A DNA stretch of 64,000 nucleotides from Candidatus Woesearchaeota archaeon (lineage in GTDB: Archaea; Nanobdellota; Nanobdellia; Woesearchaeales; JAHWHD01), in contig JAHWHG010000004.1 of NCBI GenBank assembly GCA_019323515.1, positions 1,859 to 65,858 on the forward strand. The letters are read 5' to 3'. Shown here piece by piece: positions 1 to 64,000 of the stretch. Numbering within the stretch: the first letter of the stretch is position 1; each line of letters starts with the position of its first letter. The notes beneath the pieces were generated by a model that was given only the letters and a program-made list of their open reading frames with translations, ran no database searches and had not been told where the DNA came from. Made by a program: the position numbers and the translations under genes.

Positions 1-1545
1 GGAGCAATGACGATTGCTTCAGAAACCACTGCAGGAAATCCAGGTATAAGATTAGCTACTGGTTTATCTAATGAGAATTACTGGGACATGTATACATTTG
101 GAACTATAGCAAATAAAGGTTTGTTTATCAGATACAATGGCGATGACAAAATACAAATAACAAAAGAAGGGAATGTTGGAATAGGCATTACTAGCCCATG
201 GGTAAATAACGCAACACAAAAGCTTCATGTAGAAGGTAATGCAAATATTACTGGAGATCTTTCAGTAATAGGCAACATTACAATAGGCACTGGCACAATC
301 TTACTTGATGGTCAAAGGTCAAATATTGAACTATCTCCAGTGGATCCTGTAAAGATTGGAGAGGCGTTACTAAACAGTACAGCGTTGGAGGTTTTTGTTG
401 CAGGAAAATATGCATATGTTGGAACTTCAAATTCAAGTAAAGATGTTGAAATTTTTGATATTAGCAATCCTACAGATATTTCTATTGTAGGTTATGCAGA
501 CTTAACGAATAGTGTAAATGGTATTTATGTATTAAATAAGTACATGTACACTATTAGCAATGATCTTGGAGGGGATGATTTTGAGATATTTGATATCTCA
601 AATAAAAGCAATCCTGTAAAAGTGGCTGGTGTTGAGCTTGGTGCTAATGGTGATGAAATCTATGTTTCAGGGAGATATGCATATATTGGAACTGATGGAA
701 GTAATGAATTTAAGATATATGATATATCTGACCCAACAAACCCTGAACTGATAGGAACCGCAAATCCCGGAGATAATGTTAGAGGGCTTTATATCTCAGG
801 GAAGTATGCTTTTATTGGTTTTCAGGCTGGTGGGTCAACATTGATAAAGATATATGATATTTCAGACCCTACAAACCCTAAGCAAGTAGAATCCAACAAT
901 CAAGCATCTGGTACTGTAATTAATATGTATGTATCAGGCAATTATCTTTACACAATAAGTAGCTATAGTTCAAATAATTTACAGGTATGGGATATCTCAG
1001 ATATATCAAATATTGTGAATATTGGTAATGCAACAGCTGCAGATAATGCATATGGATTAGATGTGGCTGGGAAGTATGCTTATGTAACCAGTGGTTCAAC
1101 TGGGGATGATCTTGAGGTGTTTGACATCTCAGACCCTACAAATCCTACAAAAGTTGGAGGGGTTGAATTTGGAGGGAGTTCATATTCACAAACTATCAAA
1201 GTTGTAGGGAAATATGCATACATAGGGAATACATTGACAGGAGAATTAATGACATATGATATATCTGGTTCAGATTTACCAGCAGCAACTATTGGAACTG
1301 TCTCTGCAACAACTGCAGATGTATCTAATAATATGCATGTAGGGAATGATTTAGTTGTAGATAATGCACTTATTGTAGGCCAAGGTTTAATGGTTGATGG
1401 ACCAGCTTCATTAGGTATAAATGCTAGTTTAGTTGTTGATGAAGCTGGATTGATGAATTTAACCGGGAATCTCCATGTAGAAGGATGTATCAAATACAAT
1501 TGCTCACAGCCAACTGGATGTGTAACTTTAGGTGTTTGTATCTAA
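1..1545 (+). CDS. LVIVD-repeat beta-propeller surface protein (probably 5'-partial)
   Basis: ORF 7..1545 is in frame with nt 1-6 and has no upstream stop. About 9 iterations of GKYAY(V/I)G...(L/F)E(I/V)(F/Y)DISDPTNP match the LVIVD-repeat signature. The C-terminal tail is Cys-rich (GCIKYNCSQPTGCVTLGVCI). Confidence 0.75.
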   Translation, partial: GAMTIASETTAGNPGIRLATGLSNENYWDMYTFGTIANKGLFIRYNGDDKIQITKEGNVGIGITSPWVNNATQKLHVEGNANITGDLSVIGNITIGTGTILLDGQRSNIELSPVDPVKIGEALLNSTALEVFVAGKYAYVGTSNSSKDVEIFDISNPTDISIVGYADLTNSVNGIYVLNKYMYTISNDLGGDDFEIFDISNKSNPVKVAGVELGANGDEIYVSGRYAYIGTDGSNEFKIYDISDPTNPELIGTANPGDNVRGLYISGKYAFIGFQAGGSTLIKIYDISDPTNPKQVESNNQASGTVINMYVSGNYLYTISSYSSNNLQVWDISDISNIVNIGNATAADNAYGLDVAGKYAYVTSGSTGDDLEVFDISDPTNPTKVGGVEFGGSSYSQTIKVVGKYAYIGNTLTGELMTYDISGSDLPAATIGTVSATTADVSNNMHVGNDLVVDNALIVGQGLMVDGPASLGINASLVVDEAGLMNLTGNLHVEGCIKYNCSQPTGCVTLGVCI

Positions 1546-1686
1546 GAATTAAGGAATAAAAATTTTAATCAAAACTAGTTTCTTTTCTAAATTATTTTTT
1601 TAGTTAACGCTTAAAACTTTTGTACAGAAAAATAAGGGTTCACTATTGACAATTTATTTAAACTAGTAAAGATTATTAATCTTGCA

Positions 1687-2148
1687 ATGGAGTTTCCTAG
1701 TTTAGATGAAATCGTTGAAGACATTAAAGAATTACATTTACCTGAACATAGAACCATTGGAAAGAAAAGGGATAGTGAAACATGGGAAGAGAGTTTTGAC
1801 AGGCAATTTCTAGGGATAATTGAAGAGACATATAATAGGATAAAAATGAATTCTGAATTTTATATGATACCGCAAAAACCTTATGATGGGAAGTGCACAC
1901 ATACAAAGTCCTATATCTTACAGGTGCAAATGGCAAGAGAGAGGCATCTGCATGGGTTTGAGGATGATGCATTCTTTGCTGCAAGAGGTTGGGTTGTTAG
2001 AACTGTTTATTGCAGGATGTGTCCAGAGAATAAATTATGTAAATGGAACCCAAAGAAGGAACTTGAGAGTCATAAGCATTCTCGTAGTGCAGCACATTGT
2101 GAGGAGAAATTCTTCAAGGATCATCCAGAGTATTCATTTTCTGGGTAA
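1687..2148 (+). CDS. hypothetical protein (Cys/His-rich)
   Basis: 153-aa ORF with no recognisable family motif. CRMCPENKLCKW and HKHSRSAAHCEE could form a metal site. Confidence 0.45.
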   Translation: MEFPSLDEIVEDIKELHLPEHRTIGKKRDSETWEESFDRQFLGIIEETYNRIKMNSEFYMIPQKPYDGKCTHTKSYILQVQMARERHLHGFEDDAFFAARGWVVRTVYCRMCPENKLCKWNPKKELESHKHSRSAAHCEEKFFKDHPEYSFSG

Positions 2149-2283
2149 AAACATTAGATATTTATAGTAGTTCGCACAATATACATTGTATGTACCTTTA
2201 GTTATATGAAAATAAAGAGAAGTACAAAAAACGTATAATTTGGCTTGAAAAGGCCAGGCTTTTGAACAAAAAAGAGGCATGAA

Positions 2284-3093
2284 ATGAGCGACAGATTAAG
2301 GCAGTTGGAGACTGAACTTAAGCTTAGAGGTTTTAGTGAGAAGACCATCAGAAACTACAAACACTATAATAATGATTTTCTTAACTTCCTAGGAAAGAGT
2401 CCAAATGAAGTAGAGGAGTATGATGTAAAGGAGTACATAGCACATTTGATTTCTGATAAAAGTATGAAGCCTGCAACAGTTAACCTTGCAAGATGTGCAT
2501 TGAAGTTCTTTTATGTAGAGGTGCTTGAGAAAAACATATTTGGAAGGATTAAGACAGTCAAGGCAGAGAAGAAGATACCAACTGTATTGTCAAAAGATGA
2601 AGTGCAAAACATTTTAGCGGTGATAAAAAATAGTAGAGACAGGCTTATGGTTGAATTTATGTATTCTGCAGGGCTGAGGGTTTCTGAGGTAGTTGAGTTA
2701 GATGCAAGGAATCTTGACTTCAAAGAGAAGATTGGCACTGTAAAGGCTGGAAAAGGTAAGAAAGATAGACTGATAATCCTTAGTGATAAGTTGATTAAAG
2801 GATTACAGAGGCATATTGAAAGTGAAGGGGTAGAGGGATTAGTGTTTCCTGTGAGCAAGAGGTATGTGCAAAAGGTGGTTAGTAGCGCAGCTGAGAAGGC
2901 AGGGATAAAGAAAAGAGTGTTCTGCCATGCATTGAGGAGCAGCTTTGCAACACATTTGCTGGAAGCAGGAACAGATATAAGGATAATCCAAGAGCTGTTA
3001 GGACATGCAAATTTGGCAACCACAGAGCGCTATACCAAAGTAAGCAAGGAACAATTGAAGAAAGTAAGATCACCATTAGATGATTTGAGATAA
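2284..3093 (+). CDS. xerA: tyrosine recombinase, XerA/XerC/D-like integrase
   Basis: N-terminal SAM-like core-binding region (LRGFSEKTIRNYKHY...). The catalytic region carries RVSEV (Arg), HALRSSFATHLLEAGTDIRIIQELLGHANLATTERYTKV (H-x-x-R, H, Y) in canonical order. Confidence 0.85.
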   Translation: MSDRLRQLETELKLRGFSEKTIRNYKHYNNDFLNFLGKSPNEVEEYDVKEYIAHLISDKSMKPATVNLARCALKFFYVEVLEKNIFGRIKTVKAEKKIPTVLSKDEVQNILAVIKNSRDRLMVEFMYSAGLRVSEVVELDARNLDFKEKIGTVKAGKGKKDRLIILSDKLIKGLQRHIESEGVEGLVFPVSKRYVQKVVSSAAEKAGIKKRVFCHALRSSFATHLLEAGTDIRIIQELLGHANLATTERYTKVSKEQLKKVRSPLDDLR

Positions 3094-3144
3094 AACTTTT
3101 AATCAAAGATAAGAATTTGTTTGGCTAAAACATTTAAGAGAAGA

Positions 3145-3660
3145 TTAATCGTTTTCTACTTGTTCTGAAGAACCATTATCTATACCAACAACATTCTCTT
3201 TTGCCTGCACTTCCTTGAATTCTGAATCAAGAGATATAAGAGGAGCAGCATTGATATATTTTATAATAATAGGAATACCCTTATCAATCATATTTTGTAC
3301 ATAGGTTTTTGCAAGTGACTCTGATATGTTGAGTTCAACAGCTATCTGGGAGTATGAAAAAGGTTCTTCATGCGCATACAAACACTTGAAAACCTGTTTT
3401 TCATTGATTGTCAGAGGCTGAATCTTAACTGTAAAGGTCTTAGGAAGGGGTAGCTGCTGTAGCATCATCTGCATTTCTTCAATACGCTCACTAAGCTTGT
3501 CTATCTTAGAATCAAGGTCCAGGATAGCCTCATAATTCTCCTGGATCTCGTTAGTATTCTCGTTTATAGCGTTTAGGTGGTCCTCTAACTCCTCACGGAT
3601 TTTAGCAAAAGAATGCTTTATTTTCTTATTTACATTAGCAGCAAATTCTTTAATATTCAT
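3145..3660 (-). CDS. hypothetical coiled-coil protein with C-terminal winged-HTH-like region
   Basis: N-terminal heptad-rich segment (EELEDHLNAINENTNEIQENYEAILDLDSKIDKLSERIEEMQ). The C-terminal part (FSYSQIAVELNISESLAKTYVQNMIDKGIPII) looks like an HTH. Confidence 0.55.
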   Translation of the reverse strand: MNIKEFAANVNKKIKHSFAKIREELEDHLNAINENTNEIQENYEAILDLDSKIDKLSERIEEMQMMLQQLPLPKTFTVKIQPLTINEKQVFKCLYAHEEPFSYSQIAVELNISESLAKTYVQNMIDKGIPIIIKYINAAPLISLDSEFKEVQAKENVVGIDNGSSEQVEND

Positions 3661-3762
3661 ATATGGTTAGACAAAAGCCTATCTTAAATATTTTTCCAAT
3701 ATTGAATATCGAGAATAAAAATCAAAAGTTTTATAAACAATCGGGCGATTTATTTATATATT

Positions 3763-4473
3763 ATGGGGTGGCTTAAACCGAAACAGACACTTAGTATTGA
3801 TAAGTGGCATAGGTTTCAGTATATGCTTAAAGCCTCGTTTTCTCGACTTAGAAGCGACATAAATAACCTAGTTTCCTGGGTGCAGTATTTTCAGGGGAAG
3901 CATGAAGATGTAGATACAAGGCTATCAAGAATAGAGAATTATATGCATCTGCCACAGCAGGACATCAATAAGATCCATGCAAGAATAGGAGAACTTGAGA
4001 AATCTCACATTATGCCGAAGTATGAACTTGAAAAGGTAAATATGAGGATAGATAGGCTTGAGGAACATAATGAGAGGAAAATTACAAAGGATGATGTTGA
4101 AGTTATTGTTGGGAGGCATTCTGCGTTTGAGAATATGCTTGCAAAGATGCAGGAGATGGAGGCAAGGATTGCAAATATTGAGCTGAATAAAGCAACCCCA
4201 AAACAGAATTTAAGGGAAAAGATTGTTAGAAATATTACAAGGAATTCTAAGGAATATGTCAAGAATTTGATAAGAAATTTAATCCTTAAATATGAACGGA
4301 TTTCAGGGTTGCAGATGAAAGAGATGGTTGTTGATGAGCAAGGGCTTTGCTCAAAAAGTTCATTTTATAGGATCCTTCAAGAAGTTGAAGAAGAAGGACA
4401 AGTAGGGTTCTTGAGGGAAGGTAAAGAGAAGAAGTATTTTGCGAAGGCTGGAAAGATAAAGAGTTTTGAGTGA
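3763..4473 (+). CDS. hypothetical coiled-coil protein with C-terminal winged-HTH-like region
   Basis: Divergent from 3145..3660 and has the same architecture: long coiled coil, then GLCSKSSFYRILQEVEEEGQVGFLREGKEKKYF (wHTH-like). Confidence 0.55.
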   Translation: MGWLKPKQTLSIDKWHRFQYMLKASFSRLRSDINNLVSWVQYFQGKHEDVDTRLSRIENYMHLPQQDINKIHARIGELEKSHIMPKYELEKVNMRIDRLEEHNERKITKDDVEVIVGRHSAFENMLAKMQEMEARIANIELNKATPKQNLREKIVRNITRNSKEYVKNLIRNLILKYERISGLQMKEMVVDEQGLCSKSSFYRILQEVEEEGQVGFLREGKEKKYFAKAGKIKSFE

Positions 4474-4487
4474 GCTGATTTCTGCTA

Positions 4488-4823
4488 GTCCCAAGTAGGA
4501 CTGAGACTATTTTATCGACGACAAACATTTTGGGAATGGGACTGAGACTGGAAGGAGAGATTAACGAGGGAACGAAATTTGCGCGTAGCGCGCTCTGCGC
4601 ACGAACTATATTCTATCAGTCCTAAATAAGGCTATTGGGACTGTCCCAAGATGGGACTGAGACTGTTTTGGGAGTATTTTGGGAATATGAAAGAGGGTTT
4701 TGGAGAGCAGTTTCTGACTTAGAAGTGCAAACATAAAGTATAAATAGTTAGTCTTATTTGGGATTATTGTGAGACTGGGACTATACAGTCCCAGGACTGT
4801 TTGGGAATGGGACTAAGACTGAC
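4488..4823. repeat. array of GGGACT / AGTCCC short repeats (both orientations), with a 23-nt unit TTTGGGAATGGGACT(G/A)AGACTG present twice
   Basis: GGGACTGAGACTG occurs at 4538-4550 and 4653-4665, and GGGACTAAGACTG at 4809-4821. Palindromes GGGACTGTCCC (4637-4647) and GGGACTATACAGTCCC (4777-4792) are present, with further GGACT copies at 4498, 4617 (rc) and 4794. A GC island lies at 4581-4603. Confidence 0.8.
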
Positions 4824-5090
4824 AAAACAGAGGGTAAAAGAGCGATCGCAACCAGACAAAAGGGCGCTTGGAGATGGATGAAAAAAGAGCCGAAAAAAAC
4901 AGAAGCCAAGACCCGTCAATCACAATGAACACCAAAAGTGTGCCAGCAAAAAACAGCAGGAAGTGAGGCATAAAAAGATTGCACAGGAGCAGGGAATCCT
5001 TGTGTAGGTGGGCTTTACAGGGATTAGATATGAGTTTATAGACGGTGAAATAGCAAAATCTGTGAGTGATTAGAGTGAAGAGAGTAGGGC

Positions 5091-5747
5091 CATATATGAA
5101 AATAAATGAGAAGTGAGGGTTGTAATATACGTTTAAGGTTAGTACAAAGAGGCTCCACATATATGAAAATAATTAACAGAGATGATTAATGTGCAGAATA
5201 TGAGGGATACAGAGACTGGGAAGGCTGAATTCAGAGAAACACAAGATAAATTGAGTAGGCCATATATGAAAATAATTAAAAAGTGAGAGATAAAATAGGG
5301 GATTTAAGGGCTAAAATCATGTTTTGTGCGTGTATAAGCATGAAAATGAGTGAGAACATAGTATCTGGTTCTGTTTAGAGGTGCTGAAACAATTGAATTC
5401 GAGGGTTTGAGGGCTTTATTACGCAAATCTGCGATATAGAATACAGGTGGTTAGTATAGAAAGAACAGTAAATGAGCATAGAGGTATATGAAAATAATTA
5501 GAAAGTGAGTGTTAAATTAGAGTGTAAACATATATAAACAAGTGAAATATGTGATTATTTAGCGTTATACGTTAATATAGCGATTGTGAGGGCTATACAG
5601 GGATTTATGAGAATATACGTTAAAATGGCTTTAAATGAGCGTTTAAAGCGGTTTTAGAGGTTACGTGGCTTTGTAATATGAGGCTTACATATGAGGTTAT
5701 ATTGAGATCATAGTGACTGAATATTGAAAATAATCTAAAAGTGAGGA
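5091..5747 (+). repeat. dispersed direct repeats of (C)ATATATGAAAATAAT(T)A.AAAGTGAG (5 copies plus degenerate copies)
   Basis: Copies at 5091-5119, 5158-5181, 5261-5290, 5484-5511 and 5720-5747; a partial copy at 5338-5357; a related copy at 2203-2224 upstream of the recombinase. The last copy ends about 17 nt before the ATG at 5764, so the motif may be a BRE/TATA-type promoter. Confidence 0.75.
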
Positions 5748-5763
5748 TAAAGAGGAAAAGAAA

Positions 5764-6420
5764 ATGCCAGGCATAGGAAAGATACATTCAAAATCTGCAT
5801 TAGCAATAGTGTTATCGAGGCTGAAAGTGTTCAAGAGTCCTAAAGTAAGCATAGAGCAATATCCTACAGATTCAGAGATTGCAGCTGCAGTGTTATGGGA
5901 TGCAGGGTTGAGAGGAGATATATACGGGAAAGTAATAGTTGATCTTGGCTGCGGTACAGGGATATTAGGCATAGGAGCAGGTTTGTTAGGCGCTAAGAGA
6001 GTGATATTTATCGACGCTGACAAGGAAGCACTTGAGAGGTGTGAGGAGAATATCAAGTATGTGCAGGAGAAAGAAGGGACTGAATTTGAGTATATTGTAA
6101 AAAAATCTAAAGTGAGTGATATCATTGATGGAAAGGAATTAGGTGCTGAGGTAGTGATACAGAACCCTCCGTTCGGGGTGAAGGATAAGCATGCAGACAA
6201 GGAGTTTTTAGAGAAAGCGACAGAGATTGCAGATATAGTTTATAGTTTTCATAAGGCCTCTACAAAGAAGTTTGTGCAGAAGTTCAGCGACGATAAATTG
6301 TTCGATGTTACACATTACAGCGAGTTCATGTTTCCCCTTAAATCGACGATGATGTTTCACAAGAAGAAAATACACAGGATAAAAGTAGGTGTGTGGAGAC
6401 TTGAGAGGAGAGCAAACTAG
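5764..6420 (+). CDS. class I SAM-dependent methyltransferase, COG2263/METTL5-like (NPPF motif)
   Basis: SAM-binding motif I VIVDLGCGTGILGIGAGLLGA, acidic loop IFIDAD, and motif IV VIQNPPFG, which is typical of N6-adenine/rRNA methylases. Confidence 0.75.
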   Translation: MPGIGKIHSKSALAIVLSRLKVFKSPKVSIEQYPTDSEIAAAVLWDAGLRGDIYGKVIVDLGCGTGILGIGAGLLGAKRVIFIDADKEALERCEENIKYVQEKEGTEFEYIVKKSKVSDIIDGKELGAEVVIQNPPFGVKDKHADKEFLEKATEIADIVYSFHKASTKKFVQKFSDDKLFDVTHYSEFMFPLKSTMMFHKKKIHRIKVGVWRLERRAN

Positions 6421-6482
6421 TTGTACAGTTTAATAGGAAAGTTTTATAAATAAGGTCTAGATTAGAGGATAAAGGTGGTTTC

Positions 6483-6758
6483 ATGGAACTAAAAGTTATT
6501 GAAGAGGGTAAGAACAGACTAATAGTCGAGATACAAGGAGAAGATCATACATTCTGCAATGCTTTAAAGAAAGAGCTTTGGAATGATAGTCATGTCAAAG
6601 CAGCTGGATATAACATAAGCCATCCTTTAGTAGGAGAGCCAAGGATTATTGTAGAGACAGACGGTAAAGTTGATCCTAAGAAGGCTTTGGCTGAAGCTGC
6701 AAAGAGACTGAAAAAGACAATAGAGAAGTTCTCAAAAGCCTTTGATAAGATGAAATGA
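6483..6758 (+). CDS. rpoL: DNA-directed RNA polymerase subunit L (Rpo11)
   Basis: 91 aa. The segment GEDHTFCNALKKELWNDSHVKAAGYNISHPLVGEPRIIVETDG is the Rpo11/RpoL signature. The SD-like sequence AGGTGG lies 6 nt upstream. Confidence 0.88.
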   Translation: MELKVIEEGKNRLIVEIQGEDHTFCNALKKELWNDSHVKAAGYNISHPLVGEPRIIVETDGKVDPKKALAEAAKRLKKTIEKFSKAFDKMK

Positions 6759-7300
6759 AAGGGGAACTTCTCATCAGTTTAGCAAGGGATGCTATTAAAG
6801 CACATTTCTCAAATGAAAAGTTAAAGATTAGCGAGGAGCTTAAAAGTGAGTTTTCTGATAAGCAAGGGGTGTTTGTCACACTTACTATAGATGGTGAGTT
6901 GCGTGGATGCATTGGGTTTATTGAGGCAATATATCCTTTGTATGAATCTGTGATAAAAGCAGCTGAATCTGCTGCGTTCTCTGACCCTAGGTTTAAGCCG
7001 TTGAATGAGGCTGAGTTCAAGAGATTGAAGGTTGAAGTGTCTGTGTTGACAAAGCCTGAACTTATTGCAGTGGGGAAGCCAGAGGACTATGTAAAAAAGA
7101 TTAAAGTTGGCAGAGACGGACTAATAGTTGAGAAAGGTATGTACAAGGGTTTATTGCTGCCGCAGGTAGCTACAGAATATAACTGGGATTCTAAAGAGTT
7201 TTTAGAGTACACGTGCCAGAAAGCTGGTTTGAATAAGGATGCATGGAAGAAGCCAGGAGTTAAGGTTTATAGGTTTGAATGCGAGATTTTTCATGAGTAA
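6755..7300 (+). CDS. AMMECR1 domain protein
   Basis: GVFVTLTIDGELRGCIGFIEAIYPLYESVIKAAESAAFSDPRFKPL matches the AMMECR1 core (GxFVT...LRGCIG). It is ATGA-coupled to rpoL. Confidence 0.85.
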   Translation: MKGELLISLARDAIKAHFSNEKLKISEELKSEFSDKQGVFVTLTIDGELRGCIGFIEAIYPLYESVIKAAESAAFSDPRFKPLNEAEFKRLKVEVSVLTKPELIAVGKPEDYVKKIKVGRDGLIVEKGMYKGLLLPQVATEYNWDSKEFLEYTCQKAGLNKDAWKKPGVKVYRFECEIFHE

Positions 7301-7386
7301 ATTCTTAGGATATAGGCCTTGTAAAGCCGAAAAACTTAAATATCTGCTAGTGCCTAACTGGAGTTTATTGGTTTAAGGGGATTAAG

Positions 7387-7929
7387 ATGTTTGTACGTGT
7401 GAAGAAGATAAAAGGGAATGAGTACTTGTATGTTGTTGAGAATAGTTGGAAGAATGGAAAGGTCAAGCAGAAGGTCAGGAAATATATTGGCAGGGTGTAT
7501 CCGCTGAAGAGAGTTAAAGACGAGGACTTTTATTCTTTTCATAATATTGAAGATATCAACAAGTATCTTTCAAAAAGTGCAAAGGATATTGTCAAGGATA
7601 TACTTAAGTTTGAGCTAGGAGTGCATGGGTTTGAGTTCAAGCCTGGGAAGGGTAAAGAGGATATTATGAAGAAGGAGGAACTTATTGTTGACCTCTCACG
7701 GATGAGAGTGAAAGGTTATAGCAATGATATTGCGCTCAGACTTAACAAGGCTGGATATATTTATGGTGAAAGTATAAAAGAAATCATTGAGTTCAAGGCT
7801 GGACGTGATAAAGAGAAGAGCGGGCTTGAGCTGGCTAAGTTATTTGCAGGGATGGGGATTGAGCCTGACAAGAACATTTTTATAAGATTAATATTGGGTA
7901 AGGATTTTAAGGTTGATGAATATGAATGA
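7387..7929 (+). CDS. hypothetical protein; N-terminus resembles the DNA-binding N-terminus of IS1634/IS4-type transposases
   Basis: MFVRVKKIKGNEYLYVVENSWKNGKVKQKVRKYIGR resembles the conserved N-terminal beta-hairpin motif of IS1634-family transposases. No DDE region is present (only 180 aa). Confidence 0.5.
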   Translation: MFVRVKKIKGNEYLYVVENSWKNGKVKQKVRKYIGRVYPLKRVKDEDFYSFHNIEDINKYLSKSAKDIVKDILKFELGVHGFEFKPGKGKEDIMKKEELIVDLSRMRVKGYSNDIALRLNKAGYIYGESIKEIIEFKAGRDKEKSGLELAKLFAGMGIEPDKNIFIRLILGKDFKVDEYE

Positions 7930-8626
7930 TAAAAAGGTTCCAAATCATGTTGGAATTATAATGGACGGAAACAGAAGGTTTGCAAAGAGGTTGATGCTTG
8001 AGCCATGGAAAGGGCATGAGTATGGTGCAGAGGTGCTTGAGAAGGTACTTAACTGGTGTAATGAGCTCGGTGTCAAGGAGTTGACGCTTTACACTTTCTC
8101 AGTTGAAAACTTTAACAGGCCTAAGAAGGAGTTTGATTACCTGATGCAGCTGTTCAAGAAAGAGTTTGAGAAGCTTATGAATGATGACAGGGTTGACAAG
8201 AGAAGGATTAGGATTAGGTTCATAGGACGACTTAAGATGTTTGATGAAGAGTTGCAGAATCTGATGAAGAAGGTTATGAAAAGGACAAAGGATTATGATG
8301 ATTTCAGGTTGAACTTTGCAGTTGCTTATGGAGGAAGGCAGGAGATTGTTGATGGTATAAGGAAAGTGGTTGAGCTTGCAAAGAAAGGGATGATAAATGA
8401 AGAAGATGTTGATGAGGAGAATTTTGGGAATTATCTATACCTTAAGTCACAGCCTGAGCTTGTCATAAGGACTGGTGGTGAGAAAAGGTTGAGCAATTTC
8501 TTAATGTGGCAGTCAGCGTACTCTGAGCTGATGTTTATTGATAACATGTGGCCAGAGTTCAGTAAAGAGGAGTTTGCAAGGTGTATTGAGGAATATGGTA
8601 ATAGAGAGAGAAGGTTTGGAAGATAA
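7913..8626 (+). CDS. uppS: cis-prenyltransferase (undecaprenyl/di-trans,poly-cis-polyprenyl diphosphate synthase)
   Basis: HVGIIMDGNRRFAKR, YTFSVENFNRP and IRTGGEKRLSNFLMWQSAYSEL are canonical UPPS motifs. Confidence 0.9.
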   Translation: MMNMNDKKVPNHVGIIMDGNRRFAKRLMLEPWKGHEYGAEVLEKVLNWCNELGVKELTLYTFSVENFNRPKKEFDYLMQLFKKEFEKLMNDDRVDKRRIRIRFIGRLKMFDEELQNLMKKVMKRTKDYDDFRLNFAVAYGGRQEIVDGIRKVVELAKKGMINEEDVDEENFGNYLYLKSQPELVIRTGGEKRLSNFLMWQSAYSELMFIDNMWPEFSKEEFARCIEEYGNRERRFGR

Positions 8627-8627
8627 C

Positions 8628-9245
8628 ATGGATGAAGAAAGGTATGAGGACCTTGAAAAAGAGGATGATAAGAAGTTTAAAGGGCCGATAAAGGTAATAC
8701 TAGGAGTTTTCTTGATATTTATGATTGTGTTGATGGCTGTGCCTTATTATGGGTTAAAGGATAACCCTGAGCCAGAGGTTGTGATTGATTATACTTTGGA
8801 AGCAGATAATTCTATTGGAAGGTTTGATACGATAGATGATGTGTATGATTATGAGATATCTAAAGAGTTAAGAGAGGCTGCTTCAAAGATTGCAACAACT
8901 GGTTGCTATTCAGGGATAAAGATGTGTCAGATGAAGGCATTGTATTATTTTGTGCGGGATAATGTCAAGTATGTGAATGATCCAAAAAGCAGGGAGTATT
9001 TCCAGACACCTGAATCAACGCTTTATGTGAAGTCAGGTGATTGTGATGATAAGAGCATATTGCTGGTTGGGCTTTTGAAAGCTATAGGAGTGGATGCTAA
9101 AGTTAAGACAGTGCCAGGCCATGCTTATGTTCAGGTAAGTTATAATGATGCGCCAAAGAAGTATCTTGATGATGAAGGACTGATTAATCTTGACTCAACA
9201 TGCAGTTATTGTAAGTTTGGGGAGCTGCCATTAGAGTATAGCTAA
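8628..9245 (+). CDS. membrane-anchored transglutaminase-like cysteine protease domain protein
   Basis: The start is moved to the ATG at 8628, directly after the uppS stop; the tracked start at 8538 lies inside uppS. There is one TM segment (VILGVFLIFMIVLMAV). The core SGDCDDKSILLVGLLKAIGVDAKV...GHAYVQV fits the transglutaminase-like Cys/His pattern. Confidence 0.65.
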   Translation: MDEERYEDLEKEDDKKFKGPIKVILGVFLIFMIVLMAVPYYGLKDNPEPEVVIDYTLEADNSIGRFDTIDDVYDYEISKELREAASKIATTGCYSGIKMCQMKALYYFVRDNVKYVNDPKSREYFQTPESTLYVKSGDCDDKSILLVGLLKAIGVDAKVKTVPGHAYVQVSYNDAPKKYLDDEGLINLDSTCSYCKFGELPLEYS

Positions 9246-9292
9246 GAAATTTAAAAACATTTAAATACTATAAATAGATATGTTGTGGTATA

Positions 9293-9448
9293 ATGAAAAA
9301 AAAGAGGGCTGTTAAAAAGAAGGCTAAGCCTTCAGCTAGAACGCTTAAGAAGGAAATTGAGAAAGAGCGTGAGATAGAAATCTGGTTTTGGATAATTCTG
9401 TTCTTGATCATAATCGGGTTGGTATTGTCAATCCTTAGAGCTATCTGA
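9293..9448 (+). CDS. possible small tail-anchored membrane protein (51 aa)
   Basis: Not in the ORF track (<60 aa). ATG at 9293, TGA at 9446-9448. Sequence is MKKKRAVKKKAKPSARTLKKEIEKEREIEIWFWIILFLIIIGLVLSILRAI: a basic N-terminus followed by one TM helix. Confidence 0.35.
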   Translation: MKKKRAVKKKAKPSARTLKKEIEKEREIEIWFWIILFLIIIGLVLSILRAI

Positions 9449-9856
9449 ACCTAGGTTTGTAATCTCTTTCCATTCTTTAATCTTAGTAAGGATAGTTTGG
9501 TATAGGTTTATCATCCTTTCTGCTATATTTAATGCTTTGTCATAGTCGTTTATTTGGTGGTGAGGTGCTACATTTCTCGCCTGCTGCAGGTGTTTATAGT
9601 GAATCTTTTCAGTTTCAAGGTTTAGCTTGAGTTCGTTTTCTGCTTCCTGAATTGCTTGTTCTCTTGTAAGGCCTTCAGCCTTGCATTCCTTTTCAAGCCT
9701 GGAGATTTCCAAGTGTTTAGTGATATCGTCAAGGCATTGCATTGTCTGAATCTTTCTCAGACCTTCCTGGAGTTCCTTGAAGTATTGTTTTTCTAAAACC
9801 TGTTCCCTTGTCTTAATGTAAGAAATAACTGCAAAGTTGTGGTCCTTTGGTTTCAT
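9428..9856 (-). CDS. hypothetical alpha-helical protein
   Basis: 142-aa ORF in an otherwise empty interval, with coding-like composition and no family motif recognised. Confidence 0.5.
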   Translation of the reverse strand: MKPKDHNFAVISYIKTREQVLEKQYFKELQEGLRKIQTMQCLDDITKHLEISRLEKECKAEGLTREQAIQEAENELKLNLETEKIHYKHLQQARNVAPHHQINDYDKALNIAERMINLYQTILTKIKEWKEITNLGSDSSKD

Positions 9857-9960
9857 ATACGTTTGAAGGGTTTGAGGTTATAAGAGGATTTGTATATTAT
9901 GATGTATACGTTAAAATATTCGCTTTTTACCCCATAACCTCCCATAAAGCGAAATAAAAC

Positions 9961-10100
9961 TGCGCTTAATAGGTGTTAAGTTCTCCGAGTGCGAAGCACG
10001 AGAGTGCAACGTGACCGAGCGACTGAAAGGAGCGAAGGAGTAAAATTTGAGTTCCAAATAAAATCGAGCGTAGCGAGTGTAGAAGTAAGGGTTCTTTGTT
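9961..10100. repeat. left arm of mosaic inverted repeat bracketing the 10110-11360 cassette
   Basis: GGGTTCTTTGTT (10089-10100) and TAAAATTTGAGTTCC (10041-10055) are exact reverse complements of 11374-11385 and 11393-11407. Further shared blocks are GAGTGCAAC / CGACTG / CGAAGGAG / GTTAAGTTC. Confidence 0.75.
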
Positions 10101-10109
10101 ACATGGGGC

Positions 10110-10538
10110 TTATTCCTTTTTATCATTAATTAGTTCATATATCTCACGATAACGCTTTTGTGCTCCTTTAAAAATTTGTTTTCCCCAATCATCTGTTTTT
10201 TCTAAATTGTGTTTGCCGATTATTCTTACACCCGGAAATGCCCGTCCACTTCCACCTCCAGCTATAAAGCAATCAAGTGAACCATCTCCATCAGAATCAT
10301 ATAACTCCGTATAACCGCAGATATTACTTGAACTTATTCGGACAGCATTTGAATTAATACCTTGATATACACTAGATTTAGAACCGTAAGAATCTGAAAT
10401 GGTTTTAACAAGTTTCCAATTAGTATGCTTATCATAGTAATCCATAGCCGGCATAAAAGTAGCAGCCAATGCAAAAGCCCCAACTATTAAAGTTTCAATT
10501 CCATATTTTTTTATTTTTTCTTTAAGTGTCATTTTCAT
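10110..10538 (-). CDS. hypothetical membrane-anchored protein with DxDGDG Ca-binding-like loop
   Basis: N-terminal TM segment (IETLIVGAFALAATFMPA) and the motif YDSDGDGSLDCFIAGGGSG. Confidence 0.55.
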   Translation of the reverse strand: MKMTLKEKIKKYGIETLIVGAFALAATFMPAMDYYDKHTNWKLVKTISDSYGSKSSVYQGINSNAVRISSSNICGYTELYDSDGDGSLDCFIAGGGSGRAFPGVRIIGKHNLEKTDDWGKQIFKGAQKRYREIYELINDKKE

Positions 10539-10830
10539 TTATTTCTTGTTCTTTTGGATCATCTGGTGCAAGTCCATAACCACAAATGAGACCAAATAGT
10601 CCCATTGAAGTGCCGTAAACAATGCCGAGTGCTTTGATATTTTTAGCATAAACTTGTTGAGGTTTTTTGCACATCTCATAATGCCCATTGTTGTATCTAT
10701 AACTTTCATAGAGTGCTGGAATTCCTGTTCCAAGACTTGCACTCAATGCGGATACTGCTACTGCAACTTTTAATTTTTTTAATAAGCCCATGCCATAGAG
10801 ATTCTGCACATGATTTATTAACTTATTCAC
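10522..10830 (-). CDS. hypothetical small membrane protein (2 TM)
   Basis: 102 aa with two hydrophobic segments. It overlaps the downstream gene by 17 nt, which suggests an operon. Confidence 0.5.
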   Translation of the reverse strand: MNKLINHVQNLYGMGLLKKLKVAVAVSALSASLGTGIPALYESYRYNNGHYEMCKKPQQVYAKNIKALGIVYGTSMGLFGLICGYGLAPDDPKEQEINENDT

Positions 10831-10886
10831 AAAATTTTCCTCAAATTGGGGAAAGTTTTATAAATTATTGCAGTTTCTCGGCAAAT

Positions 10887-11360
10887 ATGGTTAAAATTGA
10901 TCAAAAAGATAAGAAAGTATTGGAACAATTACAAATAAATGCTAGACAATCAGTAAGTAAAATCGCCAGAAAAACTAAACTACCAATTGATGTTGTTAAG
11001 TATAGAATCAAGAAATTGGAAAAAGAAGGCATAATTAAATCTTATCACGCATTTCTTGATCCATTAAAATTGGGTTATCCACTTTATGCGTATGTAGTAT
11101 TTTCATTATCTAATCTAAAACCTGAACAAGAAAAGCACTTGATTGGTTATTTAAAATTACATAAAAGAATTGTTTATGTTTCTAAAAATTCTGGTAGGTG
11201 GGATATTGTAATTGGTGTTTGTGCAAAAGATTACAAAGATCTTGATGAAGTTGTTAAACAAATTAGAGCAAAATGTACTGATTCTATAAAAGATTTTGAA
11301 GTGATTCCTGTGATAGAAGAATTCAAATACGATTATATGGCAGATTTAATAGAGGTATGA
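10887..11360 (+). CDS. Lrp/AsnC family transcriptional regulator
   Basis: The start is moved to the ATG at 10887. MVKIDQKDKKVLEQLQINARQSVSKIARKTKLPIDVVKYRIKKLEKEGIIKSY is an HTH_AsnC motif, followed by a RAM-like domain (AYVVFSL...VIPVIEEFKYDY). Confidence 0.85.
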   Translation: MVKIDQKDKKVLEQLQINARQSVSKIARKTKLPIDVVKYRIKKLEKEGIIKSYHAFLDPLKLGYPLYAYVVFSLSNLKPEQEKHLIGYLKLHKRIVYVSKNSGRWDIVIGVCAKDYKDLDEVVKQIRAKCTDSIKDFEVIPVIEEFKYDYMADLIEV

Positions 11361-11373
11361 TATAGTCCAATAG

Positions 11374-11525
11374 AACAAAGAACCCGTTAAAAGGAACTCA
11401 AATTTTATTGAACTTAACAGGAATTAATTGGCTCAGTCGTTGCACTCCTTCGACCCAAATCCACCTCAACACCACCCTAGCCTATGTTGCACCCTAGGAC
11501 TTCAATTAATTCCGATGTTAAGTTC
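11374..11525. repeat. right arm of mosaic inverted repeat; contains a long interrupted hairpin (possible ncRNA)
   Basis: 11410-11430 GAACTTAACAGGAATTAATTG pairs with 11503-11525 CAATTAATTCCGATGTTAAGTTC, giving 9-bp and 10-bp helices around about 72 nt. Blocks are shared with 9961-10100 in inverted orientation. Confidence 0.7.
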
Positions 11526-11633
11526 AATAATTTCTAGTGGCTTAAACTAAACACCGACAATTTCTAAAGAGTAATTTATATATCACATGATTATAAAAGT
11601 ATCTTTAAATAGAACCCTCTATTCTAAGATAAT

Positions 11634-12248
11634 ATGGAAGAAACACCAAAACCATTTGGACATCCTGATGACAAAGGATTTTATGATACAGAGATTTATC
11701 CTGGAAGTGAAGTACTATCAAAAATTGCTCAGATTCTAGTTGCATCACACAGTTCTTCATTAGAATACTTAGCTCTATCTGGCTACATCCATCGAGACTA
11801 TCCTGCTGAGACTGAAGAAAAAGATTTTGACTGGAAATGGCATATTCTTGTAGGGGTTGATCAAAACGCATCGGAAGAATCAAGAGACCTAATTTATAAT
11901 CAAAGTTTTGAAAGAGGAATTGAAGCTGCATATAAAGAGGTCCTTGGAAAGAACTTATGGCACCATGGTCCACTAAAGCCAGTTATCCTAGACTATCATA
12001 AGATAAATGAAGAAAAGATACAACCAGGAACGCTACTCTATTCTCTTGTAGAAAAAGCAGTTCCATTGTGGGAAAAACCTGAGATTTTAAAGCCTTGGGG
12101 CGACTGTGAGCTTTCTCCTTTTGAACACTTGCAACAATATTTCTTTCAATTCTATAACAGACCAGCAGTTCCTGATCAAGACTATGTATATGTAGTGTCA
12201 GTATCAGGAGATGAAGCAAAGCGCTATATTATGGTAAAAGAAGATTAA
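11634..12248 (+). CDS. hypothetical protein
   Basis: 204-aa ORF with no motif recognised. Confidence 0.5.
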   Translation: MEETPKPFGHPDDKGFYDTEIYPGSEVLSKIAQILVASHSSSLEYLALSGYIHRDYPAETEEKDFDWKWHILVGVDQNASEESRDLIYNQSFERGIEAAYKEVLGKNLWHHGPLKPVILDYHKINEEKIQPGTLLYSLVEKAVPLWEKPEILKPWGDCELSPFEHLQQYFFQFYNRPAVPDQDYVYVVSVSGDEAKRYIMVKED

Positions 12249-12345
12249 TCAAGGGGAATACATAATTGCGAAACCTTTATAAACAAGTTATTTTCACAAA
12301 GAAATATAACCGTTAATACTATCCAATGGATAGAAGGTCAGAAAA

Positions 12346-12996
12346 ATGGATAAATCTGAAGTATTAAAAACAATTGAACAAGTAAAGAAGGATTCTAAAA
12401 AACGTAACTTTAAACAGAGTTATGATTTGATTATAACATTGAAGAACCTGGACCTGAAAAAGCCAGAACATACACCTGATTTCTTTCAAGAGCTGCACTT
12501 TGATATCGGGAAAAAGAAGAAGATTGCTGCTTTAGTAGGTGCTGAGCTTAAAGATGAGGCTTCAAAGGTTTGTGATTTGGTTATAATTGATGATGATTTC
12601 CCAGGGTATGACAAGAAGAAACAGAAAGCTATTGCAAAGGATTATGATTATTTCATTGCCCAGGCTAATATGATGGGTAAGGTAGCTACAACATTCGGTA
12701 AAGTGTTAGGTCCAAGAGGGAAGATGCCGAACCCAAAGGCAGGGTGTGTTGTACCGCCAAAAGCAAGCCTTAAACCTTTATATGATAAATTACAAAGATT
12801 GAGCAGGATCAGTGTGAAGAAAGCGCAGATGATGCAGATGATAGTAGGCAAGGAAGATATGAAGGATGAGGAGGTTGCTGATAATATAATCACAGTTTAC
12901 AATGGATTAATACATCACCTGCCTAATGAAGTTAACAATGTCAAAGCTGTAATGCTGAAGCTTACAATGGGTAAGCCTGTTGAGATTAAAAAATGA
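12346..12996 (+). CDS. rpl1: 50S ribosomal protein L1 (uL1)
   Basis: NFKQSYDLIITLKNLDLKKPE...GKVLGPRGKMPNPKAG is the uL1 signature. It is the first gene of the conserved L1-L10-L12 operon. Confidence 0.92.
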   Translation: MDKSEVLKTIEQVKKDSKKRNFKQSYDLIITLKNLDLKKPEHTPDFFQELHFDIGKKKKIAALVGAELKDEASKVCDLVIIDDDFPGYDKKKQKAIAKDYDYFIAQANMMGKVATTFGKVLGPRGKMPNPKAGCVVPPKASLKPLYDKLQRLSRISVKKAQMMQMIVGKEDMKDEEVADNIITVYNGLIHHLPNEVNNVKAVMLKLTMGKPVEIKK

Positions 12997-14381
12997 AAGC
13001 GCATGTAAGTGATTTCAAGAAAAAGGTTGTAGCTGATTTTGCTAAATTGATTTCTGAGTATCCGATTGTTGGTCTTCTTAACATGGAGAACCTTCCTGCG
13101 CCGCAGCTTCAGAACATGAGAAAGCAGTTGAGTGAGACAGTGGTAATCAAGCTTACAAAGAAAAGGCTGATGAAGTTTGCTTTTGAAAAGGCAGCTGAGA
13201 AAAAGCCAGGTGTCGAGAAACTGCAGGAGCATTTCAGGGGCATGCCTGCGTTATTGTTCACAAAAGAAAATCCGTTTAAGTTATTCAAGATGCTGCAGAA
13301 GAATAAAAGCAGTGCGCCTGCAAAGGCTGGTCAGACTGCGCCTAATGATATTGTGGTAGTCGCTGGTGCAACTTCATTTGCTCCTGGACCTGTAATCGGT
13401 GAACTTGGTTCATTTGGGATAAAGACAGGTGTTGAAGGAGGAAAGATTGCAATCAAAGAGGATAAGGTTATTGCTAAAGCTGGGGATGTTATTTCTGGTA
13501 AGCTTGCAAGTCTTCTGTTAAGGCTTGGGATTGAACCGATGGAAATCGGTCTTGACCTGGTTGCAGTGTATGAAGACGGAACCATATATACAAAAGATAT
13601 ACTGAACATCAATGAACAAGATTACCTTGATAATATTGGGTTATGCCATAAATGGGCATTCAACCTTGGGTTTGAGGTAGGGTATACAACCAAGGATAAT
13701 ATTGAACTATTCATAACTAAGGCTTTCAATGATTCAAAGGCAGTTGCACTTGAATCCAATTTCATGGCTGATGCTGTTGTTGAGCAGTTATTGGGTAAGG
13801 CTGAGAGAGAGATGCTGAGTCTTAAGAATACAGCTAATATAACAGTGGAAGTTAAGAAAGTTGAAGAAAAGAAAGTAGAACCAAAAGCAGAAGCTGAGGT
13901 GAAACCTCAGGTCAAGGAAGAGTCTAAGCCTGTTGAGGAGAAAAAGGAAGCTGAGGCTCCAAAGGAAGAGAAGAAAGAAGCTGTTGAAGAAGTAAAGATA
14001 GAGAAGCCTGAAGAACCAAAAGAGGAGCCTAAACAAGAAGTTCAAGATCAAGAAGCACCCAAAGAAGAAAAAAAGGAAGAAGCTGCTGAGGAAAAGAAAG
14101 AAGAGCCAAAGGCAGAAGCTGAGGTGAAACCTGAGGTAATGGAAGGGCCTAAGCCTGTTGAGGAAGTTAAGGCAGAGGAAACAGAGGATAAAGCTGAACA
14201 GATAATCAAGGAGACTAAAGAGGCTTTTGACAAGGGTAATCTTGTCAAGAAGGAGGAAGAGAAAAAGCCAAGTGCTTCAGATATTTTAGAGGAGATAAAA
14301 GAAGAGGAACCAAAAAAGAAAGAACCTGAAAAGGTGCCGACTGCATATGAACTTATGCAGAAAAAAAAGAAAAATTCATAA
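12993..14381 (+). CDS. rplP0: ribosomal stalk protein P0 (uL10) with about 170-aa E/K-rich C-terminal extension
   Basis: ATGA-coupled to L1. The N-terminal 290 aa are typical P0 (YPIVGLLNMENLPAPQLQNMRKQL...GPVIGELGSFGIKT...). The C-terminus is low-complexity E/K/P/A and ends ...AYELMQKKKKNS. Confidence 0.88.
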   Translation: MKAHVSDFKKKVVADFAKLISEYPIVGLLNMENLPAPQLQNMRKQLSETVVIKLTKKRLMKFAFEKAAEKKPGVEKLQEHFRGMPALLFTKENPFKLFKMLQKNKSSAPAKAGQTAPNDIVVVAGATSFAPGPVIGELGSFGIKTGVEGGKIAIKEDKVIAKAGDVISGKLASLLLRLGIEPMEIGLDLVAVYEDGTIYTKDILNINEQDYLDNIGLCHKWAFNLGFEVGYTTKDNIELFITKAFNDSKAVALESNFMADAVVEQLLGKAEREMLSLKNTANITVEVKKVEEKKVEPKAEAEVKPQVKEESKPVEEKKEAEAPKEEKKEAVEEVKIEKPEEPKEEPKQEVQDQEAPKEEKKEEAAEEKKEEPKAEAEVKPEVMEGPKPVEEVKAEETEDKAEQIIKETKEAFDKGNLVKKEEEKKPSASDILEEIKEEEPKKKEPEKVPTAYELMQKKKKNS

Positions 14382-14399
14382 TTATGGAGGTCATTCAAA

Positions 14400-14720
14400 A
14401 TGGAATACATATACGCTGCAATGTTATTGCATAAAGCTGGAAAAGAGGTTAACGAAGACAATGTCAAAAAGGTTCTAGAAGCTGCTGGAGTTGGGGTTGA
14501 TGATGCTAGAATAAAAGCATTAATCGCTGCACTTGAAGGCGTTAATATTGATGAAGCAATCGAAAAGGCTGCTGTAGCGCCTGTTGCTGCTGCGCCTGCA
14601 GCTGCTGCAAGTGGTGAAGCTTCTGGAGGACAAGCTGCTGAACCTAAGAAAGAGGAGAAAAAGGAAGACAAGAAGTCAGAGGAACAGGCTGCAGCTGGAC
14701 TAGGAGCATTGTTCGGTTAA
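14400..14720 (+). CDS. rpl12: ribosomal stalk protein P1 (archaeal L12)
   Basis: [30 protein letters not shown]... with an Ala-rich hinge and the canonical C-terminus [21 protein letters not shown] lies upstream. Confidence 0.92.
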
Positions 14721-14770
14721 ATAAAGAGTATTTTTTTTATTTTATTTTTAACAATGGGTCGAAACAGGAA

Positions 14771-15655
14771 ATGTTATCGGATAAAGAGAAGAAACAGTTG
14801 TTTAGAGAATTTGATGAAAAGAAGAGAGATATTTCTAGACTGAGAAAAGATCTTAACAGTCTTAATGCCAAGAAAGAGGCTATGTTTGCTAAAGTATCAA
14901 AGATTTCTGAAGAGATTAATAATATAAAAAAACAAGCTGGAAAGTCCAAGGATAAAAGGAATGCGTTCACAAAGCAGGTAAAGGAAGAGAAAAAGCTCCG
15001 CGAGGAGCTTAACAAGTCCATAAGAGAGAAAATCAAGCTTGCCAAGGAACTTAATGAAGAGAAGATAAAGATACAAAAAAAACATAATATCAAAGGAGAT
15101 CCCTCAAGGATAAAGGACGAGATTGAGAAGCTTGAGATGAGTATTGAGACTGAAGCATTGTCTTTTAAGAAAGAACAGGAAGTGATGAAGAAGATAAAGG
15201 AGCTAAAGAAAAGGTATCAAGAGGCTCAGCAGGTAAGCAGTGTATGGGAGAAACTGCATAAAGTGTCTAAAGAGATTGATGATGAAAAAAGAAAGGCAGA
15301 GGAAGTGCACAGGAAAATACAAAATAAGGCAAAAGAGAGCCAGACAAGGCATGAGGAGTTAATATCATCATCAGAAGAGATAAAAGAGTTAAGAAAGAAA
15401 GAGAAGGAAGCGTTTGATAAGTTTACAGAAATCAAAAAAAAGTTTAATGAGATCAACGACGAGCTTAAGAAGAAGCTTGTTGAGTTTAATGAGATTAAGA
15501 ATAAGGTTGATGGAATAAGGGACGAGAGTAATAAAGAGAAGAAGAAAAAGATTGAAAAGAAGTTAAAGGATCTTGAAGCTAATGTTGAGGAGAAAATAAA
15601 AAAGGGCATGAAAATCACTACTGAGGATTTGTTGGCTTTTCAGGGGAAAAATTAG
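14771..15655 (+). CDS. K/E-rich coiled-coil protein (archaeal COG1340-like)
   Basis: 294 aa, almost entirely heptad-like charged sequence. It sits downstream of the stalk operon. Confidence 0.55.
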   Translation: MLSDKEKKQLFREFDEKKRDISRLRKDLNSLNAKKEAMFAKVSKISEEINNIKKQAGKSKDKRNAFTKQVKEEKKLREELNKSIREKIKLAKELNEEKIKIQKKHNIKGDPSRIKDEIEKLEMSIETEALSFKKEQEVMKKIKELKKRYQEAQQVSSVWEKLHKVSKEIDDEKRKAEEVHRKIQNKAKESQTRHEELISSSEEIKELRKKEKEAFDKFTEIKKKFNEINDELKKKLVEFNEIKNKVDGIRDESNKEKKKKIEKKLKDLEANVEEKIKKGMKITTEDLLAFQGKN

Positions 15656-16251
15656 AATTCTAGATTAAGTTTTTTTAGTATCTCGGGGAGATTATCAGGG
15701 TTATAGCAAAGTGCTGCTTGGAATCCTTTTTCAATAGCACCATTAATGTTTTTTTCCGAGTCGTCGAGTACTAGGATTTCATGTGCCTTGAATTTAGTAA
15801 TCTCTGGCACCTTGTCGAGAAGTGATGGTTTTCTTATTCCATGTTCATATGATAATATCACATAATCAAAGTCCTTTAGAAAGTTAAATTTCCTGTCTAA
15901 TATTGCGATTCTTTCCTTGAAGTTGTTTGAACAGATAACTGATTTTATGCCTTTGTTTCTTACTCTCTTGATTAAATCAACTGCAGGTTGGTTAAGTTCG
16001 TAGCCTGAGACTAAGATATATAATAGTTCATCCTTAGTAGCAGGGATTTGCCATTGCTTTATAGCAAAGTCCCAGAATTCGTCTCCAGTTAGTATGCCTT
16101 CTTTATACTTCTGCATCTGATCGCTTCTCAGGTAGATATCTTTTACTTTTTCTATGTCAAGGTTAAAACCAGAAGAGATTCTCTTAAGAAAGTTTTCAGT
16201 GCCGTTCTTAAAATAGACTCCGTCTAAATCAAAAATAATTCCTTTAATCAT
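15652..16251 (-). CDS. HAD-superfamily hydrolase (subfamily IA-like)
   Basis: Motif I IIFDLDGV, motif II SVICSNN, and motif IV-like LVLDDSEKNI. Confidence 0.75.
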   Translation of the reverse strand: MIKGIIFDLDGVYFKNGTENFLKRISSGFNLDIEKVKDIYLRSDQMQKYKEGILTGDEFWDFAIKQWQIPATKDELLYILVSGYELNQPAVDLIKRVRNKGIKSVICSNNFKERIAILDRKFNFLKDFDYVILSYEHGIRKPSLLDKVPEITKFKAHEILVLDDSEKNINGAIEKGFQAALCYNPDNLPEILKKLNLEF

Positions 16252-16259
16252 TCTTAGAA

Positions 16260-16475
16260 CTATTTCTTACCAGTAAACTCTGTATAATGACACTGGCCGC
16301 AGTAAAGTCTATCCTTGTGCTCTGATAAAAATACTCCAACACCGCATTTTGGGCAGAATTTCTTTTTTCTTTCTAATTTGTCTCCAGATGCTGTATAATG
16401 TTTATACTTTGCGCTTGTCTTCTTAGGTTTTCTGGTTTTTTTACCTTTTTTAACTACTTTTGGTCCTTTTCCCAT
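16260..16475 (-). CDS. rps27ae: 30S ribosomal protein S27ae (eS31)
   Basis: Zn-ribbon FCPKCGVGVFLSEHKDRLYCGQCHYT with a basic N-terminus. It lies in the conserved S24e-S27ae pair. Confidence 0.88.
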   Translation of the reverse strand: MGKGPKVVKKGKKTRKPKKTSAKYKHYTASGDKLERKKKFCPKCGVGVFLSEHKDRLYCGQCHYTEFTGKK

Positions 16476-16822
16476 TATTGTTCACCCTTTGCTTTAGGTT
16501 CTTCCTTTGTCTCTGCTTCTTCTTTAGGAGCTTCCTTTTTTTCTGAAGCTTTAGCCTCTTTCTCTCTCTGTTTCTTGGATTTTACCTCAAACCTGTTCTT
16601 GTTTTCCTTAGAATCATAGATATGGGCAATAGCTTTACTTGTTGTATCGCCGAACTTGTTATAGATATGTCTTATCTCTATAACTTCTTCCTTGACAGCA
16701 AGCTGTTTTGAAAGTGATGTCTTTATTTCTTTGTTTGAGGGGGTAGGTCCTTTTTTTTCAAATATAACAGTAACCCTTTTTCTTGCTAAAAGTGGTTGTT
16801 CAATTGTTTTTGTAACTTCCAT
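16475..16822 (-). CDS. rps24e: 30S ribosomal protein S24e (eS24) with K/E-rich tail
   Basis: NPLLARKRVTV-like start (QPLLARKRVTVIFEKKGPTPSNKEIK) and GDTTSKAIAHIYDS. The extra C-terminal tail is KKQREKEAKASEKKEAPKEEAETKEEPKAKGEQ. Confidence 0.85.
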   Translation of the reverse strand: MEVTKTIEQPLLARKRVTVIFEKKGPTPSNKEIKTSLSKQLAVKEEVIEIRHIYNKFGDTTSKAIAHIYDSKENKNRFEVKSKKQREKEAKASEKKEAPKEEAETKEEPKAKGEQ

Positions 16823-17008
16823 CTATCTCACCTTAATTGCGTATTCCCCTTTTATTTTAATCCCTAACTTTTGTGCAATCTCTGATTTATTAGCGTCTAT
16901 AACGTTAAGTCTGCCGAACCACGTAGTTGTGAAATTACTATTCTTACAGATTGGGCAGGTACTTCCTTCAACAAAGATTTTACATGATTTGCAAGCTTTT
17001 TTCTTCAT
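16823..17008 (-). CDS. spt4: transcription elongation factor Spt4 (RpoE'')
   Basis: 61 aa. The Zn-ribbon CKSC...CPIC is followed by TTTWFGRLNVIDANKSEIAQKLGI, and the gene lies immediately downstream of rpoE'. Confidence 0.88.
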   Translation of the reverse strand: MKKKACKSCKIFVEGSTCPICKNSNFTTTWFGRLNVIDANKSEIAQKLGIKIKGEYAIKVR

Positions 17009-17017
17009 TTTATTACC

Positions 17018-17617
17018 TTATTTTTTCTTTTTAACAGCTGGTTTTTTCTCAACCTTTGCTGGCTCAGATTTTTCAGCTTTTTTATTCATATCTTCTTCAA
17101 TCCATTCAAGTTTTCCTAAAAACGGCTGACGCATTGTCAAACCGATCTTTGGGTTAGTGATGTCCTTATATGAAACTGCAATCACTCTGGCTCTGCACTT
17201 GTCACCAACCTTAAGGTTTCTTTTTGATTCCTTGCCTGTCAAGACTTTTTCCTTGCTAAAGCTTACAAAGTCGTCCATTGTCTGGGAGACATGGATCATT
17301 GCTTCAATAGGTCCTACAGACATAAAAACTCCGAACTCTGCAATGTCTTTTACTCTTCCGAGAAGGACTTCCTTAACCTCTGGTCTGAAGACAAGAAGTT
17401 CAAAGGTTGTCTCATAGTAAGCAGCTCCGTCTCCAGGTATGATAACTCCTTCGTGAATGTCATTAACCTTGTCAACATCAATAACAATACCGATGTCTTT
17501 TGAAATAAAACCTTCATAATCCTTTTTCAGTCTCTTAAGTACAGCTTCTTCCCTTGGAAGACCGAATAGTTCTGGAGGGACCCTAACATGGTCCTTTATC
17601 TCAGTTCTGTAAAACAT
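17018..17617 (-). CDS. rpoE: DNA-directed RNA polymerase subunit E' (Rpo7) with S1 domain
   Basis: MFYRTEIKDHVRVPPELFG is the N-terminal Rpo7 domain, and GRVKDIAEFGVFMSVGPIEAMIHVSQ is the S1 fold. A basic K-rich C-terminal tail is present. Confidence 0.9.
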   Translation of the reverse strand: MFYRTEIKDHVRVPPELFGLPREEAVLKRLKKDYEGFISKDIGIVIDVDKVNDIHEGVIIPGDGAAYYETTFELLVFRPEVKEVLLGRVKDIAEFGVFMSVGPIEAMIHVSQTMDDFVSFSKEKVLTGKESKRNLKVGDKCRARVIAVSYKDITNPKIGLTMRQPFLGKLEWIEEDMNKKAEKSEPAKVEKKPAVKKKK

Positions 17618-17624
17618 ATTTTGT

Positions 17625-18026
17625 TCACCCTATAAGTGTTAGATATTTTTTTTGCCTTAAAATAATCCGTTTTGCATTATTTTCCTTTAATCTGGCTTTT
17701 AAAGGCTTATCCTGGGTTGCTACAATATAATCCTGCTCTTTTATCAAGTCCAAGATAAGGTTATCTACGTCTTTATGCTTTGCTGTAGTGATTATATTTA
17801 TATCTTTTGTTTTTATAAGCTTTAAGGCGAGTTTTGCTGATTTCTTGTCAAAACCCTTTTTTGCGGTCCCTGAGACCTTCTCAAGCTCGTCAAGGGTCTT
17901 ATCAACAATGTATAGTTTATACTTAAAGTCGCAGATCTTTGCTAATTCCTCAAATATATCAACCTTAAACTGGAATGGAATAAGTAGGAAATTAGTGTCG
18001 AGTATAATTTTAGTAATCTTCTGCAT
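17625..18026 (-). CDS. PIN-domain protein (Fcf1/Utp24-like, COG1412)
   Basis: ILDTNFLLIPFQFKVDIFEEL (first acidic PIN motif) and VATQDKPLKARL. Its position upstream of rpoE'-spt4-S24e-S27ae is conserved in archaea. Confidence 0.8.
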   Translation of the reverse strand: MQKITKIILDTNFLLIPFQFKVDIFEELAKICDFKYKLYIVDKTLDELEKVSGTAKKGFDKKSAKLALKLIKTKDINIITTAKHKDVDNLILDLIKEQDYIVATQDKPLKARLKENNAKRIILRQKKYLTLIG

Positions 18027-18129
18027 TTATATATGAATTTAAGAGGGTATTTATAAAGGTTATTGATGATTTGGAGTGTATTCTGGAATATATAAAAATT
18101 TATAATTTGATTGTGGGTTTTTTGGTAGT

Positions 18130-18564
18130 ATGAGCTTAAGAAAATTAGTTTTAGGTGCTGCGCTTGTTGGGTTAAGTGGTTTGCTGGGATGCGGTGAGGT
18201 TGAAGGAGTCAGAGAGATTAATGAAAATTGTCATAAACTAAATATTTATAAATATACTATTAAAATAGGAGATAAGGAAGTAGAAGCACAATTCGGATAT
18301 AATCGAAAATATCTCTTGAAAATCGGTAAAACTGTAGTTAACTATGAAGGACCTGATTATGTTGTTAGTGTTGATGGACATCTTATATCCTCGCAGGGAG
18401 CTGTTGAAAAAGCTAGGGATATGGTCAAAATGGCATATGAAGATATATTAAAACAGCAGAAAGAGGAGTTTGAGAGAAGGGAGAGGGCTAAAAAGCAGAG
18501 ACAAAAGCAGGCATTGTACGATCTTAAACCAAACTTCAAGACTGAAAAGACTAGTTCTCCTTAA
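18130..18564 (+). CDS. hypothetical lipoprotein-like secreted protein
   Basis: Signal peptide with a lipobox-like LSGLLGCG, and a charged C-terminal tail. Confidence 0.5.
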   Translation: MSLRKLVLGAALVGLSGLLGCGEVEGVREINENCHKLNIYKYTIKIGDKEVEAQFGYNRKYLLKIGKTVVNYEGPDYVVSVDGHLISSQGAVEKARDMVKMAYEDILKQQKEEFERRERAKKQRQKQALYDLKPNFKTEKTSSP

Positions 18565-18604
18565 GAATTTAAAAAAAGTAATTAAATCTGCTTATGTATA
18601 TTAA

Positions 18605-18898
18605 CTAATAATTAATAATATACTGAAAAGAAAAAGCCAACAATAGCACGATTGTAGCAATAGTACTCATCCTTAATTGGCCTAATAAACTCGTATACCT
18701 AGAATCTTCAGGGTGAAAGTTATGGAATAATAATGCATATTTGTTTGATTTACGTTGAAACCTATCTGCAAATATATCCCCTGTTTCAAACAGATGTTTT
18801 GTTTCTGGGTGGTTCTTTCCAACATGAGACTTTAAGGAATACCAAACAGATACATTCCATATGATTGCTGCAACTGCTAAGATTATTAGTGATATCAT
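18605..18898 (-). CDS. hypothetical small membrane protein
   Basis: 97 aa with N- and C-terminal TM helices. Confidence 0.45.
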   Translation of the reverse strand: MISLIILAVAAIIWNVSVWYSLKSHVGKNHPETKHLFETGDIFADRFQRKSNKYALLFHNFHPEDSRYTSLLGQLRMSTIATIVLLLAFSFQYIINY

Positions 18899-18962
18899 AA
18901 TACCTAGATATGTAAAAAAGCTTTAAATACCTTTGGTAAGAACAGTGAAAATATTTTCGAGA

Positions 18963-19730
18963 TTATCCCTTAAACCATTTCAACATCTTAAGCGCGTCGC
19001 CTGGTGGGTCTGGTGATTCACAGACAATATAAGCTGGCTTTTTCCATTTCTTGAGCTGCTTTGCAAGAGGATTGAAGAATGATTTTGTCAATGGGATATG
19101 GTTTCTTTCACCCTTTGCTGTGAAGTTTATGCCAGAGAAGTGTGCATGCAGGTATGGAAGATGCTTGATTTTTTTGAAGATTTCAGGATAGTCAATCTTT
19201 CCATTGTTCCTTGCATAGATGTGTGCAAAATCTATGACTATTCCGCAGCCAGTCTCTTTTCTTAGACGCAGAAGTTCGTCAATATCTCCAAATTGTGAAG
19301 GTTTTCCAGTTGTCTCTGGAGATATCTGTATTTTCCAGCGCTTCTTTTTTATGTAAGATTGCATGTCTTCTATTTCTTTTTTAACTGCTTGATAGATTTC
19401 TTCAGGTTCTCTTTTTCCATAGTATGCTGGATGGAATGTAACAGCTTTTGCCTTAAGGTAATGGCCGCGTTCGCATGCAGTAAGAATGCGTTTTTTTGAT
19501 GCAGTAATCTTTTCCTTTTCAGTTGAGGTAAGGTTTATGTAATAAGGAGCATGGATTGTCAGAGCGATGTTATTCTTTTTTGCATAATCTCCTACAATCT
19601 TTGCATTATCATTTTTCATATAGACTGAATGCGTGAACGCTACTTCGCATACGCCAAGGTTATTTTGTTTAAGAAAATCAATCATGTCAAGAGGTTTAGG
19701 GCTCAGACCTGCTGGTCCGAACACTATCAT
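18963..19730 (-). CDS. AP endonuclease family 2 / xylose-isomerase-like TIM-barrel protein (endonuclease IV-like)
   Basis: TIHAPYYINLTS, VTFHPAYY, ISPETTG, VIDFAHIYA and HAHFSGI form an Endo IV-like ladder of metal ligands. Confidence 0.6.
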   Translation of the reverse strand: MIVFGPAGLSPKPLDMIDFLKQNNLGVCEVAFTHSVYMKNDNAKIVGDYAKKNNIALTIHAPYYINLTSTEKEKITASKKRILTACERGHYLKAKAVTFHPAYYGKREPEEIYQAVKKEIEDMQSYIKKKRWKIQISPETTGKPSQFGDIDELLRLRKETGCGIVIDFAHIYARNNGKIDYPEIFKKIKHLPYLHAHFSGINFTAKGERNHIPLTKSFFNPLAKQLKKWKKPAYIVCESPDPPGDALKMLKWFKG

Positions 19731-20941
19731 TTCAAGACCTCTTTATGGAGGAACTTGTTTGCAAACTTTACAACAATTGTTGATAGAAGTATGCTGTAAA
19801 GCAAGAAGATAAGTGTAAGGTCAAGTATAGGTGACATCCCTAGGATGTATTTCTCACTACCTGGTACAGTGTATGATAAGAAAGTGGCTGCAACAACTGC
19901 AACTGCAATGCCTTTCGGAGCGTTAAGTGCCATAAATACCTTTTCGCGAAGTTTGTATTCTTTTCTTATGAAGGATAATTCTATTGAGATGAACCTTAGT
20001 AAGATAAAGATAGCAAAAAGTGCAAATGATTTAAGGAAAAAGATTGCATTAAAAGGTATCTCAATTAGAAGACCTACAAATACAAAGACCAAAATCTCAA
20101 GGAAGTTTGAAAATATTAGTGAAAACTCTAGGAGATGTTCCTTTTGTTTGATATAGAATGTTCCGAATAGAATGCCTGCTACTGTCACTGCAAGAACTCC
20201 ATTGCCACCAAGATGTTCAGCAGCAATATAAGTAAGAAGACCTGCTGCAATGAGAGCAAGCGGGGATATACGTTCTTCATATTGTTTTCGCATTACCTTA
20301 AAGAACAGGAGTCCAACAAGTACACCTGCTCCGATGCCGCTTACAATCTGTAAGAAAAAAGGCCGAATCTGTTCAATGAATAGGTTGACTGTAAATTTTC
20401 CTTCTAAAGTTCGCATAAGATCTATTATGATGAATGGAATCAAGACCATTATAGGAGTGTTAACTATTGATTCAATCTCCAAAAGGTCAGCGACCTTGCT
20501 TTTACCTTCCTTGAACATGGTTACAATTGCGCTTGGAGCAGTGCCTGACATAAGTGAAGCAAAAAGTACAGAGAGAAGGATTGATTCTGGTCTGAAGATG
20601 AAATCAGTAGCGATTGTAAGAATCACAAGGTTAAGTAAAAGAAAAATCATAGTTAGCTTGAATGCCTGGATAGATAGTTCATCAAGTTCCTTTAACTTGA
20701 AACGCGAGGCACTGTCAAATACAATAACTACCAAAGCTAGCAAGCTTATGCTTGTGATAAAGTCTGTTGGAAAGTAAACAAGAGGCTTTCCTTCAAAAGT
20801 CACATTATTAAGTATTATTCCAACAAGTAAAAGGAGAAGGACATTAGGAATCTTAAGCCTTCTTGCAATTATAGAGCATAAAATGCCTAGTAATAAAACT
20901 GCTGCTAGATATGATAAGAATATTAATGAGGCAGATGCCAT
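19727..20941 (-). CDS. cation:proton antiporter (Na+/H+ exchanger family, CPA1/CPA2)
   Basis: 404 aa with about 11-12 TM helices. The segments ...FDSASRFK... and ...SLMSGTAPSAIV... are typical of Na_H_Exchanger proteins. Confidence 0.7.
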   Translation of the reverse strand: MASASLIFLSYLAAVLLLGILCSIIARRLKIPNVLLLLLVGIILNNVTFEGKPLVYFPTDFITSISLLALVVIVFDSASRFKLKELDELSIQAFKLTMIFLLLNLVILTIATDFIFRPESILLSVLFASLMSGTAPSAIVTMFKEGKSKVADLLEIESIVNTPIMVLIPFIIIDLMRTLEGKFTVNLFIEQIRPFFLQIVSGIGAGVLVGLLFFKVMRKQYEERISPLALIAAGLLTYIAAEHLGGNGVLAVTVAGILFGTFYIKQKEHLLEFSLIFSNFLEILVFVFVGLLIEIPFNAIFFLKSFALFAIFILLRFISIELSFIRKEYKLREKVFMALNAPKGIAVAVVAATFLSYTVPGSEKYILGMSPILDLTLIFLLYSILLSTIVVKFANKFLHKEVLK

Positions 20942-21085
20942 GTTTCACCTTCTTTTTTTTAAGAGATTTAATTGAAGTTTCTTTATTAATGTTTCGGTAT
21001 TTTCGACTGTAGTATTGATATTCTAAAATAGAAAAGTATATAAACATTTGAGTGTTCAATTTTAAACAAAAATTGGTGGTTTGAA

Positions 21086-21718
21086 TTGATAAAAATAGTT
21101 AAAAAATTCATCAGGAAGATTATAAATAATATTTTCAGAAGAAAGCAGCATCTTAGGTTAGGGTTATATGGGCCTCCGAATGGAGGAAAGACTACTCTTG
21201 CTAATAGGATTTGCGAGGATTGGCTTGGAGAAAAGATGGGTTCTGTTTCTAGTATAGCTCATGAGACAAGAGAGATTCAGATAAAGGAGCAGATTAATAT
21301 CAAATCCAAAGGTAAAGAGCTTAGCTTTAATCTTGTTGATACTCCAGGTATTGCAACAAAGATTGATTATGAAGAGTTTCTGAAAAAAGGTATGAAAGAG
21401 AAAAAGGCCAAGGCACGTGCAAAGGAAGCTACAAAAGGTGTTATTGACGCAATCAAATGGTTGGATAATATGGATTGTGTTATAATCGTGCTTGATGCTA
21501 CAAAGGATCCTTATTCACAGGTCAATATCACAATAATAGGTAATCTTGCTGCAAGAGATATACCAGTATTAATAGTTGCTAATAAGATTGACCTGAAAAA
21601 GGCAGACATCAAAAGGATTGAATCAGCGTTCCCTCAGTATGATGTTGTGGGAATATCTGCTAAATATGGGACAAATGTTGAAGAGTTTTATGAAGCATTG
21701 TTTGTATTAGCTGGATAA
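21086..21718 (+). CDS. small GTP-binding protein (OapA-like), TTG start
   Basis: G1 GPPNGGKTT, G3 VDTPG, G4 ANKID. The TTG start is preceded by TGGTGG (SD-like). It is the first gene of a GTPase / DUF2073-like / Zn-ribbon triad. Confidence 0.75.
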   Translation: MIKIVKKFIRKIINNIFRRKQHLRLGLYGPPNGGKTTLANRICEDWLGEKMGSVSSIAHETREIQIKEQINIKSKGKELSFNLVDTPGIATKIDYEEFLKKGMKEKKAKARAKEATKGVIDAIKWLDNMDCVIIVLDATKDPYSQVNITIIGNLAARDIPVLIVANKIDLKKADIKRIESAFPQYDVVGISAKYGTNVEEFYEALFVLAG

Positions 21719-21782
21719 AAACATTTATATTTAAATAGTAGTTTTGTTTTTGCTATAAAAAGACACAGAGGAATCAAAAAAA

Positions 21783-22184
21783 ATGGGACTTACACTTGAA
21801 ATAATACCATATTCACAGATATCTAGCTTAACTTCAGTCGGAAGGATAAGAAAGCTGCTTAATATTGCAAAGGAAGGAAAGATTGTTCTATTACAAGGCA
21901 GGCTTAGAAAAGAGGAAGAGGCAGAGCTGATAAAGACAACAATGGAAGAAATAAATAAAGAGTTCAAAGGTATTGAGTTAGCTGTGATATATCCTGATGC
22001 CTCTAAGGAAGCTGATGCATTTCGAAAGATCCAGACAAGTGTGAGGAATTTTTTGTTAGGGAATAGTGTTGGGTTCACTGTTATTGGTCCTGCTAGCATT
22101 GTAAAAAGCATTAAGAGAGATCCTAATAAAATAGAGTTGCTTACTAAGGATTCTCGAAACGGCAGGAAAAGGAGAAGAAGGTAA
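21783..22184 (+). CDS. conserved archaeal protein, DUF2073/OapB-like
   Basis: 133 aa. The assignment rests on size, position between the GTPase and the Zn-ribbon gene, and my recollection of the OapABC triad. It is not verified by search. Confidence 0.45.
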   Translation: MGLTLEIIPYSQISSLTSVGRIRKLLNIAKEGKIVLLQGRLRKEEEAELIKTTMEEINKEFKGIELAVIYPDASKEADAFRKIQTSVRNFLLGNSVGFTVIGPASIVKSIKRDPNKIELLTKDSRNGRKRRRR

Positions 22185-22583
22185 ATGCCACACCAATGCG
22201 TTAGATGTAACACATTCTATAATGATGGTGCATCTGAAATATTGAAAGGTTGCAAGTGCGGAGGCAAATTATTCTTTTTTGTTAAAAAGGAGCAGCTTGA
22301 AAAAGCTAAAGAGATAACCACTAATCTATCTAGAACTGAGAAAAAACAGATAGAGACTGATGTTTATGACTTAATCGGAGATACTATGGATAAGGATGCT
22401 CCAGTTGTTCTTGATTTAGAGTCTATCAGGATACTTAAGCCAGGAAAGTTTGAGATTGATCTTGTGCACCTGTTCCAGAAGGGACAACCGCTAGTCTATA
22501 AACTTGAAGAAGGTAAGTATATGATTGATGTTGCAAGTTCGTTTAAGAAGTTCTTTGATCATGAAGGAGAGGATGAGGATTAG
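22185..22583 (+). CDS. Zn-ribbon protein, DUF2072/OapC-like
   Basis: N-terminal ribbon CVRCNTFYNDGASEILKGCKCGG. The start abuts the stop of the upstream gene. Confidence 0.5.
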   Translation: MPHQCVRCNTFYNDGASEILKGCKCGGKLFFFVKKEQLEKAKEITTNLSRTEKKQIETDVYDLIGDTMDKDAPVVLDLESIRILKPGKFEIDLVHLFQKGQPLVYKLEEGKYMIDVASSFKKFFDHEGEDED

Positions 22584-22725
22584 TGCTGGATTATATATCT
22601 AAGATAAAACAATATATTTCTGACTTTGTTGAGGAAAACAATAAGAAGAGTGAAGATAGTTTCAGAGAGCTTGAATTGATGACTTACAAAAGAATAGAAC
22701 AAGCATGGGATGAGAAGGAATAGGG

Positions 22726-23925
22726 TTACTTGTTACTGACTATCTCAACAACATCTCTATGCTTAAGCTTATGGTCCTTGCCGACAGTCATCTTTGTCTT
22801 TACATCAATTGCTCTTATGAACTTGTCACCGAAGTCTGAATGGATAGCATAAGCAAAGTCAAGTGCTGTGGAGTTTGGCTTTAGAAGGAAGCAATCTGGA
22901 AGTACATTTCCGTCTTTATCAGATAGTTTGTTAACTCCTCCAGGGAAGATCGCTATATATCCCAGGAGTTTAAAGACAGCAGTGTCTAAAACTTCCTGGA
23001 CGCCTGTTGAACCGAACTTCTTAAGGATATTTTCCCTTACAAAGTTTAAAGCTGCAGATTGTTTTTCGTTTACCTTCTCTGGACTTTTGATCGTGAAATC
23101 AGGGTTTCCTGGGATGTATTCAATTATATTATTCTTTGCTGCTAATCTTAAGACCAGCTCTGATTCAGCTGAGCAAGGTACAAAGATGTAGTTTGGATAC
23201 ATTTCCTTTACACGCTCAAAGTTCTCTTTTGCTCCAGGAACATCTATCTTGTTGCATGCAATAACCATAGGTTTTGTTATACGCCTAAGTTCAACTGCAA
23301 GTGATTTTAAGTTTTCTTCAGTCCAGGTGTTAGGTTTTTCCTTGTTAAGGTCAAGCTTTTTTATGCAATCACCGACCATCTCTTCGTTTACTCCTAAACC
23401 CGAGAGTTGCTTTGCAAGAGCTTTATGGATTTCACTTTTTTCCTGCATTACTTGTCTTGCGAATTTTTCCCAACCTTTTTTTAGAATTCCAAGGTACCAC
23501 ATGTCAAGTTCCTCCTCAAGAAAGCTGACGTCATTAGCTGGGTCGTATTCGCCTGGCGTGCATGCTTCTCCTTTTTCATTAGTTGAACCTGAGATGTCGA
23601 CAACATGTACAAGAACATGTGCCTGCCTTAAATCGTCAAGGAATTGATTGCCCATGCCCAGTCCTTGGTGTGCTCCAGGAACAAGACCAGCCACGTCTAT
23701 CAATTGAACAGGAACAAAACGTTGATGATTTACGCAGAAACCTACCCGTGGGTTGCATTGCGTGTCAAAGTCCTTGTCAACGCATTCTACCTTGACATAG
23801 CCAACACCTGAGTTAGGTTTTATTGTTGTAAATGGATAGTTTGCTATGTCAACCTCTGCTAAAGTAGCTGCCTTGAAGAAGGTTGATTTTCCTACACTGG
23901 GTTTACCGACGACACCTATTAACAT
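22726..23925 (-). CDS. Obg-family GTPase/ATPase (YchF/DRG-like) with C-terminal TGS domain
   Basis: G1 GKPSVGKST, PFTTIKPNSG (G2), DVAGLV (G3), CNKID (G4), and a TGS-like end ...KLKHRDVVEIV. The start is placed at Met21 (23925) because a TTTATATA box lies about 30 nt upstream inside the tracked ORF (leaderless-type promoter). The tracked start at 23985 remains possible. Confidence 0.8.
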   Translation of the reverse strand: MLIGVVGKPSVGKSTFFKAATLAEVDIANYPFTTIKPNSGVGYVKVECVDKDFDTQCNPRVGFCVNHQRFVPVQLIDVAGLVPGAHQGLGMGNQFLDDLRQAHVLVHVVDISGSTNEKGEACTPGEYDPANDVSFLEEELDMWYLGILKKGWEKFARQVMQEKSEIHKALAKQLSGLGVNEEMVGDCIKKLDLNKEKPNTWTEENLKSLAVELRRITKPMVIACNKIDVPGAKENFERVKEMYPNYIFVPCSAESELVLRLAAKNNIIEYIPGNPDFTIKSPEKVNEKQSAALNFVRENILKKFGSTGVQEVLDTAVFKLLGYIAIFPGGVNKLSDKDGNVLPDCFLLKPNSTALDFAYAIHSDFGDKFIRAIDVKTKMTVGKDHKLKHRDVVEIVSNK

Positions 23926-24046
23926 ATTAGATGAGTATGAAGTGATTGTATATAAAAAGTTTGGTTGTTCAGAAGTTTTTTTCAATATTGCAAGTATATA
24001 TAATTTTATAGTTAAATTTATATATAATTGATAGTTTTAAGGAGTT

Positions 24047-24220
24047 ATGGCAGGAAATAGAAGTAAATTGCAGTATCCTAACAAAAAGCAGTTTATGATT
24101 ACTATTCCTAAGTCTCTTGTTGCTGCCAAAGGTTGGAAGCAGGGAGATGAGCTTGAGTTTGTTCTTGATTCTAAAGGTAATATCGTGATGAAGAAAGTGA
24201 AGGTGAAGAAGAATGGATAA
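24047..24220 (+). CDS. AbrB/SpoVT (MazE-like) swapped-hairpin DNA-binding protein, 57 aa
   Basis: Not in the ORF track (<60 aa). Sequence: MAGNRSKLQYPNKKQFMITIPKSLVAAKGWKQGDELEFVLDSKGNIVMKKVKVKKNG. The segment ITIPKSLV..GWKQGDELEF is the AbrB-type motif. SD AAGGAG lies at 24039-24044, and the gene overlaps the next one by 8 nt. Confidence 0.7.
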   Translation: MAGNRSKLQYPNKKQFMITIPKSLVAAKGWKQGDELEFVLDSKGNIVMKKVKVKKNG

Positions 24221-25157
24221 GAAAGCACAGATAACTATATTCATAATTATAGGGATTTTGATAGTTTTACTTGGAGTGTTTGTATATATTTTTACAAGGA
24301 CTCCTGAGGTTCAGATAGAAGCAAATGTTGATGGAGTCAGAAGTTTTGTTGAGGGATGTATTCAGAACAGGTTAGAGAGAGGGATTGATTTAGTGTCAAT
24401 GCAAGGAGGAAGCATTTATCCTGTTGATTATATTGAGACTGAAGAAGGAGTAGTAGGGTTGGCTTATGATAGTAGAGATGTGTTTGTTTCAATTGAAGAG
24501 ATTGAGGTAGAGTTAAGCGCGTTTGTTACTAGCACTTTAGGTTCGTGTATCCAGAACTTTTCGTTGTTTGAGGAGCAGGGTTTAGATATTGAAGAGGGTG
24601 AGGCGTTTGCACGTGCAAGAGTTCTTCCTCAGGTTGTGAGGGTTGATGTTGAATATCCTTTGAAGATAGTTGATGGCGGGGTTGTTGAGTTAAATGAGTT
24701 TACAGTTAGTAAAGAATCTAGGGTTGCTGAAGCGCATACTGTGATAAAAAGTATTGTTGAGAATACTAAAGAGGATTGGATTGATCTTGCGTTTTTATCT
24801 TCACTTGGAGATGTTACAGTTCTGCCAGTGAGTTCAACTGAGCAGTTGTATTCAGTTAATTATGATGATTACAGTTTTGTTGCAGGGTTTAGATTTAGTG
24901 AGAACCTTGGTCCTGTGATTGATGCTGAGGAGAGGTATCAGTTAGTAGATGGGCAGTTGTTTACTCTTGATTTAGATGTGAGCGATCCTGAAGGCGATTC
25001 ACTTGAGTGTACAGATGACACGCATCTGTTTGATATCAGTTCAGATTGTAGGATTGAGTTTACTCCAGAAGTTCCTGGTGAGTATGAAGTATTGATAACT
25101 GCTAAGGACAGTCACAGGAATTCGGTAAGTAAAACAATTGTGTTTGAGGTAGCATGA
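24213..25157 (+). CDS. secreted/pilin-like protein with class III (type IV pilin-like) signal peptide and C-terminal Ig/cadherin-like domain
   Basis: MDKKAQITIFIIIGILIVLLGVF has the KKAQ plus hydrophobic stretch pattern of archaeal prepilin signals. The C-terminus DLDVSDPEGDSLECTDD...FTPEVPGEYEVLITAKDSHRNSVSKTIVFEV is like He_PIG/cadherin Ig domains. It is ATGA-coupled to the giant ORF. Confidence 0.6.
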   Translation: MDKKAQITIFIIIGILIVLLGVFVYIFTRTPEVQIEANVDGVRSFVEGCIQNRLERGIDLVSMQGGSIYPVDYIETEEGVVGLAYDSRDVFVSIEEIEVELSAFVTSTLGSCIQNFSLFEEQGLDIEEGEAFARARVLPQVVRVDVEYPLKIVDGGVVELNEFTVSKESRVAEAHTVIKSIVENTKEDWIDLAFLSSLGDVTVLPVSSTEQLYSVNYDDYSFVAGFRFSENLGPVIDAEERYQLVDGQLFTLDLDVSDPEGDSLECTDDTHLFDISSDCRIEFTPEVPGEYEVLITAKDSHRNSVSKTIVFEVA

Positions 25158-28100
25158 ATAGGTTTGAAGATATTTGGAAGAGAGGATTTGCAATCTTTGT
25201 AGTGTTAAGCTTAGTCTTAAGTTCAGTCAGTGTTAAAGCTGTGGAACCTGGTGAAGAGGGTTTTGACTGGGAGAAGGCAGACTATGAGAAGATTGATTAT
25301 ACTAAAATTACTGACATAAACAGTATTCCACAACAGTATTATTCTAAAATCCCATGGAGCAAGTTTCCAAAAGAAGTGATTGTTAAATTTAGTGGAGATG
25401 CACGTATCAGAGAACTGGTTAAAGTATTAGAGGTACAGTCAAAGGAAAGTTTGAAGTTACTTACATCAGCACAGGTTAAGAATATTTTAGGAGAGTTCAA
25501 GGACCTTAGTATCCTTAATCATGCGGAGGTTGCAAAAGCGTTGGTTGCTAAGGGTGAGTTTCCGGGTGGTGCTGTCCTTAACTTAGTTCCAGGGGTTGTA
25601 TACAAAGATGGGAAGCTGATTAATCCTAAGTTCCCAAATGGGCTTGGTATCAAGTCGCTTGGAAGTGATGTCACAAGTGTGTCAGCTGTTGTAACAGAGA
25701 TAGGAACTGAAGGGTTTATCATATGTAAAGGTACTAAGTGTAATGAGGTTACTTCAGCAATTGCTGGTGAATTTACCGGGGTGAGCAGGGATAAGGATGG
25801 AAATTTGGTGATTGATACTACTAATGGGCCTGTTAAACTTGATGGAAACATAAGAGCTGTTGTTGATGTTTCTGGGGATGTTGTTTATCTTACTGATGAT
25901 GGAACATTTATACAGCATAAAGGGTTTAGTTTTACAGCTCGCGGAACAACCCAGAAGACTAATTTCAAGTTTAAAGGCAATAAACTTACAATGGAAGGGC
26001 CTGGTGAGGTAAGCAGTGATGGTAATAGGGTTAGTGGTAAGGTTGAGGGAAGCTTTACTGTTGAGATTGGATTGACTGCTGATGAGTTTAAGGTTACTGG
26101 GAATAAGGCTGATATAACTGTATATGGGAAGGACAGGTATACAGGTGATTTTTCAAATGAGTATAAAGAAGGAAAGCTGATGATGTTCAGTCTTGACAGT
26201 TATATGTCATCTGCAAAAATTAGAGGGCATCTTGCGATAACTAATGATGATAATATCAAGAAGGTTTACATCACACAGAATAATCCAAATGCTAAGACAC
26301 TTGAGCAGGTGTGGCATAATGCTGCAGTTATAACTACTTTCAATGAAGAGAAGCTGAATATTGATAAGTTAAAGGATGCGGATGTTAAGAAGTATGTTTC
26401 GGATTCTATTGAGAAGAATAAAGCTAAGATTGAAGCTTTGAAGGCTGCTAAAGAGAAAGCTAAGACTGATTATGAGAAAAGCCAGATTCAAAGCAAGATT
26501 GATTATCTTGAGGTTTATGTGAAAGACCTTGAAGGGATTACTACAAAAGCTGCTTTAATGGGTGTTGTTGATAATACTATCAGCAGATTAGAGGCAGATA
26601 ATGCAAGGATATGGAAGACGCATCCTAATACAGGGTACCTTGAGGTTGTTAATTCTGATGTTAATCTGTATGGTGATAAGAAGTCTACTGATTCAATACC
26701 TGGAAGGTTAGTTATACTTCCAGGAAAGTCGAGTTATGGTGTTAGTGAATTGGATAGCAGGAGCATGAGCGGTGAGCAGGCCAATGTATACTCAATCTAT
26801 AGTCCGCCGGAGTATTCAGATGCGTCTGGTAAAGACCTGAAAAAGAGAGGAATAATGTATTGTGCTAGTGGCAGTACTGGTATAACAGGTGACATGTGCA
26901 GTGCAAGAGCAAAGACTTCTGTGGGATTAGTTGAAATCATGTCTGGGAGGGATAGTAGCGGTAATGGATATAGCAGGGTTTCAAGGAATTCTGCTGTGAA
27001 GAATAATGTTGATGATGCTGGGTTGATTGTTGTAGGACCTACATCCAAGGATGCAAGGACTAGCATGATTAAGCTTGATGCTGACGGGATACATGCAATT
27101 GATAGTTTGGTTGGTGAGGGCAAAAGCAGGGTCTATACAAATCCCACGATTATTGATAAGATTGCTGAGAATTATAAGAAAGTAAGGGATATTGCTTTAG
27201 GTGTTCTTAGAGCAGCTGGACTTTTGAGAGAGGATGAGAAGGTAAGTGAAGAGGCGAGGAAGAAAGCGCAGGAATTAAAGCAGAGATTAGCTGCGACGTT
27301 TGTTGAGGAGTTTAAGGATATAAGGGAGTTTGTTGCTGGTGAGTTGAGTGAGCTTGAAAAGAGAATGCCAGGTGTAACACAAAAGTTGATTGATCTTAAC
27401 ACATATAAAGTTGAGCAGAATGAACAGGGGTTGCTTTCTATGTTAGCTGCTGAGAAGGATGAGCAGATGAAGGACAGGATAAGGGCGAGTATACTTGATG
27501 TCTATAAAGCTCAGGGTGAGACTGGTAAAGAGGAGGCTTGGTTAAAGACATGGGAACAGCAGGCTCCTAATAGTAAGTGGTTGGCTACAATTAAAAGTCA
27601 AAGAGCGCAGCAGCAGACATTAAGAGTAGATTATAGTAAGATGACTAATGCAGAGCTTGAGGCATTGGCTGAGACAAAACCTACAGTTGCATTGTATCAA
27701 GAGTTGACTAACAGGTATCTTAAAGATAAGGATTATGCTAATGCGCAGAAGTATGCTGATTTAGCTAGGACAGAGGTTACTCTTGGTTTGGAGAGGGCTG
27801 AGTTTAATCTAGAGAAAGCAGGTTACAGTGATCTGTTTGACATGACTGACAGGATGACTACAGTGTATCAAACACTAGCTGATGTTAGTCTTGCGAATAA
27901 GGATAATCTTCTTGCTGAGGATGCGTCGAGGTTTAACCTGGCTATTAATAAAAGGAATTATAGAGCAGCACAGACATTAAGCGCTGCGTTGATTGCACAG
28001 GATAAGTTAAAGGATAATGTTGCTGCTTGGGAGAGTTATAGTAATGAGAATAAAGATGCAAGCAGACTATATGATAGAGCTGGAGTAAATCTGATTGATG

Positions 28101-31100
28101 CTTATACTAGGATTAAAGCATATGATAAAGTCGAAGAAAAGTATTTAGATATAGAAGTAACTAAAAATACTGATATTAAAAAAGAAGCTGATGTTGCATA
28201 TGTAAGATCATTGAATGTGCAGAGTAGTGAGTTGTTGAAGGATAAGAAATATGATGATGCATTAGCAAAAGCAAAGAGAGCTTTACAAGTTGATAAGAAT
28301 GATAAATTCTCTTTAAGTGTGATGTCATCAGTTGCTAGTTCTTATTATAGCAGTAAACGTTATGATGATTCAATTGCTCTTTTAGAGGATTTGAAGAACA
28401 GGAAAGGAAGTTTAACTGAATCTGAGAAAGTAACTCTTGCTGGAGCATATCATGGGAAAGGTAATATTGCAAAAGCTAAAGGGTTGTATGGAGAAGTTAA
28501 AGATGCATTTGAGAAGAAAGGTGTAGCAAAGTTATCTAATACAGATAAGTTTTCATATGCACAGGCACTTGATGGGCTTGGAGAGAGTGACAAAAGTTAT
28601 GAAGTATGGAAGCAATTATCACAGATAACTCCTGCTAATGATAATGAAAAGAATCTTAAGAGTATTGCGCAGAATGTTGTTAGTCAGATTGATACTACAA
28701 GAGGGTTCCAGGCAGCGCTAAAAGGGATCACTGAGAAACAGGAGACTGTGCAGGCTTATGATAAGGTTGTTGATGGCTTGAGTTCTAAGGATGCGCTAAG
28801 GTTAGCTAATAGTATTGCTGGGAAAGCAGACAAGTTTACAAAAGAAGCAGATGCAAAAGCTTTCTTAAAGAAAGTTGGACAAAGTAATTTCCAAGTTGCT
28901 GAGGCAAGGGCGATTAGTAGGGAGGGTCTGGACTTAGTTAAGCAAGGATTGCAACAAGTAAAAGAAGGTAAAGATGTTTCTCAAGCATTAGCAACATATA
29001 ATGGAGGATTGGATACGTTACTTAAGGCAACTATATCTCCAGATAAGAGAAAAGAATCTGGTGGCAAACTGGATAACCTAAGAGAAAAGATTCAAATTTT
29101 AAAAAGGCAGATTGCCGATGCAAAGGAGAGCAGAGACAAAGCTCCAAGCGGTTGGTTTGGCACTAAGACTAAAGAATATGAAACTTACAATTCATTATAT
29201 GAAGCTAGATTGAAGGATTTAGATGCGGCACAAAAGGAATATTTGAAATTAAGACAACAAATTCTTTCAGGTGCAAACCTTGCTGATAAGAGAGAATTAA
29301 TTAAGTTACAAGAGGATTTGCTTAGTGAACTTAGAGGCCAGAAAGCTCAAGGTTATTTAGGGTCTGCAGAAACAGTAAGACAATTAGAAGAGACAACTGA
29401 CCAATTTATTGCAGAAGTAGCAGGACAATATGGTTTCTTATTAGAAAGGTATGATCAACAATCAAGTGGATTGTGGACATTGATAGTTAGTGAGAAAGAA
29501 AAACTAAGGGATAGAAGTTATAACACATATCTAAAACAGGGTTATACTGCTGAACAGGCAAAAGATATGGCTGAAAAACAGGCCCAGGATTATGTTAATG
29601 TTCGGATGAAAAATATTGGTTTAGAAAATGCGGATTTGTTTCAAAAAGATTTACTTGATGCAAAAACAAAAAGGCAACAATTAAGTTTAGAAACAGATAA
29701 CCAAAGAAGGGAAGCTGCTGCTGCACATGCTGCAGGAGGGTGGAAAATTGGACAATATGTAATTGTCTCCAATAGAAATATTGATATTGTTAAAAATTGG
29801 TGGGCTTCAGATGGAGTTTTAACTGATTATACTAAAAAGGCAGAGGTTGGCTTCTTAGGGAATTTTGGATATAAGGTAGCAAATGGGGTAAGTAAAACAG
29901 TGGGTCTATTTTTAGAAGTGGGTCTGCCTGTTGCAATTGGTAGCTTGGTAGCAAATGTAAAAGACGGCGTCTTATTAGCTTCAGGAAGTGCAACAACCAA
30001 TGAACAGACAATACAAGAAAAGAATAAAGCAGTAGCAAAAAACCAACAAATAATACAAGGATTACAGTATCTAAGCAAAATTACACAAGAAACTTCTAGC
30101 GCAGATATGGAAGCACTTGCTAGAGCTGTGAAATCAAAGTCGACAACAGGATTGACTGACTCTCAGAAAAAGCTTTATGAGAAATATTTTACTGGAACTG
30201 AAGGTACGAAGGCAAAAGAATCAGTATTATTAGCTGTGACTGATAATAGATTAAACAACCAGGATTTTGGGCCGGGAGGAGTTTTAGAGTATGCATCTGG
30301 TGTCAATGATTTAACACCGGAAGAGATTGCAAAAAGACAGGCACTTCTAGCCAATGCGCAGAAGACTGAGTACTTCAAGGATGCAAGAAACAAATTATTG
30401 GCAGGATGGGGCTTGGATGAAAAAGGGGATTATTTTGCTGATAGTAAGGGGAATTATTTATCTCTTGAAGCTGGAGGAAGACTTCTTGGAAGATTAATAA
30501 ATCCAAAAGAGACGCTGACGCAGGTAACACATTTAGCATGGGCTAATGAAAACCTTGCAGGGGTATTAAATTTCTTCGGGACAAGTTCAAATGAATACGA
30601 AAAATTAAAGTATCTTAATAGAAAAGGATCTGAACTTGCGAAAACAACCCAAATGGTAAAGTTGCTTGAAGAAGGGAAATTCAAGGATTTGAGTGCGATA
30701 TATAATAATGAAGGCGATGTATTATCTCCAGAACAACATAAAGAGTACAGACAACTAATTGATTTAGATGTAAACTTAAGAACTGCGAGATTAGTGGAAA
30801 AGTATGGGAGTTATGACAAGATTCCACAATCAGAGATTCAAGCCATTAATAGACTTAAGGTTGCAGACGAAGTTGGGAGGTATAATTGGGAAGCTGCAAA
30901 GGGATATGCTCAACTTACCCAAGATCCTAATTTAGTGTCACAGGTCCAGGATACTCAGACTTATCAACAAACTCTGAATAGAATGGGTGAGACTGCCGGA
31001 TTCTTTGCAAATATGGCAATATTTGGTGCAGCAACTAGAGGACTTTCGTCACTTGGTGGAAAGATTCTTTCTTCTGAACCTGCAAAGACACTAGGTAGGA

Positions 31101-34100
31101 TAGTCAGTAAGAGTCAAACAGGTAAGAAAATTATAGATTTTGCTACTAAATATGCTGATGATGTAAGACTTGGACAGATGGCTGAGCAAATTGATGATGT
31201 GACAAATAATCTCGTTAAAGAAAGTTGGATGCTTAAGTTAAAGAATAAGGTTGTAAAGACTATTTGGAAAAATGCTGATGATGCTGCTGTCCAGACAGCT
31301 GATGACGCGCTTGCACAGATTACAAGCCTTAAGAATCAGTTTGTTAATGCAAGGGCTGCAGGTGATGTAACAAAAGCTAACCAAATAACTCAACAAATCG
31401 CAAGAATACAAGCTGATGCTTTAGCAAAGATAAATGGCCAATATCTAGGATTAGCAAAACAAGGTGCACAGATGTTAGTAAAATCTGCAAGTTTTGAAGA
31501 AATCAAGGAGGAAGCACAAGAAGAACTTGCAGGAGATATAGGTAAGAACCTCAAGGATAAATTAGGGGGTTCTGCTGGGGTTTTAGCAGAAGCACTTGTT
31601 ATTTTTTACAATATGAGAAAAGGAATTGTCAGCGGCACTATTTCAAGCGCAGATGTAAACCTTTACAACAACCAACTTAAAACAGCATCAAACGCGATGC
31701 TTAAACCTTTTGTAGATACTAATTTCCAAAATAAGGTCATTGTGTTCGATGGGAATAATTATGATTTCAAAACTAATCCAGATGGATCAATCACCTTGAT
31801 TAACAGCGATGGTGTTACTGTGAAAAAAATTGATGGACTTCTTGACTTACAAGCATTAGTAAGAGAAGGGAGAGTGCAGGTTCCAGGTGTTGTTGATTTG
31901 AATGTGTTAGTGGATAAAGCTGCATTAGATATACCTCTTAATGTTGAGAATGCAAGGACTGATGCTGAGATAGACACATTAAGGACAGAACTACTTGATC
32001 CTGGGATAACAGCAGAAAGGAAAGCAGAGGTACAAGCTAGGATTGAAAGCCTTGAGAGCCATAAAAATGAGATTGGAAAAAGCATTGATGCGCAAAAGTC
32101 TAATGTTGATATAAAACAAAAGAAACAGGAATTAGCTGATGCTGAGCAACAGGGTGACCTAAACAAGATACAGGAAACTACAACAGCCCTTAGAGAAGCT
32201 GAGACTGCAAGAGCTAACAGTCTTTCTGAACTACATACTGCACAAATTGAAGGGATTGAAGCAAGGAAGAGGGCTTATGAAAGTAAGATTGCTGAAACTA
32301 AGAAGACACTTGCGGGAGAGACTGATGCAAAGGTTCAGGCTGAGATTGAGGCAAAGTTGAATTCGTTACAGGCGCTTTTATTGGATGCTGATGTTGAGAT
32401 ATTGGCAGCAGAATCTGCAAAGTTAGAAGCAGAGATTGATAGTCTGAGAAAGCAGAGTAAGATTGCAAGTGATACCGAGAAAGCAAGACTTGAACAGGAG
32501 ATTGAGCAGAAAAGAAAGCAGTTACTTGATAAATCGATTCAGCAAAAAGAGGCAGAGATAGAGAGAGAACAGGCAGTGCAACAGACTGTGGCTGATGAAC
32601 TAAAGAAAGTAGAAGGTGACACCACTGGATTGTTTGTAGGGAGTGATATTTCGGGTTTAAGAGCGTTACAGGATGCAACTGATAGGTTAATCGAGCAAAA
32701 ACAAGAACAAAAAGAGACTTTAGAAAGGCAGAAGGAATTTAATGAGAAAGAAGGTAATGATGATGTTAAAAGACAGCAGAATGAGTTAGAAGAAAGAAAG
32801 AGTGATTTCTTTAGGGATGTTGAAGACTACCATGCACTTAAAGAGTCTGAAAAAGAGAGTGAAGCTGGTAAAGCTTTAAGGGCTAAGTTAGAGAATGAAC
32901 AAAAGGCAATAACTGTCAACCAATTACAGATTGATGCTGCAGTGCAAAAATCTTTAGGTACAACTGAGCCTGTTTCTGAAGAAGGAAGGCTTCAGAAGAA
33001 GGCATTGGAAAAGGTTGAATCGTCAATCAAAGAGGATCAGCAGCTTGACACCGACGAAAAAGAAGCAGTGAGCGAACTGACTAAGTTGCAGAATGAGAAA
33101 CAGAAGAAGGAAAGACAGGTTGAGTATGTTGAAGGAGAGATGGCAAAACCTGATGTTGGTGATGAGTATGAACTTGATGGGAAAAAGTATAAAGTAACTA
33201 ATATCTTAACAATCGGAGGAAAAACATATTATGAGGTTCAAACTGAGTCCGGCGAAATAAGAGGATTCACTGCAGAGAAGATACAGGCAGCGACTAAGAT
33301 TTCTAGTAGCCTAACTGCGAAGAGAGGGGTATTAAATACTATAAGGATACAACTTGAGAATGATATCAATAATATTGAAACACAAGAAAAAACTGTTGAA
33401 GAGAATTCTGATACTAAGGATGCACAAAAAGAGGCTGAGAAAGAGCCTGAACAAGTTACAAAAGAGAAAAGGATAACGGATTTGACTGCTCAGATTAATG
33501 AACTTGATGGTAAGATTGCTGAAGCTGAAAGGAATGGAGATTTTGTTTCACTTGAAGATCAACAAAGATTGAACAGGCTTAAGCTTGAGAGAGGCACATT
33601 AGAATTAGATTTACTATTAGGAAAAAAACTTGAACCGACAGAGGTGGAAGTTGCCAAGGAGCAGCAGGTGAAAGCCTTAACTGCTCAGATCAATGAACTT
33701 GGTGCAAAGATTGCAGAAGCTGAAAGAAGAGGTGACTTTGTCTCGGCTGAAGATCAACAGACTTTAGAGAGGCTTAAGACACAGAGGGCTGGTTTAGAGT
33801 TAGAGATATTATTAGGAGCAGACTTTGAAGCAGCAGAAGCAGTACAACCTGAACTAAAGATAGGAGAACCTGCCAAAGTCACAGAAGACGCAGGTACTCT
33901 AAAACAACAACTACAACAGCAAGGGGTACGCCAGGACCTAATAGACCAGGCTGGTGATGATATTGGCCAGTTAGAGACTTTGTTAAGAAGAGCAGGTACA
34001 CCAGAAAGCAGGGCAGAGGCAAGGCAGTTTGCAAGGAGAGTAACACCATCACAGATGGAGAGAAGCAGGTTGGCTGAACTAACAAGTGAAGCGCAAAGGG

Positions 34101-37100
34101 ACGTTGGTTCGGTATTAGATGCAATCTCTGGGGTAAGCTACCAGAGAGGAGCAGTTAATCTAGATTCAATCACATTAGGAGATATAGAGATAAAGATTGG
34201 ATATGGAAGAAGCCCATGGCTTGGACCTATCTATTCAGAACAGGTTGATGGGCAGTGGCAGATACAAATTGATACAGGAAGGTTAGCAAGTTTATTTGCA
34301 TCGTTAGACACACAACAGGAGCGTGATCTTGCATTTAAAGCATTGATTGCGCATGAGCTTGGAGAGATTGCAGGTGTGGAGAATGGTTTCTTGGTCGCTG
34401 ATGATTCTCATGTTATAGGAGCAAAGATTGCTAAGAATGTGTTGGGGGAGTTAACAACTGATTCTAAACAGTATATAAAGGTTAAACAGGCACTCAATAA
34501 TTTCGCATGGGCACAGAGTGATCCTATCAATATCGAAGGAGAAATGACTGAAGGAATACGTCAACGTGTATTGAGCGACTATCATTTCAGGAATAGTAAG
34601 TTAGCTTATGACAATCATTTAGTAAGGATTGCAGGGGGTGAAAAAGCTACAAGACCTATAGCAACAGTTTATCACAAGGTTGGAAAGACCTTTAAGGTAA
34701 TTTTTGAACATGGGAATGGAGAGGTGCAGATAGCGACGATTGATGTCATGGATTTCAAGAATCAAATCAATACTAGATATGGGCATATTGTAGGCGATAA
34801 TTTCATAACGCAGATTGGAGGTGCATTGGCAGATGCAATGGCTAATTGGGATGGAAGTGATGTTACAACCTACTTAAACAATCTGCTTAATGATAATGAT
34901 TTCAAGCAGAATATCATAAATAAAGTCCCTAATCAAAAGGTTGAAGCTCCTTTAGAGACTGATACAGAAAGCAAAGGTGATGATAGGAAGCTCAAGTTAG
35001 GTGAGTTTAATTTCTATGCTGGAGTTTCTGAAAGGTCAACAGTGGACAGCATACCGGGAGCGCAAAGGCTGAATGACCAGTCAACAGTTGCAGGTAAGAC
35101 TGCTGAGTTAAATATAGGTGGTGTTGATATTGATCTGTTGGCTGAAGTACAGAACAGGCAGCCTGAAGATGTATTAAGCGCTGATACTGTTAGCAGGCTG
35201 ACAGGAGGGTCAATACAGGGGTCAATGACATTGGATGCACTGCTTGCACAGCTTAAGACAAAGCAAGGTACAAAGGTCCTGGAGTTTGCTGACACAAATG
35301 ACTGTTGTAAGACAAAGGCAGTTCCGCAGATATTTGCAAATGAGTATGAATTCTTTGGAGAGAAGATAACAACAGCTGATATGACTGAATTGTTTAGGCA
35401 AAGACGAAGAGCAATTACAGAAGCGAATCTTGAACAGGCAAGGCAGCTAACAGAGGCTATATGGGAATCTGCATCACTTAACCAGGAGTTTGGAGGATAT
35501 CTTGATGGTAATGATCTTTTCAAGCTTGCAACTAACAAACTGCTTGATGACAGAGGCGACAGAGACTTTGCACAAGTGTTCATAATAGGAGGGGATGAAG
35601 TAGGTATTGTCAAGAGCGGTAATGGAAGAGTTACATTCGGAAGGATAGATATCAATAACTTTGGAAAGACCAATCAAAGGTATGGTGTTGAGTATGCTGA
35701 TGCATTAAAGGTTCAGATTCTAAAGATAATACAAAGGAACATTGAAGGAGAGATTAATGCTGATACTGCTAAGAAGATTAATACTGAGATACTAACTTAT
35801 GTTCAAAGCACAGGCAGGGAGTTCTCACAAGAACTTATGCCTTCTGTAAGTATAGGTATTATTAATGTTGATTCAAGGTTTAATGAGATTGATGCTACTA
35901 AACTGAATGAGTTAGCAGATGCTGCTAGCGAGAGGATAAAAGCAGAATCAAAGGCAAGGATAACTGATACAAGGACGACTGCTGATGTTGTGAATGAAGG
36001 CGGATTCTTTACAGAAGCTGAACCTGATTATGAAGTTATTGATAAACCAAGACCAACACCAATTACTGATTCGCTTGCTGACTGGATGTTTAACTTTGAC
36101 CAACAACAAAGGTTAAAGACGCCTGAACAGAAGAAGGCTGATGCTTTAAACGATCTGTTCTCAGATGATGTATGGCAGCAGTCTCCTTTGCAAGGGTTCC
36201 TGCACCAGACTGATAATCAAGGGAGGACAGTCCAGCAGAGGTTAGAGAGCAAACTTCAGAGCGGAGAGACTGCTGAGGATGTTGTCGCAGACATTAAAGC
36301 AGGAATCTTTCACAGATTCCCTAATGATTATATACCTGGTAATATTGAGGTTCTATTACAAGGATTCATCAATGATGTGAATGATATAGATGTTGAGACT
36401 ACTATTGATGATTTAGTTGATAAAGGTTTTACAGATGTTACAGAAGTTGGAAAAGGTGCTGTAGGGAATGTGTTTAAAGCAGAGAGAGCTGGAGAGACTG
36501 TTGCAGTCAAGACACTGCAGAGAGAGAAAGCTACTCCTGAAGCAGTTGCATTGTTTGAGAAAGAACCGCAAGTCTTAGCGCAATTGGATCATCCGAATGT
36601 TGTAAAGGCAAAAGAATCAGGTGTTAAAGACGCAAGGCCGTACTTTACTCAGGAATATGTTGAGGGAGAAGGTCTTGACCAGAAAGTAGCAGAGGCTAAG
36701 TATCAACAAAGGCCTTTATCAGTGCAAGAGGTTTCTGATGTTGCAGTGCAGTTGTTTGATGCATTGCAATATCTGCATGACAGGGGTATAATCCATAGGG
36801 ATATCAAGCCAGGGAATATAATCGTTGAACCAGATGGTACTATAAAACTAATTGATTTTGGATTTGCAGGGTTTGACCAGGAGTTAAGAGAGAGGTTTGG
36901 ACTTGAAGGTATACCTCAGGTTGGCAGTGCTCCTTATGACGCGCCTGAGATATTTAATGAAAAAAGAATGGCTGACAGGTTTGGGATAACTAAGTTTGAT
37001 GAGACTAAGGTTGACATCTATGCAGCTGCGTGGATGGTTTATGAGATGTTAACATTGAACAGTCCAATTTCTAGTGGACTTAAAGCAGATGTTGATTATA

Positions 37101-38248
37101 AAATTGATACTGACTTACTAAGAGCTAATGGTGTTCCAGAAAATCTTATACAGGTTTTAGAGCGTGCTTTAGCACAGAATCCTAATGAAAGGCCTGATGC
37201 TGCAAGCCTTAAAGCTGCATTTGAAACAACAACCACCCCAACTGGGTTAGAAGCGATAGTGGAAAAATCTGGTGAGCCAGTAAGTATCGGCAAGGTAATT
37301 GGAGGAAGGTATGATGTACAAACATCGATTGGTGTAGGCGGCTTTGGACAGACGTTCACTGCTGTTGACCAGGAGACAGGAAGGACTGTTGTGATAAAAG
37401 CGTTTGAGCCTAAAACAATGGAGCCAGCTGCAGTTGAACAGATGAAAGAATTGTTCAGAGAAGAAGCAAAAGTTCTTCAAAGACTGTCGCATGATGGAAT
37501 TGTTAAAGTGTTTGACGCTGCTCTTGAGGGAGATAATCCGTATATTGTTGAAGAGCATGTAAACGGTAAAACTTTGGAGTCTATGATCGGTGAAAGTACT
37601 GATCCAATGAGTCTTGAGACTGTGAATGATATTGCAGTTAAGGTTCTGGGGATTGTTGAGTATATGCATCAACAAGGTGTTATCCATAGAGATCTTAATC
37701 CTAATAATATAATAATAACTCCTGATGGAGATGTTAAGATAATCGATTTTGGTTTGGCAGGATTTGATAAAGAGTTTAGGACAAGGCATGGTTCCACTGG
37801 GTTCACTGGTGACTTTAAGTATGGAAGTCCAGAGCAGCTTGACTTAGATGGGTTCATGAAGACAGCTGAGTCTGATCCTGAATATGATGAGAAAGCGATG
37901 GATGCGTATACAATTGGAACTGTCCTCTATAATATGATGACCAAGAATAATCCTTTAGGATTGCCAAGTACTGCCACTTCAATAGGTTTCTTGGGTAAGA
38001 AAGGGGTAGGATATGATGCAGTTAATCCTACTGAATTCAATAAAGACATACCAAATGTGATTGCTGATGTTCTGCAGAGGGCTGTTACAAAGGATTACAA
38101 GCAGCGACCTACTGTTGCAGAGATAAAGAAAGCTTTTGATAATGTTGATGAGGACATTAACGTATTTGGAACAGAGGTTGGAGGAACTCCTAGTATTGCC
38201 ACAATTAATATAATGGAAGAAGCAAGAGCTGCAAGTTCATGCGGTTAA
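25154..38248 (+). CDS. giant (4364 aa) secreted multidomain protein: signal peptide, beta-rich region, TPR/coiled coil, GGDEF-like palm motifs, tandem Ser/Thr protein kinase domains
   Basis: A single uninterrupted ORF. The N-terminal signal is FAIFVVLSLVLSSVSVKA. TPR-like and long heptad regions are present, with a 65-aa tandem repeat at 33482-33817. IDVMDFKNQINTRYGHIVGDNF (about 34735-34800), GGDEV (35588-35602) and RIDINNFGKTNQRYG (35641-35685) are GGDEF-like. Kinase 1 has GKGAVGNV...VAVK...HRDIKPGN...DFG (36440-37220). Kinase 2 has GVGGFGQT...VVIK...HRDLNPNN...DFG (37290-38150). Confidence 0.85.
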   Translation: MNRFEDIWKRGFAIFVVLSLVLSSVSVKAVEPGEEGFDWEKADYEKIDYTKITDINSIPQQYYSKIPWSKFPKEVIVKFSGDARIRELVKVLEVQSKESLKLLTSAQVKNILGEFKDLSILNHAEVAKALVAKGEFPGGAVLNLVPGVVYKDGKLINPKFPNGLGIKSLGSDVTSVSAVVTEIGTEGFIICKGTKCNEVTSAIAGEFTGVSRDKDGNLVIDTTNGPVKLDGNIRAVVDVSGDVVYLTDDGTFIQHKGFSFTARGTTQKTNFKFKGNKLTMEGPGEVSSDGNRVSGKVEGSFTVEIGLTADEFKVTGNKADITVYGKDRYTGDFSNEYKEGKLMMFSLDSYMSSAKIRGHLAITNDDNIKKVYITQNNPNAKTLEQVWHNAAVITTFNEEKLNIDKLKDADVKKYVSDSIEKNKAKIEALKAAKEKAKTDYEKSQIQSKIDYLEVYVKDLEGITTKAALMGVVDNTISRLEADNARIWKTHPNTGYLEVVNSDVNLYGDKKSTDSIPGRLVILPGKSSYGVSELDSRSMSGEQANVYSIYSPPEYSDASGKDLKKRGIMYCASGSTGITGDMCSARAKTSVGLVEIMSGRDSSGNGYSRVSRNSAVKNNVDDAGLIVVGPTSKDARTSMIKLDADGIHAIDSLVGEGKSRVYTNPTIIDKIAENYKKVRDIALGVLRAAGLLREDEKVSEEARKKAQELKQRLAATFVEEFKDIREFVAGELSELEKRMPGVTQKLIDLNTYKVEQNEQGLLSMLAAEKDEQMKDRIRASILDVYKAQGETGKEEAWLKTWEQQAPNSKWLATIKSQRAQQQTLRVDYSKMTNAELEALAETKPTVALYQELTNRYLKDKDYANAQKYADLARTEVTLGLERAEFNLEKAGYSDLFDMTDRMTTVYQTLADVSLANKDNLLAEDASRFNLAINKRNYRAAQTLSAALIAQDKLKDNVAAWESYSNENKDASRLYDRAGVNLIDAYTRIKAYDKVEEKYLDIEVTKNTDIKKEADVAYVRSLNVQSSELLKDKKYDDALAKAKRALQVDKNDKFSLSVMSSVASSYYSSKRYDDSIALLEDLKNRKGSLTESEKVTLAGAYHGKGNIAKAKGLYGEVKDAFEKKGVAKLSNTDKFSYAQALDGLGESDKSYEVWKQLSQITPANDNEKNLKSIAQNVVSQIDTTRGFQAALKGITEKQETVQAYDKVVDGLSSKDALRLANSIAGKADKFTKEADAKAFLKKVGQSNFQVAEARAISREGLDLVKQGLQQVKEGKDVSQALATYNGGLDTLLKATISPDKRKESGGKLDNLREKIQILKRQIADAKESRDKAPSGWFGTKTKEYETYNSLYEARLKDLDAAQKEYLKLRQQILSGANLADKRELIKLQEDLLSELRGQKAQGYLGSAETVRQLEETTDQFIAEVAGQYGFLLERYDQQSSGLWTLIVSEKEKLRDRSYNTYLKQGYTAEQAKDMAEKQAQDYVNVRMKNIGLENADLFQKDLLDAKTKRQQLSLETDNQRREAAAAHAAGGWKIGQYVIVSNRNIDIVKNWWASDGVLTDYTKKAEVGFLGNFGYKVANGVSKTVGLFLEVGLPVAIGSLVANVKDGVLLASGSATTNEQTIQEKNKAVAKNQQIIQGLQYLSKITQETSSADMEALARAVKSKSTTGLTDSQKKLYEKYFTGTEGTKAKESVLLAVTDNRLNNQDFGPGGVLEYASGVNDLTPEEIAKRQALLANAQKTEYFKDARNKLLAGWGLDEKGDYFADSKGNYLSLEAGGRLLGRLINPKETLTQVTHLAWANENLAGVLNFFGTSSNEYEKLKYLNRKGSELAKTTQMVKLLEEGKFKDLSAIYNNEGDVLSPEQHKEYRQLIDLDVNLRTARLVEKYGSYDKIPQSEIQAINRLKVADEVGRYNWEAAKGYAQLTQDPNLVSQVQDTQTYQQTLNRMGETAGFFANMAIFGAATRGLSSLGGKILSSEPAKTLGRIVSKSQTGKKIIDFATKYADDVRLGQMAEQIDDVTNNLVKESWMLKLKNKVVKTIWKNADDAAVQTADDALAQITSLKNQFVNARAAGDVTKANQITQQIARIQADALAKINGQYLGLAKQGAQMLVKSASFEEIKEEAQEELAGDIGKNLKDKLGGSAGVLAEALVIFYNMRKGIVSGTISSADVNLYNNQLKTASNAMLKPFVDTNFQNKVIVFDGNNYDFKTNPDGSITLINSDGVTVKKIDGLLDLQALVREGRVQVPGVVDLNVLVDKAALDIPLNVENARTDAEIDTLRTELLDPGITAERKAEVQARIESLESHKNEIGKSIDAQKSNVDIKQKKQELADAEQQGDLNKIQETTTALREAETARANSLSELHTAQIEGIEARKRAYESKIAETKKTLAGETDAKVQAEIEAKLNSLQALLLDADVEILAAESAKLEAEIDSLRKQSKIASDTEKARLEQEIEQKRKQLLDKSIQQKEAEIEREQAVQQTVADELKKVEGDTTGLFVGSDISGLRALQDATDRLIEQKQEQKETLERQKEFNEKEGNDDVKRQQNELEERKSDFFRDVEDYHALKESEKESEAGKALRAKLENEQKAITVNQLQIDAAVQKSLGTTEPVSEEGRLQKKALEKVESSIKEDQQLDTDEKEAVSELTKLQNEKQKKERQVEYVEGEMAKPDVGDEYELDGKKYKVTNILTIGGKTYYEVQTESGEIRGFTAEKIQAATKISSSLTAKRGVLNTIRIQLENDINNIETQEKTVEENSDTKDAQKEAEKEPEQVTKEKRITDLTAQINELDGKIAEAERNGDFVSLEDQQRLNRLKLERGTLELDLLLGKKLEPTEVEVAKEQQVKALTAQINELGAKIAEAERRGDFVSAEDQQTLERLKTQRAGLELEILLGADFEAAEAVQPELKIGEPAKVTEDAGTLKQQLQQQGVRQDLIDQAGDDIGQLETLLRRAGTPESRAEARQFARRVTPSQMERSRLAELTSEAQRDVGSVLDAISGVSYQRGAVNLDSITLGDIEIKIGYGRSPWLGPIYSEQVDGQWQIQIDTGRLASLFASLDTQQERDLAFKALIAHELGEIAGVENGFLVADDSHVIGAKIAKNVLGELTTDSKQYIKVKQALNNFAWAQSDPINIEGEMTEGIRQRVLSDYHFRNSKLAYDNHLVRIAGGEKATRPIATVYHKVGKTFKVIFEHGNGEVQIATIDVMDFKNQINTRYGHIVGDNFITQIGGALADAMANWDGSDVTTYLNNLLNDNDFKQNIINKVPNQKVEAPLETDTESKGDDRKLKLGEFNFYAGVSERSTVDSIPGAQRLNDQSTVAGKTAELNIGGVDIDLLAEVQNRQPEDVLSADTVSRLTGGSIQGSMTLDALLAQLKTKQGTKVLEFADTNDCCKTKAVPQIFANEYEFFGEKITTADMTELFRQRRRAITEANLEQARQLTEAIWESASLNQEFGGYLDGNDLFKLATNKLLDDRGDRDFAQVFIIGGDEVGIVKSGNGRVTFGRIDINNFGKTNQRYGVEYADALKVQILKIIQRNIEGEINADTAKKINTEILTYVQSTGREFSQELMPSVSIGIINVDSRFNEIDATKLNELADAASERIKAESKARITDTRTTADVVNEGGFFTEAEPDYEVIDKPRPTPITDSLADWMFNFDQQQRLKTPEQKKADALNDLFSDDVWQQSPLQGFLHQTDNQGRTVQQRLESKLQSGETAEDVVADIKAGIFHRFPNDYIPGNIEVLLQGFINDVNDIDVETTIDDLVDKGFTDVTEVGKGAVGNVFKAERAGETVAVKTLQREKATPEAVALFEKEPQVLAQLDHPNVVKAKESGVKDARPYFTQEYVEGEGLDQKVAEAKYQQRPLSVQEVSDVAVQLFDALQYLHDRGIIHRDIKPGNIIVEPDGTIKLIDFGFAGFDQELRERFGLEGIPQVGSAPYDAPEIFNEKRMADRFGITKFDETKVDIYAAAWMVYEMLTLNSPISSGLKADVDYKIDTDLLRANGVPENLIQVLERALAQNPNERPDAASLKAAFETTTTPTGLEAIVEKSGEPVSIGKVIGGRYDVQTSIGVGGFGQTFTAVDQETGRTVVIKAFEPKTMEPAAVEQMKELFREEAKVLQRLSHDGIVKVFDAALEGDNPYIVEEHVNGKTLESMIGESTDPMSLETVNDIAVKVLGIVEYMHQQGVIHRDLNPNNIIITPDGDVKIIDFGLAGFDKEFRTRHGSTGFTGDFKYGSPEQLDLDGFMKTAESDPEYDEKAMDAYTIGTVLYNMMTKNNPLGLPSTATSIGFLGKKGVGYDAVNPTEFNKDIPNVIADVLQRAVTKDYKQRPTVAEIKKAFDNVDEDINVFGTEVGGTPSIATINIMEEARAASSCG

Positions 38249-38892
38249 GAGATTACTCTACGTTCTATGTTAAGCGCAATAGGAACTTCATAGTCAATCA
38301 ATAACTTATGACCAAATGCTTGGAATTTTCTTCTGCCATACATAAAACTTGACATCACATCTTTTCTAAACATTGGTTTTGCTTCTTGAGGTGTCCAGAT
38401 TTGTATCTTGCTTATTCTTCTTTTGATATCAGCGTCAACTGGCAAGCTTTCTATAGCTGAATCTGAGGTTATATCACAGAGGCAGCTTTCATCTGATAAG
38501 ATTTGTTTAAGGTCAACCCAGGAAGAAATTTTGTTAAGGTTAGATGCCTGAAGGTCCAGGTAGGAGATATACTTAAAGAGTTCATTATGGTCACAACCAG
38601 GGTTATATTCCATAAGTTTTGTGTGAAGTTTTTGTATGTAATACTGATATACTGGAAGCTCTCCTGTCTTTTCACAGTAGAGGTCATAAGACAGAATCAC
38701 TTTACTTTCAGGTTCTCCACCAAAGATAACCCTTTCCATTGTTTCACTTAGAACTTCACGGTTCTTTGGGCCTGTGAATGCTTCAATCTTGATGTTTTTA
38801 ACAAAGAACTCTAAGTTATGAATCTTCTTATAGTTCATGATTGAAGCTTTCAAGTCTTCTGCAATTAGTTTAGCCCTTTCAACAATCCCCAT
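38245..38892 (-). CDS. hypothetical protein
   Basis: 215-aa ORF convergent with the giant gene, with a 4-nt stop overlap. No motif recognised. Confidence 0.5.
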   Translation of the reverse strand: MGIVERAKLIAEDLKASIMNYKKIHNLEFFVKNIKIEAFTGPKNREVLSETMERVIFGGEPESKVILSYDLYCEKTGELPVYQYYIQKLHTKLMEYNPGCDHNELFKYISYLDLQASNLNKISSWVDLKQILSDESCLCDITSDSAIESLPVDADIKRRISKIQIWTPQEAKPMFRKDVMSSFMYGRRKFQAFGHKLLIDYEVPIALNIERRVIS

Positions 38893-39087
38893 AATTTGTT
38901 GTAAGAGGAAAAGTAATATAAAGATTATTGATTTGGTTTATTTTATTAATTTATATTTAATTTTTCTCTATAGATATTTTTATATACTCTAATAATATCT
39001 TAATGTATTAATAGATATTCTTATTTTTCTTTATTTCTGCTTTTTTTACCAAAAGATATATAAATAGTATTACATTTTATCTATCTT

Positions 39088-39534
39088 ATGCAAGATTTGA
39101 GTAAGAAAGAGGCAGAAGCATTATTCCAGGAGTTTGTGGAATTTTTGAAAAAGAAGAAGATTTCTGTAAAGGGGTTAGGTGAGTATGCTATTCCCATCTC
39201 TATATTTTCCAAGAAGTTAAGCGCTACAGAAGCTGTTGTCAAGTACTTGCGTGAAGAGCATGAGCTAGGTTACAATAAGATTGCAAAGCTGCTGCATAAG
39301 AATCCTGGGCCTGTTGGTGTAACTTACAGGAATGCTAAAAAAAAGTTTAGAGGAAAGTTAAGTGTTGATTCTGATCATTTTATTCCAATAAATAAGTTTG
39401 ACGGAAAGAATACTGTATTTGAGGTTGTTGTTAAGTTTATGAAAGAGGAGTTAAAGTTTAGTTTCAAAAAAATTGCTAAGTTGATGGGAAGGAATTACAG
39501 GACTGTATGGACTGTGTATAGGAGGGCTGCATGA
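39088..39534 (+). CDS. small DNA-binding protein with two tandem HTH-like repeats
   Basis: Internal duplication: ...LSATEAVVKYLREEHELGYNKIAKLLHKNPGPVGVTYRNAKKKF versus ...TVFEVVVKFMKEELKFSFKKIAKLMGRNYRTVWTVYRRA, a sigma-r4/LuxR-like HTH pattern. The stop overlaps the ATG of the 2387-aa ORF (ATGA). Confidence 0.6.
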   Translation: MQDLSKKEAEALFQEFVEFLKKKKISVKGLGEYAIPISIFSKKLSATEAVVKYLREEHELGYNKIAKLLHKNPGPVGVTYRNAKKKFRGKLSVDSDHFIPINKFDGKNTVFEVVVKFMKEELKFSFKKIAKLMGRNYRTVWTVYRRAA

Positions 39535-42500
39535 AAAAGGTAATCAGTGTGCTATTGATATTTGTATTGTTGCTGAGCAGTGTTAGCGCTGATTGTCTTA
39601 CTCCTTTAGGTAAAGAGAGATTGGTTGAACAGAAGACTCCTGAATTGGTTGAGCAGGGGTTGAGTAAAGAGCAGGCTGATACTTTGTTGAGGAGTGTGGT
39701 TGAAGGACAAAAAGAATTACCTGCTACTGAATTAACTTACCAGCAGAAGATTGATGAGGTTCAAGGATTGATAGATAGAGAAGAGTTTGATGCTGCTGTT
39801 GCAAGATTGAATGAATATGGGATTAGTATTCCAAGATTTGATACTTCTACAGGAGAGGCTTTGGATACTCCTGAGAAGCAAGCAAGAGGGGCATTAAGGT
39901 TAGAAGCTGAGAAGAGGAGGCCTATTGTTGAAAAACAGGTTGATGAAGCAATTGAGAAATTAGCAAGTTCCTCAACTAGTACGCGGATTGAAGGTTCTAA
40001 TGCATTAAAAAGCATTGGAAAAGAAGCTGTACCTAAACTTATTGAAGCTTTAGATAATGATAATCCAGACATAAGGTGGCAAGCTGCAAGATCCTTAGGT
40101 GACATCGGAGATGAAAGAGCAATTCCAAAGTTGATTGAAAAGTTAAGTGACAAAGACACTACTCTGCAAAGTAATGTAATTGTTGCACTTGGAAGACTGA
40201 AAGCTTATGATGCTGTGTATGCACTTAACAAAATCGCTTTTGATAAATATAAAGCGAGTTATCTTAGAAGGAATGCGATAACTGCATTAGGTGAAATAGT
40301 AGGTCCAAGAGCTGACGAAGTAAACAAGAAGTTAGGAGATACAATAGGTGTTTTAACAAAAGCTCTGACTGATAAGGATCCTCAAATACGTGAAGCTGCA
40401 GCAAAGGCTTCTGGGCTAATAGGGAATGCTGATCCATTACAAATCTCAAGATTAATTGGCTTACAACAGGATAAGAATGAATATGTAAGAGATTCTGCAT
40501 CTGAAGCACTTTCTCGGATTAGAGAGAAGATGATAAGCAATATGAATTCAGATGATGCAAAAGTTAGAAGAGCATCGATTGATATTATTGAAGTATTTAA
40601 TGACCCTACGCTTGTGCCTGTTTTAATTGATGCTTTGAATGATGCAGACTCAAATGTAGTTACTTATGCAATGAAAGCTCTAGCCAAGTACAAGGATAAT
40701 AGAGCGGTTTTACCGTTGATAGATAAATTAGATAAGGGGAATGATTTTGAACGTTCTGTAGCTGCTAGAACTCTAGGCCAAATAGGTGGTGCACAAGCTG
40801 TTCCAGCTCTTTCAAATGCATTAAGAGATGCTGATGCGTTTGTAAGAAGAGAGGCAGCTAATGCATTAGGGTTAATAAGAGATAAAAGTGCAAGTAGTAG
40901 TTTGATTGAAGCATTAACTGACACTGATGTAGATGTAAGAGCTAATGTTGTTGAAGCTTTAGGTAGAGTTTTTTATGATTCTCAAGATCAAACTGTATCG
41001 GAAGCATTAGTGCAATCTTTAAGTGATTCAGATGCACGAATAAGGAGAATGTCTGCTGAAGCATTAGGAAGGATTGGTGATACTGAAATAGTCCCTGGCC
41101 TTATTGAAGCAAGAAATGATAATGAGGCGTCTGTTCAAGATGCTGCATTGAAAGCTCTTGCATTATTAGGCAATCAAGATGCAATCAATGAATTTATTCA
41201 GGACTTGAAATCCGACTCCAGTGAAAAACGGATTAATGCTATAAACATCTTAGAGGAAACTGGTAAGGGGATTAATGAGATATTAAATTCTGAAGCTTTA
41301 TTTGAAGATGAAAATACTCAGAGGTATGCAGTCATAGCTGTTATGAGAAATGGTAATGCTAATGATTTGATCAGATTAATGAATATAATTAAAAGCACGA
41401 CTAACCCAAAAACAAAAGCAAATTTAATTGAAGCTATGACAGGCAGTACCATTAGTCAAGCAGATAGGATATTAGGATTAGATAATTTTGAGCAGCTTCC
41501 ACCTTTATTTAAAGAATTTCTGAAAAAAGGCGAGATTCAGGGAGAGGAGATGGGATTAGTTATTGGAAACCTTCCATCAGTAGCTACTGAAGGGATTGAA
41601 AGGTCTAGTCTAGAGTCTAGGATTGAGCAGGAATTAAGCGGTTTAAGTTTCACATCAAGGACTGCAGGTGATAGGAGTTTTGAAGATGATACGTTCACTG
41701 GACAGAAGCATAAATTAAGTTCAAGTGATTTAATCAAGATATTACAAATTGTGCACAGTCTGAAGAATCCTAATTTCAGGAATAGCATCGGAAAGAACAT
41801 TGTCTATGATTTGGAGCATTATGGTAGCGAACTTGGAGGTCTAGCTTTTATCAATGAAGATGGAGAGCTTGAGCTTGAGGATTTTGCTCCAAAATGCAGG
41901 GGAGATAATTGTGCTTATGTGTCTTCAGAGACCAGGAGGCTGAAGGCAAATGAAGCTTTCTTTGACTGGCACCAGCATGCGACTGGAGATGCAAATCCTG
42001 AAAGATATGTTGGGCCAAGTGGGAGTACTGAGGGGGGTGCGGATTTAGGGGTTGCGCGGAGAGATAGACATGACGGTGTGGTAATTGCATATTTAGGGGG
42101 TAATAAGTTTAATCTTCATTTCTACACCCCAGAAGGGTATGTTGTAAATTTGGGCAATTATGAATGGGATAGTGATAATGTAGGTGTTATTGATATAGAT
42201 GCCATACGCGCATATTATGAAGTGGCGCAGAGGGGTTATGATAAGAATCCTGCAGCTGCATCTGAGATTACATCAAGGTCAGAGCTTAGTAGAAAACAAC
42301 AGGCGGATTATCTTAAAGCAGTCGTAGATAGAAATGTGGATGAAGAAGGACTACGGAAAGAGATGGAAAATGACGGGATACCTAATGCTGCTGATGTAGC
42401 CAGAGCTGTGTTTACAGCAGAGGCACCTTCTAAAGCAGAAGAAGCTGCGCTTGCACAAGAATCGCCGCTTCGAGATTTAGTAGGAGATAATCTTCCAATA

Positions 42501-45500
42501 ACTACGCCTGCTTTTGAAAAAATGCCTTCAACTCCTTTGGGGTTTGAACCTTTAGATGTTAGTGATGTCGAACAACCAACAGCTGAGTTTAGAGATAAGA
42601 TATGGGGTGGAGATACATTAGCTATCCCTATAACTTCACCAACTGAATATAGGAAAAATTTAGCTGCGCCTTTAGTTACAGATTCTGAGAATCTTGCTGA
42701 GGGTGGACTGCAGTATAAACCAGGAGATAAAATTACACTTGTAAGATACATAAGAGTTGATAAAGCAACAGCTGAAGCTATCAAAGGTTCTAAGAGAGTC
42801 CTATCACAGGAGGTTGCAAAACAGCAAGGTGATATAAGTAAAGCTGAGGAAGAGTTTAATGCATTAACTGGTAAGGATCTAACATTAGAATCATTGCTGC
42901 AACATACATGGGATATTGGGAGAAGAGGTAATCTTGGAATATCAACAACATATGATCCAGGGATATTATTAGCAGATTCTACAACTGATGACTGCTGCAT
43001 AGTGAAGTATACAATAGAAGTTCCAGCTGAGAGGGTTGTCAAAGTTGGCGGGACTGTTGAGAATCCAGTATTCCCTGCAGGGTTTGACCTTAGAAGAGGT
43101 GATGTGAAGAACTTTGGTTTTGTTAATCCTTCTAACTATGAATCAGAGATTACTTTCTTGTATGAAGTTCCAAATGAGTATGTAAGTAGGATTGATGTTA
43201 TTGAGGATAGTCCTCAGAGTTTAGTTAATATGATTGAGAGTGATGCTTTTGTCACAGAGCATAAACTGCAGCAGATAAAAAAATCTTCATTGTTCAGCTC
43301 TCAACAAAAATCTGAACTAGAGAGTATCCAGGATCCTGTTGAGAGGTTAATGAGAGCAAGGGAGATGTTATTGGGAAGGGCTGAAGTACCTGCAGACCTT
43401 GAAGAAAGAGTTAACCAGAGATTAGAAAGATATGGCCAGCCAGTCACTGAAACAGTGAGGCAGAATGAACTGCAGCAGGAACAGATGATTGACGAGATTG
43501 CCAAAGAGATAGAAAGTTTATGTGAAGGGATATGCGGGAAGCCGATAATAATCGAAGGCGGAGCAGGTCTGTCAACAGATTATCTGCCAGGAGTAAGTGA
43601 TAGGGATATTTCAATATTTGTTGACGGCTTGACATTGGAACAGAAAGCAAATCTTGATAACATAATAAACAGGCTTAGATTAAAGTATCCTGGTGAACAG
43701 GTTAGTTTCTTCATATATAATACTGATTTACTTAAAGGAGGAACTGAGCAAACAATTGCAAGTTCTGAAGAGCCTTATCCTTTAGCAAGAAACTGGATAT
43801 GGGCAAACACGTTCAGGACAGCTAGAGTTTTGTACGGGCAAGCTGAGTTTGACAGGATTGCTGCTGCACCTTTATCAGAGTTAAGCCAGAAGGTTCCTCT
43901 GAATGCTGAGGACGGAGAGAGTTATAGAATTGGGATGACTGAGAGTTTTATTGAGAAGTTAAAGGCTTACAGAGAGCAAGGACTGCAAGTGGATCTGCAT
44001 AAGACAGCTAAGGCAGGGTTAAGGGCTGTTCTTGGGAGAGTTATGAGAGATAATTTTGATGTTGTTAAAGGTGCTTTAGGTGCTCCTGATGCTTCTACTA
44101 AGTCTGAGACTAATTTTATCCTTGATGTTGCAAGGAATTCTGGACTTTTCAATGAACAGGAGATGGATTTAATTAGAAAGATGGCTGACCTGAGATTAAA
44201 TCCACAGAGAGGGATTACAAATGCTGAGGTAGATGTTTTAGAGGATTTTGTGTTTAAGCAGGCTTTAGTCACAGAAAGACCAACTATTGAAGTAACACAA
44301 GACATAAAAGATTTCTGGGCTAATGCAGATGAAAATCAATTCAGAGCTAACTGGCAAGACCTTCCAGCTGATGCAATGGAGGAAGCAATCAAGAATCCTG
44401 AGAGGAGGGTTGATATTTTATTGGAGTATTATCCTGCAAGCCAGATTATGATGGGAGGGACTGTTGCGCCTTCACAATCTTTAGCTGATCAACAGTTCTC
44501 GGAACAGGTAGAGCACATAATCGAAGCTGCAACTAGGAGTAGCCGGATTAATGATATCCATGTGCATCTAAGTCAAGCATTGCCTGTGGAGATGTTAAAG
44601 GATATTATGGATGTGGTTCTGCAAGGAGATGAGTGGAGTCAAAATGAAAAAGACGAAGCAGTTAAGAAATTTGCTGCATATTTAGGTAGGCAGTGGAAGT
44701 CTGCATATGAAGAGATATGGTTTGGTAGCATTCAGCAGCAATCTGAGGAGATTCAGAGGAGATTGGAGAATATTCTACAATCTCTTTCTAAACTAGAACA
44801 GGGTTATGATCAAAGTGTGTGGAATAATTTTTGGACTGAAATTCAGCTTCTATTACCCTTGTTAGATTTATCATCTATGGAAAATTATCAACAAAGGAAC
44901 GACGAAATGGTAAATCGGTTATATATTGCAGCAAATGACCAATTCAAAGCAGGAACAAAAAATATAGCAGGGGATATTATCCCAAGGATAGCATCAAGAG
45001 CCAAGGGTTATTTTGAAATTAGGCATGCTATTCAAGGAACAGACCCGAAAGATTTAGATAATATGCTAAAAAGATTCTCTGATGCTGATATTTCAGAAGA
45101 TGAAGCGGGCTTTATCCTGTCATTCACAAGGCGTAGTATTGGCAGCTTAAAGGGAAAGAGCATACCATTGGTTTCAATAATGGCAAGACTTGAGTCGCTT
45201 GATCAGATTAGCGCTTTACTAGAGCAAGTTACATCGAAGAATGATTTAATGGGAATTTACAGAGTACTTTCATATGCGCAGAGGGATAGTGATACAGAAA
45301 AAGCGATTGAGCAGATGACGGATGACTCCCAGGAGATTGAAAGGCTTAAAGGGATGATAAGAAACAAACAAATAAATCGGATAGAGAACAATCAAGCTAG
45401 TAAGAAAAAGATTAATGATTTTTTGGAACGTTTCAATAAATATTTTGTAGGAATTGATATCACTGGTCATGAGGAATTTCCTTTTGCAGGCTATGATGGT

Positions 45501-46694
45501 GTTTATGATATTAGCCAAGATTTAGATGTGTTAGAAGCTTTAGAAAACAATGATAAAATTGGAACAACTGTACATGCAGGTGAAAACTTCAGAAGAAGAA
45601 GTATTGAAAGTGCAATAAGGCAAGTATATCAAGTAGCTGAACATGCAGATAGAATTGGACATGGATTGGCAGCAGTTGTTGATTTGGAAAGTATTGTAGA
45701 ATCCGATCAAGAAATCGAAGATAAGCTTATTGATCCAAAGGAGATAGTAGAAACCAGCACATCTGGAATAACAAGTTTCTCTGTTGAAAATATATTTGAA
45801 AGCGGTCATAGGTTTGAGAGTTTGGACCAAAGATTGAAACAGCTTGAATTTGAAAAATCGCACATTAATGAAATGAATCATTATTATTCAAATGAAGGTG
45901 TTCAACAATTAAATACTGAAGATATAGATAATGAGATTGTTGTACTGAACAAGATTATTGAAGCTTCAAAAAGAATCACATCTGATGATATTACTGATGA
46001 ATCAAGACGGATGAAAGATGAAGTGAAGCAAGCTCTTTCAGGAAGGGAAGAACTAATGCCACTGATTGATAAAATTATGGGAGAGCCTCCTACTTTTAAA
46101 ATACAGAGAATAAGTAAAGATGGTATTATCACAAGGTCGTTGTTGCTGAAGCGTCCATATATTACCGAAGATAACGAACTAGATATCGATGCAAAGAAAA
46201 GGATAGATGCTCTGCAAAAGATGACAATAGATAAGATGATTGAGAACGAGGTTGTACTTGAACTAAACCCTTCTTCAAATGATGAGATACATAAAGTGGG
46301 TTGGTTGCATTATGGGAGATTATTTACATACACATATTCAGGTACCAAGCCAGAATTTCAGGGAAAAAAATTAAGAGTTACAATTAATACTGATACTGAG
46401 GCAACTTTAGAAAGTACAATTGAAGATGAACATCGCGAAGTATTGAGAAATCTCTTAAGATCATATGATTCTAGAATAGATAAGTTAAGAGCAGAATTGG
46501 CGCAAACAAAAGATGGTAGTGAAAGACAACTCGCTATTAGACATGAAATTGTAATGTTGGAAAATCAACAGGACATAATTGCATCGGCTCTTAGAGATGA
46601 ACCAGAAGCCATCATAGATTTCATAATGCCATCCTCTTCAGCAATAGCATTAAGTCCTGCAAAAAGGGGTATGATAGAATCAGCTACATCTTAA
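39531..46694 (+). CDS. giant (2387 aa) secreted multidomain protein: signal peptide, HEAT (PBS-lyase type) repeats, JAB-like HxH motif, minimal nucleotidyltransferase motif, adenosine/AMP-deaminase-family domain
   Basis: Signal VISVLLIFVLLLSSVSADC. More than 10 HEAT_PBS repeats (DPDIRWQAARSLGDIGDERAIPKLIEKLSD...) span about 39990-41280. WHQHATGD...GPSGSTEGGAD lies at about 41965-42040. GGAGLSTDYLPGVSDRDISIFV (43552-43620) fits a pol-beta NTase. The ADA motifs are DIHVHL (44553-44570), TVHAGE (45567-45584), DRIGHG (45648-45665), LELNPSSN (46258-46281) and INTDTE (46382-46399). Confidence 0.85.
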   Translation: MKKVISVLLIFVLLLSSVSADCLTPLGKERLVEQKTPELVEQGLSKEQADTLLRSVVEGQKELPATELTYQQKIDEVQGLIDREEFDAAVARLNEYGISIPRFDTSTGEALDTPEKQARGALRLEAEKRRPIVEKQVDEAIEKLASSSTSTRIEGSNALKSIGKEAVPKLIEALDNDNPDIRWQAARSLGDIGDERAIPKLIEKLSDKDTTLQSNVIVALGRLKAYDAVYALNKIAFDKYKASYLRRNAITALGEIVGPRADEVNKKLGDTIGVLTKALTDKDPQIREAAAKASGLIGNADPLQISRLIGLQQDKNEYVRDSASEALSRIREKMISNMNSDDAKVRRASIDIIEVFNDPTLVPVLIDALNDADSNVVTYAMKALAKYKDNRAVLPLIDKLDKGNDFERSVAARTLGQIGGAQAVPALSNALRDADAFVRREAANALGLIRDKSASSSLIEALTDTDVDVRANVVEALGRVFYDSQDQTVSEALVQSLSDSDARIRRMSAEALGRIGDTEIVPGLIEARNDNEASVQDAALKALALLGNQDAINEFIQDLKSDSSEKRINAINILEETGKGINEILNSEALFEDENTQRYAVIAVMRNGNANDLIRLMNIIKSTTNPKTKANLIEAMTGSTISQADRILGLDNFEQLPPLFKEFLKKGEIQGEEMGLVIGNLPSVATEGIERSSLESRIEQELSGLSFTSRTAGDRSFEDDTFTGQKHKLSSSDLIKILQIVHSLKNPNFRNSIGKNIVYDLEHYGSELGGLAFINEDGELELEDFAPKCRGDNCAYVSSETRRLKANEAFFDWHQHATGDANPERYVGPSGSTEGGADLGVARRDRHDGVVIAYLGGNKFNLHFYTPEGYVVNLGNYEWDSDNVGVIDIDAIRAYYEVAQRGYDKNPAAASEITSRSELSRKQQADYLKAVVDRNVDEEGLRKEMENDGIPNAADVARAVFTAEAPSKAEEAALAQESPLRDLVGDNLPITTPAFEKMPSTPLGFEPLDVSDVEQPTAEFRDKIWGGDTLAIPITSPTEYRKNLAAPLVTDSENLAEGGLQYKPGDKITLVRYIRVDKATAEAIKGSKRVLSQEVAKQQGDISKAEEEFNALTGKDLTLESLLQHTWDIGRRGNLGISTTYDPGILLADSTTDDCCIVKYTIEVPAERVVKVGGTVENPVFPAGFDLRRGDVKNFGFVNPSNYESEITFLYEVPNEYVSRIDVIEDSPQSLVNMIESDAFVTEHKLQQIKKSSLFSSQQKSELESIQDPVERLMRAREMLLGRAEVPADLEERVNQRLERYGQPVTETVRQNELQQEQMIDEIAKEIESLCEGICGKPIIIEGGAGLSTDYLPGVSDRDISIFVDGLTLEQKANLDNIINRLRLKYPGEQVSFFIYNTDLLKGGTEQTIASSEEPYPLARNWIWANTFRTARVLYGQAEFDRIAAAPLSELSQKVPLNAEDGESYRIGMTESFIEKLKAYREQGLQVDLHKTAKAGLRAVLGRVMRDNFDVVKGALGAPDASTKSETNFILDVARNSGLFNEQEMDLIRKMADLRLNPQRGITNAEVDVLEDFVFKQALVTERPTIEVTQDIKDFWANADENQFRANWQDLPADAMEEAIKNPERRVDILLEYYPASQIMMGGTVAPSQSLADQQFSEQVEHIIEAATRSSRINDIHVHLSQALPVEMLKDIMDVVLQGDEWSQNEKDEAVKKFAAYLGRQWKSAYEEIWFGSIQQQSEEIQRRLENILQSLSKLEQGYDQSVWNNFWTEIQLLLPLLDLSSMENYQQRNDEMVNRLYIAANDQFKAGTKNIAGDIIPRIASRAKGYFEIRHAIQGTDPKDLDNMLKRFSDADISEDEAGFILSFTRRSIGSLKGKSIPLVSIMARLESLDQISALLEQVTSKNDLMGIYRVLSYAQRDSDTEKAIEQMTDDSQEIERLKGMIRNKQINRIENNQASKKKINDFLERFNKYFVGIDITGHEEFPFAGYDGVYDISQDLDVLEALENNDKIGTTVHAGENFRRRSIESAIRQVYQVAEHADRIGHGLAAVVDLESIVESDQEIEDKLIDPKEIVETSTSGITSFSVENIFESGHRFESLDQRLKQLEFEKSHINEMNHYYSNEGVQQLNTEDIDNEIVVLNKIIEASKRITSDDITDESRRMKDEVKQALSGREELMPLIDKIMGEPPTFKIQRISKDGIITRSLLLKRPYITEDNELDIDAKKRIDALQKMTIDKMIENEVVLELNPSSNDEIHKVGWLHYGRLFTYTYSGTKPEFQGKKLRVTINTDTEATLESTIEDEHREVLRNLLRSYDSRIDKLRAELAQTKDGSERQLAIRHEIVMLENQQDIIASALRDEPEAIIDFIMPSSSAIALSPAKRGMIESATS

Positions 46695-47139
46695 TAACAT
46701 ACTTCTTAATCCTTGGGTCATCCTTTGATACATATCTTGGTTCTGCTTGTAATGCCCAACTTGTAAAAACTGAGTTATGTACACCCCTATGCGTAATCCA
46801 ATACTTTGCGAATGTTTCAGGGCTATGGTCACAATAAGAATTAATTATATTATTCTCGTGGCTATTTGTATACTCTTTTATTAATGCCTCCAAATCAGGT
46901 TCTATTAATTGTTCTGATTCAAATAGAACATGTTCACAGGCAACATTAACAACCCTATCGCCTGATTCTGATTTATCATATCTACAGAAGCCTCCATTAA
47001 TCTTTAGTTTATGATATTGGCCTGCAAATTTTCCCTCATGATAGATAATCAATATATTTTTCTGTTTAGAACTATATTGTTTAACATATTCCCAACCTTC
47101 TTGTTTTCTTGGCACTAGCTTTGCCCAGATATCTTCCAT
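46684..47139 (-). CDS. hypothetical protein
   Basis: 151-aa ORF convergent with the giant gene, with an 11-nt overlap. No motif recognised. Confidence 0.5.
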   Translation of the reverse strand: MEDIWAKLVPRKQEGWEYVKQYSSKQKNILIIYHEGKFAGQYHKLKINGGFCRYDKSESGDRVVNVACEHVLFESEQLIEPDLEALIKEYTNSHENNIINSYCDHSPETFAKYWITHRGVHNSVFTSWALQAEPRYVSKDDPRIKKYVIKM

Positions 47140-47171
47140 TATGTCACCTTCGATTTCTTAGTTTAAATATC

Positions 47172-48110
47172 TTATTGTGTATTTTCGAAGTATTTACGTG
47201 CCTCTTCGATAAGCAGATGCTCTTGCTTAAAATACCTTCTTGAAAAATGTACTAGTTCTAATTGCTCTACCTCTGCATCCTTTGCAAGTAAAGCTACTTC
47301 CTTTGCTGTCATGTGCATGTGCTTCTTTGCTAGTTCAATATCTTCTTGGGTAAAGTGTGATTCACAGATAAGATAGTCAGCATTTTTTGCAAATTTAACA
47401 ATAGAATCGTAATTACCATTAGGTCTGAAATCAACCAAATATACGAGCTTGGTCCCTTTTTTTGGTATCAATAAATGTTTGAAGTCCTCAAGTCTTAGTT
47501 TTTTACCATCCACTTCAGAAGTATCAGGTGAACCTGAGTTAGCATAGTTAAGAAGGTCGGTTACCCAAGGACCCTGTTCAATGCCTGTTGCTTTAAGCTT
47601 TTCAACATCAACCTTAAAATAACCATTGTTCTCAATAGAATATCCTATTGAAGGAATAAGATGATTTAGCTGAATATGTTTTATCTTAAAATTATCGTTT
47701 TCATAAATTGCATCTTCAGTATAAGTTGAAGAAAAACTTCCTTCCAAGTCTCCAGAAATCTGGAATGAAGTTGTATGTCTCTCCCCTTCACTGAGTTCAT
47801 GAACATGCAAGTTAAGAGCATCCTTGCTTGCGAGGTTCCATGAATATGAATTAAGTTTATTATGTACATGCTTTGTGATGTGTTCTGGGCCATATACATC
47901 AATAGTCTTCCCTTCATTAAGCTGTATTCTTACAATGTCGTCTAAGCCAATGAAGTGATCTATATGTGTGTGGGTAACAAGAACCTTATTTATCCAGGGT
48001 AATGTAAATGGGGTTAGTAACCGCCCACAATCAAGAAGGATATTTTCAGAGAAATTCCTGACTAAGATAACAGGGTCCTCAAATTTAGTGTTTAGTAACC
48101 TATACTCCAT
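47172..48110 (-). CDS. metallo-beta-lactamase fold nuclease, RNase Z-like
   Basis: VLVTHTHIDHFIGLDD (HxHxDH); a central arm-like segment LKATGIEQGPWVTDLL...VDGKKLRLEDF; and a C-terminal HMTAKEVALLAKDAEVEQLELVHFSRRY. The length of 312 aa fits short-form RNase Z. Confidence 0.6.
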   Translation of the reverse strand: MEYRLLNTKFEDPVILVRNFSENILLDCGRLLTPFTLPWINKVLVTHTHIDHFIGLDDIVRIQLNEGKTIDVYGPEHITKHVHNKLNSYSWNLASKDALNLHVHELSEGERHTTSFQISGDLEGSFSSTYTEDAIYENDNFKIKHIQLNHLIPSIGYSIENNGYFKVDVEKLKATGIEQGPWVTDLLNYANSGSPDTSEVDGKKLRLEDFKHLLIPKKGTKLVYLVDFRPNGNYDSIVKFAKNADYLICESHFTQEDIELAKKHMHMTAKEVALLAKDAEVEQLELVHFSRRYFKQEHLLIEEARKYFENTQ

Positions 48111-48217
48111 CTACCTTCAGGTATAAGTTAAACGAAAAAGCTTTAAATAGGTTATGGAGGGATACTACCCTTAAGTTACAAACAAACTATATAAAAAGAA
48201 TCCTCTTTATAAAGATA

Positions 48218-48805
48218 ATGCCTACAGTTAAAGCGTTAGAGGAATACATAAGGAAGACATTAAGCCAGGGACATTCTGCTAAAGAGATAAGGGACTTTTT
48301 GATAAAAAAGGAGAATATTTCAAGGGACTTAGTTGACAAAGCTTTCAAGGAACTAAAGAAAGAGCCTCCTAAGTTCAGGAAGTTTAAGATAACTCCAAGG
48401 ACTTTAGAGATAACAGGGATAGTTGTGCTTGTGTTAGTAGTGTTTTTTATAATAGTATTCAGTGGAGAAAAGAGTCTTGAGTGTTCAAGCGCATCATGTT
48501 TTATAGATGCTGCACAGGAATGTAAGTCAGTTACTTTTGTTCAGGAGGAAGTAGGCAGTGAAATATTATATGAAATAAAGGATGGTTGCGTGCTTGAAAA
48601 AAGTATTCTTAACTTTGGACCTAATGAACCTGTGGAAGTAGTTCAGTTGTTTGAGAGCAGGAAGATGACTTGTCCATATCCAGAAGAAAATTTTAATCCT
48701 GCCTCTATAAATAGTCTGCTTGAGGACATTGATGCGTGCAGTGGAGAACTGAAGGACGCTATATTTGAGTTAAGGTTAGCGCAGTATGAGTTATTACAAG
48801 GGTAA
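48218..48805 (+). CDS. hypothetical single-pass membrane protein
   Basis: A helical N-terminal domain, a TM segment ITGIVVLVLVVFFIIVF, and a Cys-containing ectodomain. Confidence 0.5.
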   Translation: MPTVKALEEYIRKTLSQGHSAKEIRDFLIKKENISRDLVDKAFKELKKEPPKFRKFKITPRTLEITGIVVLVLVVFFIIVFSGEKSLECSSASCFIDAAQECKSVTFVQEEVGSEILYEIKDGCVLEKSILNFGPNEPVEVVQLFESRKMTCPYPEENFNPASINSLLEDIDACSGELKDAIFELRLAQYELLQG

Positions 48806-48839
48806 AGCTTTTAAATGAGCGATTTTCTGGTTTCTGTAT

Positions 48840-49541
48840 ATGTTAAAAGCTGACCTACATATGCATTGTTATGGGGATCCTGAAAGTACTTATATGGATT
48901 ACCGCGCAAAGGATTTGATAAAGTACTGTGCAAAGCAGAAGTTTGATGTTATATCAATAACCAATCACTGGTCAATCCATTATAATGAAGACCTAGCAAG
49001 GTATGCAAAGAAGCAAGGTATCCTTTTAATTCCTGGGATGGAAGCCAGGGTTAAGGGGTATGATATGCTCATAATAAATCCTCGATTGAAAGCAAGGAAT
49101 CCTACTACATTAAGAAGAGTGAAATGGTTAAAGGATGAAGGCGCTTTGGTGATTGCTCCGCATCCCTTCTTTAGGATGCATAGCATGGGTCGTGATCTTG
49201 AGAAGAATATTGATTTAGTTGATGGAATTGAATATTCGTATTTCTATAACAGGTTTGTTAATCTTAACAGGAAGGCTGAGAAGATTGCAAAGAAGTATAA
49301 CAAGCCATTGATTGGAACATCTGACACTAAGTATCTGCATCTGATTGGAAGTAATTATACACAAATAGATGCTGCAAAGAATGTTGATTCTGTGCTTGAG
49401 GCGATAAGGAAGAATAAAGTTAAAGTTGTTACAAGGCCCTTGACTGTGGTTGAGCACCTGAAAGCTTTCAATGATGTACTAGTAGTAGGGAATATCAAAA
49501 GTTTTTTTTATAACTTCAATGGGCATGCTAAAGAACTCTAA
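48840..49541 (+). CDS. PHP-domain metal-dependent phosphoesterase
   Basis: ADLHMHCYGD (HxH), ISITNHW and IAPHPF form a PHP motif ladder. Confidence 0.65.
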   Translation: MLKADLHMHCYGDPESTYMDYRAKDLIKYCAKQKFDVISITNHWSIHYNEDLARYAKKQGILLIPGMEARVKGYDMLIINPRLKARNPTTLRRVKWLKDEGALVIAPHPFFRMHSMGRDLEKNIDLVDGIEYSYFYNRFVNLNRKAEKIAKKYNKPLIGTSDTKYLHLIGSNYTQIDAAKNVDSVLEAIRKNKVKVVTRPLTVVEHLKAFNDVLVVGNIKSFFYNFNGHAKEL

Positions 49542-50121
49542 GATTGAAGAGTAATCTTTCAAGTTCTTCTTCACCTGTAAAACGAATAAATTTCATACCT
49601 AACCCTATAACAAGCTTTTCATAATCTGGGTGATTGTCTATAAATAGTATCTCGTCTGGTGATAACCCGCTTCTCTCAAAAAGTATCTCAAATATCCTCT
49701 TGTCTGGTTTCTGCACACCTTCGTCCTTTGAAATTATTAGATAATCAAATTCCTTATAGAAATCGTACTTTTCATTAAGTTCATCAAGCCAGGTAGTCTG
49801 GTTTGTCAATAAAGCGACCTTAAACTTCTGTCTTATCCTTTGAACAAGCTGTAACATATCAGGGTTTGGCTTAAAGTGATCAATTACAATATCGTGCAAC
49901 TTTCCTATATCGTGCTGCTTGTTCAGCTTCTTTAGAAGTGAGTTCCAGAATTCATATTCAGTACATTTACCAGTTGTGAAATTATCTAATTCTTTTGAGT
50001 CGTAGGCAGGAATAAGGTTTTCCTTGAATATCCCTAACTCCTTTGAAAGAGAGTCCATCAGTATATGAAAGTCGTAATGGAAAAAGACTCCTCCAAAATC
50101 AAATGCTATTAATCTTATCAT
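49528..50121 (-). CDS. HAD-like hydrolase paralog with degenerate motif I
   Basis: Collinear with 15652..16251, but motif I reads IAFDFGGV (DxG instead of DxD). Motif II is ALLTNQ and motif IV is LFIDNHPD. Confidence 0.6.
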   Translation of the reverse strand: MIRLIAFDFGGVFFHYDFHILMDSLSKELGIFKENLIPAYDSKELDNFTTGKCTEYEFWNSLLKKLNKQHDIGKLHDIVIDHFKPNPDMLQLVQRIRQKFKVALLTNQTTWLDELNEKYDFYKEFDYLIISKDEGVQKPDKRIFEILFERSGLSPDEILFIDNHPDYEKLVIGLGMKFIRFTGEEELERLLFNLRVL

Positions 50122-50172
50122 AAAGAAAACATAAACATAAGCTTTTTAAAAACTTTACTTTTTTCAGCTGCG

Positions 50173-51171
50173 ATGGGGATTAAAGATGTCATAGGTGCAG
50201 TAATATTGTCAGGAGCAGTCAGTCTAAGTAGTGCTACTGCTAATCCGAATATAGAGAACCACACATTCTACGAAGATTTAAGGGGTATTGATCAAGTTAT
50301 TGAAGAGATAAATGAAAATAATTTTAGGATTAAAGTGAAAGTTAAAGGGGAAATAATCAAGTGTGGATTTTATCACTATGAATGGGAGTTATGTAAAAGG
50401 TTTGACATGCATGAGGATGAAAGGAATGAATATTTAGAAGATATACTAAAACAAGTTCTTCCAGTTGTTGCAGAAAAAAGGTACGTTATGTCGATTGAGA
50501 ACCTTAAAAAATGGGATGGGATAAGAAAGGTAAATGCTGAAGCAATATCTTTCTATACAGTTCTTGCTGCAATGATGACTGAGACGAACGGGCATAGAAG
50601 ACCTAAATCTAATGAAGGTTGCAATGGTTGGTTGCAGATTAAGGATTTAGTTTCAGAGGATACAAGGAGATATGCAAAAAGGAATAAAGATAAGTTTGAT
50701 CCTGCCTTAAGGAAGCTTGCTGAAAAAGTCAGAGGTCTCAAGAACAAGCGTGTAAGGAATAGCATTAGCGCACAGATTATGATGTGGGAGTTCCATAGGT
50801 ATATCATAAAGAAGAGGTTAAGGTTTTATTGGGGGAATAGAATTAATAGAGATATGTCTCTGTTTGCTGATGCTGCTTATAATGGAGGGATAGGTTTGTT
50901 TAGGGTCCTAAGAGACATTTATGGCAAAGAATTAAGATGGGATACTGTAAAGGATAAAATCTTTTCAGTTGATAATATTTTATCAAAGTATCCAAACAGT
51001 GATGTGGAATGGGCAACATGGAAAAAAGCTGTAGCATGTTCCTATGTTTATTTCTGCGATTATTTTAAAAAAAGGCTTAAACAAGATTTTAGTCCAGGGG
51101 ATTTGGTTAGGCATAAAATGGCGAAAAAACCAGAAACATTTATAAATAAAAATTCTACATATACTGAGTAA
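50173..51171 (+). CDS. secreted protein with lytic-transglycosylase (SLT/lysozyme-like) motifs
   Basis: Signal peptide VIGAVILSGAVSLSSATA. The motifs AAMMTETNG (catalytic E-T/S), GCNGWLQIKD (GLMQ-like) and DAAYNGGIG (AYNxG) occur in SLT order and spacing. Confidence 0.55.
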   Translation: MGIKDVIGAVILSGAVSLSSATANPNIENHTFYEDLRGIDQVIEEINENNFRIKVKVKGEIIKCGFYHYEWELCKRFDMHEDERNEYLEDILKQVLPVVAEKRYVMSIENLKKWDGIRKVNAEAISFYTVLAAMMTETNGHRRPKSNEGCNGWLQIKDLVSEDTRRYAKRNKDKFDPALRKLAEKVRGLKNKRVRNSISAQIMMWEFHRYIIKKRLRFYWGNRINRDMSLFADAAYNGGIGLFRVLRDIYGKELRWDTVKDKIFSVDNILSKYPNSDVEWATWKKAVACSYVYFCDYFKKRLKQDFSPGDLVRHKMAKKPETFINKNSTYTE

Positions 51172-51776
51172 TGGCAAAGAAGGTTAAGGAGAGGGCTGTT
51201 GGAAAGTATCAAGTAGCGAAGTTAGGAGTAACATATAATGGGGTATTTAACCTGAAAGAACTCTATAAATTGATACACGAATGGCTTAAAGATGCAGACT
51301 GGCAAGATAAATGGGACGCAAATAAAGAGATGCCACATGAAATCATGTATCATGAGAGAACCGGAATCAGCGGGCTTAAGGACATGTGGATCTGGTGGAG
51401 ATTGAAAAAGGCTTCTCCTAACAAATATTATTGGTATGAACTTGACATAAATTACCTTGTGCTTGCTGTAAAGAAGACTGAGATTGTACATGAAGGAAAG
51501 AAAGTTAAGTCTGATGTAGGAGAAGTTGTTATTGATATCATTGCCACATTGATGCTAAACCAAAAAGAATGGGACAAGCATCCAATACTTAAGATGTTCA
51601 GGTATTGGTTCCCTGAAAGGGTTTTCAAAGAAGACCTTGAAGCGCATAAAAAGGAGTTATATGATGAAGCTTACAAGTTACAGGGTGCGATAAAGAAGTT
51701 TCTGCATCTTAAAGGGTTCTTAAGTGAGATGGAGGTTGAGCCTTTTACGCCTTCGCTAGTGTATGACCAGATTTAA
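51171..51776 (+). CDS. hypothetical protein
   Basis: 201-aa ORF whose start abuts the upstream stop. No motif recognised. Confidence 0.5.
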   Translation: MAKKVKERAVGKYQVAKLGVTYNGVFNLKELYKLIHEWLKDADWQDKWDANKEMPHEIMYHERTGISGLKDMWIWWRLKKASPNKYYWYELDINYLVLAVKKTEIVHEGKKVKSDVGEVVIDIIATLMLNQKEWDKHPILKMFRYWFPERVFKEDLEAHKKELYDEAYKLQGAIKKFLHLKGFLSEMEVEPFTPSLVYDQI

Positions 51777-51834
51777 AAAGAAATTCAAAACTTTTATAAA
51801 TAGCCTTTTTTCTCTTTCAGATTATACAATACTT

Positions 51835-51931
51835 ATGCCTCTGTAGCATAGGTAGGAACTGAATTCCTCGGTTCAAAAGGAAATACGACTCCTAGTTGCA
51901 AGCAACCGGAGTCCCATAAATAAAAACCAAT
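51835..51931 (+). other. duplicated tRNA-Thr 5' fragment (17 nt) plus hairpin element GACTCC-TA-GTTGC..GCAAC-C-GGAGTC
   Basis: ATGCCTCTGTAGCATAG at 51835-51851 is identical to 51930-51946 (the start of tRNA-Thr). It is followed by the hairpin GGAA/TTCC (51855-51867) and the conserved hairpin at 51887-51913. No T-arm or 3' acceptor follows. Confidence 0.7.
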
Positions 51932-52027
51932 GCCTCTGTAGCATAGTAGCTATTGCGATGGCCTTGTATGCGTTATAATAACGTAGAAGTAAGCCATAGG
52001 TCGGGGGTGCAAATCCCCCCAGAGGCT
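51932..52027 (+). tRNA. tRNA-Thr(UGU) with 23-nt canonical (37/38) intron
   Basis: Acceptor GCCTCTG/CAGAGGC; anticodon stem ATGGC/GCCAT; loop CTTGTA|intron 51969-51991|A; T-arm GGGGG-TGCAAAT-CCCCC; discriminator T. The D-loop lacks GG and the T-loop reads TGC rather than TTC, which is unusual. Confidence 0.75.
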
Positions 52028-52063
52028 TATTACATATTTGTAACTGAAATAGGGTGTTATAAG

Positions 52064-52687
52064 ATGAAGATAATATTTCTAGGGAAACCTGGTTCTGGGA
52101 AAGGAACACAAGCAAAAAAGTTAGCTAACCATCTGAAGATTCCGCATATTTCTACAGGTCAGATGTTCAGGTTTGCATATCAGGACAAGACCACATTAGG
52201 GATAAAGGCACATGACGAGTATTGGGGCAAGGGTAAACTTGTGCCTGATGATATAACAAATAAACTTATTGAAGAAAGGTTAATTAAGTGCAAGAATGGA
52301 TTTATACTTGATGGATATCCCAGGACAGTTAACCAGGCAGAGTTCTTGAAAAAACTAGGACATGAGATTGATTTAGTGATTGACCTTGATGTTCCTGATG
52401 AAGTTGTTATAGATAGGATTTCAGGTAGAAGGACATGTCCAAGATGTGGCACGAATTATAATATATTGACATCTCCAAAGCCGAAACAAGAGGGGATGTG
52501 CGATAAATGTAATGTTGAACTTTACCAGAGAGATGATCAGAAGCCTGAGGTTGTAAAAATAAGGTTAAAAGAGTATAAAGATTTGACAAAGCCACTTAAA
52601 GAGTTCTATAAAGATAAGATTAAATTGGTTGATGGAAACAAAGACATTGATTCAATATTCAAGGATATTCTTAAGCTTGTGAAATGA
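52064..52687 (+). CDS. adk: adenylate kinase (long, Zn-lid type)
   Basis: The start is moved to the ATG at 52064; the tracked start overlaps the tRNA. P-loop FLGKPGSGKGTQ, LDGYPRT, and lid CPRCGTNYN...CDKCN. Confidence 0.9.
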   Translation: MKIIFLGKPGSGKGTQAKKLANHLKIPHISTGQMFRFAYQDKTTLGIKAHDEYWGKGKLVPDDITNKLIEERLIKCKNGFILDGYPRTVNQAEFLKKLGHEIDLVIDLDVPDEVVIDRISGRRTCPRCGTNYNILTSPKPKQEGMCDKCNVELYQRDDQKPEVVKIRLKEYKDLTKPLKEFYKDKIKLVDGNKDIDSIFKDILKLVK

Positions 52688-53121
52688 TATTTACAACGCA
52701 TCTTCTAGCAGGGTTATTACTTTGGAAAACATTTAAGGTAGGGTTTTGGGCTTTTGTTTTAGGAGCAGTTATCTTAGATATAGATCATCTATATGTCTAT
52801 ATCAAGCAAGGTATCTATAATCCTATTACGATGTTTAAGCACAGCAGTGATCCTAAGTACGGAAATCATAGGACGCATTGGCATTCAATAATTGGGGTCT
52901 TTGTAATATCATTTGTAGTATGGTTATTTAATAGAGAATTTGGATTGTTCTTTGGATTAGGCATGTTATCCCATATATCTTTAGATGCTCTTGATAAAAA
53001 GGGAATAACATTCTTGTTTTATCCTGTTAAAGGATATCAGAGAGGTATCTTTAATTTTAATGTCATAACAGAATTGATTGTGACTAGTCTTCTGATTTGT
53101 ACAGTTCTTCTATTACTGTAG
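52684..53121 (+). CDS. membrane-bound metal-dependent hydrolase-like protein (DUF457/YdjM-like)
   Basis: 4 TM helices with conserved His/Asp clusters (LDIDHLY, HWHS, SHISLDALD). Confidence 0.5.
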   Translation: MIFTTHLLAGLLLWKTFKVGFWAFVLGAVILDIDHLYVYIKQGIYNPITMFKHSSDPKYGNHRTHWHSIIGVFVISFVVWLFNREFGLFFGLGMLSHISLDALDKKGITFLFYPVKGYQRGIFNFNVITELIVTSLLICTVLLLL

Positions 53122-54058
53122 TTGCGTACGAACCTTTTGGAAGCGAGAAAGTAAGAAGTTGTTTGAACATTCCTTTGTTTAATTCGTCCAAGTCAGTTTT
53201 GATTTCCAAATCTTTAATCTCAGTAAAAGCTTTTCTTTTATCTCCTTCTGCAGAAAGCTCTGGTATCTGAGGGATTATAAAGTCGCGGAGTGTAATTATC
53301 TCAGAATCCATAAAATTTTTTATTATATTATCAACAACACTATCGCCAAGTTCAGTTCCAAAACCTAATATAGGAATAAATTCCACCTTATGGTTGTCCT
53401 TCAAGCATTTTTCCAGGGTCTTGTTCCATATATAAGATTGGTATGAATGAACATACATGCGCAGGATTTTAATGTTAATCTTTCTTAAAGCGCCAACAAA
53501 GTCGTTAGGTTTATGGGTTATATGGTCAAGAACCTTGGATTCTTGGTCTCCAGTATTTTCAAGAATAAGTTCAACTGCTTTTTTGAAATATTTCTTGATT
53601 ATAGCTTTTCCAATCTCTGCATTGTTCCTACTGAAGCGCTGCTGTCCAAAGTAGTTAGGTATCTTTGGGACATGCTCGACTAACTGATTCTTTTCAAGGT
53701 TTCTTACAATGATAATAAATTGATTTCCAATCAAGTCACCAAGGGATAGTGGAGTATCGCCGTATCCATAAAAGTTCAACTCGATATCCTTTAAAGTTAT
53801 ATTAGCTATCTTTTCTTTAGAAACTGATTTTTTAATTGAAATAAGTTGCTCTGTTACAGCTGATTTATCCTTAGTGCCTGCAAAGCCAATTGATTTTGAG
53901 TTGATTTTTAACTTGGAGGCTAATGTTTCAATTGCTCGTAAAGTGGTGTAATTCTTCTTCTTAAGCCAGATATACGTGTAACTGCCTGAATCTTTAGGCT
54001 TGAGATTAGTTATTTCCTTTACTATAAAATCCTCTGGATGCTGCTTAATCTTGTACAT
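53084..54058 (-). CDS. truD: tRNA pseudouridine synthase D (TruD/Pus7 family)
   Basis: KQHPEDFIVKEI, then FAGTKDKSAVTEQ (catalytic Asp motif GxKDxxAxTxQ), then NYFGQQRF. Confidence 0.88.
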   Translation of the reverse strand: MYKIKQHPEDFIVKEITNLKPKDSGSYTYIWLKKKNYTTLRAIETLASKLKINSKSIGFAGTKDKSAVTEQLISIKKSVSKEKIANITLKDIELNFYGYGDTPLSLGDLIGNQFIIIVRNLEKNQLVEHVPKIPNYFGQQRFSRNNAEIGKAIIKKYFKKAVELILENTGDQESKVLDHITHKPNDFVGALRKINIKILRMYVHSYQSYIWNKTLEKCLKDNHKVEFIPILGFGTELGDSVVDNIIKNFMDSEIITLRDFIIPQIPELSAEGDKRKAFTEIKDLEIKTDLDELNKGMFKQLLTFSLPKGSYATTVIEELYKSED

Positions 54059-54076
54059 AATCTTTAAAAATAAGGC

Positions 54077-54091
54077 AAAAATATATAAAAA
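54077..54091 (+). promoter_or_regulatory. TATA-box-like element upstream of the tRNA-Arg locus
   Basis: AAAATATATAAAAA is centred about 30 nt upstream of 54115, the first GCGCCTG. The second GCGCCTG copy at 54251 has no comparably spaced box. Confidence 0.4.
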
Positions 54092-54108
54092 TGACTCAAA
54101 TTAAGAGC

Positions 54109-54244
54109 AAATATGCGCCTGTAGCGCAGCCATGGGAAATGGTTACGCTCATTTCATTAAGTTCGTAAACACGAACTTAAATTCGCAACTTTTGCGAATT
54201 TAGCAAGATACGACTCCTAGTCGCTTTGCGACCGGAGTCCTATA
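54109..54244 (+). repeat. first copy of a 136-nt tandem unit: tRNA-Arg 5' exon (GCGCCTGTAGCGCAG) plus three-hairpin intron-like RNA
   Basis: A 21-nt identity AAATATGCGCCTGTAGCGCAG links 54109-54129 and 54245-54265. The hairpins are TTAAGTTCG/CGAACTTAA (54157-54180), AATTCGCAA/TTGCGAATT (54180-54200) and GACTCC..GGAGTC (54212-54239). Each has a structural counterpart in the second unit. Confidence 0.75.
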
Positions 54245-54250
54245 AAATAT

Positions 54251-54521
54251 GCGCCTGTAGCGCAGTCTGGTAACTGGTTACGCTCGGTTAACTAAGTTTG
54301 CTAAGGCAAACTTAAATTCGTTGGTTAAGCGAATTTAGCAAAAGGCGACTCCTAGTCTACGACCGGAGTCCCCTGCGGAGAGGTGTAACGGTTGGGCAAA
54401 TAGCGCGACAGCCTCCTACGCTGATGATGAGCTCTGGAGTAGTACTTTGCTTTGCAAAGTAGAAAGAGAGTTAGCAGAAGCAGAAAGCTGTAGGTCGGGG
54501 GTTCGAATCCCCTCAGGCGCG
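54251..54521 (+). tRNA. tRNA-Arg(CCU) with a long non-canonical intron in the D-loop region and a second about 67-nt intron at or near the anticodon loop (exact splice sites unresolved)
   Basis: 5' GCGCCTG-TA-GCGC-AG...(about 130 nt)...AAATA-GCGC-G-ACAGC-CTCCTA...(about 67 nt)...A-GCTGT-AGGTC-GGGGG-TTCGAAT-CCCCT-CAGGCGC-G. The acceptor, D, anticodon and T stems all pair, and the anticodon CCT lies at 54412-54414. Confidence 0.65.
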
Positions 54522-54528
54522 TTTTTTT
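54522..54528 (+). terminator. oligo-T terminator after tRNA-Arg
   Basis: TTTTTTT lies immediately after the discriminator base. Confidence 0.5.
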
Positions 54529-54531
54529 AAA

Positions 54532-55614
54532 ATGATAAATTATCGGCAATTAAAAGAGGGTTGGAGAATTCTATTAAGAGGTATAAGCAGAGGGCATTAT
54601 AAGAAGTATAAAGGTAATGCAAAGGAAATTTGTCAGCAGATTGTTAAAGACTGTTGGAATGGAAAATATTTTCAAACAAGTCTTGGACATTTCAGCCAGT
54701 TCTATGTAAGGGATTTCAGTTATTGTGTTGAGGGTTTACTGAAAGCTGGCTATAGGGAAGAAGTCAAGAAAACTCTGGAATATGCTCTAAGGATTTTTAA
54801 GAGAGAAGACAGGATTACAACTACAATAACTCCAGATGGTAAGACTGTGAACATATTCAGGTATACGCCTGAATCAGTTGCGCTTATGACAAGAGATCTT
54901 AGAGTGCTTAATGACAAAGCATTGATAAAAAGGTATAAAGCATTTATTGAGAAAGAGGTACATAAAGCCTATGAGTATGCTTTTGATAAGGAAAAAGGTT
55001 TACTGAAGAAGGATATTGAGTTTAGTTCAATAAAGGATGGTGCTAAAAGAAGAAGTTCATGTTATAACAATTGTATGATTGCAATGCTGAGCAATGAACT
55101 GAACAAACTTAAGTTTTATAATCCATTTGATCATTATGATCTTAAAAGAAACATAAAAGAAAATTTTTGGAACGGTAGATACTTTATTGATGACCTAAGC
55201 GGTGTTAATTATGTTGCAGGTGATGCAATTACCTTTGCGTTCTGGACTGGAGTGTTTGATTCAAAGAATATGTTTAGAAGTTGCCTTGGAGCAATAAAGA
55301 GAGATGGACTTGACAAACCATGGCCGCTTAAATATACCAAAAATAGACTGAAGTATCATATCATACAAGAGATTTTTACTCCAAATTATGAAGGGAATAC
55401 TTTATGGATGCATTTAGGAGCATGTTTTCTTAAAGTTGTAAAGAAATATGATAAAAAGGCTTTTAAAGAATACATTACTAAGTATACTAAAGTTATTGAG
55501 AAGAATAAGAATTACATGGAGCTTTTTCATCCGAATGGAAAAAGGTATAAAACATTGTTTTATAAAGCTGATGAAGGGATGTTGTGGGCTGCTATGTACT
55601 TAGAACTGGGGTGA
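54532..55614 (+). CDS. hypothetical protein, possibly (alpha/alpha)6 glycoside-hydrolase-like
   Basis: 360-aa ORF. GHFSQFYVRDFSYCVEGLL resembles the GDE_C/six-hairpin motif. The functional call is weak. Confidence 0.4.
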   Translation: MINYRQLKEGWRILLRGISRGHYKKYKGNAKEICQQIVKDCWNGKYFQTSLGHFSQFYVRDFSYCVEGLLKAGYREEVKKTLEYALRIFKREDRITTTITPDGKTVNIFRYTPESVALMTRDLRVLNDKALIKRYKAFIEKEVHKAYEYAFDKEKGLLKKDIEFSSIKDGAKRRSSCYNNCMIAMLSNELNKLKFYNPFDHYDLKRNIKENFWNGRYFIDDLSGVNYVAGDAITFAFWTGVFDSKNMFRSCLGAIKRDGLDKPWPLKYTKNRLKYHIIQEIFTPNYEGNTLWMHLGACFLKVVKKYDKKAFKEYITKYTKVIEKNKNYMELFHPNGKRYKTLFYKADEGMLWAAMYLELG

Positions 55615-55619
55615 GACTT

Positions 55620-56132
55620 ATGCTTAAATCTAACAGACTCGTGTTAAGGCACTTCAAAAAAGATGATGCAAAGGATTACCTTAAAGCGCATGATAAGGTA
55701 GCTGCAAGGAACTTCAGAAGAGTGCCAAAGAATTTAAGAGAATCAAAAGCTGAGGTAGATGAACATATTGAACAATATTCTGTTCCAGTGAATAAAAGAA
55801 AAGAAGAGGCTTTTGTGATAGAGATTGATGAAGAGTTTTGTGGCTGGATCAATGTACATGACATACGGTATGGGCATAAAGCAGTGACTGCTTCGTTAGT
55901 TGATAAAAAGTATAGAGGAAAGGGGATAGGAACAGAGGCACATAAATTGCTATTACCTTATGCATTCAAAAAATATAAACTAGTAAGGATTTCTGGGAGA
56001 TTAAGGGCTTTTAATAAGGCATCTGCAAAAATGCTTGAGAAGTCAGGATACAGATATGAAGGTACGCATAGGAAAGATTATAAAAAGAATGGAAGGTATT
56101 ATGATCATCTTGTCTATGCTGTGGTTAGATAA
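55620..56132 (+). CDS. GNAT family N-acetyltransferase (RimJ/RimL-like)
   Basis: The start is moved to the ATG at 55620. LKSNRLVLRHFKKDDAKDY... and YRGKGIGTEAHKLLLPYAF (acetyl-CoA Q/RxxGxG/A motif). Confidence 0.75.
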   Translation: MLKSNRLVLRHFKKDDAKDYLKAHDKVAARNFRRVPKNLRESKAEVDEHIEQYSVPVNKRKEEAFVIEIDEEFCGWINVHDIRYGHKAVTASLVDKKYRGKGIGTEAHKLLLPYAFKKYKLVRISGRLRAFNKASAKMLEKSGYRYEGTHRKDYKKNGRYYDHLVYAVVR

Positions 56133-56204
56133 TTTAAGAGATAATTTCAAATAAAGTAAAACCTATAGGTATATTTATAAAGGTTTTTTGATTATAATTG
56201 TATT

Positions 56205-56924
56205 ATGGCAAAGAAAGATACATTTTTACTAGTGTCGTTGCAAGAGGATAAGGCAAAGGAAGTTGCACAGATAATAACAAATAGGACCTGCAGGAAGATA
56301 CTTGATTTCCTTGCTGAGAATGAGGATTCTACTGAGAGCAAGATTGCTAAAGAGCTTAAGCTTGCAATATCAACTGTACATTATAATCTTGAAGCATTAA
56401 GAAAAGCTAAACTTGTTGAGAGTGATGAATTTCATTATAGTATCAAAGGTAAAGAGGTTAATCATTACAGGCTTGCAAGTAAGTACATTATAATTGCTCC
56501 AAAGTCTACATGGGGGATAAAAGAGAAGTTAAGAAGTATACTCCCAATAGGGCTTATGACAGCTGGTGCTGCGTTTGTAATAAACTGGTTATCAAGAGGG
56601 ATGTATAAGGTAAGCTCTGCAACAAAAAGTTTTGGTTTTGCTGGTCAACTTAGTGAGACTATGTCAGTTGCGCCACAGGTAGCTGAAAGTGTTGCGACAG
56701 TTACAAAAACTACTGTGGACAGCGGAGCCTTAGAGGTTCTGCCTAATGCAGCTGATTTAATGTATGAGAATATTACGCAGATACCAGAGAATATTACAAA
56801 AATTGTGCAGACCATCACTGTTGAGCCAAGCGCATGGCAGAATCCTGCTTTATGGTTTGTGCTTGGAGCAATCTTTGTAGCAGTAATTTATACATTATTT
56901 TACCTGATTAAAAGAAGAAAATGA
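56205..56924 (+). CDS. ArsR-like winged-HTH protein with C-terminal TM helices
   Basis: RKILDFLAENEDSTESKIAKELKLAISTVHYNLEALRKAKLVE is an ArsR-type HTH. TM segments lie at about aa 110-130 and 215-235. Confidence 0.65.
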   Translation: MAKKDTFLLVSLQEDKAKEVAQIITNRTCRKILDFLAENEDSTESKIAKELKLAISTVHYNLEALRKAKLVESDEFHYSIKGKEVNHYRLASKYIIIAPKSTWGIKEKLRSILPIGLMTAGAAFVINWLSRGMYKVSSATKSFGFAGQLSETMSVAPQVAESVATVTKTTVDSGALEVLPNAADLMYENITQIPENITKIVQTITVEPSAWQNPALWFVLGAIFVAVIYTLFYLIKRRK

Positions 56925-56935
56925 GGTGAATCTAA

Positions 56936-57271
56936 ATGAAAAGGGTTATTATGTTTATTTTAATTTTAAGTTTAATACTGTTTGTTGGCTGTAATGGGGA
57001 TTCTGTTGTAAATGGAAGTGATAATGTCCCTGGCCAGTATGAAGAAGAGTGTAAAGCTGATGAGGATTGTATTGTAGGGGGATGTTCTGGGACAATATGC
57101 AGTTCAAAACAAGCAGGGCCTATATTCTCAACATGCGAATGGAAGCCGGAATATGAATGTTATAAAGAAGCTAATTGTGGTTGTGTGCAAGGTAGATGTG
57201 CATGGAAAGATGGGAATCTAGAATCCTGCATACAAGAGAAAAAAGATTCTGATGCTCCTGTTATTGTATAA
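56936..57271 (+). CDS. small secreted Cys-rich (8-10 Cys) lipoprotein-like protein
   Basis: Signal plus lipobox-like LFVGCNG, followed by CKADEDCIVGGCSGTICSS...CEWKPEYECYKEANCGCVQGRCAW. Confidence 0.55.
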   Translation: MKRVIMFILILSLILFVGCNGDSVVNGSDNVPGQYEEECKADEDCIVGGCSGTICSSKQAGPIFSTCEWKPEYECYKEANCGCVQGRCAWKDGNLESCIQEKKDSDAPVIV

Positions 57272-57300
57272 AAATTAGAGAAATAGGATTAATGTAGGCC

Positions 57301-59133
57301 TCATTTAACCATCTTATTTAGCAGTTCTACAATCTTTTTTCCTTCTGCTTTTCCTCTTAACTCTGACATAGCTTTGCCAATGATTGCGTTGATTTTAAGC
57401 TTTTTATTCTCACTTACAATGCGTTTGAGTTCTATTTTTAGCTCAGAATCACTGAGCAAGCGGAAGGATTCATAATCAATCATCTCACCTTTTGCAATCC
57501 TTAAAATGATTTCTTCTAGGGATTCCTTTGCTATCAAGCCTTTATCGAGATGCCAAAACATTGTTTCAAATTCCTTGGCAGAGATGCTGATTGAGCCAAG
57601 GTTGTTTTTTCTCTGGATCTCCTTAAGTTTAGGGATAAGCAGTTCTCCGATAAAGCTTGGTTTTAGGTTAGAAAATTCCTTAACAAATCTTTCGAAAAGG
57701 TCTGCTTTTGGTGATTTTGCAAGAAGTTCTGCCAAATCCTTCCCAATATTGTACTTGCGCTGGAATCTTTGTGACTTATCTGTTATAAGTTCTGGAAGGA
57801 TTATGTTTTGGGTATCAGGGATTATTGGGACAATGTCTGTCTCTGGGTACATCCTAGCAGATCCAGGAATAGGCCTATTGAATGATGAGGTTCCGTCAGG
57901 GTTTGGTCCTCTTACTTCCTTTGGAATACCCTGTAGTGTTTCAAGAGCTCTCCTAACAACCTCATACAATGCTTTTTCTGCCTTGAAGGGTTTATCAGCA
58001 ACCAAGACAAATGCGTCTTCTTTTGCGCATTTCAGTTCTTTGTTTATCTGCTTGACGTTCTTATCAGTGATACCGTATTTAGGGAGTTCATCTGAGTGGA
58101 AGATTCCTCCAACACCTGCAAGTACCTTTGCCCTGTCTGAGAATTCTGTCCCGAGTCTTCTTCCAGGTTGAACCTCTTTACCGACTAAACCTGAGAATTT
58201 TGGGAGCTTAACTGCAAGGACTATTCCGTTCCTTTCAAGAGCAGACTTTATCACACCCGAACCTGTATCTTCGAAGAGGTGTGTGACGTCTATGAATTTT
58301 TCAGGAATCTTAAGTGATCTTGGGAGTGAAGCCTTGATTTCAAGTAAGTTTTTCTGACGCATCACTTCGTATTCGACATATGTACTTGTCAGTTTTAAGT
58401 CCTGCACACCTTTAATTTCTATACGTGTACCTCCAGTGATTGAGATATTAAGATCTTGACGTATTGTGCCTAAGCCACGCTTGCACATGCCTGTGCTTCT
58501 CAGTAAAAGACCAATAGTCTCTGCTGCTTCCCTGCATTGTAAGGGGGTCTTGATATCAGGCATTGTGGCAATCTCTATAAGGGGGATTCCCAGGCGGTCA
58601 AGCCTGAAAGTTACTGAATCCTTAGTCTTCTCGATTTCCCTTGCTGCATCTTCCTCTAGAAAGATTGCCTGAAGTCCAACTTTTTCGCCAGAAGGAAGTA
58701 TCAGTGAACCATTTCTTGAGATAAGTGCTGTCCTTTGGTAGCCAGAGACAGCTGAACCATTTACGATTGTCTTACGCATAACATTTATCTCGTCAACAAT
58801 GTTGGCATCTGTCATCATAGAAATCTGTAGAGCTGTGTCAAGAGCTTCACGATTGATATTCTTCGGAGGTTCCTCGTCTAATTCCACAAGACAGGTTGTG
58901 TTTGAGTATGCTTCATACATGTATTCTTTTTGTTTCTTTGCCTCAGCTAAAGCTGCAACATCAACTGAACCTAGTTCGCCTGCTGCTGCCTTTAGTTTTC
59001 TCTTTAAAGTTATATCAGGCCTATCGTCCCTTATAATTGAAGGACAGTTACAGAACAATTTATTAGTGTTAAGCTGCTGGTGGATCTCAAGACCTACCAT
59101 TAATCCTAATGTTTCATAGTCTTCCTCTGCCAA
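57301..59133 (-). CDS. gatE: Glu-tRNA(Gln) amidotransferase subunit E
   Basis: GLEIHQQLNT..KLFCNCPS; the GatB/E core; and a C-terminal YqeY-like tail. It is paired with gatD upstream. Confidence 0.92.
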   Translation of the reverse strand: MAEEDYETLGLMVGLEIHQQLNTNKLFCNCPSIIRDDRPDITLKRKLKAAAGELGSVDVAALAEAKKQKEYMYEAYSNTTCLVELDEEPPKNINREALDTALQISMMTDANIVDEINVMRKTIVNGSAVSGYQRTALISRNGSLILPSGEKVGLQAIFLEEDAAREIEKTKDSVTFRLDRLGIPLIEIATMPDIKTPLQCREAAETIGLLLRSTGMCKRGLGTIRQDLNISITGGTRIEIKGVQDLKLTSTYVEYEVMRQKNLLEIKASLPRSLKIPEKFIDVTHLFEDTGSGVIKSALERNGIVLAVKLPKFSGLVGKEVQPGRRLGTEFSDRAKVLAGVGGIFHSDELPKYGITDKNVKQINKELKCAKEDAFVLVADKPFKAEKALYEVVRRALETLQGIPKEVRGPNPDGTSSFNRPIPGSARMYPETDIVPIIPDTQNIILPELITDKSQRFQRKYNIGKDLAELLAKSPKADLFERFVKEFSNLKPSFIGELLIPKLKEIQRKNNLGSISISAKEFETMFWHLDKGLIAKESLEEIILRIAKGEMIDYESFRLLSDSELKIELKRIVSENKKLKINAIIGKAMSELRGKAEGKKIVELLNKMVK

Positions 59134-59360
59134 ATGAGTACACCTTTTCTTCTCACTTCCCTAATCCTATGCATTGGTATATAAACTTCACGATTATTTT
59201 TCTCAAGTACAAGTGTGTAACCTTGAATGTCTATTATATCATTGTACCTGATTTTTACTTTTTTTCCTGAAACCCTGTCGTAATAAAACAAGGTGTAATC
59301 TATAGGATTTTCGCGTTTATCGTATTTAATCTTATTGATTAAATCCTTGATAGTTTGCAT
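59106..59360 (-). CDS. DUF504/UPF0248-like small protein
   Basis: 84 aa. ...YDRVSGKKVKIRYNDI...IPMHRIREVRRKGVLIWQR follows the MJ1316-family pattern. It overlaps gatE by 28 nt. Confidence 0.55.
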   Translation of the reverse strand: MQTIKDLINKIKYDKRENPIDYTLFYYDRVSGKKVKIRYNDIIDIQGYTLVLEKNNREVYIPMHRIREVRRKGVLIWQRKTMKH

Positions 59361-59372
59361 TTTAGGTGATTA

Positions 59373-60662
59373 TTATGCAATAAAAGTGTTCTCTTCAATC
59401 CTTTCTGAGATTTCACCCTTAATGTTCTCATCGTAAAGTTCACGAACCTCTTTCTTAGTGTAATTGCTTAGTAGCCAAGCAAGCTTTATAAATGCTGTCT
59501 CTGTGGTCATGTCTGAAAAATTTCCAAGAACACCAAGTTTCTGAAGATCTCTGCCTGGAGAGTATACATCCATCTGCAGTCTGCCGAAGATAGTCTGAGG
59601 AGCTGCAACAAGGACTGTCTTTTTTGAGAGGTCTTCAATTGCTTTTCTTATCTTGAAATGTTCTTTTGTAAACTCATCAATCTGTGAAGTGGGAGCATGA
59701 CCTAGCCCAGTCAGTTCAAGTACAAGTCCGTCGTAGCCCTTATAACAAAGAAACTGGTTGGCGTACATGTTTGTATGAGTTCTAAGGATGCCAACCCTAA
59801 TATTCTCCTTTATAGGCATTAGTCTAAGCTTCGAGTTTGAACGATGCCTATAAGTTTTTCTTAGATAAGTTATTGTTCCGTTCTTATCAACACGGGCCCA
59901 GGGTCTTACATTAATAGGTTTGAATGCATCTCTTCTTGAGGTATGAAGCTTTCTTGATTTCAATCCAGGAATGAGAATACAAGAGTCATCACTTATTGTC
60001 TCATGCATACAAATAGCAACTTCTGCAAAATCTGAATTTGCAGCAAAACTCACGGCACAGAATATGTTAAGAGCTGCATCAGTTGAACCTCTATCTGAAC
60101 TTCTCTGGGCGCCCACAAGTATAACTGGTACAGACAAATCCTGAAGTATAAAGCTTAGAGCTGCAGCAGTGTAATGCATTGTATCAGTTCCATGGGTTAT
60201 AACTATTCCTGAAGCGCCTTTCTTAATCTCTTTCTGTATCTCTTTTGCTATTATATTATAATGAGCAAAACGCATCATCTCAGACTGAATGTTTCTAATA
60301 AGCCTTGAGTGAATATTTGCAATATCGCTTATCTCTGGGAACATCTGAACAAGTTCTTCAGGTGTGAACTGTGCAATAACACCACCAGTCTCGTAATCTA
60401 CCTTTGAAGCTATTGTCCCGCCAGTGTGAAGGATTGAAATCTTTGGAAGGCCTTTCTTAGATGCTACCTTTGGAAGTTTGGATTTCCTCTCTTCTGCACT
60501 CTTAACAACCTCAACTCTAACAACGCGGTCTTCGTTCAAACCAATATTATAACCATTTTCTAATTTAATGACTATTATGTCCTTTTCAAAAGATGGAACA
60601 AAAATACCTTCAATAATTTCGTCCTTTGTGTGAACACGTACTTTATCTCCTTGTTTTGCCAT
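59373..60662 (-). CDS. gatD: Glu-tRNA(Gln) amidotransferase subunit D (asparaginase domain)
   Basis: An N-terminal beta domain, then ILHTGGTIAS (asparaginase Thr motif) and VITHGTDTM. Confidence 0.92.
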   Translation of the reverse strand: MAKQGDKVRVHTKDEIIEGIFVPSFEKDIIVIKLENGYNIGLNEDRVVRVEVVKSAEERKSKLPKVASKKGLPKISILHTGGTIASKVDYETGGVIAQFTPEELVQMFPEISDIANIHSRLIRNIQSEMMRFAHYNIIAKEIQKEIKKGASGIVITHGTDTMHYTAAALSFILQDLSVPVILVGAQRSSDRGSTDAALNIFCAVSFAANSDFAEVAICMHETISDDSCILIPGLKSRKLHTSRRDAFKPINVRPWARVDKNGTITYLRKTYRHRSNSKLRLMPIKENIRVGILRTHTNMYANQFLCYKGYDGLVLELTGLGHAPTSQIDEFTKEHFKIRKAIEDLSKKTVLVAAPQTIFGRLQMDVYSPGRDLQKLGVLGNFSDMTTETAFIKLAWLLSNYTKKEVRELYDENIKGEISERIEENTFIA

Positions 60663-60698
60663 TTTAATACCTCTTTTGTTGAATTTATATTTTAATAA

Positions 60699-61445
60699 TC
60701 ATAATTTGCAAGGAACATCAATAAATTCTGTATCAATATCAAACTTTTCTTTTAACAAATCTGCCAAAGCCATAACTCCAAGCTTTTCTGTGTTATAATG
60801 TCCTGCAAAAATCAAATTGATTTTGGATTCTTTAGCCAATGCATCCATGTGTTCCTTTGGTTCTCCTGTTATAAACACATCTGCTTTGCCAATAATGCTC
60901 TGGAATTCATAACCTCCTGCCCCAGATACAATAGCAACAGTCTTAATATTATCCCTCCCATGTTTCAAAAGAAGTGCCTCGGTTGAGAGTATACTATTGA
61001 TTTCATGCAATAGTTGGTTAATATCTTTTTCGGACTTAAATTCTCCAATATAACCAAGATCAAATTTTGCAAAGCGTTCCCTAACATCTAAAGCCAATTT
61101 TTTTAGTAACTGAGCATTGTTTCCGGAGTCGTAGTGTGCATCTAAAGGAAGATGGTACGCTAGAAGAGTTATGTCATTGTCAAATAATATCTTGAGGCGC
61201 TGCTTTGCGATATTATCAATTACTTTAGGATTGAAGTCTGCAATCAGGCCGTGGTGCAATATAATCATATCTGCCTTTTTCTCTACTGCTTTTTGAAATA
61301 ATTCTAATGATGGAGATACTCCTACAACAATCTTGTTGACTTCTTGCTTGCCAATTATCTGTAAGCCGTTCAGGATTTTATCTTCAAATTTAGATATTTC
61401 CAGAAATTCATCTAAATAATTAATAATCTTATCCCTTGGTACCAT
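60699..61445 (-). CDS. NIF3-family dinuclear metal-centre protein (GTP cyclohydrolase 1 type 2 homolog)
   Basis: MIILHHGL, YHLPLDAH, FITGE and AGHYNTE are NIF3 metal-ligand motifs. Confidence 0.8.
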   Translation of the reverse strand: MVPRDKIINYLDEFLEISKFEDKILNGLQIIGKQEVNKIVVGVSPSLELFQKAVEKKADMIILHHGLIADFNPKVIDNIAKQRLKILFDNDITLLAYHLPLDAHYDSGNNAQLLKKLALDVRERFAKFDLGYIGEFKSEKDINQLLHEINSILSTEALLLKHGRDNIKTVAIVSGAGGYEFQSIIGKADVFITGEPKEHMDALAKESKINLIFAGHYNTEKLGVMALADLLKEKFDIDTEFIDVPCKL

Positions 61446-61547
61446 TTTTAAGTATTGAACATTAAATCAAGCTAAATATATAAGATTTTCTGCGATTTTG
61501 TTATTACTAAAAAAGAAATAATTTGATAAAATTAATAAAAAGGTAAT

Positions 61548-63836
61548 TTAACCAACAAAGCTTCTGTCCTTTTCTTCTTTAATCTCTTTTGCTTTTGCAC
61601 GCTTGAAAGTGTCTCTTAAAGATTCATAAGCTTCAATCACTTCTTTTGTAACAGAAGGTTTTACCTTATCAAATGCTTTTTCAAAATGTTTTGATTTAAC
61701 CTCCTTAGCTTTCATATCTTCACGTAAAGCAAGGATTGCTGCTTCTCTGCATAATGATTCAATGTCTGCGCCAACATAACCTTCAGCTTTTTCAGAGAGT
61801 TTCTTTATGTCAACGTCTTTAGCAAGTGGCATTGATTTTGTATGAATTGCAAATACCTTTTCCCTTGTCTTTATATCAGGCACTCCAACATGGATAATCC
61901 TATCAAATCGTCCTGGTCTTAGTAACCCTGTATCTATAATGTCGGGTCTGTTAGAAGCTGCAATAACAACTACGTCGTGGAGCTCCTCTAATCCGTCAAT
62001 CTCTGTAAGTAGCTGGTTAACTACGCGCTCAGTCACATGCGAATCATGACTTAATCCACGTTTTGGTGCAATTGAGTCCATCTCGTCAAAGAAAATGATT
62101 GTAGGTGAGGTCTGTCTTGCTTTCTTGAACACTTCGCGAACTGCTCTTTCTGATTCGCCGACCCATTTTGAGAGCATCTCAGGACCTTTAACTAGTATGA
62201 AGTTAGCATCTGATTCGTTTGCAACAGCTTTTGCTAATAAAGTCTTGCCTGTACCTGGTGCACCATAAAGTAAAATCCCGCGCGGAGGTCTAATACCGAG
62301 TTTAGTGAAGGAAGCAGGGGTCTTTAGAGGCCATTCAACTGCTTCCTTAAGTTCCTGTTTAACATCCTCAAGGCCACCAACGTCGTCCCATTTAATATCT
62401 GGAACTTCTACAAGCACCTCTCTCATTGCAGAAGGACGTACCATCTTCAGAGCTTCCCTAAAATCCTTATTAGTAATGACTAATTTCTCAAGAAGTTCCG
62501 GAGGGATTGCTTGTTCTTCAGAAAGTTTAAGGTCTGGAAGAATCCTTCTAAGAACTACCATTGCTGCCTCTTTTGCCAAAGCCGAGAGGTCTGCGCCGAC
62601 AAACCCATAAGTTACTTCTGCAAGTTCCTTAAGGTTTACATTCTTATGCAAGGGCATGTTCCTTGTATGAATCTTTAAGATATTTAATCTGCCTCCTTTA
62701 TCAGGGACTCCAATTTCAATCTCCCTGTCAAATCTTCCTGGACGTCTTAAAGCAGGGTCTAGTGCATTAGGAATATTCGAGGCTGCAATTACAACAACCT
62801 TGCCACGAGATTTCAAACCGTCCATTAAAGCAAGAAGCTGTGCAACTACTCTTCTCTCAACCTCGCCTTTCATTTCTTCACGTTTTGGTGCAATTGCGTC
62901 AATTTCGTCAATGAATATAATCGCTGGAGAATTCTTTTCTGCTTCCTCAAACTTGTTCCTTAGATTTTCCTCTGACTGGCCATAGTACTTGCTCATTATT
63001 TCTGGACCATTAATTACAATGAAATGTGAATTTGTTTCATTTGCAACTGCTTTTGCCAGCAAGGTCTTACCTGTGCCTGGAGGACCATGTAGAAGGACTC
63101 CTTTTGGTGGTTCAATGCCAAGCCTTTCAAAAATCTCAGGGTGTTTAAGAGGAAGTTCTACCATCTCTCTGATCTTCTTGATTTCTTCATCAAGACCACC
63201 AATATCTTCATAAGTAACATCTGGAATCTTTTCTTCGTCGATATCAACTGCCTCAGGGTTTAGAATTATCTCAGTCAGGTCTGAGATTATAACTGCTTGC
63301 TTTGGATTTGTGTCTGCAATTACAAATTTAATATCTGCAAAACCTGAAAAACCCGGTACAGACATTTCATCGAATATAGAACTGAACATATCATCAAATG
63401 ATGAACCTGAAAGTGAAGTTCGCCTGCTTCTTGCACCTCCTAAACTTACAATATCCCCTTTCACAACAGCTCTTCCAAGAAGGCCGTGTTTGAAAGTCTC
63501 AGGAGAACCCCTAACAATCACACCTTTTGAAGCGGGAGCAATTGTAATCTTTTTTGCTTCTTTTACATCGATTAAGCGAACTTTAACATTTTCACCGATT
63601 CCTGAACCGCTGTTTCTTCTAATAATTCCATCCATTCTTATAATGTTCAAACCTATATCTCCAGGATAAGCGCGATCTGCAATAGCAACAGTTTTTCTAG
63701 TGCCTTCTATCTCTACTATCAATCCTGGACGTATACCAATCTTGCGCATATAGTCAGAATCAATCCTAACTATGCCTTTATTTACATCATCCTGTACTGC
63801 TTCAGCAACCTTTAATTCAATGTCTTTAACAGCCAT
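61548..63836 (-). CDS. cdc48: CDC48/VCP-type AAA+ ATPase (N domain plus D1 plus D2)
   Basis: The N-terminal double-psi barrel begins LKVAEA...GIVRID. There are two Walker A motifs ([30 protein letters not shown]), two Walker B motifs ([16 protein letters not shown]) and SRH regions. Confidence 0.93.
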
Positions 63837-64000
63837 TTTTAGGTTATTTGATTAAGAAGTTGTAAATAAATATTTTGTTTTTATATATGAAGATTATAAA
63901 GTCAATACTTTATAAATAGATGTAGACAAATAGATGCAGACTTATAAGAAATAAAGAGGAGATAAGAAGATATAATTTAGAAAAAAGAATAAATGAATAT

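What the first reader, a model, noticed from the sequence alone, without database searches (positions are those of the whole stretch)
39531..46694. 2387-aa ORF fusing HEAT array, JAB-like motif, minimal nucleotidyltransferase and adenosine deaminase
Domains as read from the sequence:
- Signal peptide ending SVSADC.
- More than 10 PBS-lyase-type HEAT repeats (39990-41280).
- A segment with ...ELGGLAF...WHQHATGDANPERYVGPSGSTEGGADLG (41820-42150), reminiscent of the JAMM E...HxH...S..D metalloprotease signature but with longer spacing.
- IIIEGGAGLSTDYLPGVSDRDISIFV (43540-43620), matching the hG[GS]x9-13[DE]h[DE]h pol-beta NTase motif.
- An about 630-aa deaminase-family domain.

I do not know of a described protein with this combination. 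NTase plus deaminase in one chain suggests synthesis and editing or destruction of a nucleotide species, or nucleotidylylation plus deamination of a target.
Basis: partly seen in the sequence, partly recalled or inferred. Interest (0 to 1): 0.8.

Follow-up and report, generated by a model that had tools for sequence, protein, structure and literature searches.

The report
Exported giant multi-enzyme archaeal protein
A tiny symbiotic archaeon (Woesearchaeota) encodes one exported 2387-residue protein that strings a HEAT-repeat scaffold to four separate enzyme-like modules, a combination found nowhere else in the databases searched and most likely a multi-headed effector or toxin aimed at another cell.

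Summary
The ORF (39531-46694, +, 2387 aa) is real. Three independent assemblies carry it with identical nucleotide sequence, so it is not an assembly chimera.

- **HEAT array:** confirmed by Pfam (E 1e-65).
- **Adenosine-deaminase TIM barrel:** confirmed. Pfam PF00962 scores above its cut-off, all catalytic motifs are present, and there are two insertions of about 180 aa each.
- **Pol-beta nucleotidyltransferase:** supported. GG..DxD..D is conserved in relatives, and the AlphaFold model's top PDB matches are all nucleotidyltransferases, best to AadA/ANT and GlnE adenylyltransferases.
- **JAB-like segment:** this is a conserved roughly 200-aa family with invariant E..HxH..D and Ser in most members. 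It has weak profile links to DUF4329/Tox-JAB-2 and no solved-structure match.

It carries invariant R..T-x-Y..E-x-E, and in one relative it sits directly behind a pretoxin-HINT domain.

Each module recurs separately in other giant, mostly signal-bearing proteins of DPANN, CPR and Omnitrophota. HEAT plus the JAB-like domain is itself a recurrent pair. No other protein combines these modules in this way.

The best reading is a mosaic exported effector, not a coupled nucleotidyltransferase-deaminase pathway. It is a new variant of a known kind, of moderate to high interest.

The parts
39088..39534 (+). 148-aa ORF with two tandem helix-turn-helix repeats. Its stop overlaps the start codon of the giant ORF (ATGA), so it is probably co-transcribed and translationally coupled.
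   Evidence: sequence ...AGGAGGGCTGCATGAAAAAG. Weak Pfam Sigma70_r4_2 / HTH hits.
39531..46694 (+). Complete 2387-aa ORF, including the stop codon.
   Evidence: The identical protein and DNA occur in three independent assemblies. NCBI names it 'HEAT repeat domain-containing protein [Candidatus Woesearchaeota archaeon]'.
39531..39596 (+). N-terminal signal peptide or signal anchor (aa 1-22, MKK + hydrophobic core + VSADC).
   Evidence: It is the only segment with Kyte-Doolittle above 1.6 over 19 aa in the whole protein. GGAGG lies 5-9 nt upstream of the ATG.
39966..41450 (+). HEAT / PBS-lyase-type repeat array (aa ~146-640, about 15 repeats).
   Evidence: Pfam HEAT_2 1.5e-65, HEAT 8e-32, HEAT_PBS 6e-28. 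NCBIfam CpcE/NblB-like partial hits. Repeat count.
41589..42239 (+). Domain D1 (aa 687-903): JAB/JAMM-like predicted metal hydrolase. Candidate ligands are E767, H814, H816 and D838, with S830.
   Evidence: About 124 relatives. Invariant E, GG, HxH, D. AlphaFold model pLDDT 91.7. 4 of 30 members hit DUF4329 (best E 5e-4) and 1 hits Prok-JAB. No PDB fold match. Weak BFVD matches to a phage protein (E 1.1e-3) and a Clandestinovirus 'deubiquitination hydrolase' (prob 0.89).
42240..42587 (+). Acidic, Pro/Ala-rich linker (aa 904-1019).
   Evidence: Composition and absence of homologues in this stretch.
42588..43280 (+). Domain X (aa 1020-1250): uncharacterised conserved module with invariant R1072, T1139, E1163, E1204 and E1206, and near-invariant Y1141. 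Candidate toxin module, with an ADP-ribosyltransferase-like R / S-T / ExE pattern.
   Evidence: 9 relatives. Alignment invariants. Model pLDDT 83-95 in this part. Relative P0096 is signal + PT-HINT (PF07591, 43.8 bits) + this domain. No Pfam, PDB-sequence or Foldseek support for ART.
43398..44330 (+). Pol-beta-type nucleotidyltransferase (aa ~1290-1600). The catalytic lobe carries G1343-G1344, D1357, D1359 and D1399, followed by a helical lobe (AKAGLRAVLGR...).
   Evidence: Relatives P0003, P0008, P0025. Alignment. Foldseek top hits are GlnE adenylyltransferase (E 3.2e-3), AadA (prob 0.98), AAD(9) (prob 0.96), CD-NTases, OAS1, DrrA and MNT 2rff. Model confidence here is only 55-68.
44523..46535 (+). 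Adenosine-deaminase-superfamily TIM barrel (aa ~1665-2335). Motifs: H1677-V-H1679, GIDITGHE 1974-1981, VH2015AGE2018, RIGH2043G, LELNPSSN 2243-2250, INTD2287 (T2288 replaces the second Asp).
   Evidence: PF00962 above its cut-off. NCBIfam adenosine deaminase models. With aa 2063-2237 removed, the Pfam match extends to profile positions 97-299/330 at 43.6 bits, E 2.7e-11. phmmer of the spliced core hits ADA 6ii7 with the motifs aligned.
44691..45242 (+). Insertion 1 in the deaminase barrel (aa ~1721-1904; boundaries approximate).
   Evidence: Gap between the HxH strand and the start of the Pfam match at profile position 97.
45717..46241 (+). Insertion 2 in the deaminase barrel (aa ~2063-2237, helical and charged).
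   Evidence: Removing it joins the two halves of the PF00962 match and of the ADA 6ii7 alignment.

Best explanation
**What it is**
The gene encodes an exported mosaic protein of a DPANN archaeon (Woesearchaeota), built from modules that circulate among the giant proteins of ultra-small episymbiotic prokaryotes.

- A Sec-type N-terminal signal takes it out of the cell.
- Its front half is a HEAT-repeat scaffold followed by a JAB-like metal hydrolase. This pair is a recurrent two-part family on its own.
- Its back half adds three further catalytic cassettes:
  - domain X, a toxin-type module with an R / T-x-Y / ExE signature;
  - an ANT/GlnE-like adenylyltransferase-type NTase;
  - an adenosine-deaminase TIM barrel with a complete metal and catalytic residue set and two large insertions.

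**How it most likely works**
The most likely function is a polyvalent effector or toxin acting on or in a host or competitor cell. The HEAT array would bind or present the protein. The enzymatic heads would then act independently: hydrolysis by the JAB-like domain, nucleotidylation of a target by the NTase, deamination of adenosine or adenine nucleotides by the deaminase, and an unknown, possibly NAD-dependent, modification by domain X.

**Shown**
- the ORF;
- the domain boundaries;
- HEAT and deaminase family membership;
- the NTase fold;
- conservation of the catalytic-type residues;
- the modular recurrence of each part;
- the signal-like N-terminus.

**Inferred**
- export;
- delivery to another cell;
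- every substrate.
For: - **Real and intact.** Same DNA in three assemblies. The only hydrophobic segment is aa 1-22.
- **HEAT.** Pfam E 1.5e-65.
- **Deaminase.** PF00962 at 33-44 bits against a cut-off of 27, with motifs aligned to ADA 6ii7.
- **NTase.** Conserved G[GS]..DxD..[DE], and the first 15 Foldseek matches are all pol-beta-fold nucleotidyltransferases or homologues, with prob up to 0.98.
- **D1.** Invariant E..HxH..D across 30 relatives, with Ser in most. It sits at the extreme C-terminus in most of the 124 relatives. HEAT_2 lies upstream in 19 of 98 smaller relatives and in P0007, P0009, P0011 and P0014. It has weak hits to DUF4329, the Pfam family that partly overlaps Tox-JAB-2.
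- **Domain X.** It follows a pretoxin-HINT domain in P0096. 7 of 9 X-bearing relatives and 55 of 110 D1 relatives have signal-like N-termini.
- **Module shuffling.** P0003 is NTase plus kinase. P0008 is NTase then X. No relative repeats the full set.
- **Taxa of relatives.** Woesearchaeota, Nanoarchaeia, Aenigmarchaeota, Peregrinibacteria, Omnitrophota, Sedimentisphaerales.
- **Neighbourhood.** The neighbouring 4364-aa ORF also has a signal-like N-terminus and two protein-kinase domains.
- **Precedent.** Giant surface proteins with toxin-like parts are described in DPANN, for example the SPEARE proteins (PMC6642349).
Against: - No experimental data exist, and no homologue of the deaminase part was found, so its conservation cannot be judged.
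- No co-directional downstream immunity-like gene is present. The next ORF is convergent.
- No secretion or injection apparatus or RHS-type delivery repeats are seen next to the gene.
- ATP- or NAD-using enzymes make sense only if the protein reaches a cytoplasm, and that is assumed.
- The D1 model has no significant match to solved JAB structures, and hhalign against E. coli YicR gives prob 0.2%.
- Domain X has no detectable ART match.
- NTase model confidence is modest, and no Foldseek E-value reaches 1e-3.
Confidence: 0.55

Rival explanations
1. Surface nutrient-scavenging or attachment protein. The HEAT array anchors the symbiont to its host, and the deaminase converts host-derived adenosine or adenine nucleotides to inosine forms for salvage by an organism that cannot make purines. 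The other domains would process envelope or nucleotide substrates at the interface.
For: - Signal-like N-terminus.
- The organism is a DPANN archaeon.
- D1 relatives in bacteria look like lipoproteins, with N-termini ending LVGC or MSGC. This suggests an extracytoplasmic housekeeping role for HEAT plus D1.
- Adenylate kinase and HAD/PHP hydrolases lie a few kb downstream.
Against: - An NTase needs NTP, which is not available outside cells.
- Domain X is found behind a pretoxin-HINT domain, a toxin-release context.
- The deaminase is very remote from housekeeping Add: phmmer finds nothing in the PDB without splicing, and the second Asp of the NTDD motif is replaced.
Confidence: 0.2
2. The NTase and the deaminase act on the same nucleotide species, either synthesis then editing or destruction of a signal, or nucleotidylation plus deamination of one target.
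For: - The two domains are adjacent in one chain.
- Base-modified nucleotides and ATP-to-ITP conversion are used in bacterial immunity: RADAR (PMC9994260), Cad1 (PMC11645235) and bioRxiv 10.1101/2024.12.20.629578, all listed.
Against: - The NTase module's three relatives are never next to a deaminase. P0003 pairs it with a kinase and P0008 with domain X.
- No other protein with this deaminase was found.
- About 65 residues of non-conserved helical linker separate the two domains.
Confidence: 0.12
3. Intracellular antiviral defence protein of the RADAR/Cad1 type. The HEAT repeats sense infection, and the deaminase depletes ATP/dATP to abort it.
For: PADLOC gives weak hits to CARF_ADA (27 bits, deaminase part only) and to HEAT-containing candidate defence proteins.
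Against: - Signal peptide at the N-terminus.
- No RdrA-type ATPase, CARF domain or CRISPR genes nearby.
- No PADLOC RdrB hit at E <= 1.
- HEAT plus D1 relatives are mostly secreted or lipoprotein-like.
Confidence: 0.08
4. Artefact: assembly chimera or fused pseudogenes.
For: The architecture is unique. The word-index homologue search returned only the protein itself.
Against: - Identical 7164-nt ORF and flanks, with 0 mismatches over 16.7-25 kb, in Logan assemblies of DRR851375, SRR11241199 and DRR851344.
- No internal stop codon.
- Every module keeps its family's invariant residues.
Confidence: 0.02

Closest known systems
Polymorphic / polyvalent toxin proteins of bacteria (Zhang et al. 2012, PMC3482391), including Tox-JAB-2 (which partly overlaps Pfam DUF4329) and PT-HINT-released C-terminal toxins
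   Same: - Exported, modular, with shuffled enzymatic heads.
- D1 carries the same E / HxH / S / D pattern as Tox-JAB-2 and weakly hits DUF4329.
- Domain X follows PT-HINT in a relative.
   Different: - Several catalytic modules lie in series rather than one C-terminal toxin.
- No RHS/filamentous-haemagglutinin delivery repeats and no adjacent co-directional immunity gene.
- D1 has H-x-H with variable x, not H[ST]H.
- The host is an archaeon.
- The deaminase has the TIM-barrel ADA fold, not the CDA fold used by known toxin deaminases (own knowledge).
Giant surface proteins of DPANN archaea (SPEARE proteins of Nanohaloarchaeota, PMC6642349) and giant proteins of Omnitrophota (bioRxiv 10.1101/2023.11.21.568195)
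   Same: - Very long, mostly extracytoplasmic mosaic proteins of episymbiotic or predatory small cells, with enzyme and toxin-like parts.
- Relatives of D1 occur in Woesearchaeota giants of 5.7-5.9 kaa and in an Omnitrophota protein.
   Different: - No serine protease, laminin-G adhesion or restriction-endonuclease domains here.
- No C-terminal transmembrane anchor.
- The module set (HEAT, JAB-like, X, NTase, ADA) is different.
Adenosine deaminase superfamily: Add/ADA; RdrB of RADAR (PMC9994260); Cad1 (PMC11645235)
   Same: - PF00962 match above its cut-off.
- HxH, GxDxxGxE, HAGE, GHG, ExxPxSN and NTD motifs in the canonical order.
- Like RdrB, it is an enlarged deaminase (own knowledge for RdrB).
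   Different: - Two insertions of about 180 aa each.
- The second Asp of NTDD is Thr.
- No RdrB profile hit, no CARF domain, no partner ATPase.
- Sits at the end of an exported giant protein.
- Substrate unknown.
ANT-type aminoglycoside adenylyltransferases (AadA, AAD(9)) and the GlnE / DrrA adenylyltransferase fold
   Same: Two-lobed NTase (catalytic sheet plus helical lobe). These are the best Foldseek matches: 1v4a E 3.2e-3; 4cs6 prob 0.98; 6xz0 prob 0.96; DrrA lower. The G[GS]..DxD..acid signature is present.
   Different: - No Pfam NTase model is matched, even at E = 10.
- Sequence identity to the hits is 11-17%.
- The model is of modest confidence.
- Embedded in a giant protein.
- Target unknown.
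R-S-E clade ADP-ribosyltransferase toxins (cholera-toxin / C3-like)
   Same: Order and spacing of the invariant Arg on a strand, [ST]-T-x-[YF] on a strand, and E-x-E at the start of a strand. Toxin-type architectural context.
   Different: No ART profile, PDB-sequence or Foldseek match was obtained, so the resemblance is motif-level only.

Membership tests
HEAT / PBS-lyase HEAT-like repeats (PF13646, PF02985, PF03130) | Profile match above the curated cut-off, in tandem copies. | tested here: met
   HEAT_2 217.9 bits (cut-off 27.7, 7 stretches), HEAT 106.7 bits, HEAT_PBS 94.5 bits.
Adenosine/AMP deaminase superfamily (PF00962, amidohydrolase TIM barrel) | Profile match above Pfam's gathering score. 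| tested here: met
   32.9 bits on the whole protein and 36.8 bits on the C-terminal segment, against a cut-off of 27. 43.6 bits covering profile positions 97-299/330 once insertion 2 is removed.
Adenosine/AMP deaminase superfamily (PF00962, amidohydrolase TIM barrel) | Zn ligands and catalytic residues (HxH, H of HAGE, D of NTDD; catalytic E; GHG His), as known from mouse ADA H15/H17/H214/D295/E217/H238. | tested here: met
   - H1677, H1679, H2015, E2018, H2043 and D2287 are present.
- VHAGE, RIGHG, GxDxxGHE and LExxPxSN align residue-for-residue with ADA 6ii7.
- HxH and INTD were read from the sequence.
- Deviation: T2288 replaces the second Asp.
RADAR RdrB / Cad1 defence deaminases | RdrB profile match with an RdrA ATPase partner, or an N-terminal CARF domain. 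| tested here: not met
   PADLOC gives no RdrB hit at E <= 1, and only a CARF_ADA hit of 27 bits restricted to the deaminase core (aa 1945-2047). No ATPase or CARF in the neighbourhood.
Pol-beta-fold nucleotidyltransferase superfamily | hG[GS]x9-13Dh[DE]h motif plus a third acidic residue on a later strand. | tested here: met
   G1343-G1344, then 12 residues, then D1357-R-D1359. D1399 aligns with D/E in relatives. G..SDRD is invariant in 4 sequences.
Pol-beta-fold nucleotidyltransferase superfamily | Structural match to solved NTases. | tested here: met
   The first 15 Foldseek PDB matches are all pol-beta-fold nucleotidyltransferases or homologues: GlnE, AadA, AAD(9), ANT-3,9, CdnC, CdnE, DncV and NF90/NF45. 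Further members lower in the list include MNT 2rff, OAS1, the CCA-adding enzyme and DrrA. Prob is up to 0.98 and the best E is 3.2e-3. Caveat: pLDDT is 55-68 in this region.
Pol-beta-fold nucleotidyltransferase superfamily | Match to a curated sequence profile (for example NTP_transf_2). | tested here: not met
   No Pfam hit for aa 1300-1660 at E <= 10. The profile of 4 relatives against PDB sequences gives only OAS1 at E 1.4.
JAB/MPN+ (JAMM) metallohydrolases, incl. Tox-JAB-2 / DUF4329 | E ... HxH ... S ... D metal-binding signature, conserved in the family. | tested here: met
   E767, H814, H816 and D838 are invariant, P829 is in at least 90% of sequences, and S830 is in most (G in several), in 30 relatives. 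The spacing is longer than the canonical HxHx7Sx2D.
JAB/MPN+ (JAMM) metallohydrolases, incl. Tox-JAB-2 / DUF4329 | Significant profile match to a JAB-clan family. | tested here: inconclusive
   - 4 of 30 members hit DUF4329 (best E 5e-4) and 1 hits Prok-JAB (E 0.15).
- The window's own segment hits nothing.
- hhalign against E. coli YicR gives prob 0.2%.
JAB/MPN+ (JAMM) metallohydrolases, incl. Tox-JAB-2 / DUF4329 | JAB fold. | tested here: inconclusive
   - A high-confidence model (pLDDT 91.7) has no PDB match (best E 0.42, TM 0.12).
- BFVD gives a phage protein at E 1.1e-3, a Clandestinovirus 'deubiquitination hydrolase' at prob 0.89 and RadC at E 1.0.
- The order helix-[E]strand-strand-...-strand[HxH]-loop[S]-[D]helix-3 strands agrees with the JAMM topology as I know it. 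That is inference, not a test.
R-S-E ADP-ribosyltransferases | Arg, S-T-S-type and [QE]xE motifs on successive strands. | tested here: inconclusive
   R1072, T1139 (in IS-T-T-Y) and E1204-S-E1206 are invariant, and each lies on or at the start of a predicted strand. The motif resemblance is my own reading.
R-S-E ADP-ribosyltransferases | Profile or structural match to a known ART. | tested here: not met
   - No ART family among the Pfam hits of 10 members at E <= 5.
- None in the PDB profile search.
- No ART among the 50 Foldseek matches shown, although this part of the model is confident.
Classical polymorphic toxin system | N-terminal trafficking domain, repeats, pre-toxin release domain, C-terminal toxin, and an adjacent co-directional immunity gene. 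| tested here: not met
   A signal peptide and toxin-type modules are present, and PT-HINT precedes domain X in relative P0096. In the window there is no PT-HINT or RHS, and the downstream ORF is convergent.

The most novel reading that the evidence does not exclude
This would be the first archaeal secreted multi-effector protein whose warheads include three things. One is a TIM-barrel adenosine/ATP deaminase used offensively, to poison or drain the adenylate pool of the host cell; so far that fold is known only in metabolism and in intracellular antiviral defence. The second is a previously unrecognised toxin family (domain X), possibly a very divergent ADP-ribosyltransferase. The third is a new extracytoplasmic branch of JAB-like hydrolases that travels with HEAT repeats in DPANN, CPR and Omnitrophota.
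Probability: 0.25. Interest if true: 0.8.

Novelty: new variant of a known kind. Interest (0 to 1): 0.6.

Why it matters
- **Host interaction.** How DPANN archaea manipulate or feed on their hosts is largely unknown, and their giant proteins are mostly annotation-dark. This protein offers four separately testable catalytic heads, each with named active-site residues.
- **New families.** It defines two uncharacterised families:
  - a HEAT-linked JAB-like domain with more than 120 relatives across episymbiotic lineages;
  - a PT-HINT-associated domain X.
- **Wider biology of the deaminase fold.** If the deaminase or the NTase acts on host nucleotides or proteins, nucleotide-pool attack (known from RADAR and Cad1 defence) would extend to inter-cellular conflict in archaea.

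Tried and rejected
**Searches that gave nothing**
- The word-index homologue search was uninformative three times: only the protein itself, or nothing.
- Close-relative DNA scans of GTDB genomes, JGI metagenomes and IMG/VR found no relative of the non-HEAT part or the deaminase.
- A profile scan for domain X recovered only the two already-known DPANN loci. The full alignment was too divergent to scan with.
- Pfam on the three middle segments at E <= 10: nothing.
- phmmer of aa 640-2387 against the PDB: nothing.
- Family profiles of D1, X and the NTase against PDB sequences: only noise, plus OAS1 at E 1.4.
- PHROGs: nothing meaningful.
- tblastn of domain X against plasmids and phages: nothing.
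- hhalign of the D1 family against E. coli YicR (RadC-like JAB) placed the Glu strands together, but at prob 0.2%. This counts as no evidence.

**Alignment problems before the second structure job**
- MAFFT kept pulling the P0008 NTase fragment onto domain X.
- The NTase was therefore modelled with only two relatives, which explains its lower confidence.

**Ideas rejected**
- Assembly chimera.
- Paralogous modules elsewhere in the window, including the 4364-aa neighbour: none found.
- RADAR/Cad1 membership.

**Not done**
- An exhaustive homologue search for aa 1890-2387, because only one job was allowed and it covered aa 690-1889.

Full report

Yes. The window holds an uninterrupted ATG-initiated ORF at 39531..46694 on the + strand, 2387 codons.
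- Its start codon overlaps the stop of a 148-aa upstream ORF (ATGA), and a GGAGG lies 5-9 nt upstream.
- The only hydrophobic stretch in the protein is aa 1-22, MKKVISVLLIFVLLLSSVSADC. That makes it a signal peptide or signal anchor, with the rest predicted to be outside the membrane.
- The exact protein is on record as 'HEAT repeat domain-containing protein [Candidatus Woesearchaeota archaeon]'.
- The gene and its flanks are nucleotide-identical, with 0 mismatches over 16.7-25 kb, in Logan assemblies of three different runs: DRR851375, SRR11241199 and DRR851344.
- An intron-containing tRNA found by Rfam but not by bacterial-mode ARAGORN fits an archaeal genome.

**2. Domain by domain**

*HEAT array.* This is beyond doubt. 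HEAT_2 scores 1.5e-65, HEAT 8e-32 and HEAT_PBS 6e-28 over aa ~146-600. About 15 repeats are visible.

*Deaminase.* PF00962 scores 32.9-36.8 bits against a curated cut-off of 27, but the match covers only profile positions 97-225. The reason is two large insertions.
- When aa 2063-2237 are removed, the match extends to profile positions 97-299/330 at 43.6 bits, E 2.7e-11.
- phmmer of that spliced core then finds a solved adenosine deaminase, 6ii7, at E 0.014. FVGIDITGHE / VHAGE / RIGHG / LELNPSSN align to FVGYDHAGHE / VHAGE / RIGHG / LEVCPISN.
- Adding INDIH1677VH1679L upstream and INTD2287 downstream gives every Zn ligand and catalytic residue of the ADA superfamily, as known from mouse ADA (H15, H17, H214, E217, H238, D295). 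They are present in the right order.
- The one deviation is T2288 where ADA has D296.
- PADLOC gives only a weak CARF_ADA hit on the deaminase core and no RdrB hit.
- No homologue of this particular deaminase was found in any search.

*NTase.* No Pfam model matches, even at E = 10. An exhaustive phmmer search of 1.84 billion representative proteins with aa 690-1889 did find relatives of aa ~1290-1560:
- P0003 (Nanoarchaeia, 1063 aa);
- the fragment P0025;
- after iteration, aa 2464-2708 of P0008 (Woesearchaeota, 3697 aa).

In their alignment, I..G(G)[SA]..Y..G.SDRD..F is invariant, and an acidic residue (D1399) is kept on the next strand. An AlphaFold model of aa 1020-1640 is of modest confidence in this part, pLDDT 55-68. 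Even so, the first 15 Foldseek matches in the PDB are all pol-beta-fold nucleotidyltransferases or homologues:
- GlnE adenylyltransferase, E 3.2e-3, prob 0.90;
- AadA, prob 0.97-0.98, and AAD(9), prob 0.96;
- ANT-3,9, CdnC, CdnE, DncV and NF90/NF45;
- further nucleotidyltransferases lower in the list, interspersed with unrelated proteins: MNT 2rff (prob 0.96), OAS1, the CCA-adding enzyme and DrrA.

I accept the NTase call. The two-lobed ANT/GlnE adenylyltransferases are the closest architecture. A sequence-profile membership test was not met.

*JAB-like segment (D1, aa 687-903).* This is the largest family found.
- About 124 representative proteins match it, and in most of them it is the extreme C-terminal domain.
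- In a 30-sequence alignment, E767, G769, G770, H814, H816 and D838 are invariant, P829 is in at least 90% of sequences, and S830 is in most (G in several). This is the JAMM ligand set E..HxH..S..D, with longer spacers.
- Four of the 30 members hit Pfam DUF4329 (best E 5e-4) and one hits Prok-JAB (E 0.15).
- DUF4329 partly overlaps the family Zhang et al. call Tox-JAB-2, described as 'E, H[ST]H, S, D' toxin domains of polymorphic toxins (PMC3482391).
- The AlphaFold model is excellent, pLDDT 91.7, but has no significant PDB neighbour: best E 0.42, TM 0.12.
- Against predicted viral structures, it matches an uncharacterised phage protein (E 1.1e-3, prob 0.99), a Clandestinovirus 'deubiquitination hydrolase' (prob 0.89) and, very weakly, RadC.
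- hhalign against E. coli YicR is not significant.
- The order of secondary-structure elements and the placement of the conserved residues agree with the JAMM topology as I know it. That is inference.

Verdict for D1: a conserved metal-hydrolase-like domain, probably a remote sister of Tox-JAB-2, with membership unproven.

An additional finding is that 19 of 98 smaller D1 proteins carry detectable HEAT_2 repeats upstream, as do the closest relatives P0002 and P0007, P0009, P0011 and P0014. HEAT plus D1 is therefore a recurrent two-part unit. Half of the D1 proteins have signal- or lipoprotein-like N-termini.

- Nine relatives were found: P0008, P0010, P0013, P0018, P0029, P0051, P0084, P0096 and P0117.
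- R1072, W1127, T1139, E1163, P1165, E1204, E1206 and F1209 are invariant, and Y1141 and E1167 are near-invariant.
- The model is confident here, pLDDT 83-95. It places R1072 in a strand, T1139 in a strand and E1204-x-E1206 at the start of a strand.
- That is the R / S-T / ExE logic of R-S-E ADP-ribosyltransferases. However, no ART profile, PDB-sequence or Foldseek match was obtained, so ART is only a lead.
- More telling is architecture. P0096 is signal peptide + pretoxin-HINT (PF07591, 43.8 bits against a cut-off of 27.7) + domain X at the C-terminus. That is the canonical position of a releasable toxin module (PMC3482391).
- Seven of the nine X-bearing relatives have signal-like N-termini.
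- Named carriers are Woesearchaeota and Aenigmarchaeota.

**3. How the parts relate**

No relative repeats the architecture.
- P0003 joins the NTase to a protein-kinase-like domain.
- P0008 has the NTase about 500 residues before X, the opposite order.
- D1 is normally terminal behind HEAT.
- The deaminase is an orphan.
- None of these modules recurs elsewhere in the window.
- The adjacent 4364-aa ORF is a second signal-bearing giant, with two Ser/Thr-kinase domains and a GGDEF fragment.
- Carriers of the modules are Woesearchaeota, Nanoarchaeia, Aenigmarchaeota, Peregrinibacteria (CPR), Omnitrophota and Sedimentisphaerales. These are mostly lineages of small, host-dependent or predatory cells.

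This is the signature of cassette shuffling among exported conflict or interaction proteins, not of a conserved multi-step pathway.

**4. Most likely mechanism**

- Shown: an intact, reproducibly assembled gene; an N-terminal export-type signal; five structured modules, four of them with complete catalytic-type residue sets.
- Inferred: the protein is exported. The HEAT array serves as a binding or presentation scaffold. The enzymatic heads act independently on a partner cell.
- Because the NTase needs NTP, and X possibly needs NAD, their site of action should be a cytoplasm. That implies delivery across the symbiont-host contact.
- The deaminase would convert adenosine or adenine nucleotides to inosine forms, either as poisoning or as salvage.
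- I put 0.55 on the polyvalent exported effector.

**5. Comparison with the known**

It works like bacterial polymorphic or polyvalent toxins and like the giant SPEARE proteins of Nanohaloarchaeota (PMC6642349). It fails the membership test for a classical polymorphic toxin locus:
- there are no RHS or PT-HINT domains in this protein;
- there is no co-directional immunity gene.

It shares no domains with SPEARE. Its deaminase belongs to the ADA superfamily but not to RdrB or Cad1.

**6. Novelty and score**

- The combination is unique in the databases searched.
- Two of its modules have no Pfam family at all, and the NTase matches none.
- An ADA-fold deaminase at the end of an exported giant protein is, to my knowledge, undescribed.
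- The general kind, mosaic giant exported proteins in episymbionts, is known. I therefore rate it a new variant of a known kind, interest 0.6.
- The most novel reading not excluded is an offensive nucleotide-pool deaminase plus a new toxin family in an archaeal multi-effector. I give it probability 0.25 and interest 0.8 if true.

Noticed in passing
window 25154-38248 (+): Neighbouring 4364-aa ORF with a signal-like N-terminus, two C-terminal protein-kinase domains (aa 3763-4021 and 4053-4326, Pkinase E 1e-88) and a GGDEF fragment (aa 3188-3231). Most of its length has no Pfam match. It shares none of the target's modules.
   Followed up: partly
window 24213-25157 (+): 314-aa ORF with a strong N-terminal transmembrane segment and weak Ig-like hits (Big_9/Filamin). 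Its end overlaps the start of the 4364-aa ORF by 4 nt, suggesting an operon of surface proteins.
   Followed up: no
window 39088-39534 (+): 148-aa ORF made of two tandem helix-turn-helix repeats (weak Sigma70_r4_2 / HTH_23 hits). Its stop overlaps the ATG of the giant ORF (ATGA), with GGAGG just upstream. Possibly a co-expressed regulator; no role established.
   Followed up: partly
window 46684-47139 (-): 151-aa orphan ORF, convergent with the giant ORF and overlapping its 3' end by 11 nt. No Pfam match and no hydrophobic segment. It is not in the orientation expected of an immunity gene.
   Followed up: partly
window 51932-52027 (+): 96-nt tRNA found by Rfam (55.8 bits, full model) but missed by ARAGORN in bacterial mode, so presumably intron-containing. 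It supports an archaeal origin. It abuts or overlaps the mechanically listed start of the adenylate-kinase ORF (51953-52687).
   Followed up: no
relatives P0096, P0008, P0018, P0051 and window aa 1020-1035 (42588-42635): A conserved 'WG[GD]..EL' motif, often preceded by R-L/A, sits just upstream of domain X in most relatives. It could be part of the fold or a processing site.
   Followed up: no
protein P0003 (Nanoarchaeia, HLC84330.1): The NTase module is fused there to a protein-kinase-like domain (HRDLHVGN..., weak Pkinase/ABC1/WaaY hits). This echoes the kinase-bearing giant next to the target gene.
   Followed up: partly
loci L001-L003 (Logan DRR851375, SRR11241199, DRR851344): Zero nucleotide differences from the window over 16.7-25 kb, in runs deposited through two different archives. 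The same clonal population, or the same culture or enrichment, has been sequenced repeatedly.
   Followed up: partly
proteins P0007 and P0020: Two different HEAT plus D1 proteins (925 and 977 aa) are both recorded with a longest contig of 200,680 bp, so they probably lie on the same contig. If so, the module is multi-copy within one genome.
   Followed up: no
whole window: GC skew is strongly positive (0.2-0.4) wherever genes are on the + strand and negative where they are on the - strand. Coding strands are G-over-C rich (positive GC skew). The giant ORFs are slightly more GC-rich (0.40) than the rest (0.35).
   Followed up: no

What the first reader, a model, noticed from the sequence alone, without database searches (positions are those of the whole stretch)
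44530..46420. Complete but expanded adenosine-deaminase catalytic motif set (HxH, HAGE, DRIGHG, NTD) with one substituted Asp
The motifs appear in canonical order: INDIHVHLSQ (44547-44576), TVHAGENF (45567-45590), HADRIGHGLA (45642-45671), VVLELNPSSNDE (46252-46287, compare the CP(T/S)SN strand) and RVTINTDTEA (46373-46402). About 330 aa separate HxH from HAGE, whereas classical ADA has about 180, which implies large insertions.

The NTDD pair reads NTDT. The Zn-ligand Asp is kept, but the neighbouring Asp that contacts the purine in classical ADA is Thr. That could mean a different substrate (nucleotide rather than nucleoside).

Established knowledge: enlarged ADA-family enzymes act as ATP/dATP deaminases in the RADAR (RdrB) and Cad1 antiviral systems.
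Basis: partly seen in the sequence, partly recalled or inferred. Interest (0 to 1): 0.65.

Follow-up and report, generated by a model that had tools for sequence, protein, structure and literature searches.

The report
Expanded RdrB-like deaminase domain, archaeal giant protein
The motifs are real: they form a very divergent, enlarged adenosine-deaminase-type domain at the end of a 2387-residue, apparently exported protein of a Woesearchaeota (DPANN) archaeon. The domain resembles the ATP-deaminating RdrB enzyme of the RADAR phage-defence system but sits in a completely different context.

Summary
All five motifs lie in one frame of a single 2387-aa ORF (39531-46694, +), in canonical order.

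The domain (aa ~1660-2340) matches Pfam PF00962 above its cut-off. It keeps every residue that is invariant in a 43-sequence alignment: four Zn ligands, the catalytic Glu and the catalytic His. About 320 extra residues sit in three places. The largest block (+178 aa) follows the GHG histidine, where RdrB has its "insertion 3".

Profiles link the domain to RdrB and RdrB-like proteins, not to housekeeping Add or AMP deaminase. It is nearly an orphan: 12 weak relatives among 1.84 billion representatives.

It is not RADAR (no RdrA) and not Cad1 (no CARF). It is fused behind a signal-like N-terminus, HEAT repeats and about 1000 aa of unassignable sequence, on an ordinary archaeal chromosome.

NTDD reads NTDT, which is unique among the relatives examined. 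The ribose-binding Asp19 position is Ser. The ATP-specific TaqCad1 also replaces both positions, with Asn and Gly.

Best reading: a Zn-dependent adenine-nucleotide deaminase module of a new architectural variant. Activity and substrate are untested.

The parts
39531..46694 (+). Single 2387-aa ORF that contains the finding. It is identical to MBW3015066.1, 'HEAT repeat domain-containing protein [Candidatus Woesearchaeota archaeon]'.
   Evidence: ORF list, translation, exact look-up.
39531..39596 (+). N-terminal signal-like hydrophobic segment, MKKVISVLLIFVLLLSSVSADC. It is the only hydrophobic stretch in the protein.
   Evidence: Kyte-Doolittle scan. Reading it as a Sec signal or anchor is an inference; no predictor was run.
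39966..41270 (+). HEAT / PBS-lyase-type repeat array, aa ~146-580.
   Evidence: Pfam HEAT_2 E 1.5e-65, HEAT and HEAT_PBS; CpcE/NblB-like NCBIfam matches far below their cut-offs.
41391..44483 (+). About 1000 aa (aa ~621-1651) with no assignable family. NTase-like, ART-like and JAB-like motifs were read by eye only.
   Evidence: No significant or relevant Pfam match and no credible PDB match (best PDB hit E 0.17 to an unrelated DUF507 protein), and no homologues. The single-sequence AF2 model of aa 1300-1600 has pLDDT 46, and Foldseek found nothing significant.
44508..46550 (+). Expanded adenosine-deaminase-superfamily domain, aa ~1660-2340.
44559..44567 (+). H1677-V-H1679: the first two Zn ligands (mouse ADA H15/H17). 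S1681, two residues further on, is at the Asp19 position.
   Evidence: Invariant columns in A2 and in the 43-sequence alignment.
44577..45440 (+). N-terminal half of the barrel. It carries two expansions, +68 aa between HxH and strand 2 and +76 aa between strand 2 and strand 4. This is the region of RdrB 'insertion 2'.
   Evidence: Anchor-to-anchor distances against E. coli Add; AF2 secondary structure; PMC9994260.
45456..45473 (+). D1976-ITGH-E1981, the counterpart of the classical 'DLAGDE' strand-4 motif. D and E are invariant.
45573..45584 (+). H2015-A-G-E2018: the third Zn ligand and the catalytic Glu (mouse ADA H214/E217).
   Evidence: Pfam alignment region; invariant columns.
45657..45665 (+). 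G2043-H2044-G: the catalytic His (mouse ADA H238; RdrB H530).
   Evidence: PMC9994260.
45684..46214 (+). Helical insertion of ~178 aa after the GHG histidine (aa ~2052-2228), at the position of RdrB 'insertion 3'.
   Evidence: Profile alignments run through it in one stretch (for P0006, 38, 59). AF2 predicts long helices, at low confidence.
46260..46280 (+). E2244-LNPSS-N2250, the strand-7 motif (classical 'E.C(L/P)TSN').
   Evidence: Invariant E and N; hhalign of the query alone.
46386..46397 (+). N2286-T-D2288-T2289. D2288 is the fourth Zn ligand (mouse ADA D295). T2289 replaces the N7-binding Asp296.
   Evidence: The role of Asp296 is taken from PMC6451127 and PMC12669630.
39088..39534 (+). 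148-aa HTH protein gene. Its stop overlaps the start of the giant gene (ATGA), and an AGGAGG lies ~10 nt upstream, so the two are probably co-expressed.
   Evidence: Sequence; Pfam Sigma70_r4_2 at 27.2 bits.

Best explanation
The finding is the C-terminal ~680 residues of a 2387-aa protein of a Woesearchaeota (DPANN) archaeon.

**What it is.** It is a zinc-dependent hydrolytic purine deaminase domain of the adenosine/AMP-deaminase (amidohydrolase, TIM-barrel) superfamily. It belongs to the enlarged branch that includes RdrB of RADAR.

**Proposed mechanism (inferred).**
- H1677, H1679, H2015 and D2288 would hold the Zn that activates water.
- E2018 and H2044 would act as the proton shuttles.
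- The two residues that classical ADA uses to grip adenosine are both replaced: Asp19 (ribose) by S1681 and Asp296 (N7) by T2289. The ATP-specific Cad1 also replaces both.
- The most likely substrate is therefore an adenine nucleotide, for example ATP or dATP converted to ITP or dITP, rather than free adenosine.

**The insertions (inferred).** The extra ~320 residues are helical. The largest block sits where RdrB carries the insertion that builds its oligomer, so self-assembly or regulation is the likely role.

**Context.** The domain is not part of a RADAR or Cad1 system. It is one module of a signal-peptide-bearing giant HEAT-repeat protein, probably acting outside the cell or on a host cell.

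**Shown versus inferred.** Homology, motif conservation, insertion positions and genomic context are shown. Metal binding, activity, substrate, oligomerisation and export are inferred.
For: **Family assignment.**
- PF00962 scores above its gathering cut-off.
- The weak NCBIfam matches in this domain are to adenosine-deaminase models plus RdrB. PADLOC matches only the ADA part of CARF_ADA.
- An exhaustive HMMER search of 1.84e9 representatives returned 12 non-self hits. The 11 retrieved and read (P0008 was checked separately) are expanded ADA proteins, and no housekeeping Add was among them.

**Link to RdrB.**
- The clade profile without any RdrB-like sequence has RdrB structures 8fnw/8fnv as its best PDB matches (E 6e-16). 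The match is one stretch through the post-GHG insertion.
- hhalign against RdrB-like proteins gives probability 100%, E 5e-41, over 376 columns. The query alone gives 98.3%, E 1.4e-14.

**Spacing.** HxH to HAGE and GHG to NTD are 338 and 244 aa in the query. They are about 344 and 215 in E. coli RdrB, and 185 and 57 in E. coli Add.

**Catalytic residues.** Every column that is 100% conserved in 43 sequences and reliably aligned is kept in the query (see the Against line for the one exception).

**Structure.** The AF2 model shows eight strands in barrel order. Its best Foldseek hits are RdrB (E 6e-5), then ADAs and Cad1.

**Precedent for the substitutions.** TaqCad1 converts ATP to ITP and has no adenosine activity. 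It carries Asn at Asp296 and Gly at Asp19. No member of the expanded clade keeps Asp19.

**Context.**
- The window carries archaeal housekeeping genes: L10P/P0, GatD/GatE, CDC48 and TruD.
- GC content is uniform across the window.
- The protein has one N-terminal hydrophobic segment.
- The closest relatives are also large multidomain proteins, and four of the seven checked have a similar N-terminus.
Against: - No biochemical data exist for this domain.
- Thr at the Asp296 position is unique among about 40 relatives.
- Asp296-to-Ala abolishes measurable activity in the nucleotide deaminase AtMAPDA. Asp296-to-Asn cripples mouse ADA (cited).
- The domain is only 15-22% identical to anything else and sits on a long branch. 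Loss or change of function therefore cannot be excluded.
- One column that is 100% Phe in the other 42 sequences reads Met1783 in the query. It lies in the poorly aligned insertion-2 region. An earlier alignment puts a query Phe there instead, so this is probably an alignment artefact, but that was not checked further.
- The AF2 model has low confidence (mean pLDDT 54.9; TM 0.26-0.29 to RdrB). The superposition of the ligands on a metal site could not be inspected.
- Homology of the N-terminal insertions to RdrB insertion 2 is not shown. The hhalign alignment starts at strand 2.
- Export is inferred from hydrophobicity alone.
Confidence: 0.55

Rival explanations
1. Pseudo-enzyme or ligand-binding module. 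The barrel is kept as a nucleotide sensor or scaffold inside the giant protein, and catalysis has been lost through Asp296-to-Thr and other changes.
For: - T2289 is unique among the relatives.
- D296A is inactive in AtMAPDA.
- Several clade-conserved positions near the active site differ in the query: HAGE-D to N2019, G to A2028, G to V2049.
- The sequence is an orphan on a long branch.
Against: - All four metal ligands, the catalytic Glu and the catalytic His are intact. So are the other invariant residues (D1976, E1981, T2013, E2244, N2250). This holds although overall identity is below 22%, a pattern expected under selection for catalysis.
- Cad1 is active with a non-Asp residue at this position.
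Confidence: 0.2
2. An active deaminase with a different substrate from ATP/dATP. Candidates are adenosine or adenine for extracellular purine salvage, N6-methyl-AMP, a cyclic or oligo-adenylate, or an N7-modified or 7-deaza purine.
For: - The N7-contacting residue is changed in a unique way.
- The protein appears to be exported, and free ATP is scarce outside cells.
- Relatives are fused to cNMP-binding domains and kinases.
- Secreted ADA2-type enzymes exist, although 3lgd is only a weak match.
Against: - The ribose-binding Asp19, which is needed for nucleoside binding in classical ADA, is absent (S1681), as it is in RdrB and Cad1.
- The nearest characterised relatives, RdrB and Cad1, are ATP/dATP deaminases.
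Confidence: 0.17
3. The effector of an antiviral defence system of the RADAR or Cad1 type.
For: - The nearest named relatives are RdrB and CARF-ADA.
- The HEAT region matches PADLOC candidate models such as HEAT-ARM_XIII.
Against: - No RdrA-type ATPase, CARF domain or cas protein was found in the protein or in the ten neighbouring ORFs scanned.
- A control RdrB-like gene in Eubacterium does have an RdrA-like gene directly upstream.
- A signal-like N-terminus is not expected of a cytoplasmic abortive-infection enzyme.
- The neighbours are housekeeping genes.
Confidence: 0.06
4. The housekeeping adenosine or AMP deaminase of purine salvage, merely annotated inside a long ORF.
For: Weak matches to Add models: TIGR01430 at 31 bits and PRK09358 at 37 bits.
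Against: - These scores are far below the cut-offs of 216-530 bits.
- There is no AMP-deaminase match.
- The domain carries about 320 extra residues.
- It is fused in frame within a 2387-aa ORF.
- No housekeeping Add appears among the hits of the exhaustive search.
Confidence: 0.02

Closest known systems
RdrB, the adenosine deaminase of the RADAR anti-phage system (PDB 8fnw, 8fnv, 8hr7; NCBIfam NF041744)
   Same: - Same superfamily and the same catalytic residues.
- A similarly enlarged barrel: HxH to HAGE ~340 aa and GHG to the Zn-binding Asp ~215-245 aa.
- A large helical insertion directly after the GHG histidine.
- The Asp19 position is not Asp.
- RdrB is the best solved-structure match by profile and by Foldseek.
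   Different: - Only 16 bits on the RdrB model, against a cut-off of 800.
- No RdrA partner was found.
- No counterpart of the RdrB N-terminal extension aligns.
- It is a C-terminal module of a giant, signal-bearing HEAT protein rather than a free-standing ~800-aa protein.
- NTDT in place of (S/T)DD.
- Archaeal rather than bacterial.
A clade of ADA domains with intermediate spacing, found in large multidomain proteins (P0002, P0004, P0007, P0008, P0009, P0011). Sources named for three: Omnitrophota (P0002, P0008) and Woesearchaeota (P0009). Uncharacterised.
   Same: - These are the best sequence hits of the query (E 1e-8 to 1e-4).
- They share motifs inside the post-GHG insertion: E..(S/D)(E/Q)RL.Q and (L/M)PLI.
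- They are embedded in long multidomain proteins, often with a signal-like N-terminus.
- The Asp19 position is Gly, and the Asp296 position is Asn in several of them, the same pair as in TaqCad1.
   Different: - 18-22% identity to the query.
- Shorter N-terminal expansion (HxH to HAGE ~256-269 aa against 338).
- Different partner domains: RIO kinase, cNMP-binding, metallo-beta-lactamase and HATPase rather than HEAT.
Cad1 / CAAD, the CARF-fused adenosine deaminase of type III CRISPR (PDB 9c67, 9ebt, 8z3k)
   Same: - ADA-superfamily ATP deaminase in which both the Asp296 and Asp19 positions are substituted.
- Weak PADLOC CARF_ADA match to the ADA part, 31 bits.
   Different: - No CARF domain, and no cas genes among the neighbouring ORFs scanned.
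- Cad1 matches the clade profile in two stretches rather than one, so it appears to lack the long post-GHG insertion.
- It is a much weaker profile match than RdrB.
Classical adenosine deaminase (E. coli Add, mouse ADA; PF00962, TIGR01430)
   Same: The (beta/alpha)8 metal-dependent deaminase motif set in the same order.
   Different: - About 320 fewer residues.
- Keeps Asp19 and Asp296.
- The query scores 31 bits against a cut-off of 216.

Membership tests
Adenosine/AMP deaminase superfamily (PF00962, amidohydrolase fold) | Significant match to the family profile | tested here: met
   PF00962 scores 36.6 bits (32.9 in the full-length protein) against a gathering score of 27. Only profile positions 97-225 of 330 are covered.
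Adenosine/AMP deaminase superfamily (PF00962, amidohydrolase fold) | Four Zn ligands (HxH, the His of HAGE, the Asp of NTD) plus the catalytic Glu and His, in canonical order | tested here: met
   H1677, H1679, H2015, D2288, E2018 and H2044 fall in columns that are invariant in the 17- and 43-sequence alignments, which include classical ADAs.
Adenosine/AMP deaminase superfamily (PF00962, amidohydrolase fold) | Second Asp of the (N/S)(T/S)DD motif (mouse ADA Asp296, contacts N7) | tested here: not met
   T2289. The column is D in 90% of 42 relatives and N in a few. Active members with Asn exist, such as TaqCad1.
Adenosine/AMP deaminase superfamily (PF00962, amidohydrolase fold) | (beta/alpha)8 barrel with the ligands converging on one metal site | tested here: inconclusive
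   AF2 predicts eight strands in the expected order, but mean pLDDT is 54.9. The top Foldseek hits are RdrB and ADAs, with TM only 0.26-0.29. Coordinates could not be inspected.
RdrB (RADAR) | Score at or above the NCBIfam NF041744 equivalog cut-off (800 bits) | tested here: not met
   16.2 bits, over 26 residues only.
RdrB (RADAR) | Large insertion after the last catalytic His (insertion 3) and an enlarged N-terminal half (insertion 2) | tested here: met
   +178 aa after GHG and +68/+76 aa before strand 4. Profile alignments to RdrB and RdrB-like proteins run through insertion 3 in one stretch. Sequence homology of the N-terminal expansions is not shown.
RdrB (RADAR) | Adjacent RdrA AAA+ ATPase gene | tested here: not met
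   No RdrA match in the protein or in the ten neighbouring ORFs scanned. A control RdrB-like locus, L008, has an RdrA-like gene upstream.
RdrB (RADAR) | Dodecameric shell; ATP/dATP deamination on phage infection | not testable with these tools
   Needs biochemistry or cryo-EM.
Cad1 / CARF-ADA | N-terminal CARF domain fused to the ADA domain | tested here: not met
   The PADLOC CARF_ADA match covers only profile positions 393-479 of 605, the ADA part. No CARF Pfam match was found.
Cad1 / CARF-ADA | Association with a type III CRISPR-Cas locus | tested here: not met
   No cas-related match among the ten neighbouring ORFs scanned. Rfam found no CRISPR repeat family in the window. The whole window was not scanned gene by gene.
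Housekeeping adenosine deaminase Add (TIGR01430 / PRK09358) | Score at or above the equivalog cut-off, and normal size (~330 aa) | tested here: not met
   31-37 bits against cut-offs of 216-530. The domain is about 680 aa.
AMP deaminase (PF19326 / TIGR01429) | Match to the family profile | tested here: not met
   No match, even at E up to 10.

The most novel reading that the evidence does not exclude
The domain may be an exported, host-directed adenine-nucleotide deaminase. On this reading, a host-dependent DPANN archaeon uses an RdrB-type ATP/dATP-to-ITP/dITP enzyme offensively, or to remodel the partner's purine pool, as one warhead of a giant secreted multi-enzyme protein. The related ADA domains in giant, signal-bearing proteins (Omnitrophota and Woesearchaeota where the source is named) would then form a previously unrecognised class of effectors that share ancestry with the RADAR defence enzyme.
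Probability: 0.15. Interest if true: 0.8.

Novelty: new variant of a known kind. Interest (0 to 1): 0.5.

Why it matters
Enlarged ADA-fold enzymes are so far known as bacterial immune effectors that poison the nucleotide pool (RdrB, Cad1).

Here the same enlarged barrel turns up in an archaeon. It has no defence partners. It is fused to HEAT repeats and about 1000 aa of unknown sequence behind a signal-like N-terminus, next to a second giant exported protein that carries two kinases.

If the domain is active, ATP/dATP deamination is also used outside immunity. In that case it is used by ultra-small, host-dependent organisms whose giant proteins are almost entirely uncharacterised.

The unique Asp-to-Thr change at the N7 contact, combined with loss of the ribose-binding Asp, is also a natural experiment on what sets base and nucleotide specificity in this superfamily.

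Tried and rejected
**Searches that found nothing useful.**
- Word-indexed homologue searches with the C-terminal 788 aa and with aa 1000-1650 returned nothing.
- The same search with the clade alignment returned only 7 proteins.
- Single-sequence phmmer against PDB found nothing for the ADA region or for aa 621-1200. For aa 1201-1650 it returned only one insignificant hit, E 0.17, to an unrelated DUF507 protein.

**Structure prediction.**
- AF2 of the ADA domain with a 17-sequence alignment gave a low-confidence model (pLDDT 54.9). The metal site therefore could not be modelled, and the Foldseek TM-scores are poor.
- I read three motifs by eye in the middle of the protein:
  - nucleotidyltransferase-like: GGAGLS..GVSDRDISIF;
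  - ADP-ribosyltransferase-like: R / STT / ExE;
  - JAB-like: HQH.
- None could be substantiated. There are no Pfam hits even at E 10. The single-sequence AF2 model has pLDDT 46. Foldseek gave nothing below E 0.1, with a few nucleotidyltransferases at E about 1. I do not claim these domains.

**Phylogeny.** A neighbour-joining tree on 467 columns puts the query on a long branch at the base of the expanded clades. At 18-21% identity to every group this is not reliable, and I do not use it.

**Rejected readings.**
- Housekeeping Add or AMP deaminase: scores and size rule it out.
- RADAR or Cad1 membership: the partner proteins or domains are absent.
- Recent horizontal acquisition: GC content is uniform at 0.35-0.41.

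**Not informative.** The bacterial promoter/terminator scan does not apply to an archaeon.
Full report
**1. The observation**

The region lies inside one very long ORF, window 39531..46694 on the + strand, 2387 aa.
- INDIHVHLSQ, aa 1673-1682
- TVHAGENF, aa 2013-2020
- HADRIGHGLA, aa 2038-2047
- VVLELNPSSNDE, aa 2241-2252
- RVTINTDTEA, aa 2282-2291

Three nucleotide ranges are exactly as given. The last two are shifted by one base (46251-46286 and 46374-46403).

The spacing claim holds. HxH to HAGE is 338 residues, against 185 in E. coli Add, whose sequence I took from MG1655.

The motif set is not a chance pattern:
- Pfam PF00962 (A_deaminase) scores 36.6 bits, E 3.7e-9, above its gathering score of 27.
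- The query alone matches an RdrB-like profile with hhalign probability 98.3%, E 1.4e-14, over the NPSSN/NTD part.
- The HVH at 1677-1679 is the only HxH in the last 1500 residues.

**2. Where the extra sequence is**

I used seven conserved anchors to compare the query with E. coli Add.

| Interval | Extra residues in the query |
|---|---|
| HxH to strand 2 (E.R) | +68 |
| Strand 2 to the D..G.E strand | +76 |
| GHG histidine to the E.NPSSN strand | +178 |
| All other intervals | within 9 |

The enlargement is therefore three discrete insertions, about 320 aa in total.

AF2 predicts eight strands in barrel order and long helices in the insertions. Confidence is low: mean pLDDT 54.9, pTM 0.57.

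**3. What it is related to**

The domain is almost an orphan.
- Word-indexed searches found nothing.
- An exhaustive HMMER scan of 1.84 billion cluster representatives found 12 non-self hits at E below 1e-3. The best was 1e-8.

The 11 hits I retrieved and read are enlarged ADA proteins, and no ordinary Add was among them. The twelfth, P0008, shows the same enlarged domain. They fall into two groups:
- **RdrB-like proteins** of ~550-920 aa. They match the NCBIfam RdrB model at E 1e-39 to 1e-57, though below the equivalog cut-off.
- **An intermediate clade** (P0002, P0004, P0007, P0008, P0009, P0011). HxH to HAGE is ~256-269 aa and GHG to NTD is ~181-190 aa.

Spacings compare as follows.

| Protein | HxH to HAGE | GHG to NTD |
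|---|---|---|
| Query | 338 | 244 |
| RdrB-like hits | 341-419 | 203-220 |
| E. coli RdrB (H154, H498, H530; PMC9994260) | ~344 | ~215 |
| E. coli Add | 185 | 57 |

A profile of the query plus the intermediate clade, with no RdrB-like sequence in it, still has the RdrB structures 8fnw/8fnv as its best PDB matches (E 6e-16). That match is one stretch from before HAGE to the C-terminus, running through the post-GHG insertion. Classical ADAs match only the C-terminal ~100 residues.

Profile-profile comparison with nine RdrB-like proteins gives probability 100%, E 5e-41, over 376 columns.

Foldseek with the weak model also ranks RdrB first (E 6e-5), then ADAs and Cad1. The TM-scores of 0.26-0.29 are too poor to carry weight.

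According to the RADAR structure paper, RdrB has three additions:
- an N-terminal extension (insertion 1);
- insertion 2, which divides the core;
- insertion 3, after the last catalytic histidine. Insertions 1 and 2 build the two-fold interface and insertion 3 the three-fold interface of a dodecamer.

The query shares the position of insertion 3 and detectable sequence similarity across it. It shares only the position of the N-terminal expansions.

**4. Catalytic residues**

I aligned 43 sequences: the query, both expanded groups, relatives recovered from GTDB genomes and three classical ADAs. The query keeps 13 columns that are 100% conserved: H1677, H1679, D1976, E1981, T2013, H2015, G2017, E2018, G2043, H2044, E2244, N2250 and D2288.

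One further fully conserved column, a Phe, reads Met1783 in the query. It lies in the poorly aligned insertion-2 region. An earlier alignment places a query Phe there, so I treat it as a probable alignment artefact.

Two functionally important positions deviate.
- **The Asp296 position.** It is D in 90% of relatives and N in a few, such as P0002, P0004 and P0011. It is T only in the query.
- **The Asp19 position.** In the query it is S1681. No member of the expanded clades keeps Asp there: they have G, A, K, F or N.

The literature bears directly on this.
- In the nucleotide deaminase AtMAPDA, Asp296 makes two hydrogen bonds to N7, and D296A has no measurable activity (PMC6451127).
- In TaqCad1 both positions are naturally replaced, by Asn549 and Gly264. 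The enzyme deaminates ATP but not adenosine, and both residues contact ATP (PMC12669630).
- E. coli RdrB, also an ATP/dATP deaminase, keeps DD.

A non-Asp residue here is therefore compatible with nucleotide deamination, but it is not a signature of it. Thr itself has no precedent among the sequences I examined.

**5. Context**

The exact protein is in public data as MBW3015066.1, 'HEAT repeat domain-containing protein [Candidatus Woesearchaeota archaeon]'. It occurs on a contig of 209.7 kb and on five others.

The window is ordinary archaeal chromosome:
- ribosomal protein L10P/P0, GatD and GatE, CDC48, TruD and a YchF-type GTPase;
- a 96-nt tRNA seen by Rfam but not by ARAGORN;
- uniform GC of 0.35-0.41.

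The protein has these parts:
- a single hydrophobic segment, MKKVISVLLIFVLLLSSVSADC, the only one in the protein;
- HEAT/PBS-type repeats at aa ~146-580;
- about 1000 residues with no detectable family;
- the ADA domain.

The neighbouring genes:
- A 148-aa HTH gene ends in the start codon of the giant gene (ATGA) and has an AGGAGG just upstream.
- A 215-aa orphan ORF lies on the opposite strand between that gene and the next giant ORF.
- Upstream of these is a 4364-aa ORF with a similar N-terminus and two Ser/Thr kinase domains.

I found no RdrA-type ATPase, CARF domain or cas protein in the giant protein or in the ten surrounding ORFs scanned. As a control, an RdrB-like gene in Eubacterium sp. 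14-2 (L008) has an RdrA-like gene immediately upstream.

The intermediate-clade relatives are also long multidomain proteins:
- P0002 carries a RIO-type kinase;
- P0007 carries cNMP-binding domains and a metallo-beta-lactamase domain;
- P0008 (7365 aa) carries cNMP-binding domains and a HATPase domain.

Four of the seven checked start with a signal-like segment. Named sources are Omnitrophota for P0002 and P0008 and Woesearchaeota for P0009.

**6. Interpretation**

The best-supported reading is a Zn-dependent purine deaminase module of the enlarged, RdrB-related branch of the ADA superfamily, in a new architectural setting.
- I think it is more likely active than dead. The full metal and proton-shuttle set survives at below 22% overall identity.
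- I think it is more likely to act on an adenine nucleotide than on adenosine. Both adenosine-gripping aspartates are gone, as in Cad1, and the characterised relatives are ATP/dATP deaminases.
- The post-GHG insertion probably mediates assembly or regulation, by analogy with RdrB.
- Because the protein appears to be exported and belongs to a host-dependent lineage, the enzyme may act on a partner cell or on extracellular purines.

All of these functional statements are inferences. Section 5 and the alignments are what is actually shown.

The rivals are a pseudo-enzyme or sensor, a different substrate, a defence effector and a housekeeping Add. They are weighed in the structured fields. The last two are poorly supported.

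**7. Verdict**

- ADA family, large insertions and kinship with RdrB-type enzymes: yes.
- Membership of RADAR or Cad1: no.
- The link between the substitution and the substrate: plausible, with a precedent in Cad1, but untested.

Novelty is a new variant of a known kind. Interest is moderate (0.5). The domain family and chemistry are known. The archaeal, non-defence, giant exported-protein context and the unique Thr are not.

Noticed in passing
window 25154-38248 (+): A 4364-aa ORF with a signal-like N-terminus, long coiled-coil-looking stretches, a short GGDEF-like match (aa 3188-3231, 30 bits) and two Ser/Thr protein-kinase domains at the C-terminus (aa ~3755-4033 and 4047-4332). It is a second giant, apparently exported multidomain protein, two genes upstream of the one studied.
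   Followed up: partly
window 51932-52027 (+): Rfam finds a tRNA (55.8 bits, 96 nt) that ARAGORN did not report. It is probably an intron-containing archaeal tRNA. It overlaps the listed TTG start of the adenylate-kinase-like ORF at 51953-52687, whose real start is probably further downstream.
   Followed up: no
window 39088-39534 (+): A 148-aa protein with a sigma-70 region-4-like HTH that looks internally duplicated. Its stop codon overlaps the start codon of the giant gene (ATGA), with an AGGAGG ~10 nt upstream. It may be a dedicated regulator or a co-translated partner.
   Followed up: partly
window 41391-44483 (+), aa ~621-1651 of the giant protein: About 1000 aa without any family match. 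By eye it contains three motifs: a nucleotidyltransferase-like motif (GGAGLSTDYLPGVSDRDISIF), an R / STT / ExE pattern reminiscent of ADP-ribosyltransferases (YIRVD, GISTTYD, NYESEITF), and an HQH...D motif. None could be confirmed.
   Followed up: partly
window 46684-47139 (-) and 38245-38892 (-): Two orphan ORFs on the opposite strand flank the giant gene's neighbourhood. One (151 aa) overlaps the 3' end of the giant gene by 11 nt. The other (215 aa) lies between the two giant genes. Neither has a family match.
   Followed up: no
L008 3205-8999 (Eubacterium sp. 14-2, NZ_KE159568.1): A diverged RADAR-like gene pair. A 990-aa protein matches RdrA only weakly (30 bits). It is followed directly by a 936-aa RdrB-like protein (189 bits, far below the 800-bit equivalog cut-off). 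Many similar RdrB-like genes occur in Lachnospiraceae and Bacteroidales MAGs (L004-L033).
   Followed up: partly
L010 5103-16838 (Omnitrophota MAG; P0008, 7365 aa) and L007 (P0002): Giant Omnitrophota proteins with a signal-like N-terminus combine an expanded ADA domain with cNMP-binding and HATPase domains (P0008) or a RIO-type kinase (P0002). P0007, whose source is not named, combines it with cNMP-binding and metallo-beta-lactamase domains. Several of these ADA domains carry the same Asp19-to-Gly and Asp296-to-Asn pair as the ATP-specific TaqCad1.
   Followed up: partly
L009 6390-8981 (Woesearchaeota MAG JAFGRK010000005.1; P0009/P0021): A second Woesearchaeota protein (754-863 aa, depending on the start chosen) has an expanded ADA domain of the intermediate type. 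It keeps NTDD and has no signal-like N-terminus. Its neighbours have no family matches.
   Followed up: partly

What the first reader, a model, noticed from the sequence alone, without database searches (positions are those of the whole stretch)
51887..54370. Conserved hairpin element GACTCC-TA-[GYN stem]-C-GGAGTCC in three copies at two tRNA loci, with covariation
The copies lie at 51887-51913 (inner stem GTTGC/GCAAC), 54212-54239 (GTCGC/GCGAC) and 54347-54370 (GTC/GAC). The outer 6-bp helix, the TA bulge and the single C bulge are invariant. The inner helix differs by compensatory changes. Each copy is preceded by A-rich sequence ending (A/G)(T/G)(A/G)C and, in two of the three copies, followed by (C/T)ATAAA.

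The element always sits just downstream of a (duplicated) tRNA 5' fragment. That pattern fits a mobile or transposed tRNA-intron module, as proposed for Thermoproteales intron transposition, or a processing or protein-binding signal. I could not match it to a known RNA family by eye.
Basis: seen in the sequence. Interest (0 to 1): 0.6.

Follow-up and report, generated by a model that had tools for sequence, protein, structure and literature searches.

The report
Mobile hairpin module of archaeal tRNA introns
The three hairpins are the conserved end of a small structured module that one order of tiny archaea (Woesearchaeota type) carries inside tRNA introns and, as cut-down copies flanked by duplicated tRNA ends, beside tRNA genes; these copies look like snapshots of how archaeal tRNA introns spread.

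Summary
All three hairpins are at the stated coordinates (chance expectation 0.04). They are the terminal stem-loop (Pc) of a larger module. The module has hairpin Pa (NAACUG/CRGUUN), a linker that often reads ACACGC, and a 3-bp foot helix P0. P0 is separated from Pc by a C*C mismatch.

This genome holds five copies. A covariance model finds the module in 18 of 151 genomes of the same order, and nowhere else in the phylum sample. It was absent from the 39 viral contigs that matched the hairpin pattern. All three helices covary (96% of cells paired; 0 of 500 shuffles reach the observed score).

The copy at 54347-54370 lies in a true 129-nt D-loop intron of tRNA-Arg(CCU), which has a clean relaxed bulge-helix-bulge site.

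The other two copies (51887-51913 and 54212-54239) lie in truncated units: a tRNA 5' end plus the intron's 5' two-thirds, without the 3' splice half. Direct repeats of 17 and 21 nt flank them, and an intact 5' end of the same tRNA follows.

Related genomes show the same architecture in antisense orientation at tRNA 3' ends and in non-tRNA DNA. Two relatives have an empty site where this genome has a filled one.

I read this as a tRNA-intron-derived element that spreads by duplication at the DNA level. The mechanism is unknown. Reverse transcriptase and Y1 transposase are absent from this genome and from a complete relative.

The parts
51835..51851 (+). Direct repeat copy 1 at locus 1: ATGCCTCTGTAGCATAG. 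This is 2 nt of flank plus tRNA-Thr positions 1-15, and forms the orphan 5' fragment.
   Evidence: 17/17 identical to 51930-51946; sequence.
51852..51929 (+). Truncated module F1: GTAG, then Pa (51856-51861 / 51869-51874, loop AAUUCCU), the linker, Pc (51887-51913), and the A-rich tail CCATAAATAAAAACCA. It has no 3' splice half.
   Evidence: CM hit of 69.6 bits, E 2.5e-13. Fold shows Pa and Pc. No consistent BHB partner was found.
51887..51913 (+). Hairpin Pc, copy 1 of the finding.
   Evidence: -11.9 kcal/mol, z -5.0.
51932..52027 (+). Intact tRNA-Thr(UGU) with a canonical 23-nt intron. Its first 15 nt, plus 2 nt of leader, form direct repeat copy 2 (51930-51946).
   Evidence: Rfam tRNA at 55.8 bits; ARAGORN with introns allowed.
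54109..54129 (+). Direct repeat copy 1 at locus 2: AAATATGCGCCTGTAGCGCAG. This is 6 nt of leader plus tRNA-Arg positions 1-15.
   Evidence: 21/21 identical to 54245-54265.
54130..54244 (+). Truncated module U1. It comprises a D-loop-like CCATGG, Pa (54136-54141 / 54150-54155, loop GUUACGCU), two inserted hairpins (54158-54179 and 54181-54199), P0 (54208-54210 / 54241-54243) and Pc (54212-54239). It has no 3' splice half.
   Evidence: CM hit of 44.3 bits and fold. U1 is absent from the orthologous loci of G001 and G002.
54212..54239 (+). Hairpin Pc, copy 2 of the finding.
   Evidence: -16.9 kcal/mol, P0 included.
54251..54270 (+). 5' exon of tRNA-Arg(CCU), positions 1 to G19. The D-loop nucleotides GUCU (54265-54268) form the central BHB helix, and G18 G19 form bulge 1.
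   Evidence: BHB script: H GTCT:GGGC, B1 GG|T, B2 AA|A.
54271..54399 (+). 129-nt D-loop intron carrying the full module U2. It comprises Pa (54271-54276 / 54285-54290), two inserted hairpins (54293-54314 and 54316-54334), P0 (54343-54345 / 54372-54374) and Pc (54347-54370). The 3' tail is GUAACGGUU (h' partner of the intron's 5' end), then GGGC (54394-54397, H), then AA (bulge 2).
   Evidence: The same motif was found in 11 of 16 D-loop introns of relatives. CM hit of 34.5 bits.
54347..54370 (+). Hairpin Pc, copy 3 of the finding, inside the genuine intron.
54400..54521 (+). The rest of tRNA-Arg(CCU): D-stem 3' strand, anticodon arm with anticodon CCU, about 75 nt of further intervening sequence (about 54419-54493, not resolved here), T arm, acceptor 3' strand and discriminator. 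A T7 terminator follows.
   Evidence: Hand reading. Weak partial Rfam tRNA hit at 54394-54453. Orthologues were seen.

Best explanation
The hairpin (Pc) is the 3' stem-loop of a structured module specific to one archaeal order (Woesearchaeota type). The module belongs to protein-spliced (bulge-helix-bulge, BHB) tRNA introns and has also been copied around the genome at the DNA level.

Complete form (shown). The module fills the loop of a D-loop intron inserted after G19.
- The intron's 5' end, AACUG(G)UUAC.., is the Pa 5' strand plus its loop. It pairs with the 3' tail ..GUAA-CGGUU to make helix h'.
- D-loop nucleotides GYCY pair with the last intron nucleotides GGRC to make the 4-bp central helix.
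- G18 G19|N and AA|N are the two bulges that the splicing endonuclease cuts.
- Window copy 3 (54347-54370) is in such an intron of tRNA-Arg(CCU).
- Pc is not part of the splice site. Orthologous introns in two relatives lack it, so it is dispensable for splicing.

Truncated form (architecture shown, origin inferred). Window copies 1 and 2, and two more copies in this genome, have this layout:
- the tRNA's first 15-19 nt, the module up to Pc and P0, and a short A-rich tail;
- no 3' splice half;
- then an intact copy of the same tRNA 5' end.

The overall layout is [A][module][A][B], where A is a direct repeat of 12-88 nt. In relatives A can instead be the reverse complement of a tRNA 3' end (from the T loop to the trailer), or non-tRNA DNA.

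I infer that these are products of duplicative DNA insertion or template-switch copying of the module. They survive only where the duplication leaves an intact gene. In sense orientation they are carried as a long 5' leader, which RNase P (present in this genome) removes.

Three features suggest Pc is a cis recognition or stability handle on one single strand (RNA or ssDNA) for a factor not yet identified:
- its invariant outer stem, UA/C internal loop and C*C foot;
- its freely varying inner stem;
- strand-specific G-U pairs.

This last step is inference only.
For: Module structure and distribution:
- The hairpin pattern has three copies in the window against a chance expectation of 0.04, and only these three in the 1.12-Mb genome.
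- The covariance model (CM) finds five copies in this genome and hits in 18 of 151 genomes of the order. All 7 positives in a 201-genome phylum sample belong to the same order.
- None of the 39 viral contigs matching the hairpin pattern carries the module. Positives among named records are labelled Woesearchaeota or Nanoarchaeota.

Covariation:
- Pa is 100% paired, and all 6 pairs show changes on both sides.
- P0 pair 46-116 reads GC 11, AU 7, UA 7.
- Overall 95.9% of cells are paired, against 77% in shuffles (0 of 500 reach the observed value) and at most 46% with slid partners.
- G-U pairs occur on the module strand only.

Intron form:
- A script finds the H / bulge / h' motif at the expected splice sites in 11 of 16 D-loop introns, including U2.
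- The predicted splice product of L022 equals the D loop of an intron-less paralogue.
- The splicing endonuclease domain is present in relatives.
- A 34-nt intron without Pc sits at the same position in another tRNA of this genome.
- The orthologous Arg introns of G001 and G002 lack Pc.

Truncated form:
- Direct repeats of 12-88 nt adjoin the module in sense, antisense and non-tRNA contexts.
- tRNA-Thr(CGU) is empty in G001 and G002, but this genome carries an extra 89 nt there, including a 17-nt duplication.
- U1 is absent from G001 and G002.
- Fragments range from identical to decayed.
- No usable 3' splice partner exists for the fragment units.
- No orphan 3' halves exist.
- RNase P RNA is present.
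Against: - No machinery was found. Reverse transcriptase is absent from 14 of 16 module-bearing genomes, including a complete one. Y1 transposase is absent from this genome and from that complete genome. No ORF lies inside any repeat-flanked copy examined.
- Gain versus loss at the Thr(CGU) locus is not polarised. The two 'empty' genomes belong to one genus, so a single repeat-mediated deletion would explain the pattern equally well.
- The fragment+module unit 5' of tRNA-Thr(UGU) is present in all three genomes of the family, although coding DNA there is only 65-69% identical. In one relative the module is intact while the fragment has decayed (L020). Both suggest selection on the module, not a neutral scar.
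- In most sense copies the outer end of the repeat lies within 0-7 nt of tRNA position +1. That is tighter than random staggered cuts would give.
- Hairpin covariation can also arise from quasi-palindrome template switching in DNA, so it does not prove an RNA function.
- No expression data were available.
Confidence: 0.6

Rival explanations
1. The fragment+module units are selected, functional RNAs. They might act as a structured 5' leader or a released small RNA. The tRNA-like 5' end could pair with the tRNA's 3' acceptor strand or D arm, working as a folding or processing chaperone, a decoy, or a regulator of that tRNA. Pc would be its protein-binding site.
For: - The unit 5' of tRNA-Thr(UGU) is kept in three genomes of two genera, although neighbouring genes are 65-69% identical.
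- All four fragments in this genome are 100% identical to their tRNA over 17-21 nt, while U1 and U2 differ by about 30% with compensatory changes.
- The module is intact where the fragment has decayed (L020).
- The minimum-free-energy fold of locus 1 pairs the upstream fragment with the tRNA 3' end.
- The Pa loop GGUUACGCU is complementary to the common D-arm 5' strand AGCGCAGCC (by eye).
- The spacer to the tRNA is too short for a separate promoter, so the unit is co-transcribed.
Against: - About a third of repeat-flanked copies are antisense to the tRNA, at its 3' end, and some lie in non-tRNA DNA with 77-88 nt repeats.
- Fragments decay in several genomes, including changes at position 1 or in the acceptor stem.
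- Two relatives do without the unit at tRNA-Thr(CGU) and at tRNA-Arg.
- No expression data were available.
Confidence: 0.2
2. The repeats are what remains of larger mobile cassettes that carry their own copy of a tRNA end. Candidates are integrative elements or free-standing LAGLIDADG homing-endonuclease cassettes. In this reading the upstream fragment is the stranded original gene end, and the module is the residue of the cassette. This follows the Caldiarchaeum tRNA-Thr model.
For: - The layout [old fragment][insert][new gene end][rest of gene] is the one described for Caldiarchaeum subterraneum tRNA-Thr(GGU) (PMC3293823).
- LAGLIDADG_3 genes occur in 7 of 8 genomes tested. In this genome one lies directly 5' of the intron-bearing tRNA-Thr(GGU).
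- Repair of a double-strand break from a filled allele would reproduce the repeat architecture without reverse transcriptase.
Against: - None of about 25 repeat-flanked copies holds an ORF. Inserts are only 60-125 nt.
- The insert is homologous to the interior of ordinary D-loop and T-loop introns, not to a cassette.
- No tRNA fragment was seen upstream of the LAGLIDADG gene in this genome.
- An integrase with a fixed attachment site cannot explain a different repeat at each target.
Confidence: 0.12
3. The fragments are 5' halves of split (trans-spliced) tRNAs, or alternative 5' exons. The hairpin would help bring the halves together.
For: - The genome has very few tRNA genes detectable by standard tools.
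- The fragments end at the same D-loop position (G19) as the real intron.
- The Pa 5' strand plus loop is the strand that pairs with the 3' tail in complete introns.
Against: - The tail motif occurs only in the two complete D-loop introns of this genome, so there are no orphan 3' halves.
- Every fragment sits next to an intact tRNA of the same kind.
- No consistent BHB can join a fragment to downstream exons.
- tRNA-Thr(GGU), the isoacceptor that seemed missing, was found as an ordinary intron-bearing gene.
- The hairpin is self-complementary and nearly identical at all loci, so it cannot give partner specificity.
Confidence: 0.03

Closest known systems
Non-canonical BHB tRNA introns and 'large-scale intron transposition' in Thermoproteales (Fujishima et al. 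2010, as summarised in PMC4033280)
   Same: - Similar intron sequences occur in different tRNA species and at different positions within one archaeal order.
- Introns sit at D-loop and T-loop positions and are cut at relaxed BHB motifs.
- The genomes have many multi-intron tRNAs.
   Different: - The lineage differs (DPANN, Woesearchaeota type).
- The shared part is a defined, covarying, multi-helix module with an invariant hairpin.
- The module also exists outside introns, as truncated repeat-flanked copies in both orientations and in non-tRNA DNA. I did not find this described for Thermoproteales in the papers I read.
tRNA-Thr(GGU) gene disruption in Caldiarchaeum subterraneum (Sugahara et al. 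2012, PMC3293823)
   Same: - A 5' tRNA fragment lies upstream of an intact, intron-bearing copy of the same tRNA.
- The arrangement is read as a footprint of an insertion that brings a new gene end.
- It is linked to intron gain.
- tRNA-Thr is a recurrent target.
   Different: - There the insert is 1.8 kb and encodes a putative recombinase. Here it is 60-125 nt, non-coding, and homologous to intron interiors.
- Here the orphan fragment itself carries the intron-like module.
- Antisense copies at tRNA 3' ends also exist here.
Split tRNA genes of Nanoarchaeum equitans and tri-split tRNAs of Caldivirga (summarised in PMC4033280)
   Same: A tRNA 5' piece is followed by structured, non-tRNA sequence, in a DPANN relative.
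   Different: - There are no matching 3' halves here.
- An intact gene lies next to each fragment.
- The trailing sequence is a self-folding hairpin shared by all loci, not a partner-specific complementary strand.
MITEs and SINE-like non-autonomous elements
   Same: The element is short, non-coding, structured and multi-copy. It has a patchy distribution, flanking direct repeats and an A-rich 3' tail.
   Different: - There are no terminal inverted repeats.
- Repeat length varies from 12 to 88 nt.
- No reverse transcriptase is present in most host genomes.
- The element is strongly tied to tRNA genes and doubles as an intron interior.

Membership tests
Archaeal BHB (protein-spliced) tRNA intron - applies to copy 3 (U2, 54271-54399) | The sequence interrupts a tRNA gene, and removing it gives a canonical cloverleaf. 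| tested here: met
   Removing 54271-54399 gives the D arm GCGC-AGUCUGGAUA-GCGC. The acceptor, anticodon CCU and T arm are present. Orthologues have an intron at the same site.
Archaeal BHB (protein-spliced) tRNA intron - applies to copy 3 (U2, 54271-54399) | A bulge-helix-bulge or relaxed HBh' motif at the exon-intron boundaries: a 4-bp central helix flanked by two 3-nt bulges. | tested here: met
   H GUCU:GGGC, bulges GG|U and AA|A, and h' AACUG:CGGUU extended after a 1-nt bulge. The same motif occurs in 11 of 16 related D-loop introns. The outer helix h is not contiguous, so this is the relaxed type.
Archaeal BHB (protein-spliced) tRNA intron - applies to copy 3 (U2, 54271-54399) | A splicing endonuclease (EndA) is encoded by the organism. 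| tested here: inconclusive
   PF01974 was found in G001, G002, G018 and G056, but not in this 76%-complete assembly.
Archaeal BHB (protein-spliced) tRNA intron - applies to copy 3 (U2, 54271-54399) | Splicing is observed in RNA. | not testable with these tools
BHB intron - applied to copies 1 and 2 (F1, U1) | A 3' splice half that can form the BHB with the fragment's D loop. | tested here: not met
   There is no tail motif after Pc. The scripts find no consistent partner that yields a tRNA.
Split / trans-spliced tRNA | Separate 3' half genes whose leader is complementary to the 5' half's trailer, with no intact gene for that tRNA. | tested here: not met
   The tail motif occurs only in the two complete introns. 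An intact tRNA lies next to each fragment.
Retroposon (SINE-like, target-primed reverse transcription) | A reverse transcriptase is available in the host. | tested here: not met
   PF00078 is absent from 14 of 16 module-bearing genomes, including G000 and the complete genome G018.
Retroposon (SINE-like, target-primed reverse transcription) | Variable-length target duplications and an A-rich 3' tail. | tested here: met
   Repeats are 12-88 nt, mostly 15-23. Tails include CCCAUAAAUAAAAACCA and CCCAUUAAAUA.
IS200/IS605-type hairpin elements (PATE, REP/RAYT) | A Y1 (HUH) transposase in the genome, and no target duplication. | tested here: not met
   PF01797 is absent from G000 and G018, and present in only 8 of 16 module-bearing genomes. 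Duplications are present.
MITE | Terminal inverted repeats and a target duplication of fixed length. | tested here: not met
   No terminal inverted repeats are shared between copies. Repeat length varies from 12 to 88 nt.
Any Rfam family | A match to a curated covariance model. | tested here: not met
   Only tRNA passes its threshold. Nothing covers the module even at E <= 10.

The most novel reading that the evidence does not exclude
The module may be a previously undescribed kind of tiny (about 60-125 nt), protein-less mobile element, the portable core of BHB introns. It would seed new tRNA introns. On this reading, it lands in the first loop of a tRNA gene on either strand, with a long target duplication. 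It survives as a leader or trailer scar when the duplication spares the gene. In sense orientation it matures into a spliceable intron once a 3' tail complementary to its 5' end arises. The invariant Pc hairpin would be the cis site read by a still-unknown host nuclease or recombinase, or by the splicing/ligation machinery acting in reverse. The repeat-flanked copies in this window would then be direct snapshots of the first step of archaeal intron gain.
Probability: 0.25. Interest if true: 0.85.

Novelty: new variant of a known kind. Interest (0 to 1): 0.62.

Why it matters
How archaeal tRNA introns arrive is an open question. [quoted passage not shown] A 2026 preprint on Asgard tRNA introns states in its abstract that 'how they arrive remains open' (10.64898/2026.10.13.758758).

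Here one recognisable module is seen in three states:
- as a working D-loop, T-loop or anticodon-loop intron;
- as a truncated copy with duplicated target ends beside intact tRNA genes, in both orientations;
- in non-tRNA DNA.

There is also a locus that is filled in one genus and empty in another. This gives a concrete, searchable marker (a covariance model) with which to:
- time and polarise intron gains;
- look for the machinery;
- test whether DNA-level copying, not reverse splicing plus reverse transcription, spreads these introns.

On the practical side, the module helps explain why standard tRNA finders miss most tRNA genes in these genomes.

Tried and rejected
- Known RNA family: Rfam at gathering score and at E <= 10 gives nothing on the module.
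- Viral or plasmid origin: all 39 IMG/VR pattern hits are chance, and none matches the CM.
- The exact-pattern scan of all genome contigs is dominated by chance hits in bacteria. Only archaeal DPANN records pass the CM.
- Split tRNA: there are no orphan 3' halves.
- Strict BHB scan: uninformative. Even the canonical introns of this genome have relaxed motifs. A motif-specific script then worked for D-loop introns.
- Splicing of fragments to downstream exons: no consistent site.
- Absence of RNase P as a reason for an odd leader: rejected, because RNase P RNA is present.
- Retroposition: reverse transcriptase is absent.
- IS200/IS605- or REP-type mobilisation: Y1 transposase is absent from G000 and G018.
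- K-turn, tetraloop-receptor and known small-ribozyme cores: compared by eye only. No match, and not formally tested.
- Strain-level polymorphism through exact-protein look-ups of the neighbouring genes: nothing on record.
- My first regex for Pa in the metagenome loci was faulty. I replaced it with the CM.

Full report
**Observation.**

The window holds the pattern GACTCC-N(8-30)-GGAGTC four times. Three matches are the reported copies, at 51887-51913, 54212-54239 and 54347-54370. Dinucleotide shuffles give 0.04 matches. The whole 1.12-Mb, 36% G+C assembly (20 contigs, 76% complete) has no further exact copy.

Each hairpin is the minimum-free-energy fold of its stretch, with z-scores of -3 to -5. 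The outer helix, the UA bulge and the C bulge are identical in the three copies, and the inner helix differs by paired changes.

**The hairpin is part of a larger module.**

Aligning the loci and their relatives shows a fixed order of parts:
- A hairpin, Pa. It is 6 bp (NAACUG / CRGUUN), with a loop that is often GUUACGCU.
- A linker that often reads ACACGC. Sometimes two extra hairpins precede it.
- A 3-bp foot helix, P0.
- A C*C mismatch.
- The reported hairpin, Pc.

I built a covariance model from eight copies. It finds:
- five copies in this genome. The two new ones carry a variant Pc (GAC-A-UUCCGC-UUCG-GCGGAA-GUC). They lie just 5' of tRNA-Trp and of tRNA-Thr(CGU), outside the window;
- hits in 18 of 151 genomes of the same order. 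This is an undercount, because G002 has a copy with another Pc variant that the model missed;
- positives only from the same order in a sample of 201 genomes of the phylum.

None of the 39 viral contigs matching the hairpin pattern contains the module. Named records that do are labelled Woesearchaeota or Nanoarchaeota.

Covariation is strong on 29 distinct sequences:
- 95.9% of cells are paired, against 77% in shuffles and at most 46% with slid partners.
- 17 of 19 pairs show changes on both sides.
- 0 of 500 shuffles reach the observed score.
- Pa is 100% paired.
- G-U pairs occur on the module strand, so that strand, as RNA or as ssDNA, is the one that folds.

One caveat applies. The alignment was fitted to the model, and hairpin covariation can also come from DNA template switching in quasi-palindromes.

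**Copy 3 is in a real intron.**

The sequence 54251-54521 is tRNA-Arg(CCU). After G19 (54270) comes a 129-nt insert (54271-54399) that holds Pa, two extra hairpins, P0 and Pc, and a 3' tail.

A script looked for a 4-bp helix between the D-loop nucleotides before G18 G19 and four nucleotides followed by AA, with an adjoining helix h'. In this gene it finds H GUCU:GGGC, bulges GG|U and AA|A, and h' AACUG:CGGUU. It finds the same motif in 11 of 16 D-loop introns of relatives. The rest differ by a 1-nt bulge in h' (by hand).

In L022 the predicted product, GUCCGG+UCAAUCAU, equals the D loop of an intron-less paralogue in another genome. The splicing endonuclease domain is present in four relatives but was not found in this incomplete assembly.

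The tail GGTTGGGCAA is thus explained as the end of h', then H, then the bulge.

Pc is not part of the splice motif:
- The orthologous Arg intron of G001 keeps Pa and the two extra hairpins but lacks Pc.
- The G002 intron is a 21-nt mini-hairpin.
- Another tRNA of this genome (contig C1, 119563-119721) has a 34-nt intron at the same site. It consists only of the Pa 5' strand plus loop, its complement, H and the bulge.

The module therefore looks like an insertion into the loop of a plain D-loop intron, or the plain introns are deletion derivatives of it.

In a metagenome sample selected for Pc plus P0, Pc sits most often in T-loop introns, behind a different hairpin. It also occurs in anticodon-loop introns.

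**Copies 1 and 2 are truncated, repeat-flanked units.**

At locus 1, ATGCCTCTGTAGCATAG (51835-51851) is followed by GTAG, Pa, the linker, Pc and CCATAAATAAAAACCA. The same 17 nt then open the intact tRNA-Thr(UGU) (51930-52027).

At locus 2, AAATATGCGCCTGTAGCGCAG (54109-54129) is followed by module U1, which ends ...GGAGTCCTAT. The same 21 nt (54245-54265) then open the real gene.

Neither unit has the 3' tail, and no consistent BHB joins them to downstream exons. The tRNA-Trp and tRNA-Thr(CGU) units outside the window are built the same way, with 17-nt repeats.

The layout [A][module][short A-rich tail][A][B] recurs in relatives and metagenomes in three settings:
- A is a tRNA 5' end reaching the D loop. 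Examples are L016, L019, L021, L037, L108, L272, L273 and L293.
- A is the reverse complement of a tRNA 3' end, running from the trailer to the T loop. Examples are L025, L032-, L036, L039, L043, L119, two in L140, L229, L279 and L297.
- A is non-tRNA DNA. L040 has an exact 88-nt repeat.

One tRNA (L032) has a sense unit at its 5' end and an antisense unit at its 3' end. Repeats range from 12 to 88 nt, mostly 15-23 nt, and from identical to clearly decayed.

**Presence and absence.**

tRNA-Thr(CGU) lies downstream of the same small ORF in this genome, in G001 and in G002. The two relatives have stop codon, 13-15 nt, then the tRNA. This genome has stop codon, 10 nt, [17 nt][72-nt module and tail][17 nt], then the rest of the tRNA.

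U1 is likewise absent from G001 and G002. The two relatives belong to one genus, so gain in one lineage and repeat-mediated loss in the other are equally parsimonious.

By contrast, the unit 5' of tRNA-Thr(UGU) is present in all three genomes. G002's fragment has one mismatch, and the middle of the G001 copy is masked. It persists although the neighbouring genes are only 65-69% identical.

One result is odd. The G002 Thr(UGU) module shares 38 identical nucleotides, plus the 3' foot, with this genome's Thr(CGU) module. Yet the inner Pc stem-loop is entirely different.

**Machinery.**

- Reverse transcriptase (PF00078) is absent from 14 of 16 module-bearing genomes, including this one and a complete single-contig genome.
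- Y1 transposase (PF01797) is absent from those two and is not tied to the module.
- LAGLIDADG_3 genes are common. In this genome one lies directly 5' of an intron-bearing tRNA-Thr(GGU), but without a tRNA fragment on its other side.
- RNase P RNA is present, so a long leader can be removed in the ordinary way.

**Interpretation.**

Shown:
- a conserved, covarying, order-restricted module;
- its role as the interior of genuine BHB introns;
- the truncated repeat-flanked architecture in both orientations;
- one locus filled in one genus and empty in another.

Inferred:
- The truncated units arise by duplicative DNA-level copying. This could be double-strand-break or template-switch repair that uses the short homology of tRNA ends, or an unknown staggered-cut insertion.
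- They persist where an intact gene remains.
- Sense copies are transcribed as leaders.

Pc has an invariant outer stem, internal loop and foot mismatch, a free inner stem, and a strand-specific fold. This suggests a recognition or stability handle, but nothing here tests it.

The main rival is that fragment+module is itself a selected RNA. That reading is supported by the unit's persistence at Thr(UGU) and by intact modules beside decayed fragments. It is weakened by the antisense and non-tRNA copies and by lineages that lack the units.

**Comparison with what is known.**

The closest cases in print are:
- the inferred intron transposition in Thermoproteales (Fujishima 2010, via PMC4033280);
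- the Caldiarchaeum tRNA-Thr fragment model with a 1.8-kb recombinase-bearing insert (PMC3293823).

This case differs in lineage and in having a defined structured module that matches no Rfam family. It also differs in the very small non-coding insert, and in the module's coexistence as intron interior and as repeat-flanked copies on both strands.

Earlier notes of this scan report the same kind of unit in other Woesearchaeota-type genomes, and LAGLIDADG cassettes carrying tRNA ends. I used them as leads only.

**Limits.**

- The assembly is incomplete.
- The rest of the tRNA-Arg intervening sequence (about 54419-54493) was not resolved.
- The number of non-order genomes in the phylum sample is not listed in the output.

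Noticed in passing
whole genome G000 (window = contig C2, 1859-65858): Standard tRNA finders see almost no tRNA genes. Rfam tRNA passes its cut-off at only 5 places. ARAGORN finds 2 genes without its intron option and 10 with it, some with wrong anticodons (for example, 'Phe' for the tRNA-Arg locus). Nearly all tRNA genes appear to carry one or more introns.
   Followed up: partly
window 54419-54493: About 75 nt of further intervening sequence lies between the anticodon loop CUCCUA and the 3' anticodon-stem strand GCUGU of tRNA-Arg(CCU). It contains UGAUGA, a box-C-like word. No strict BHB was found, and there may be nested introns.
   Followed up: no
window 51932-52027; G000 C5:136056-136148; L052, L223-L226: All tRNA-Thr isoacceptors of this family have a D loop, AGUAGCUA, without the usual GG. 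Their T loop is UGCAA(A/C/U)U, with G where U55 is normal. This is a lineage-wide elbow variant.
   Followed up: no
G000 C9:4460-5085 (-) and C9:4303-4455 (-): A free-standing LAGLIDADG_3 ORF of about 208 aa ends 5 nt before tRNA-Thr(GGU). That tRNA carries long intervening sequences after its D loop and in its anticodon region.
   Followed up: partly
G000 C1:119563-119721: A tRNA with a minimal 34-nt D-loop intron, UAACUGGUUACG-UUUGUU-CGUAAUGGUU-GGAU-AA. Its 5' half equals the Pa 5' strand plus loop of the module.
   Followed up: yes
L052 (G002:C93) 121-205 versus G000 C5:136159-136237: Modules at different tRNA-Thr loci in different genera share 38 identical nt plus the 3' foot. The inner hairpin of Pc is completely exchanged.
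   Followed up: partly
L053 (G001:C46) 220-319: The stretch between the tRNA-Thr 5' fragment and the intact tRNA-Thr(UGU) of this relative is masked as N in the data provided.
   Followed up: no
L032 (G029:C61) about 1170-1450: One tRNA gene is bracketed by two modules. A sense unit with an 18-20 nt repeat lies at its 5' end, and an antisense unit with a 30-nt repeat lies at its 3' end.
   Followed up: partly
L045 / L007 (G018:C1:384858-384918): A full module with no detectable repeat lies about 20 nt upstream of the ribosome-binding site of a rubrerythrin-like gene. It may be part of that gene's 5' UTR.
   Followed up: no
L026 (G135:C12), module at 33020-33085 (-): A module sits between two diverged tandem copies (at least 150 nt aligned) of the 5' end of a small ribbon-helix-helix-like gene on the other strand. 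The end of the module supplies the AT of that gene's ATG.
   Followed up: no
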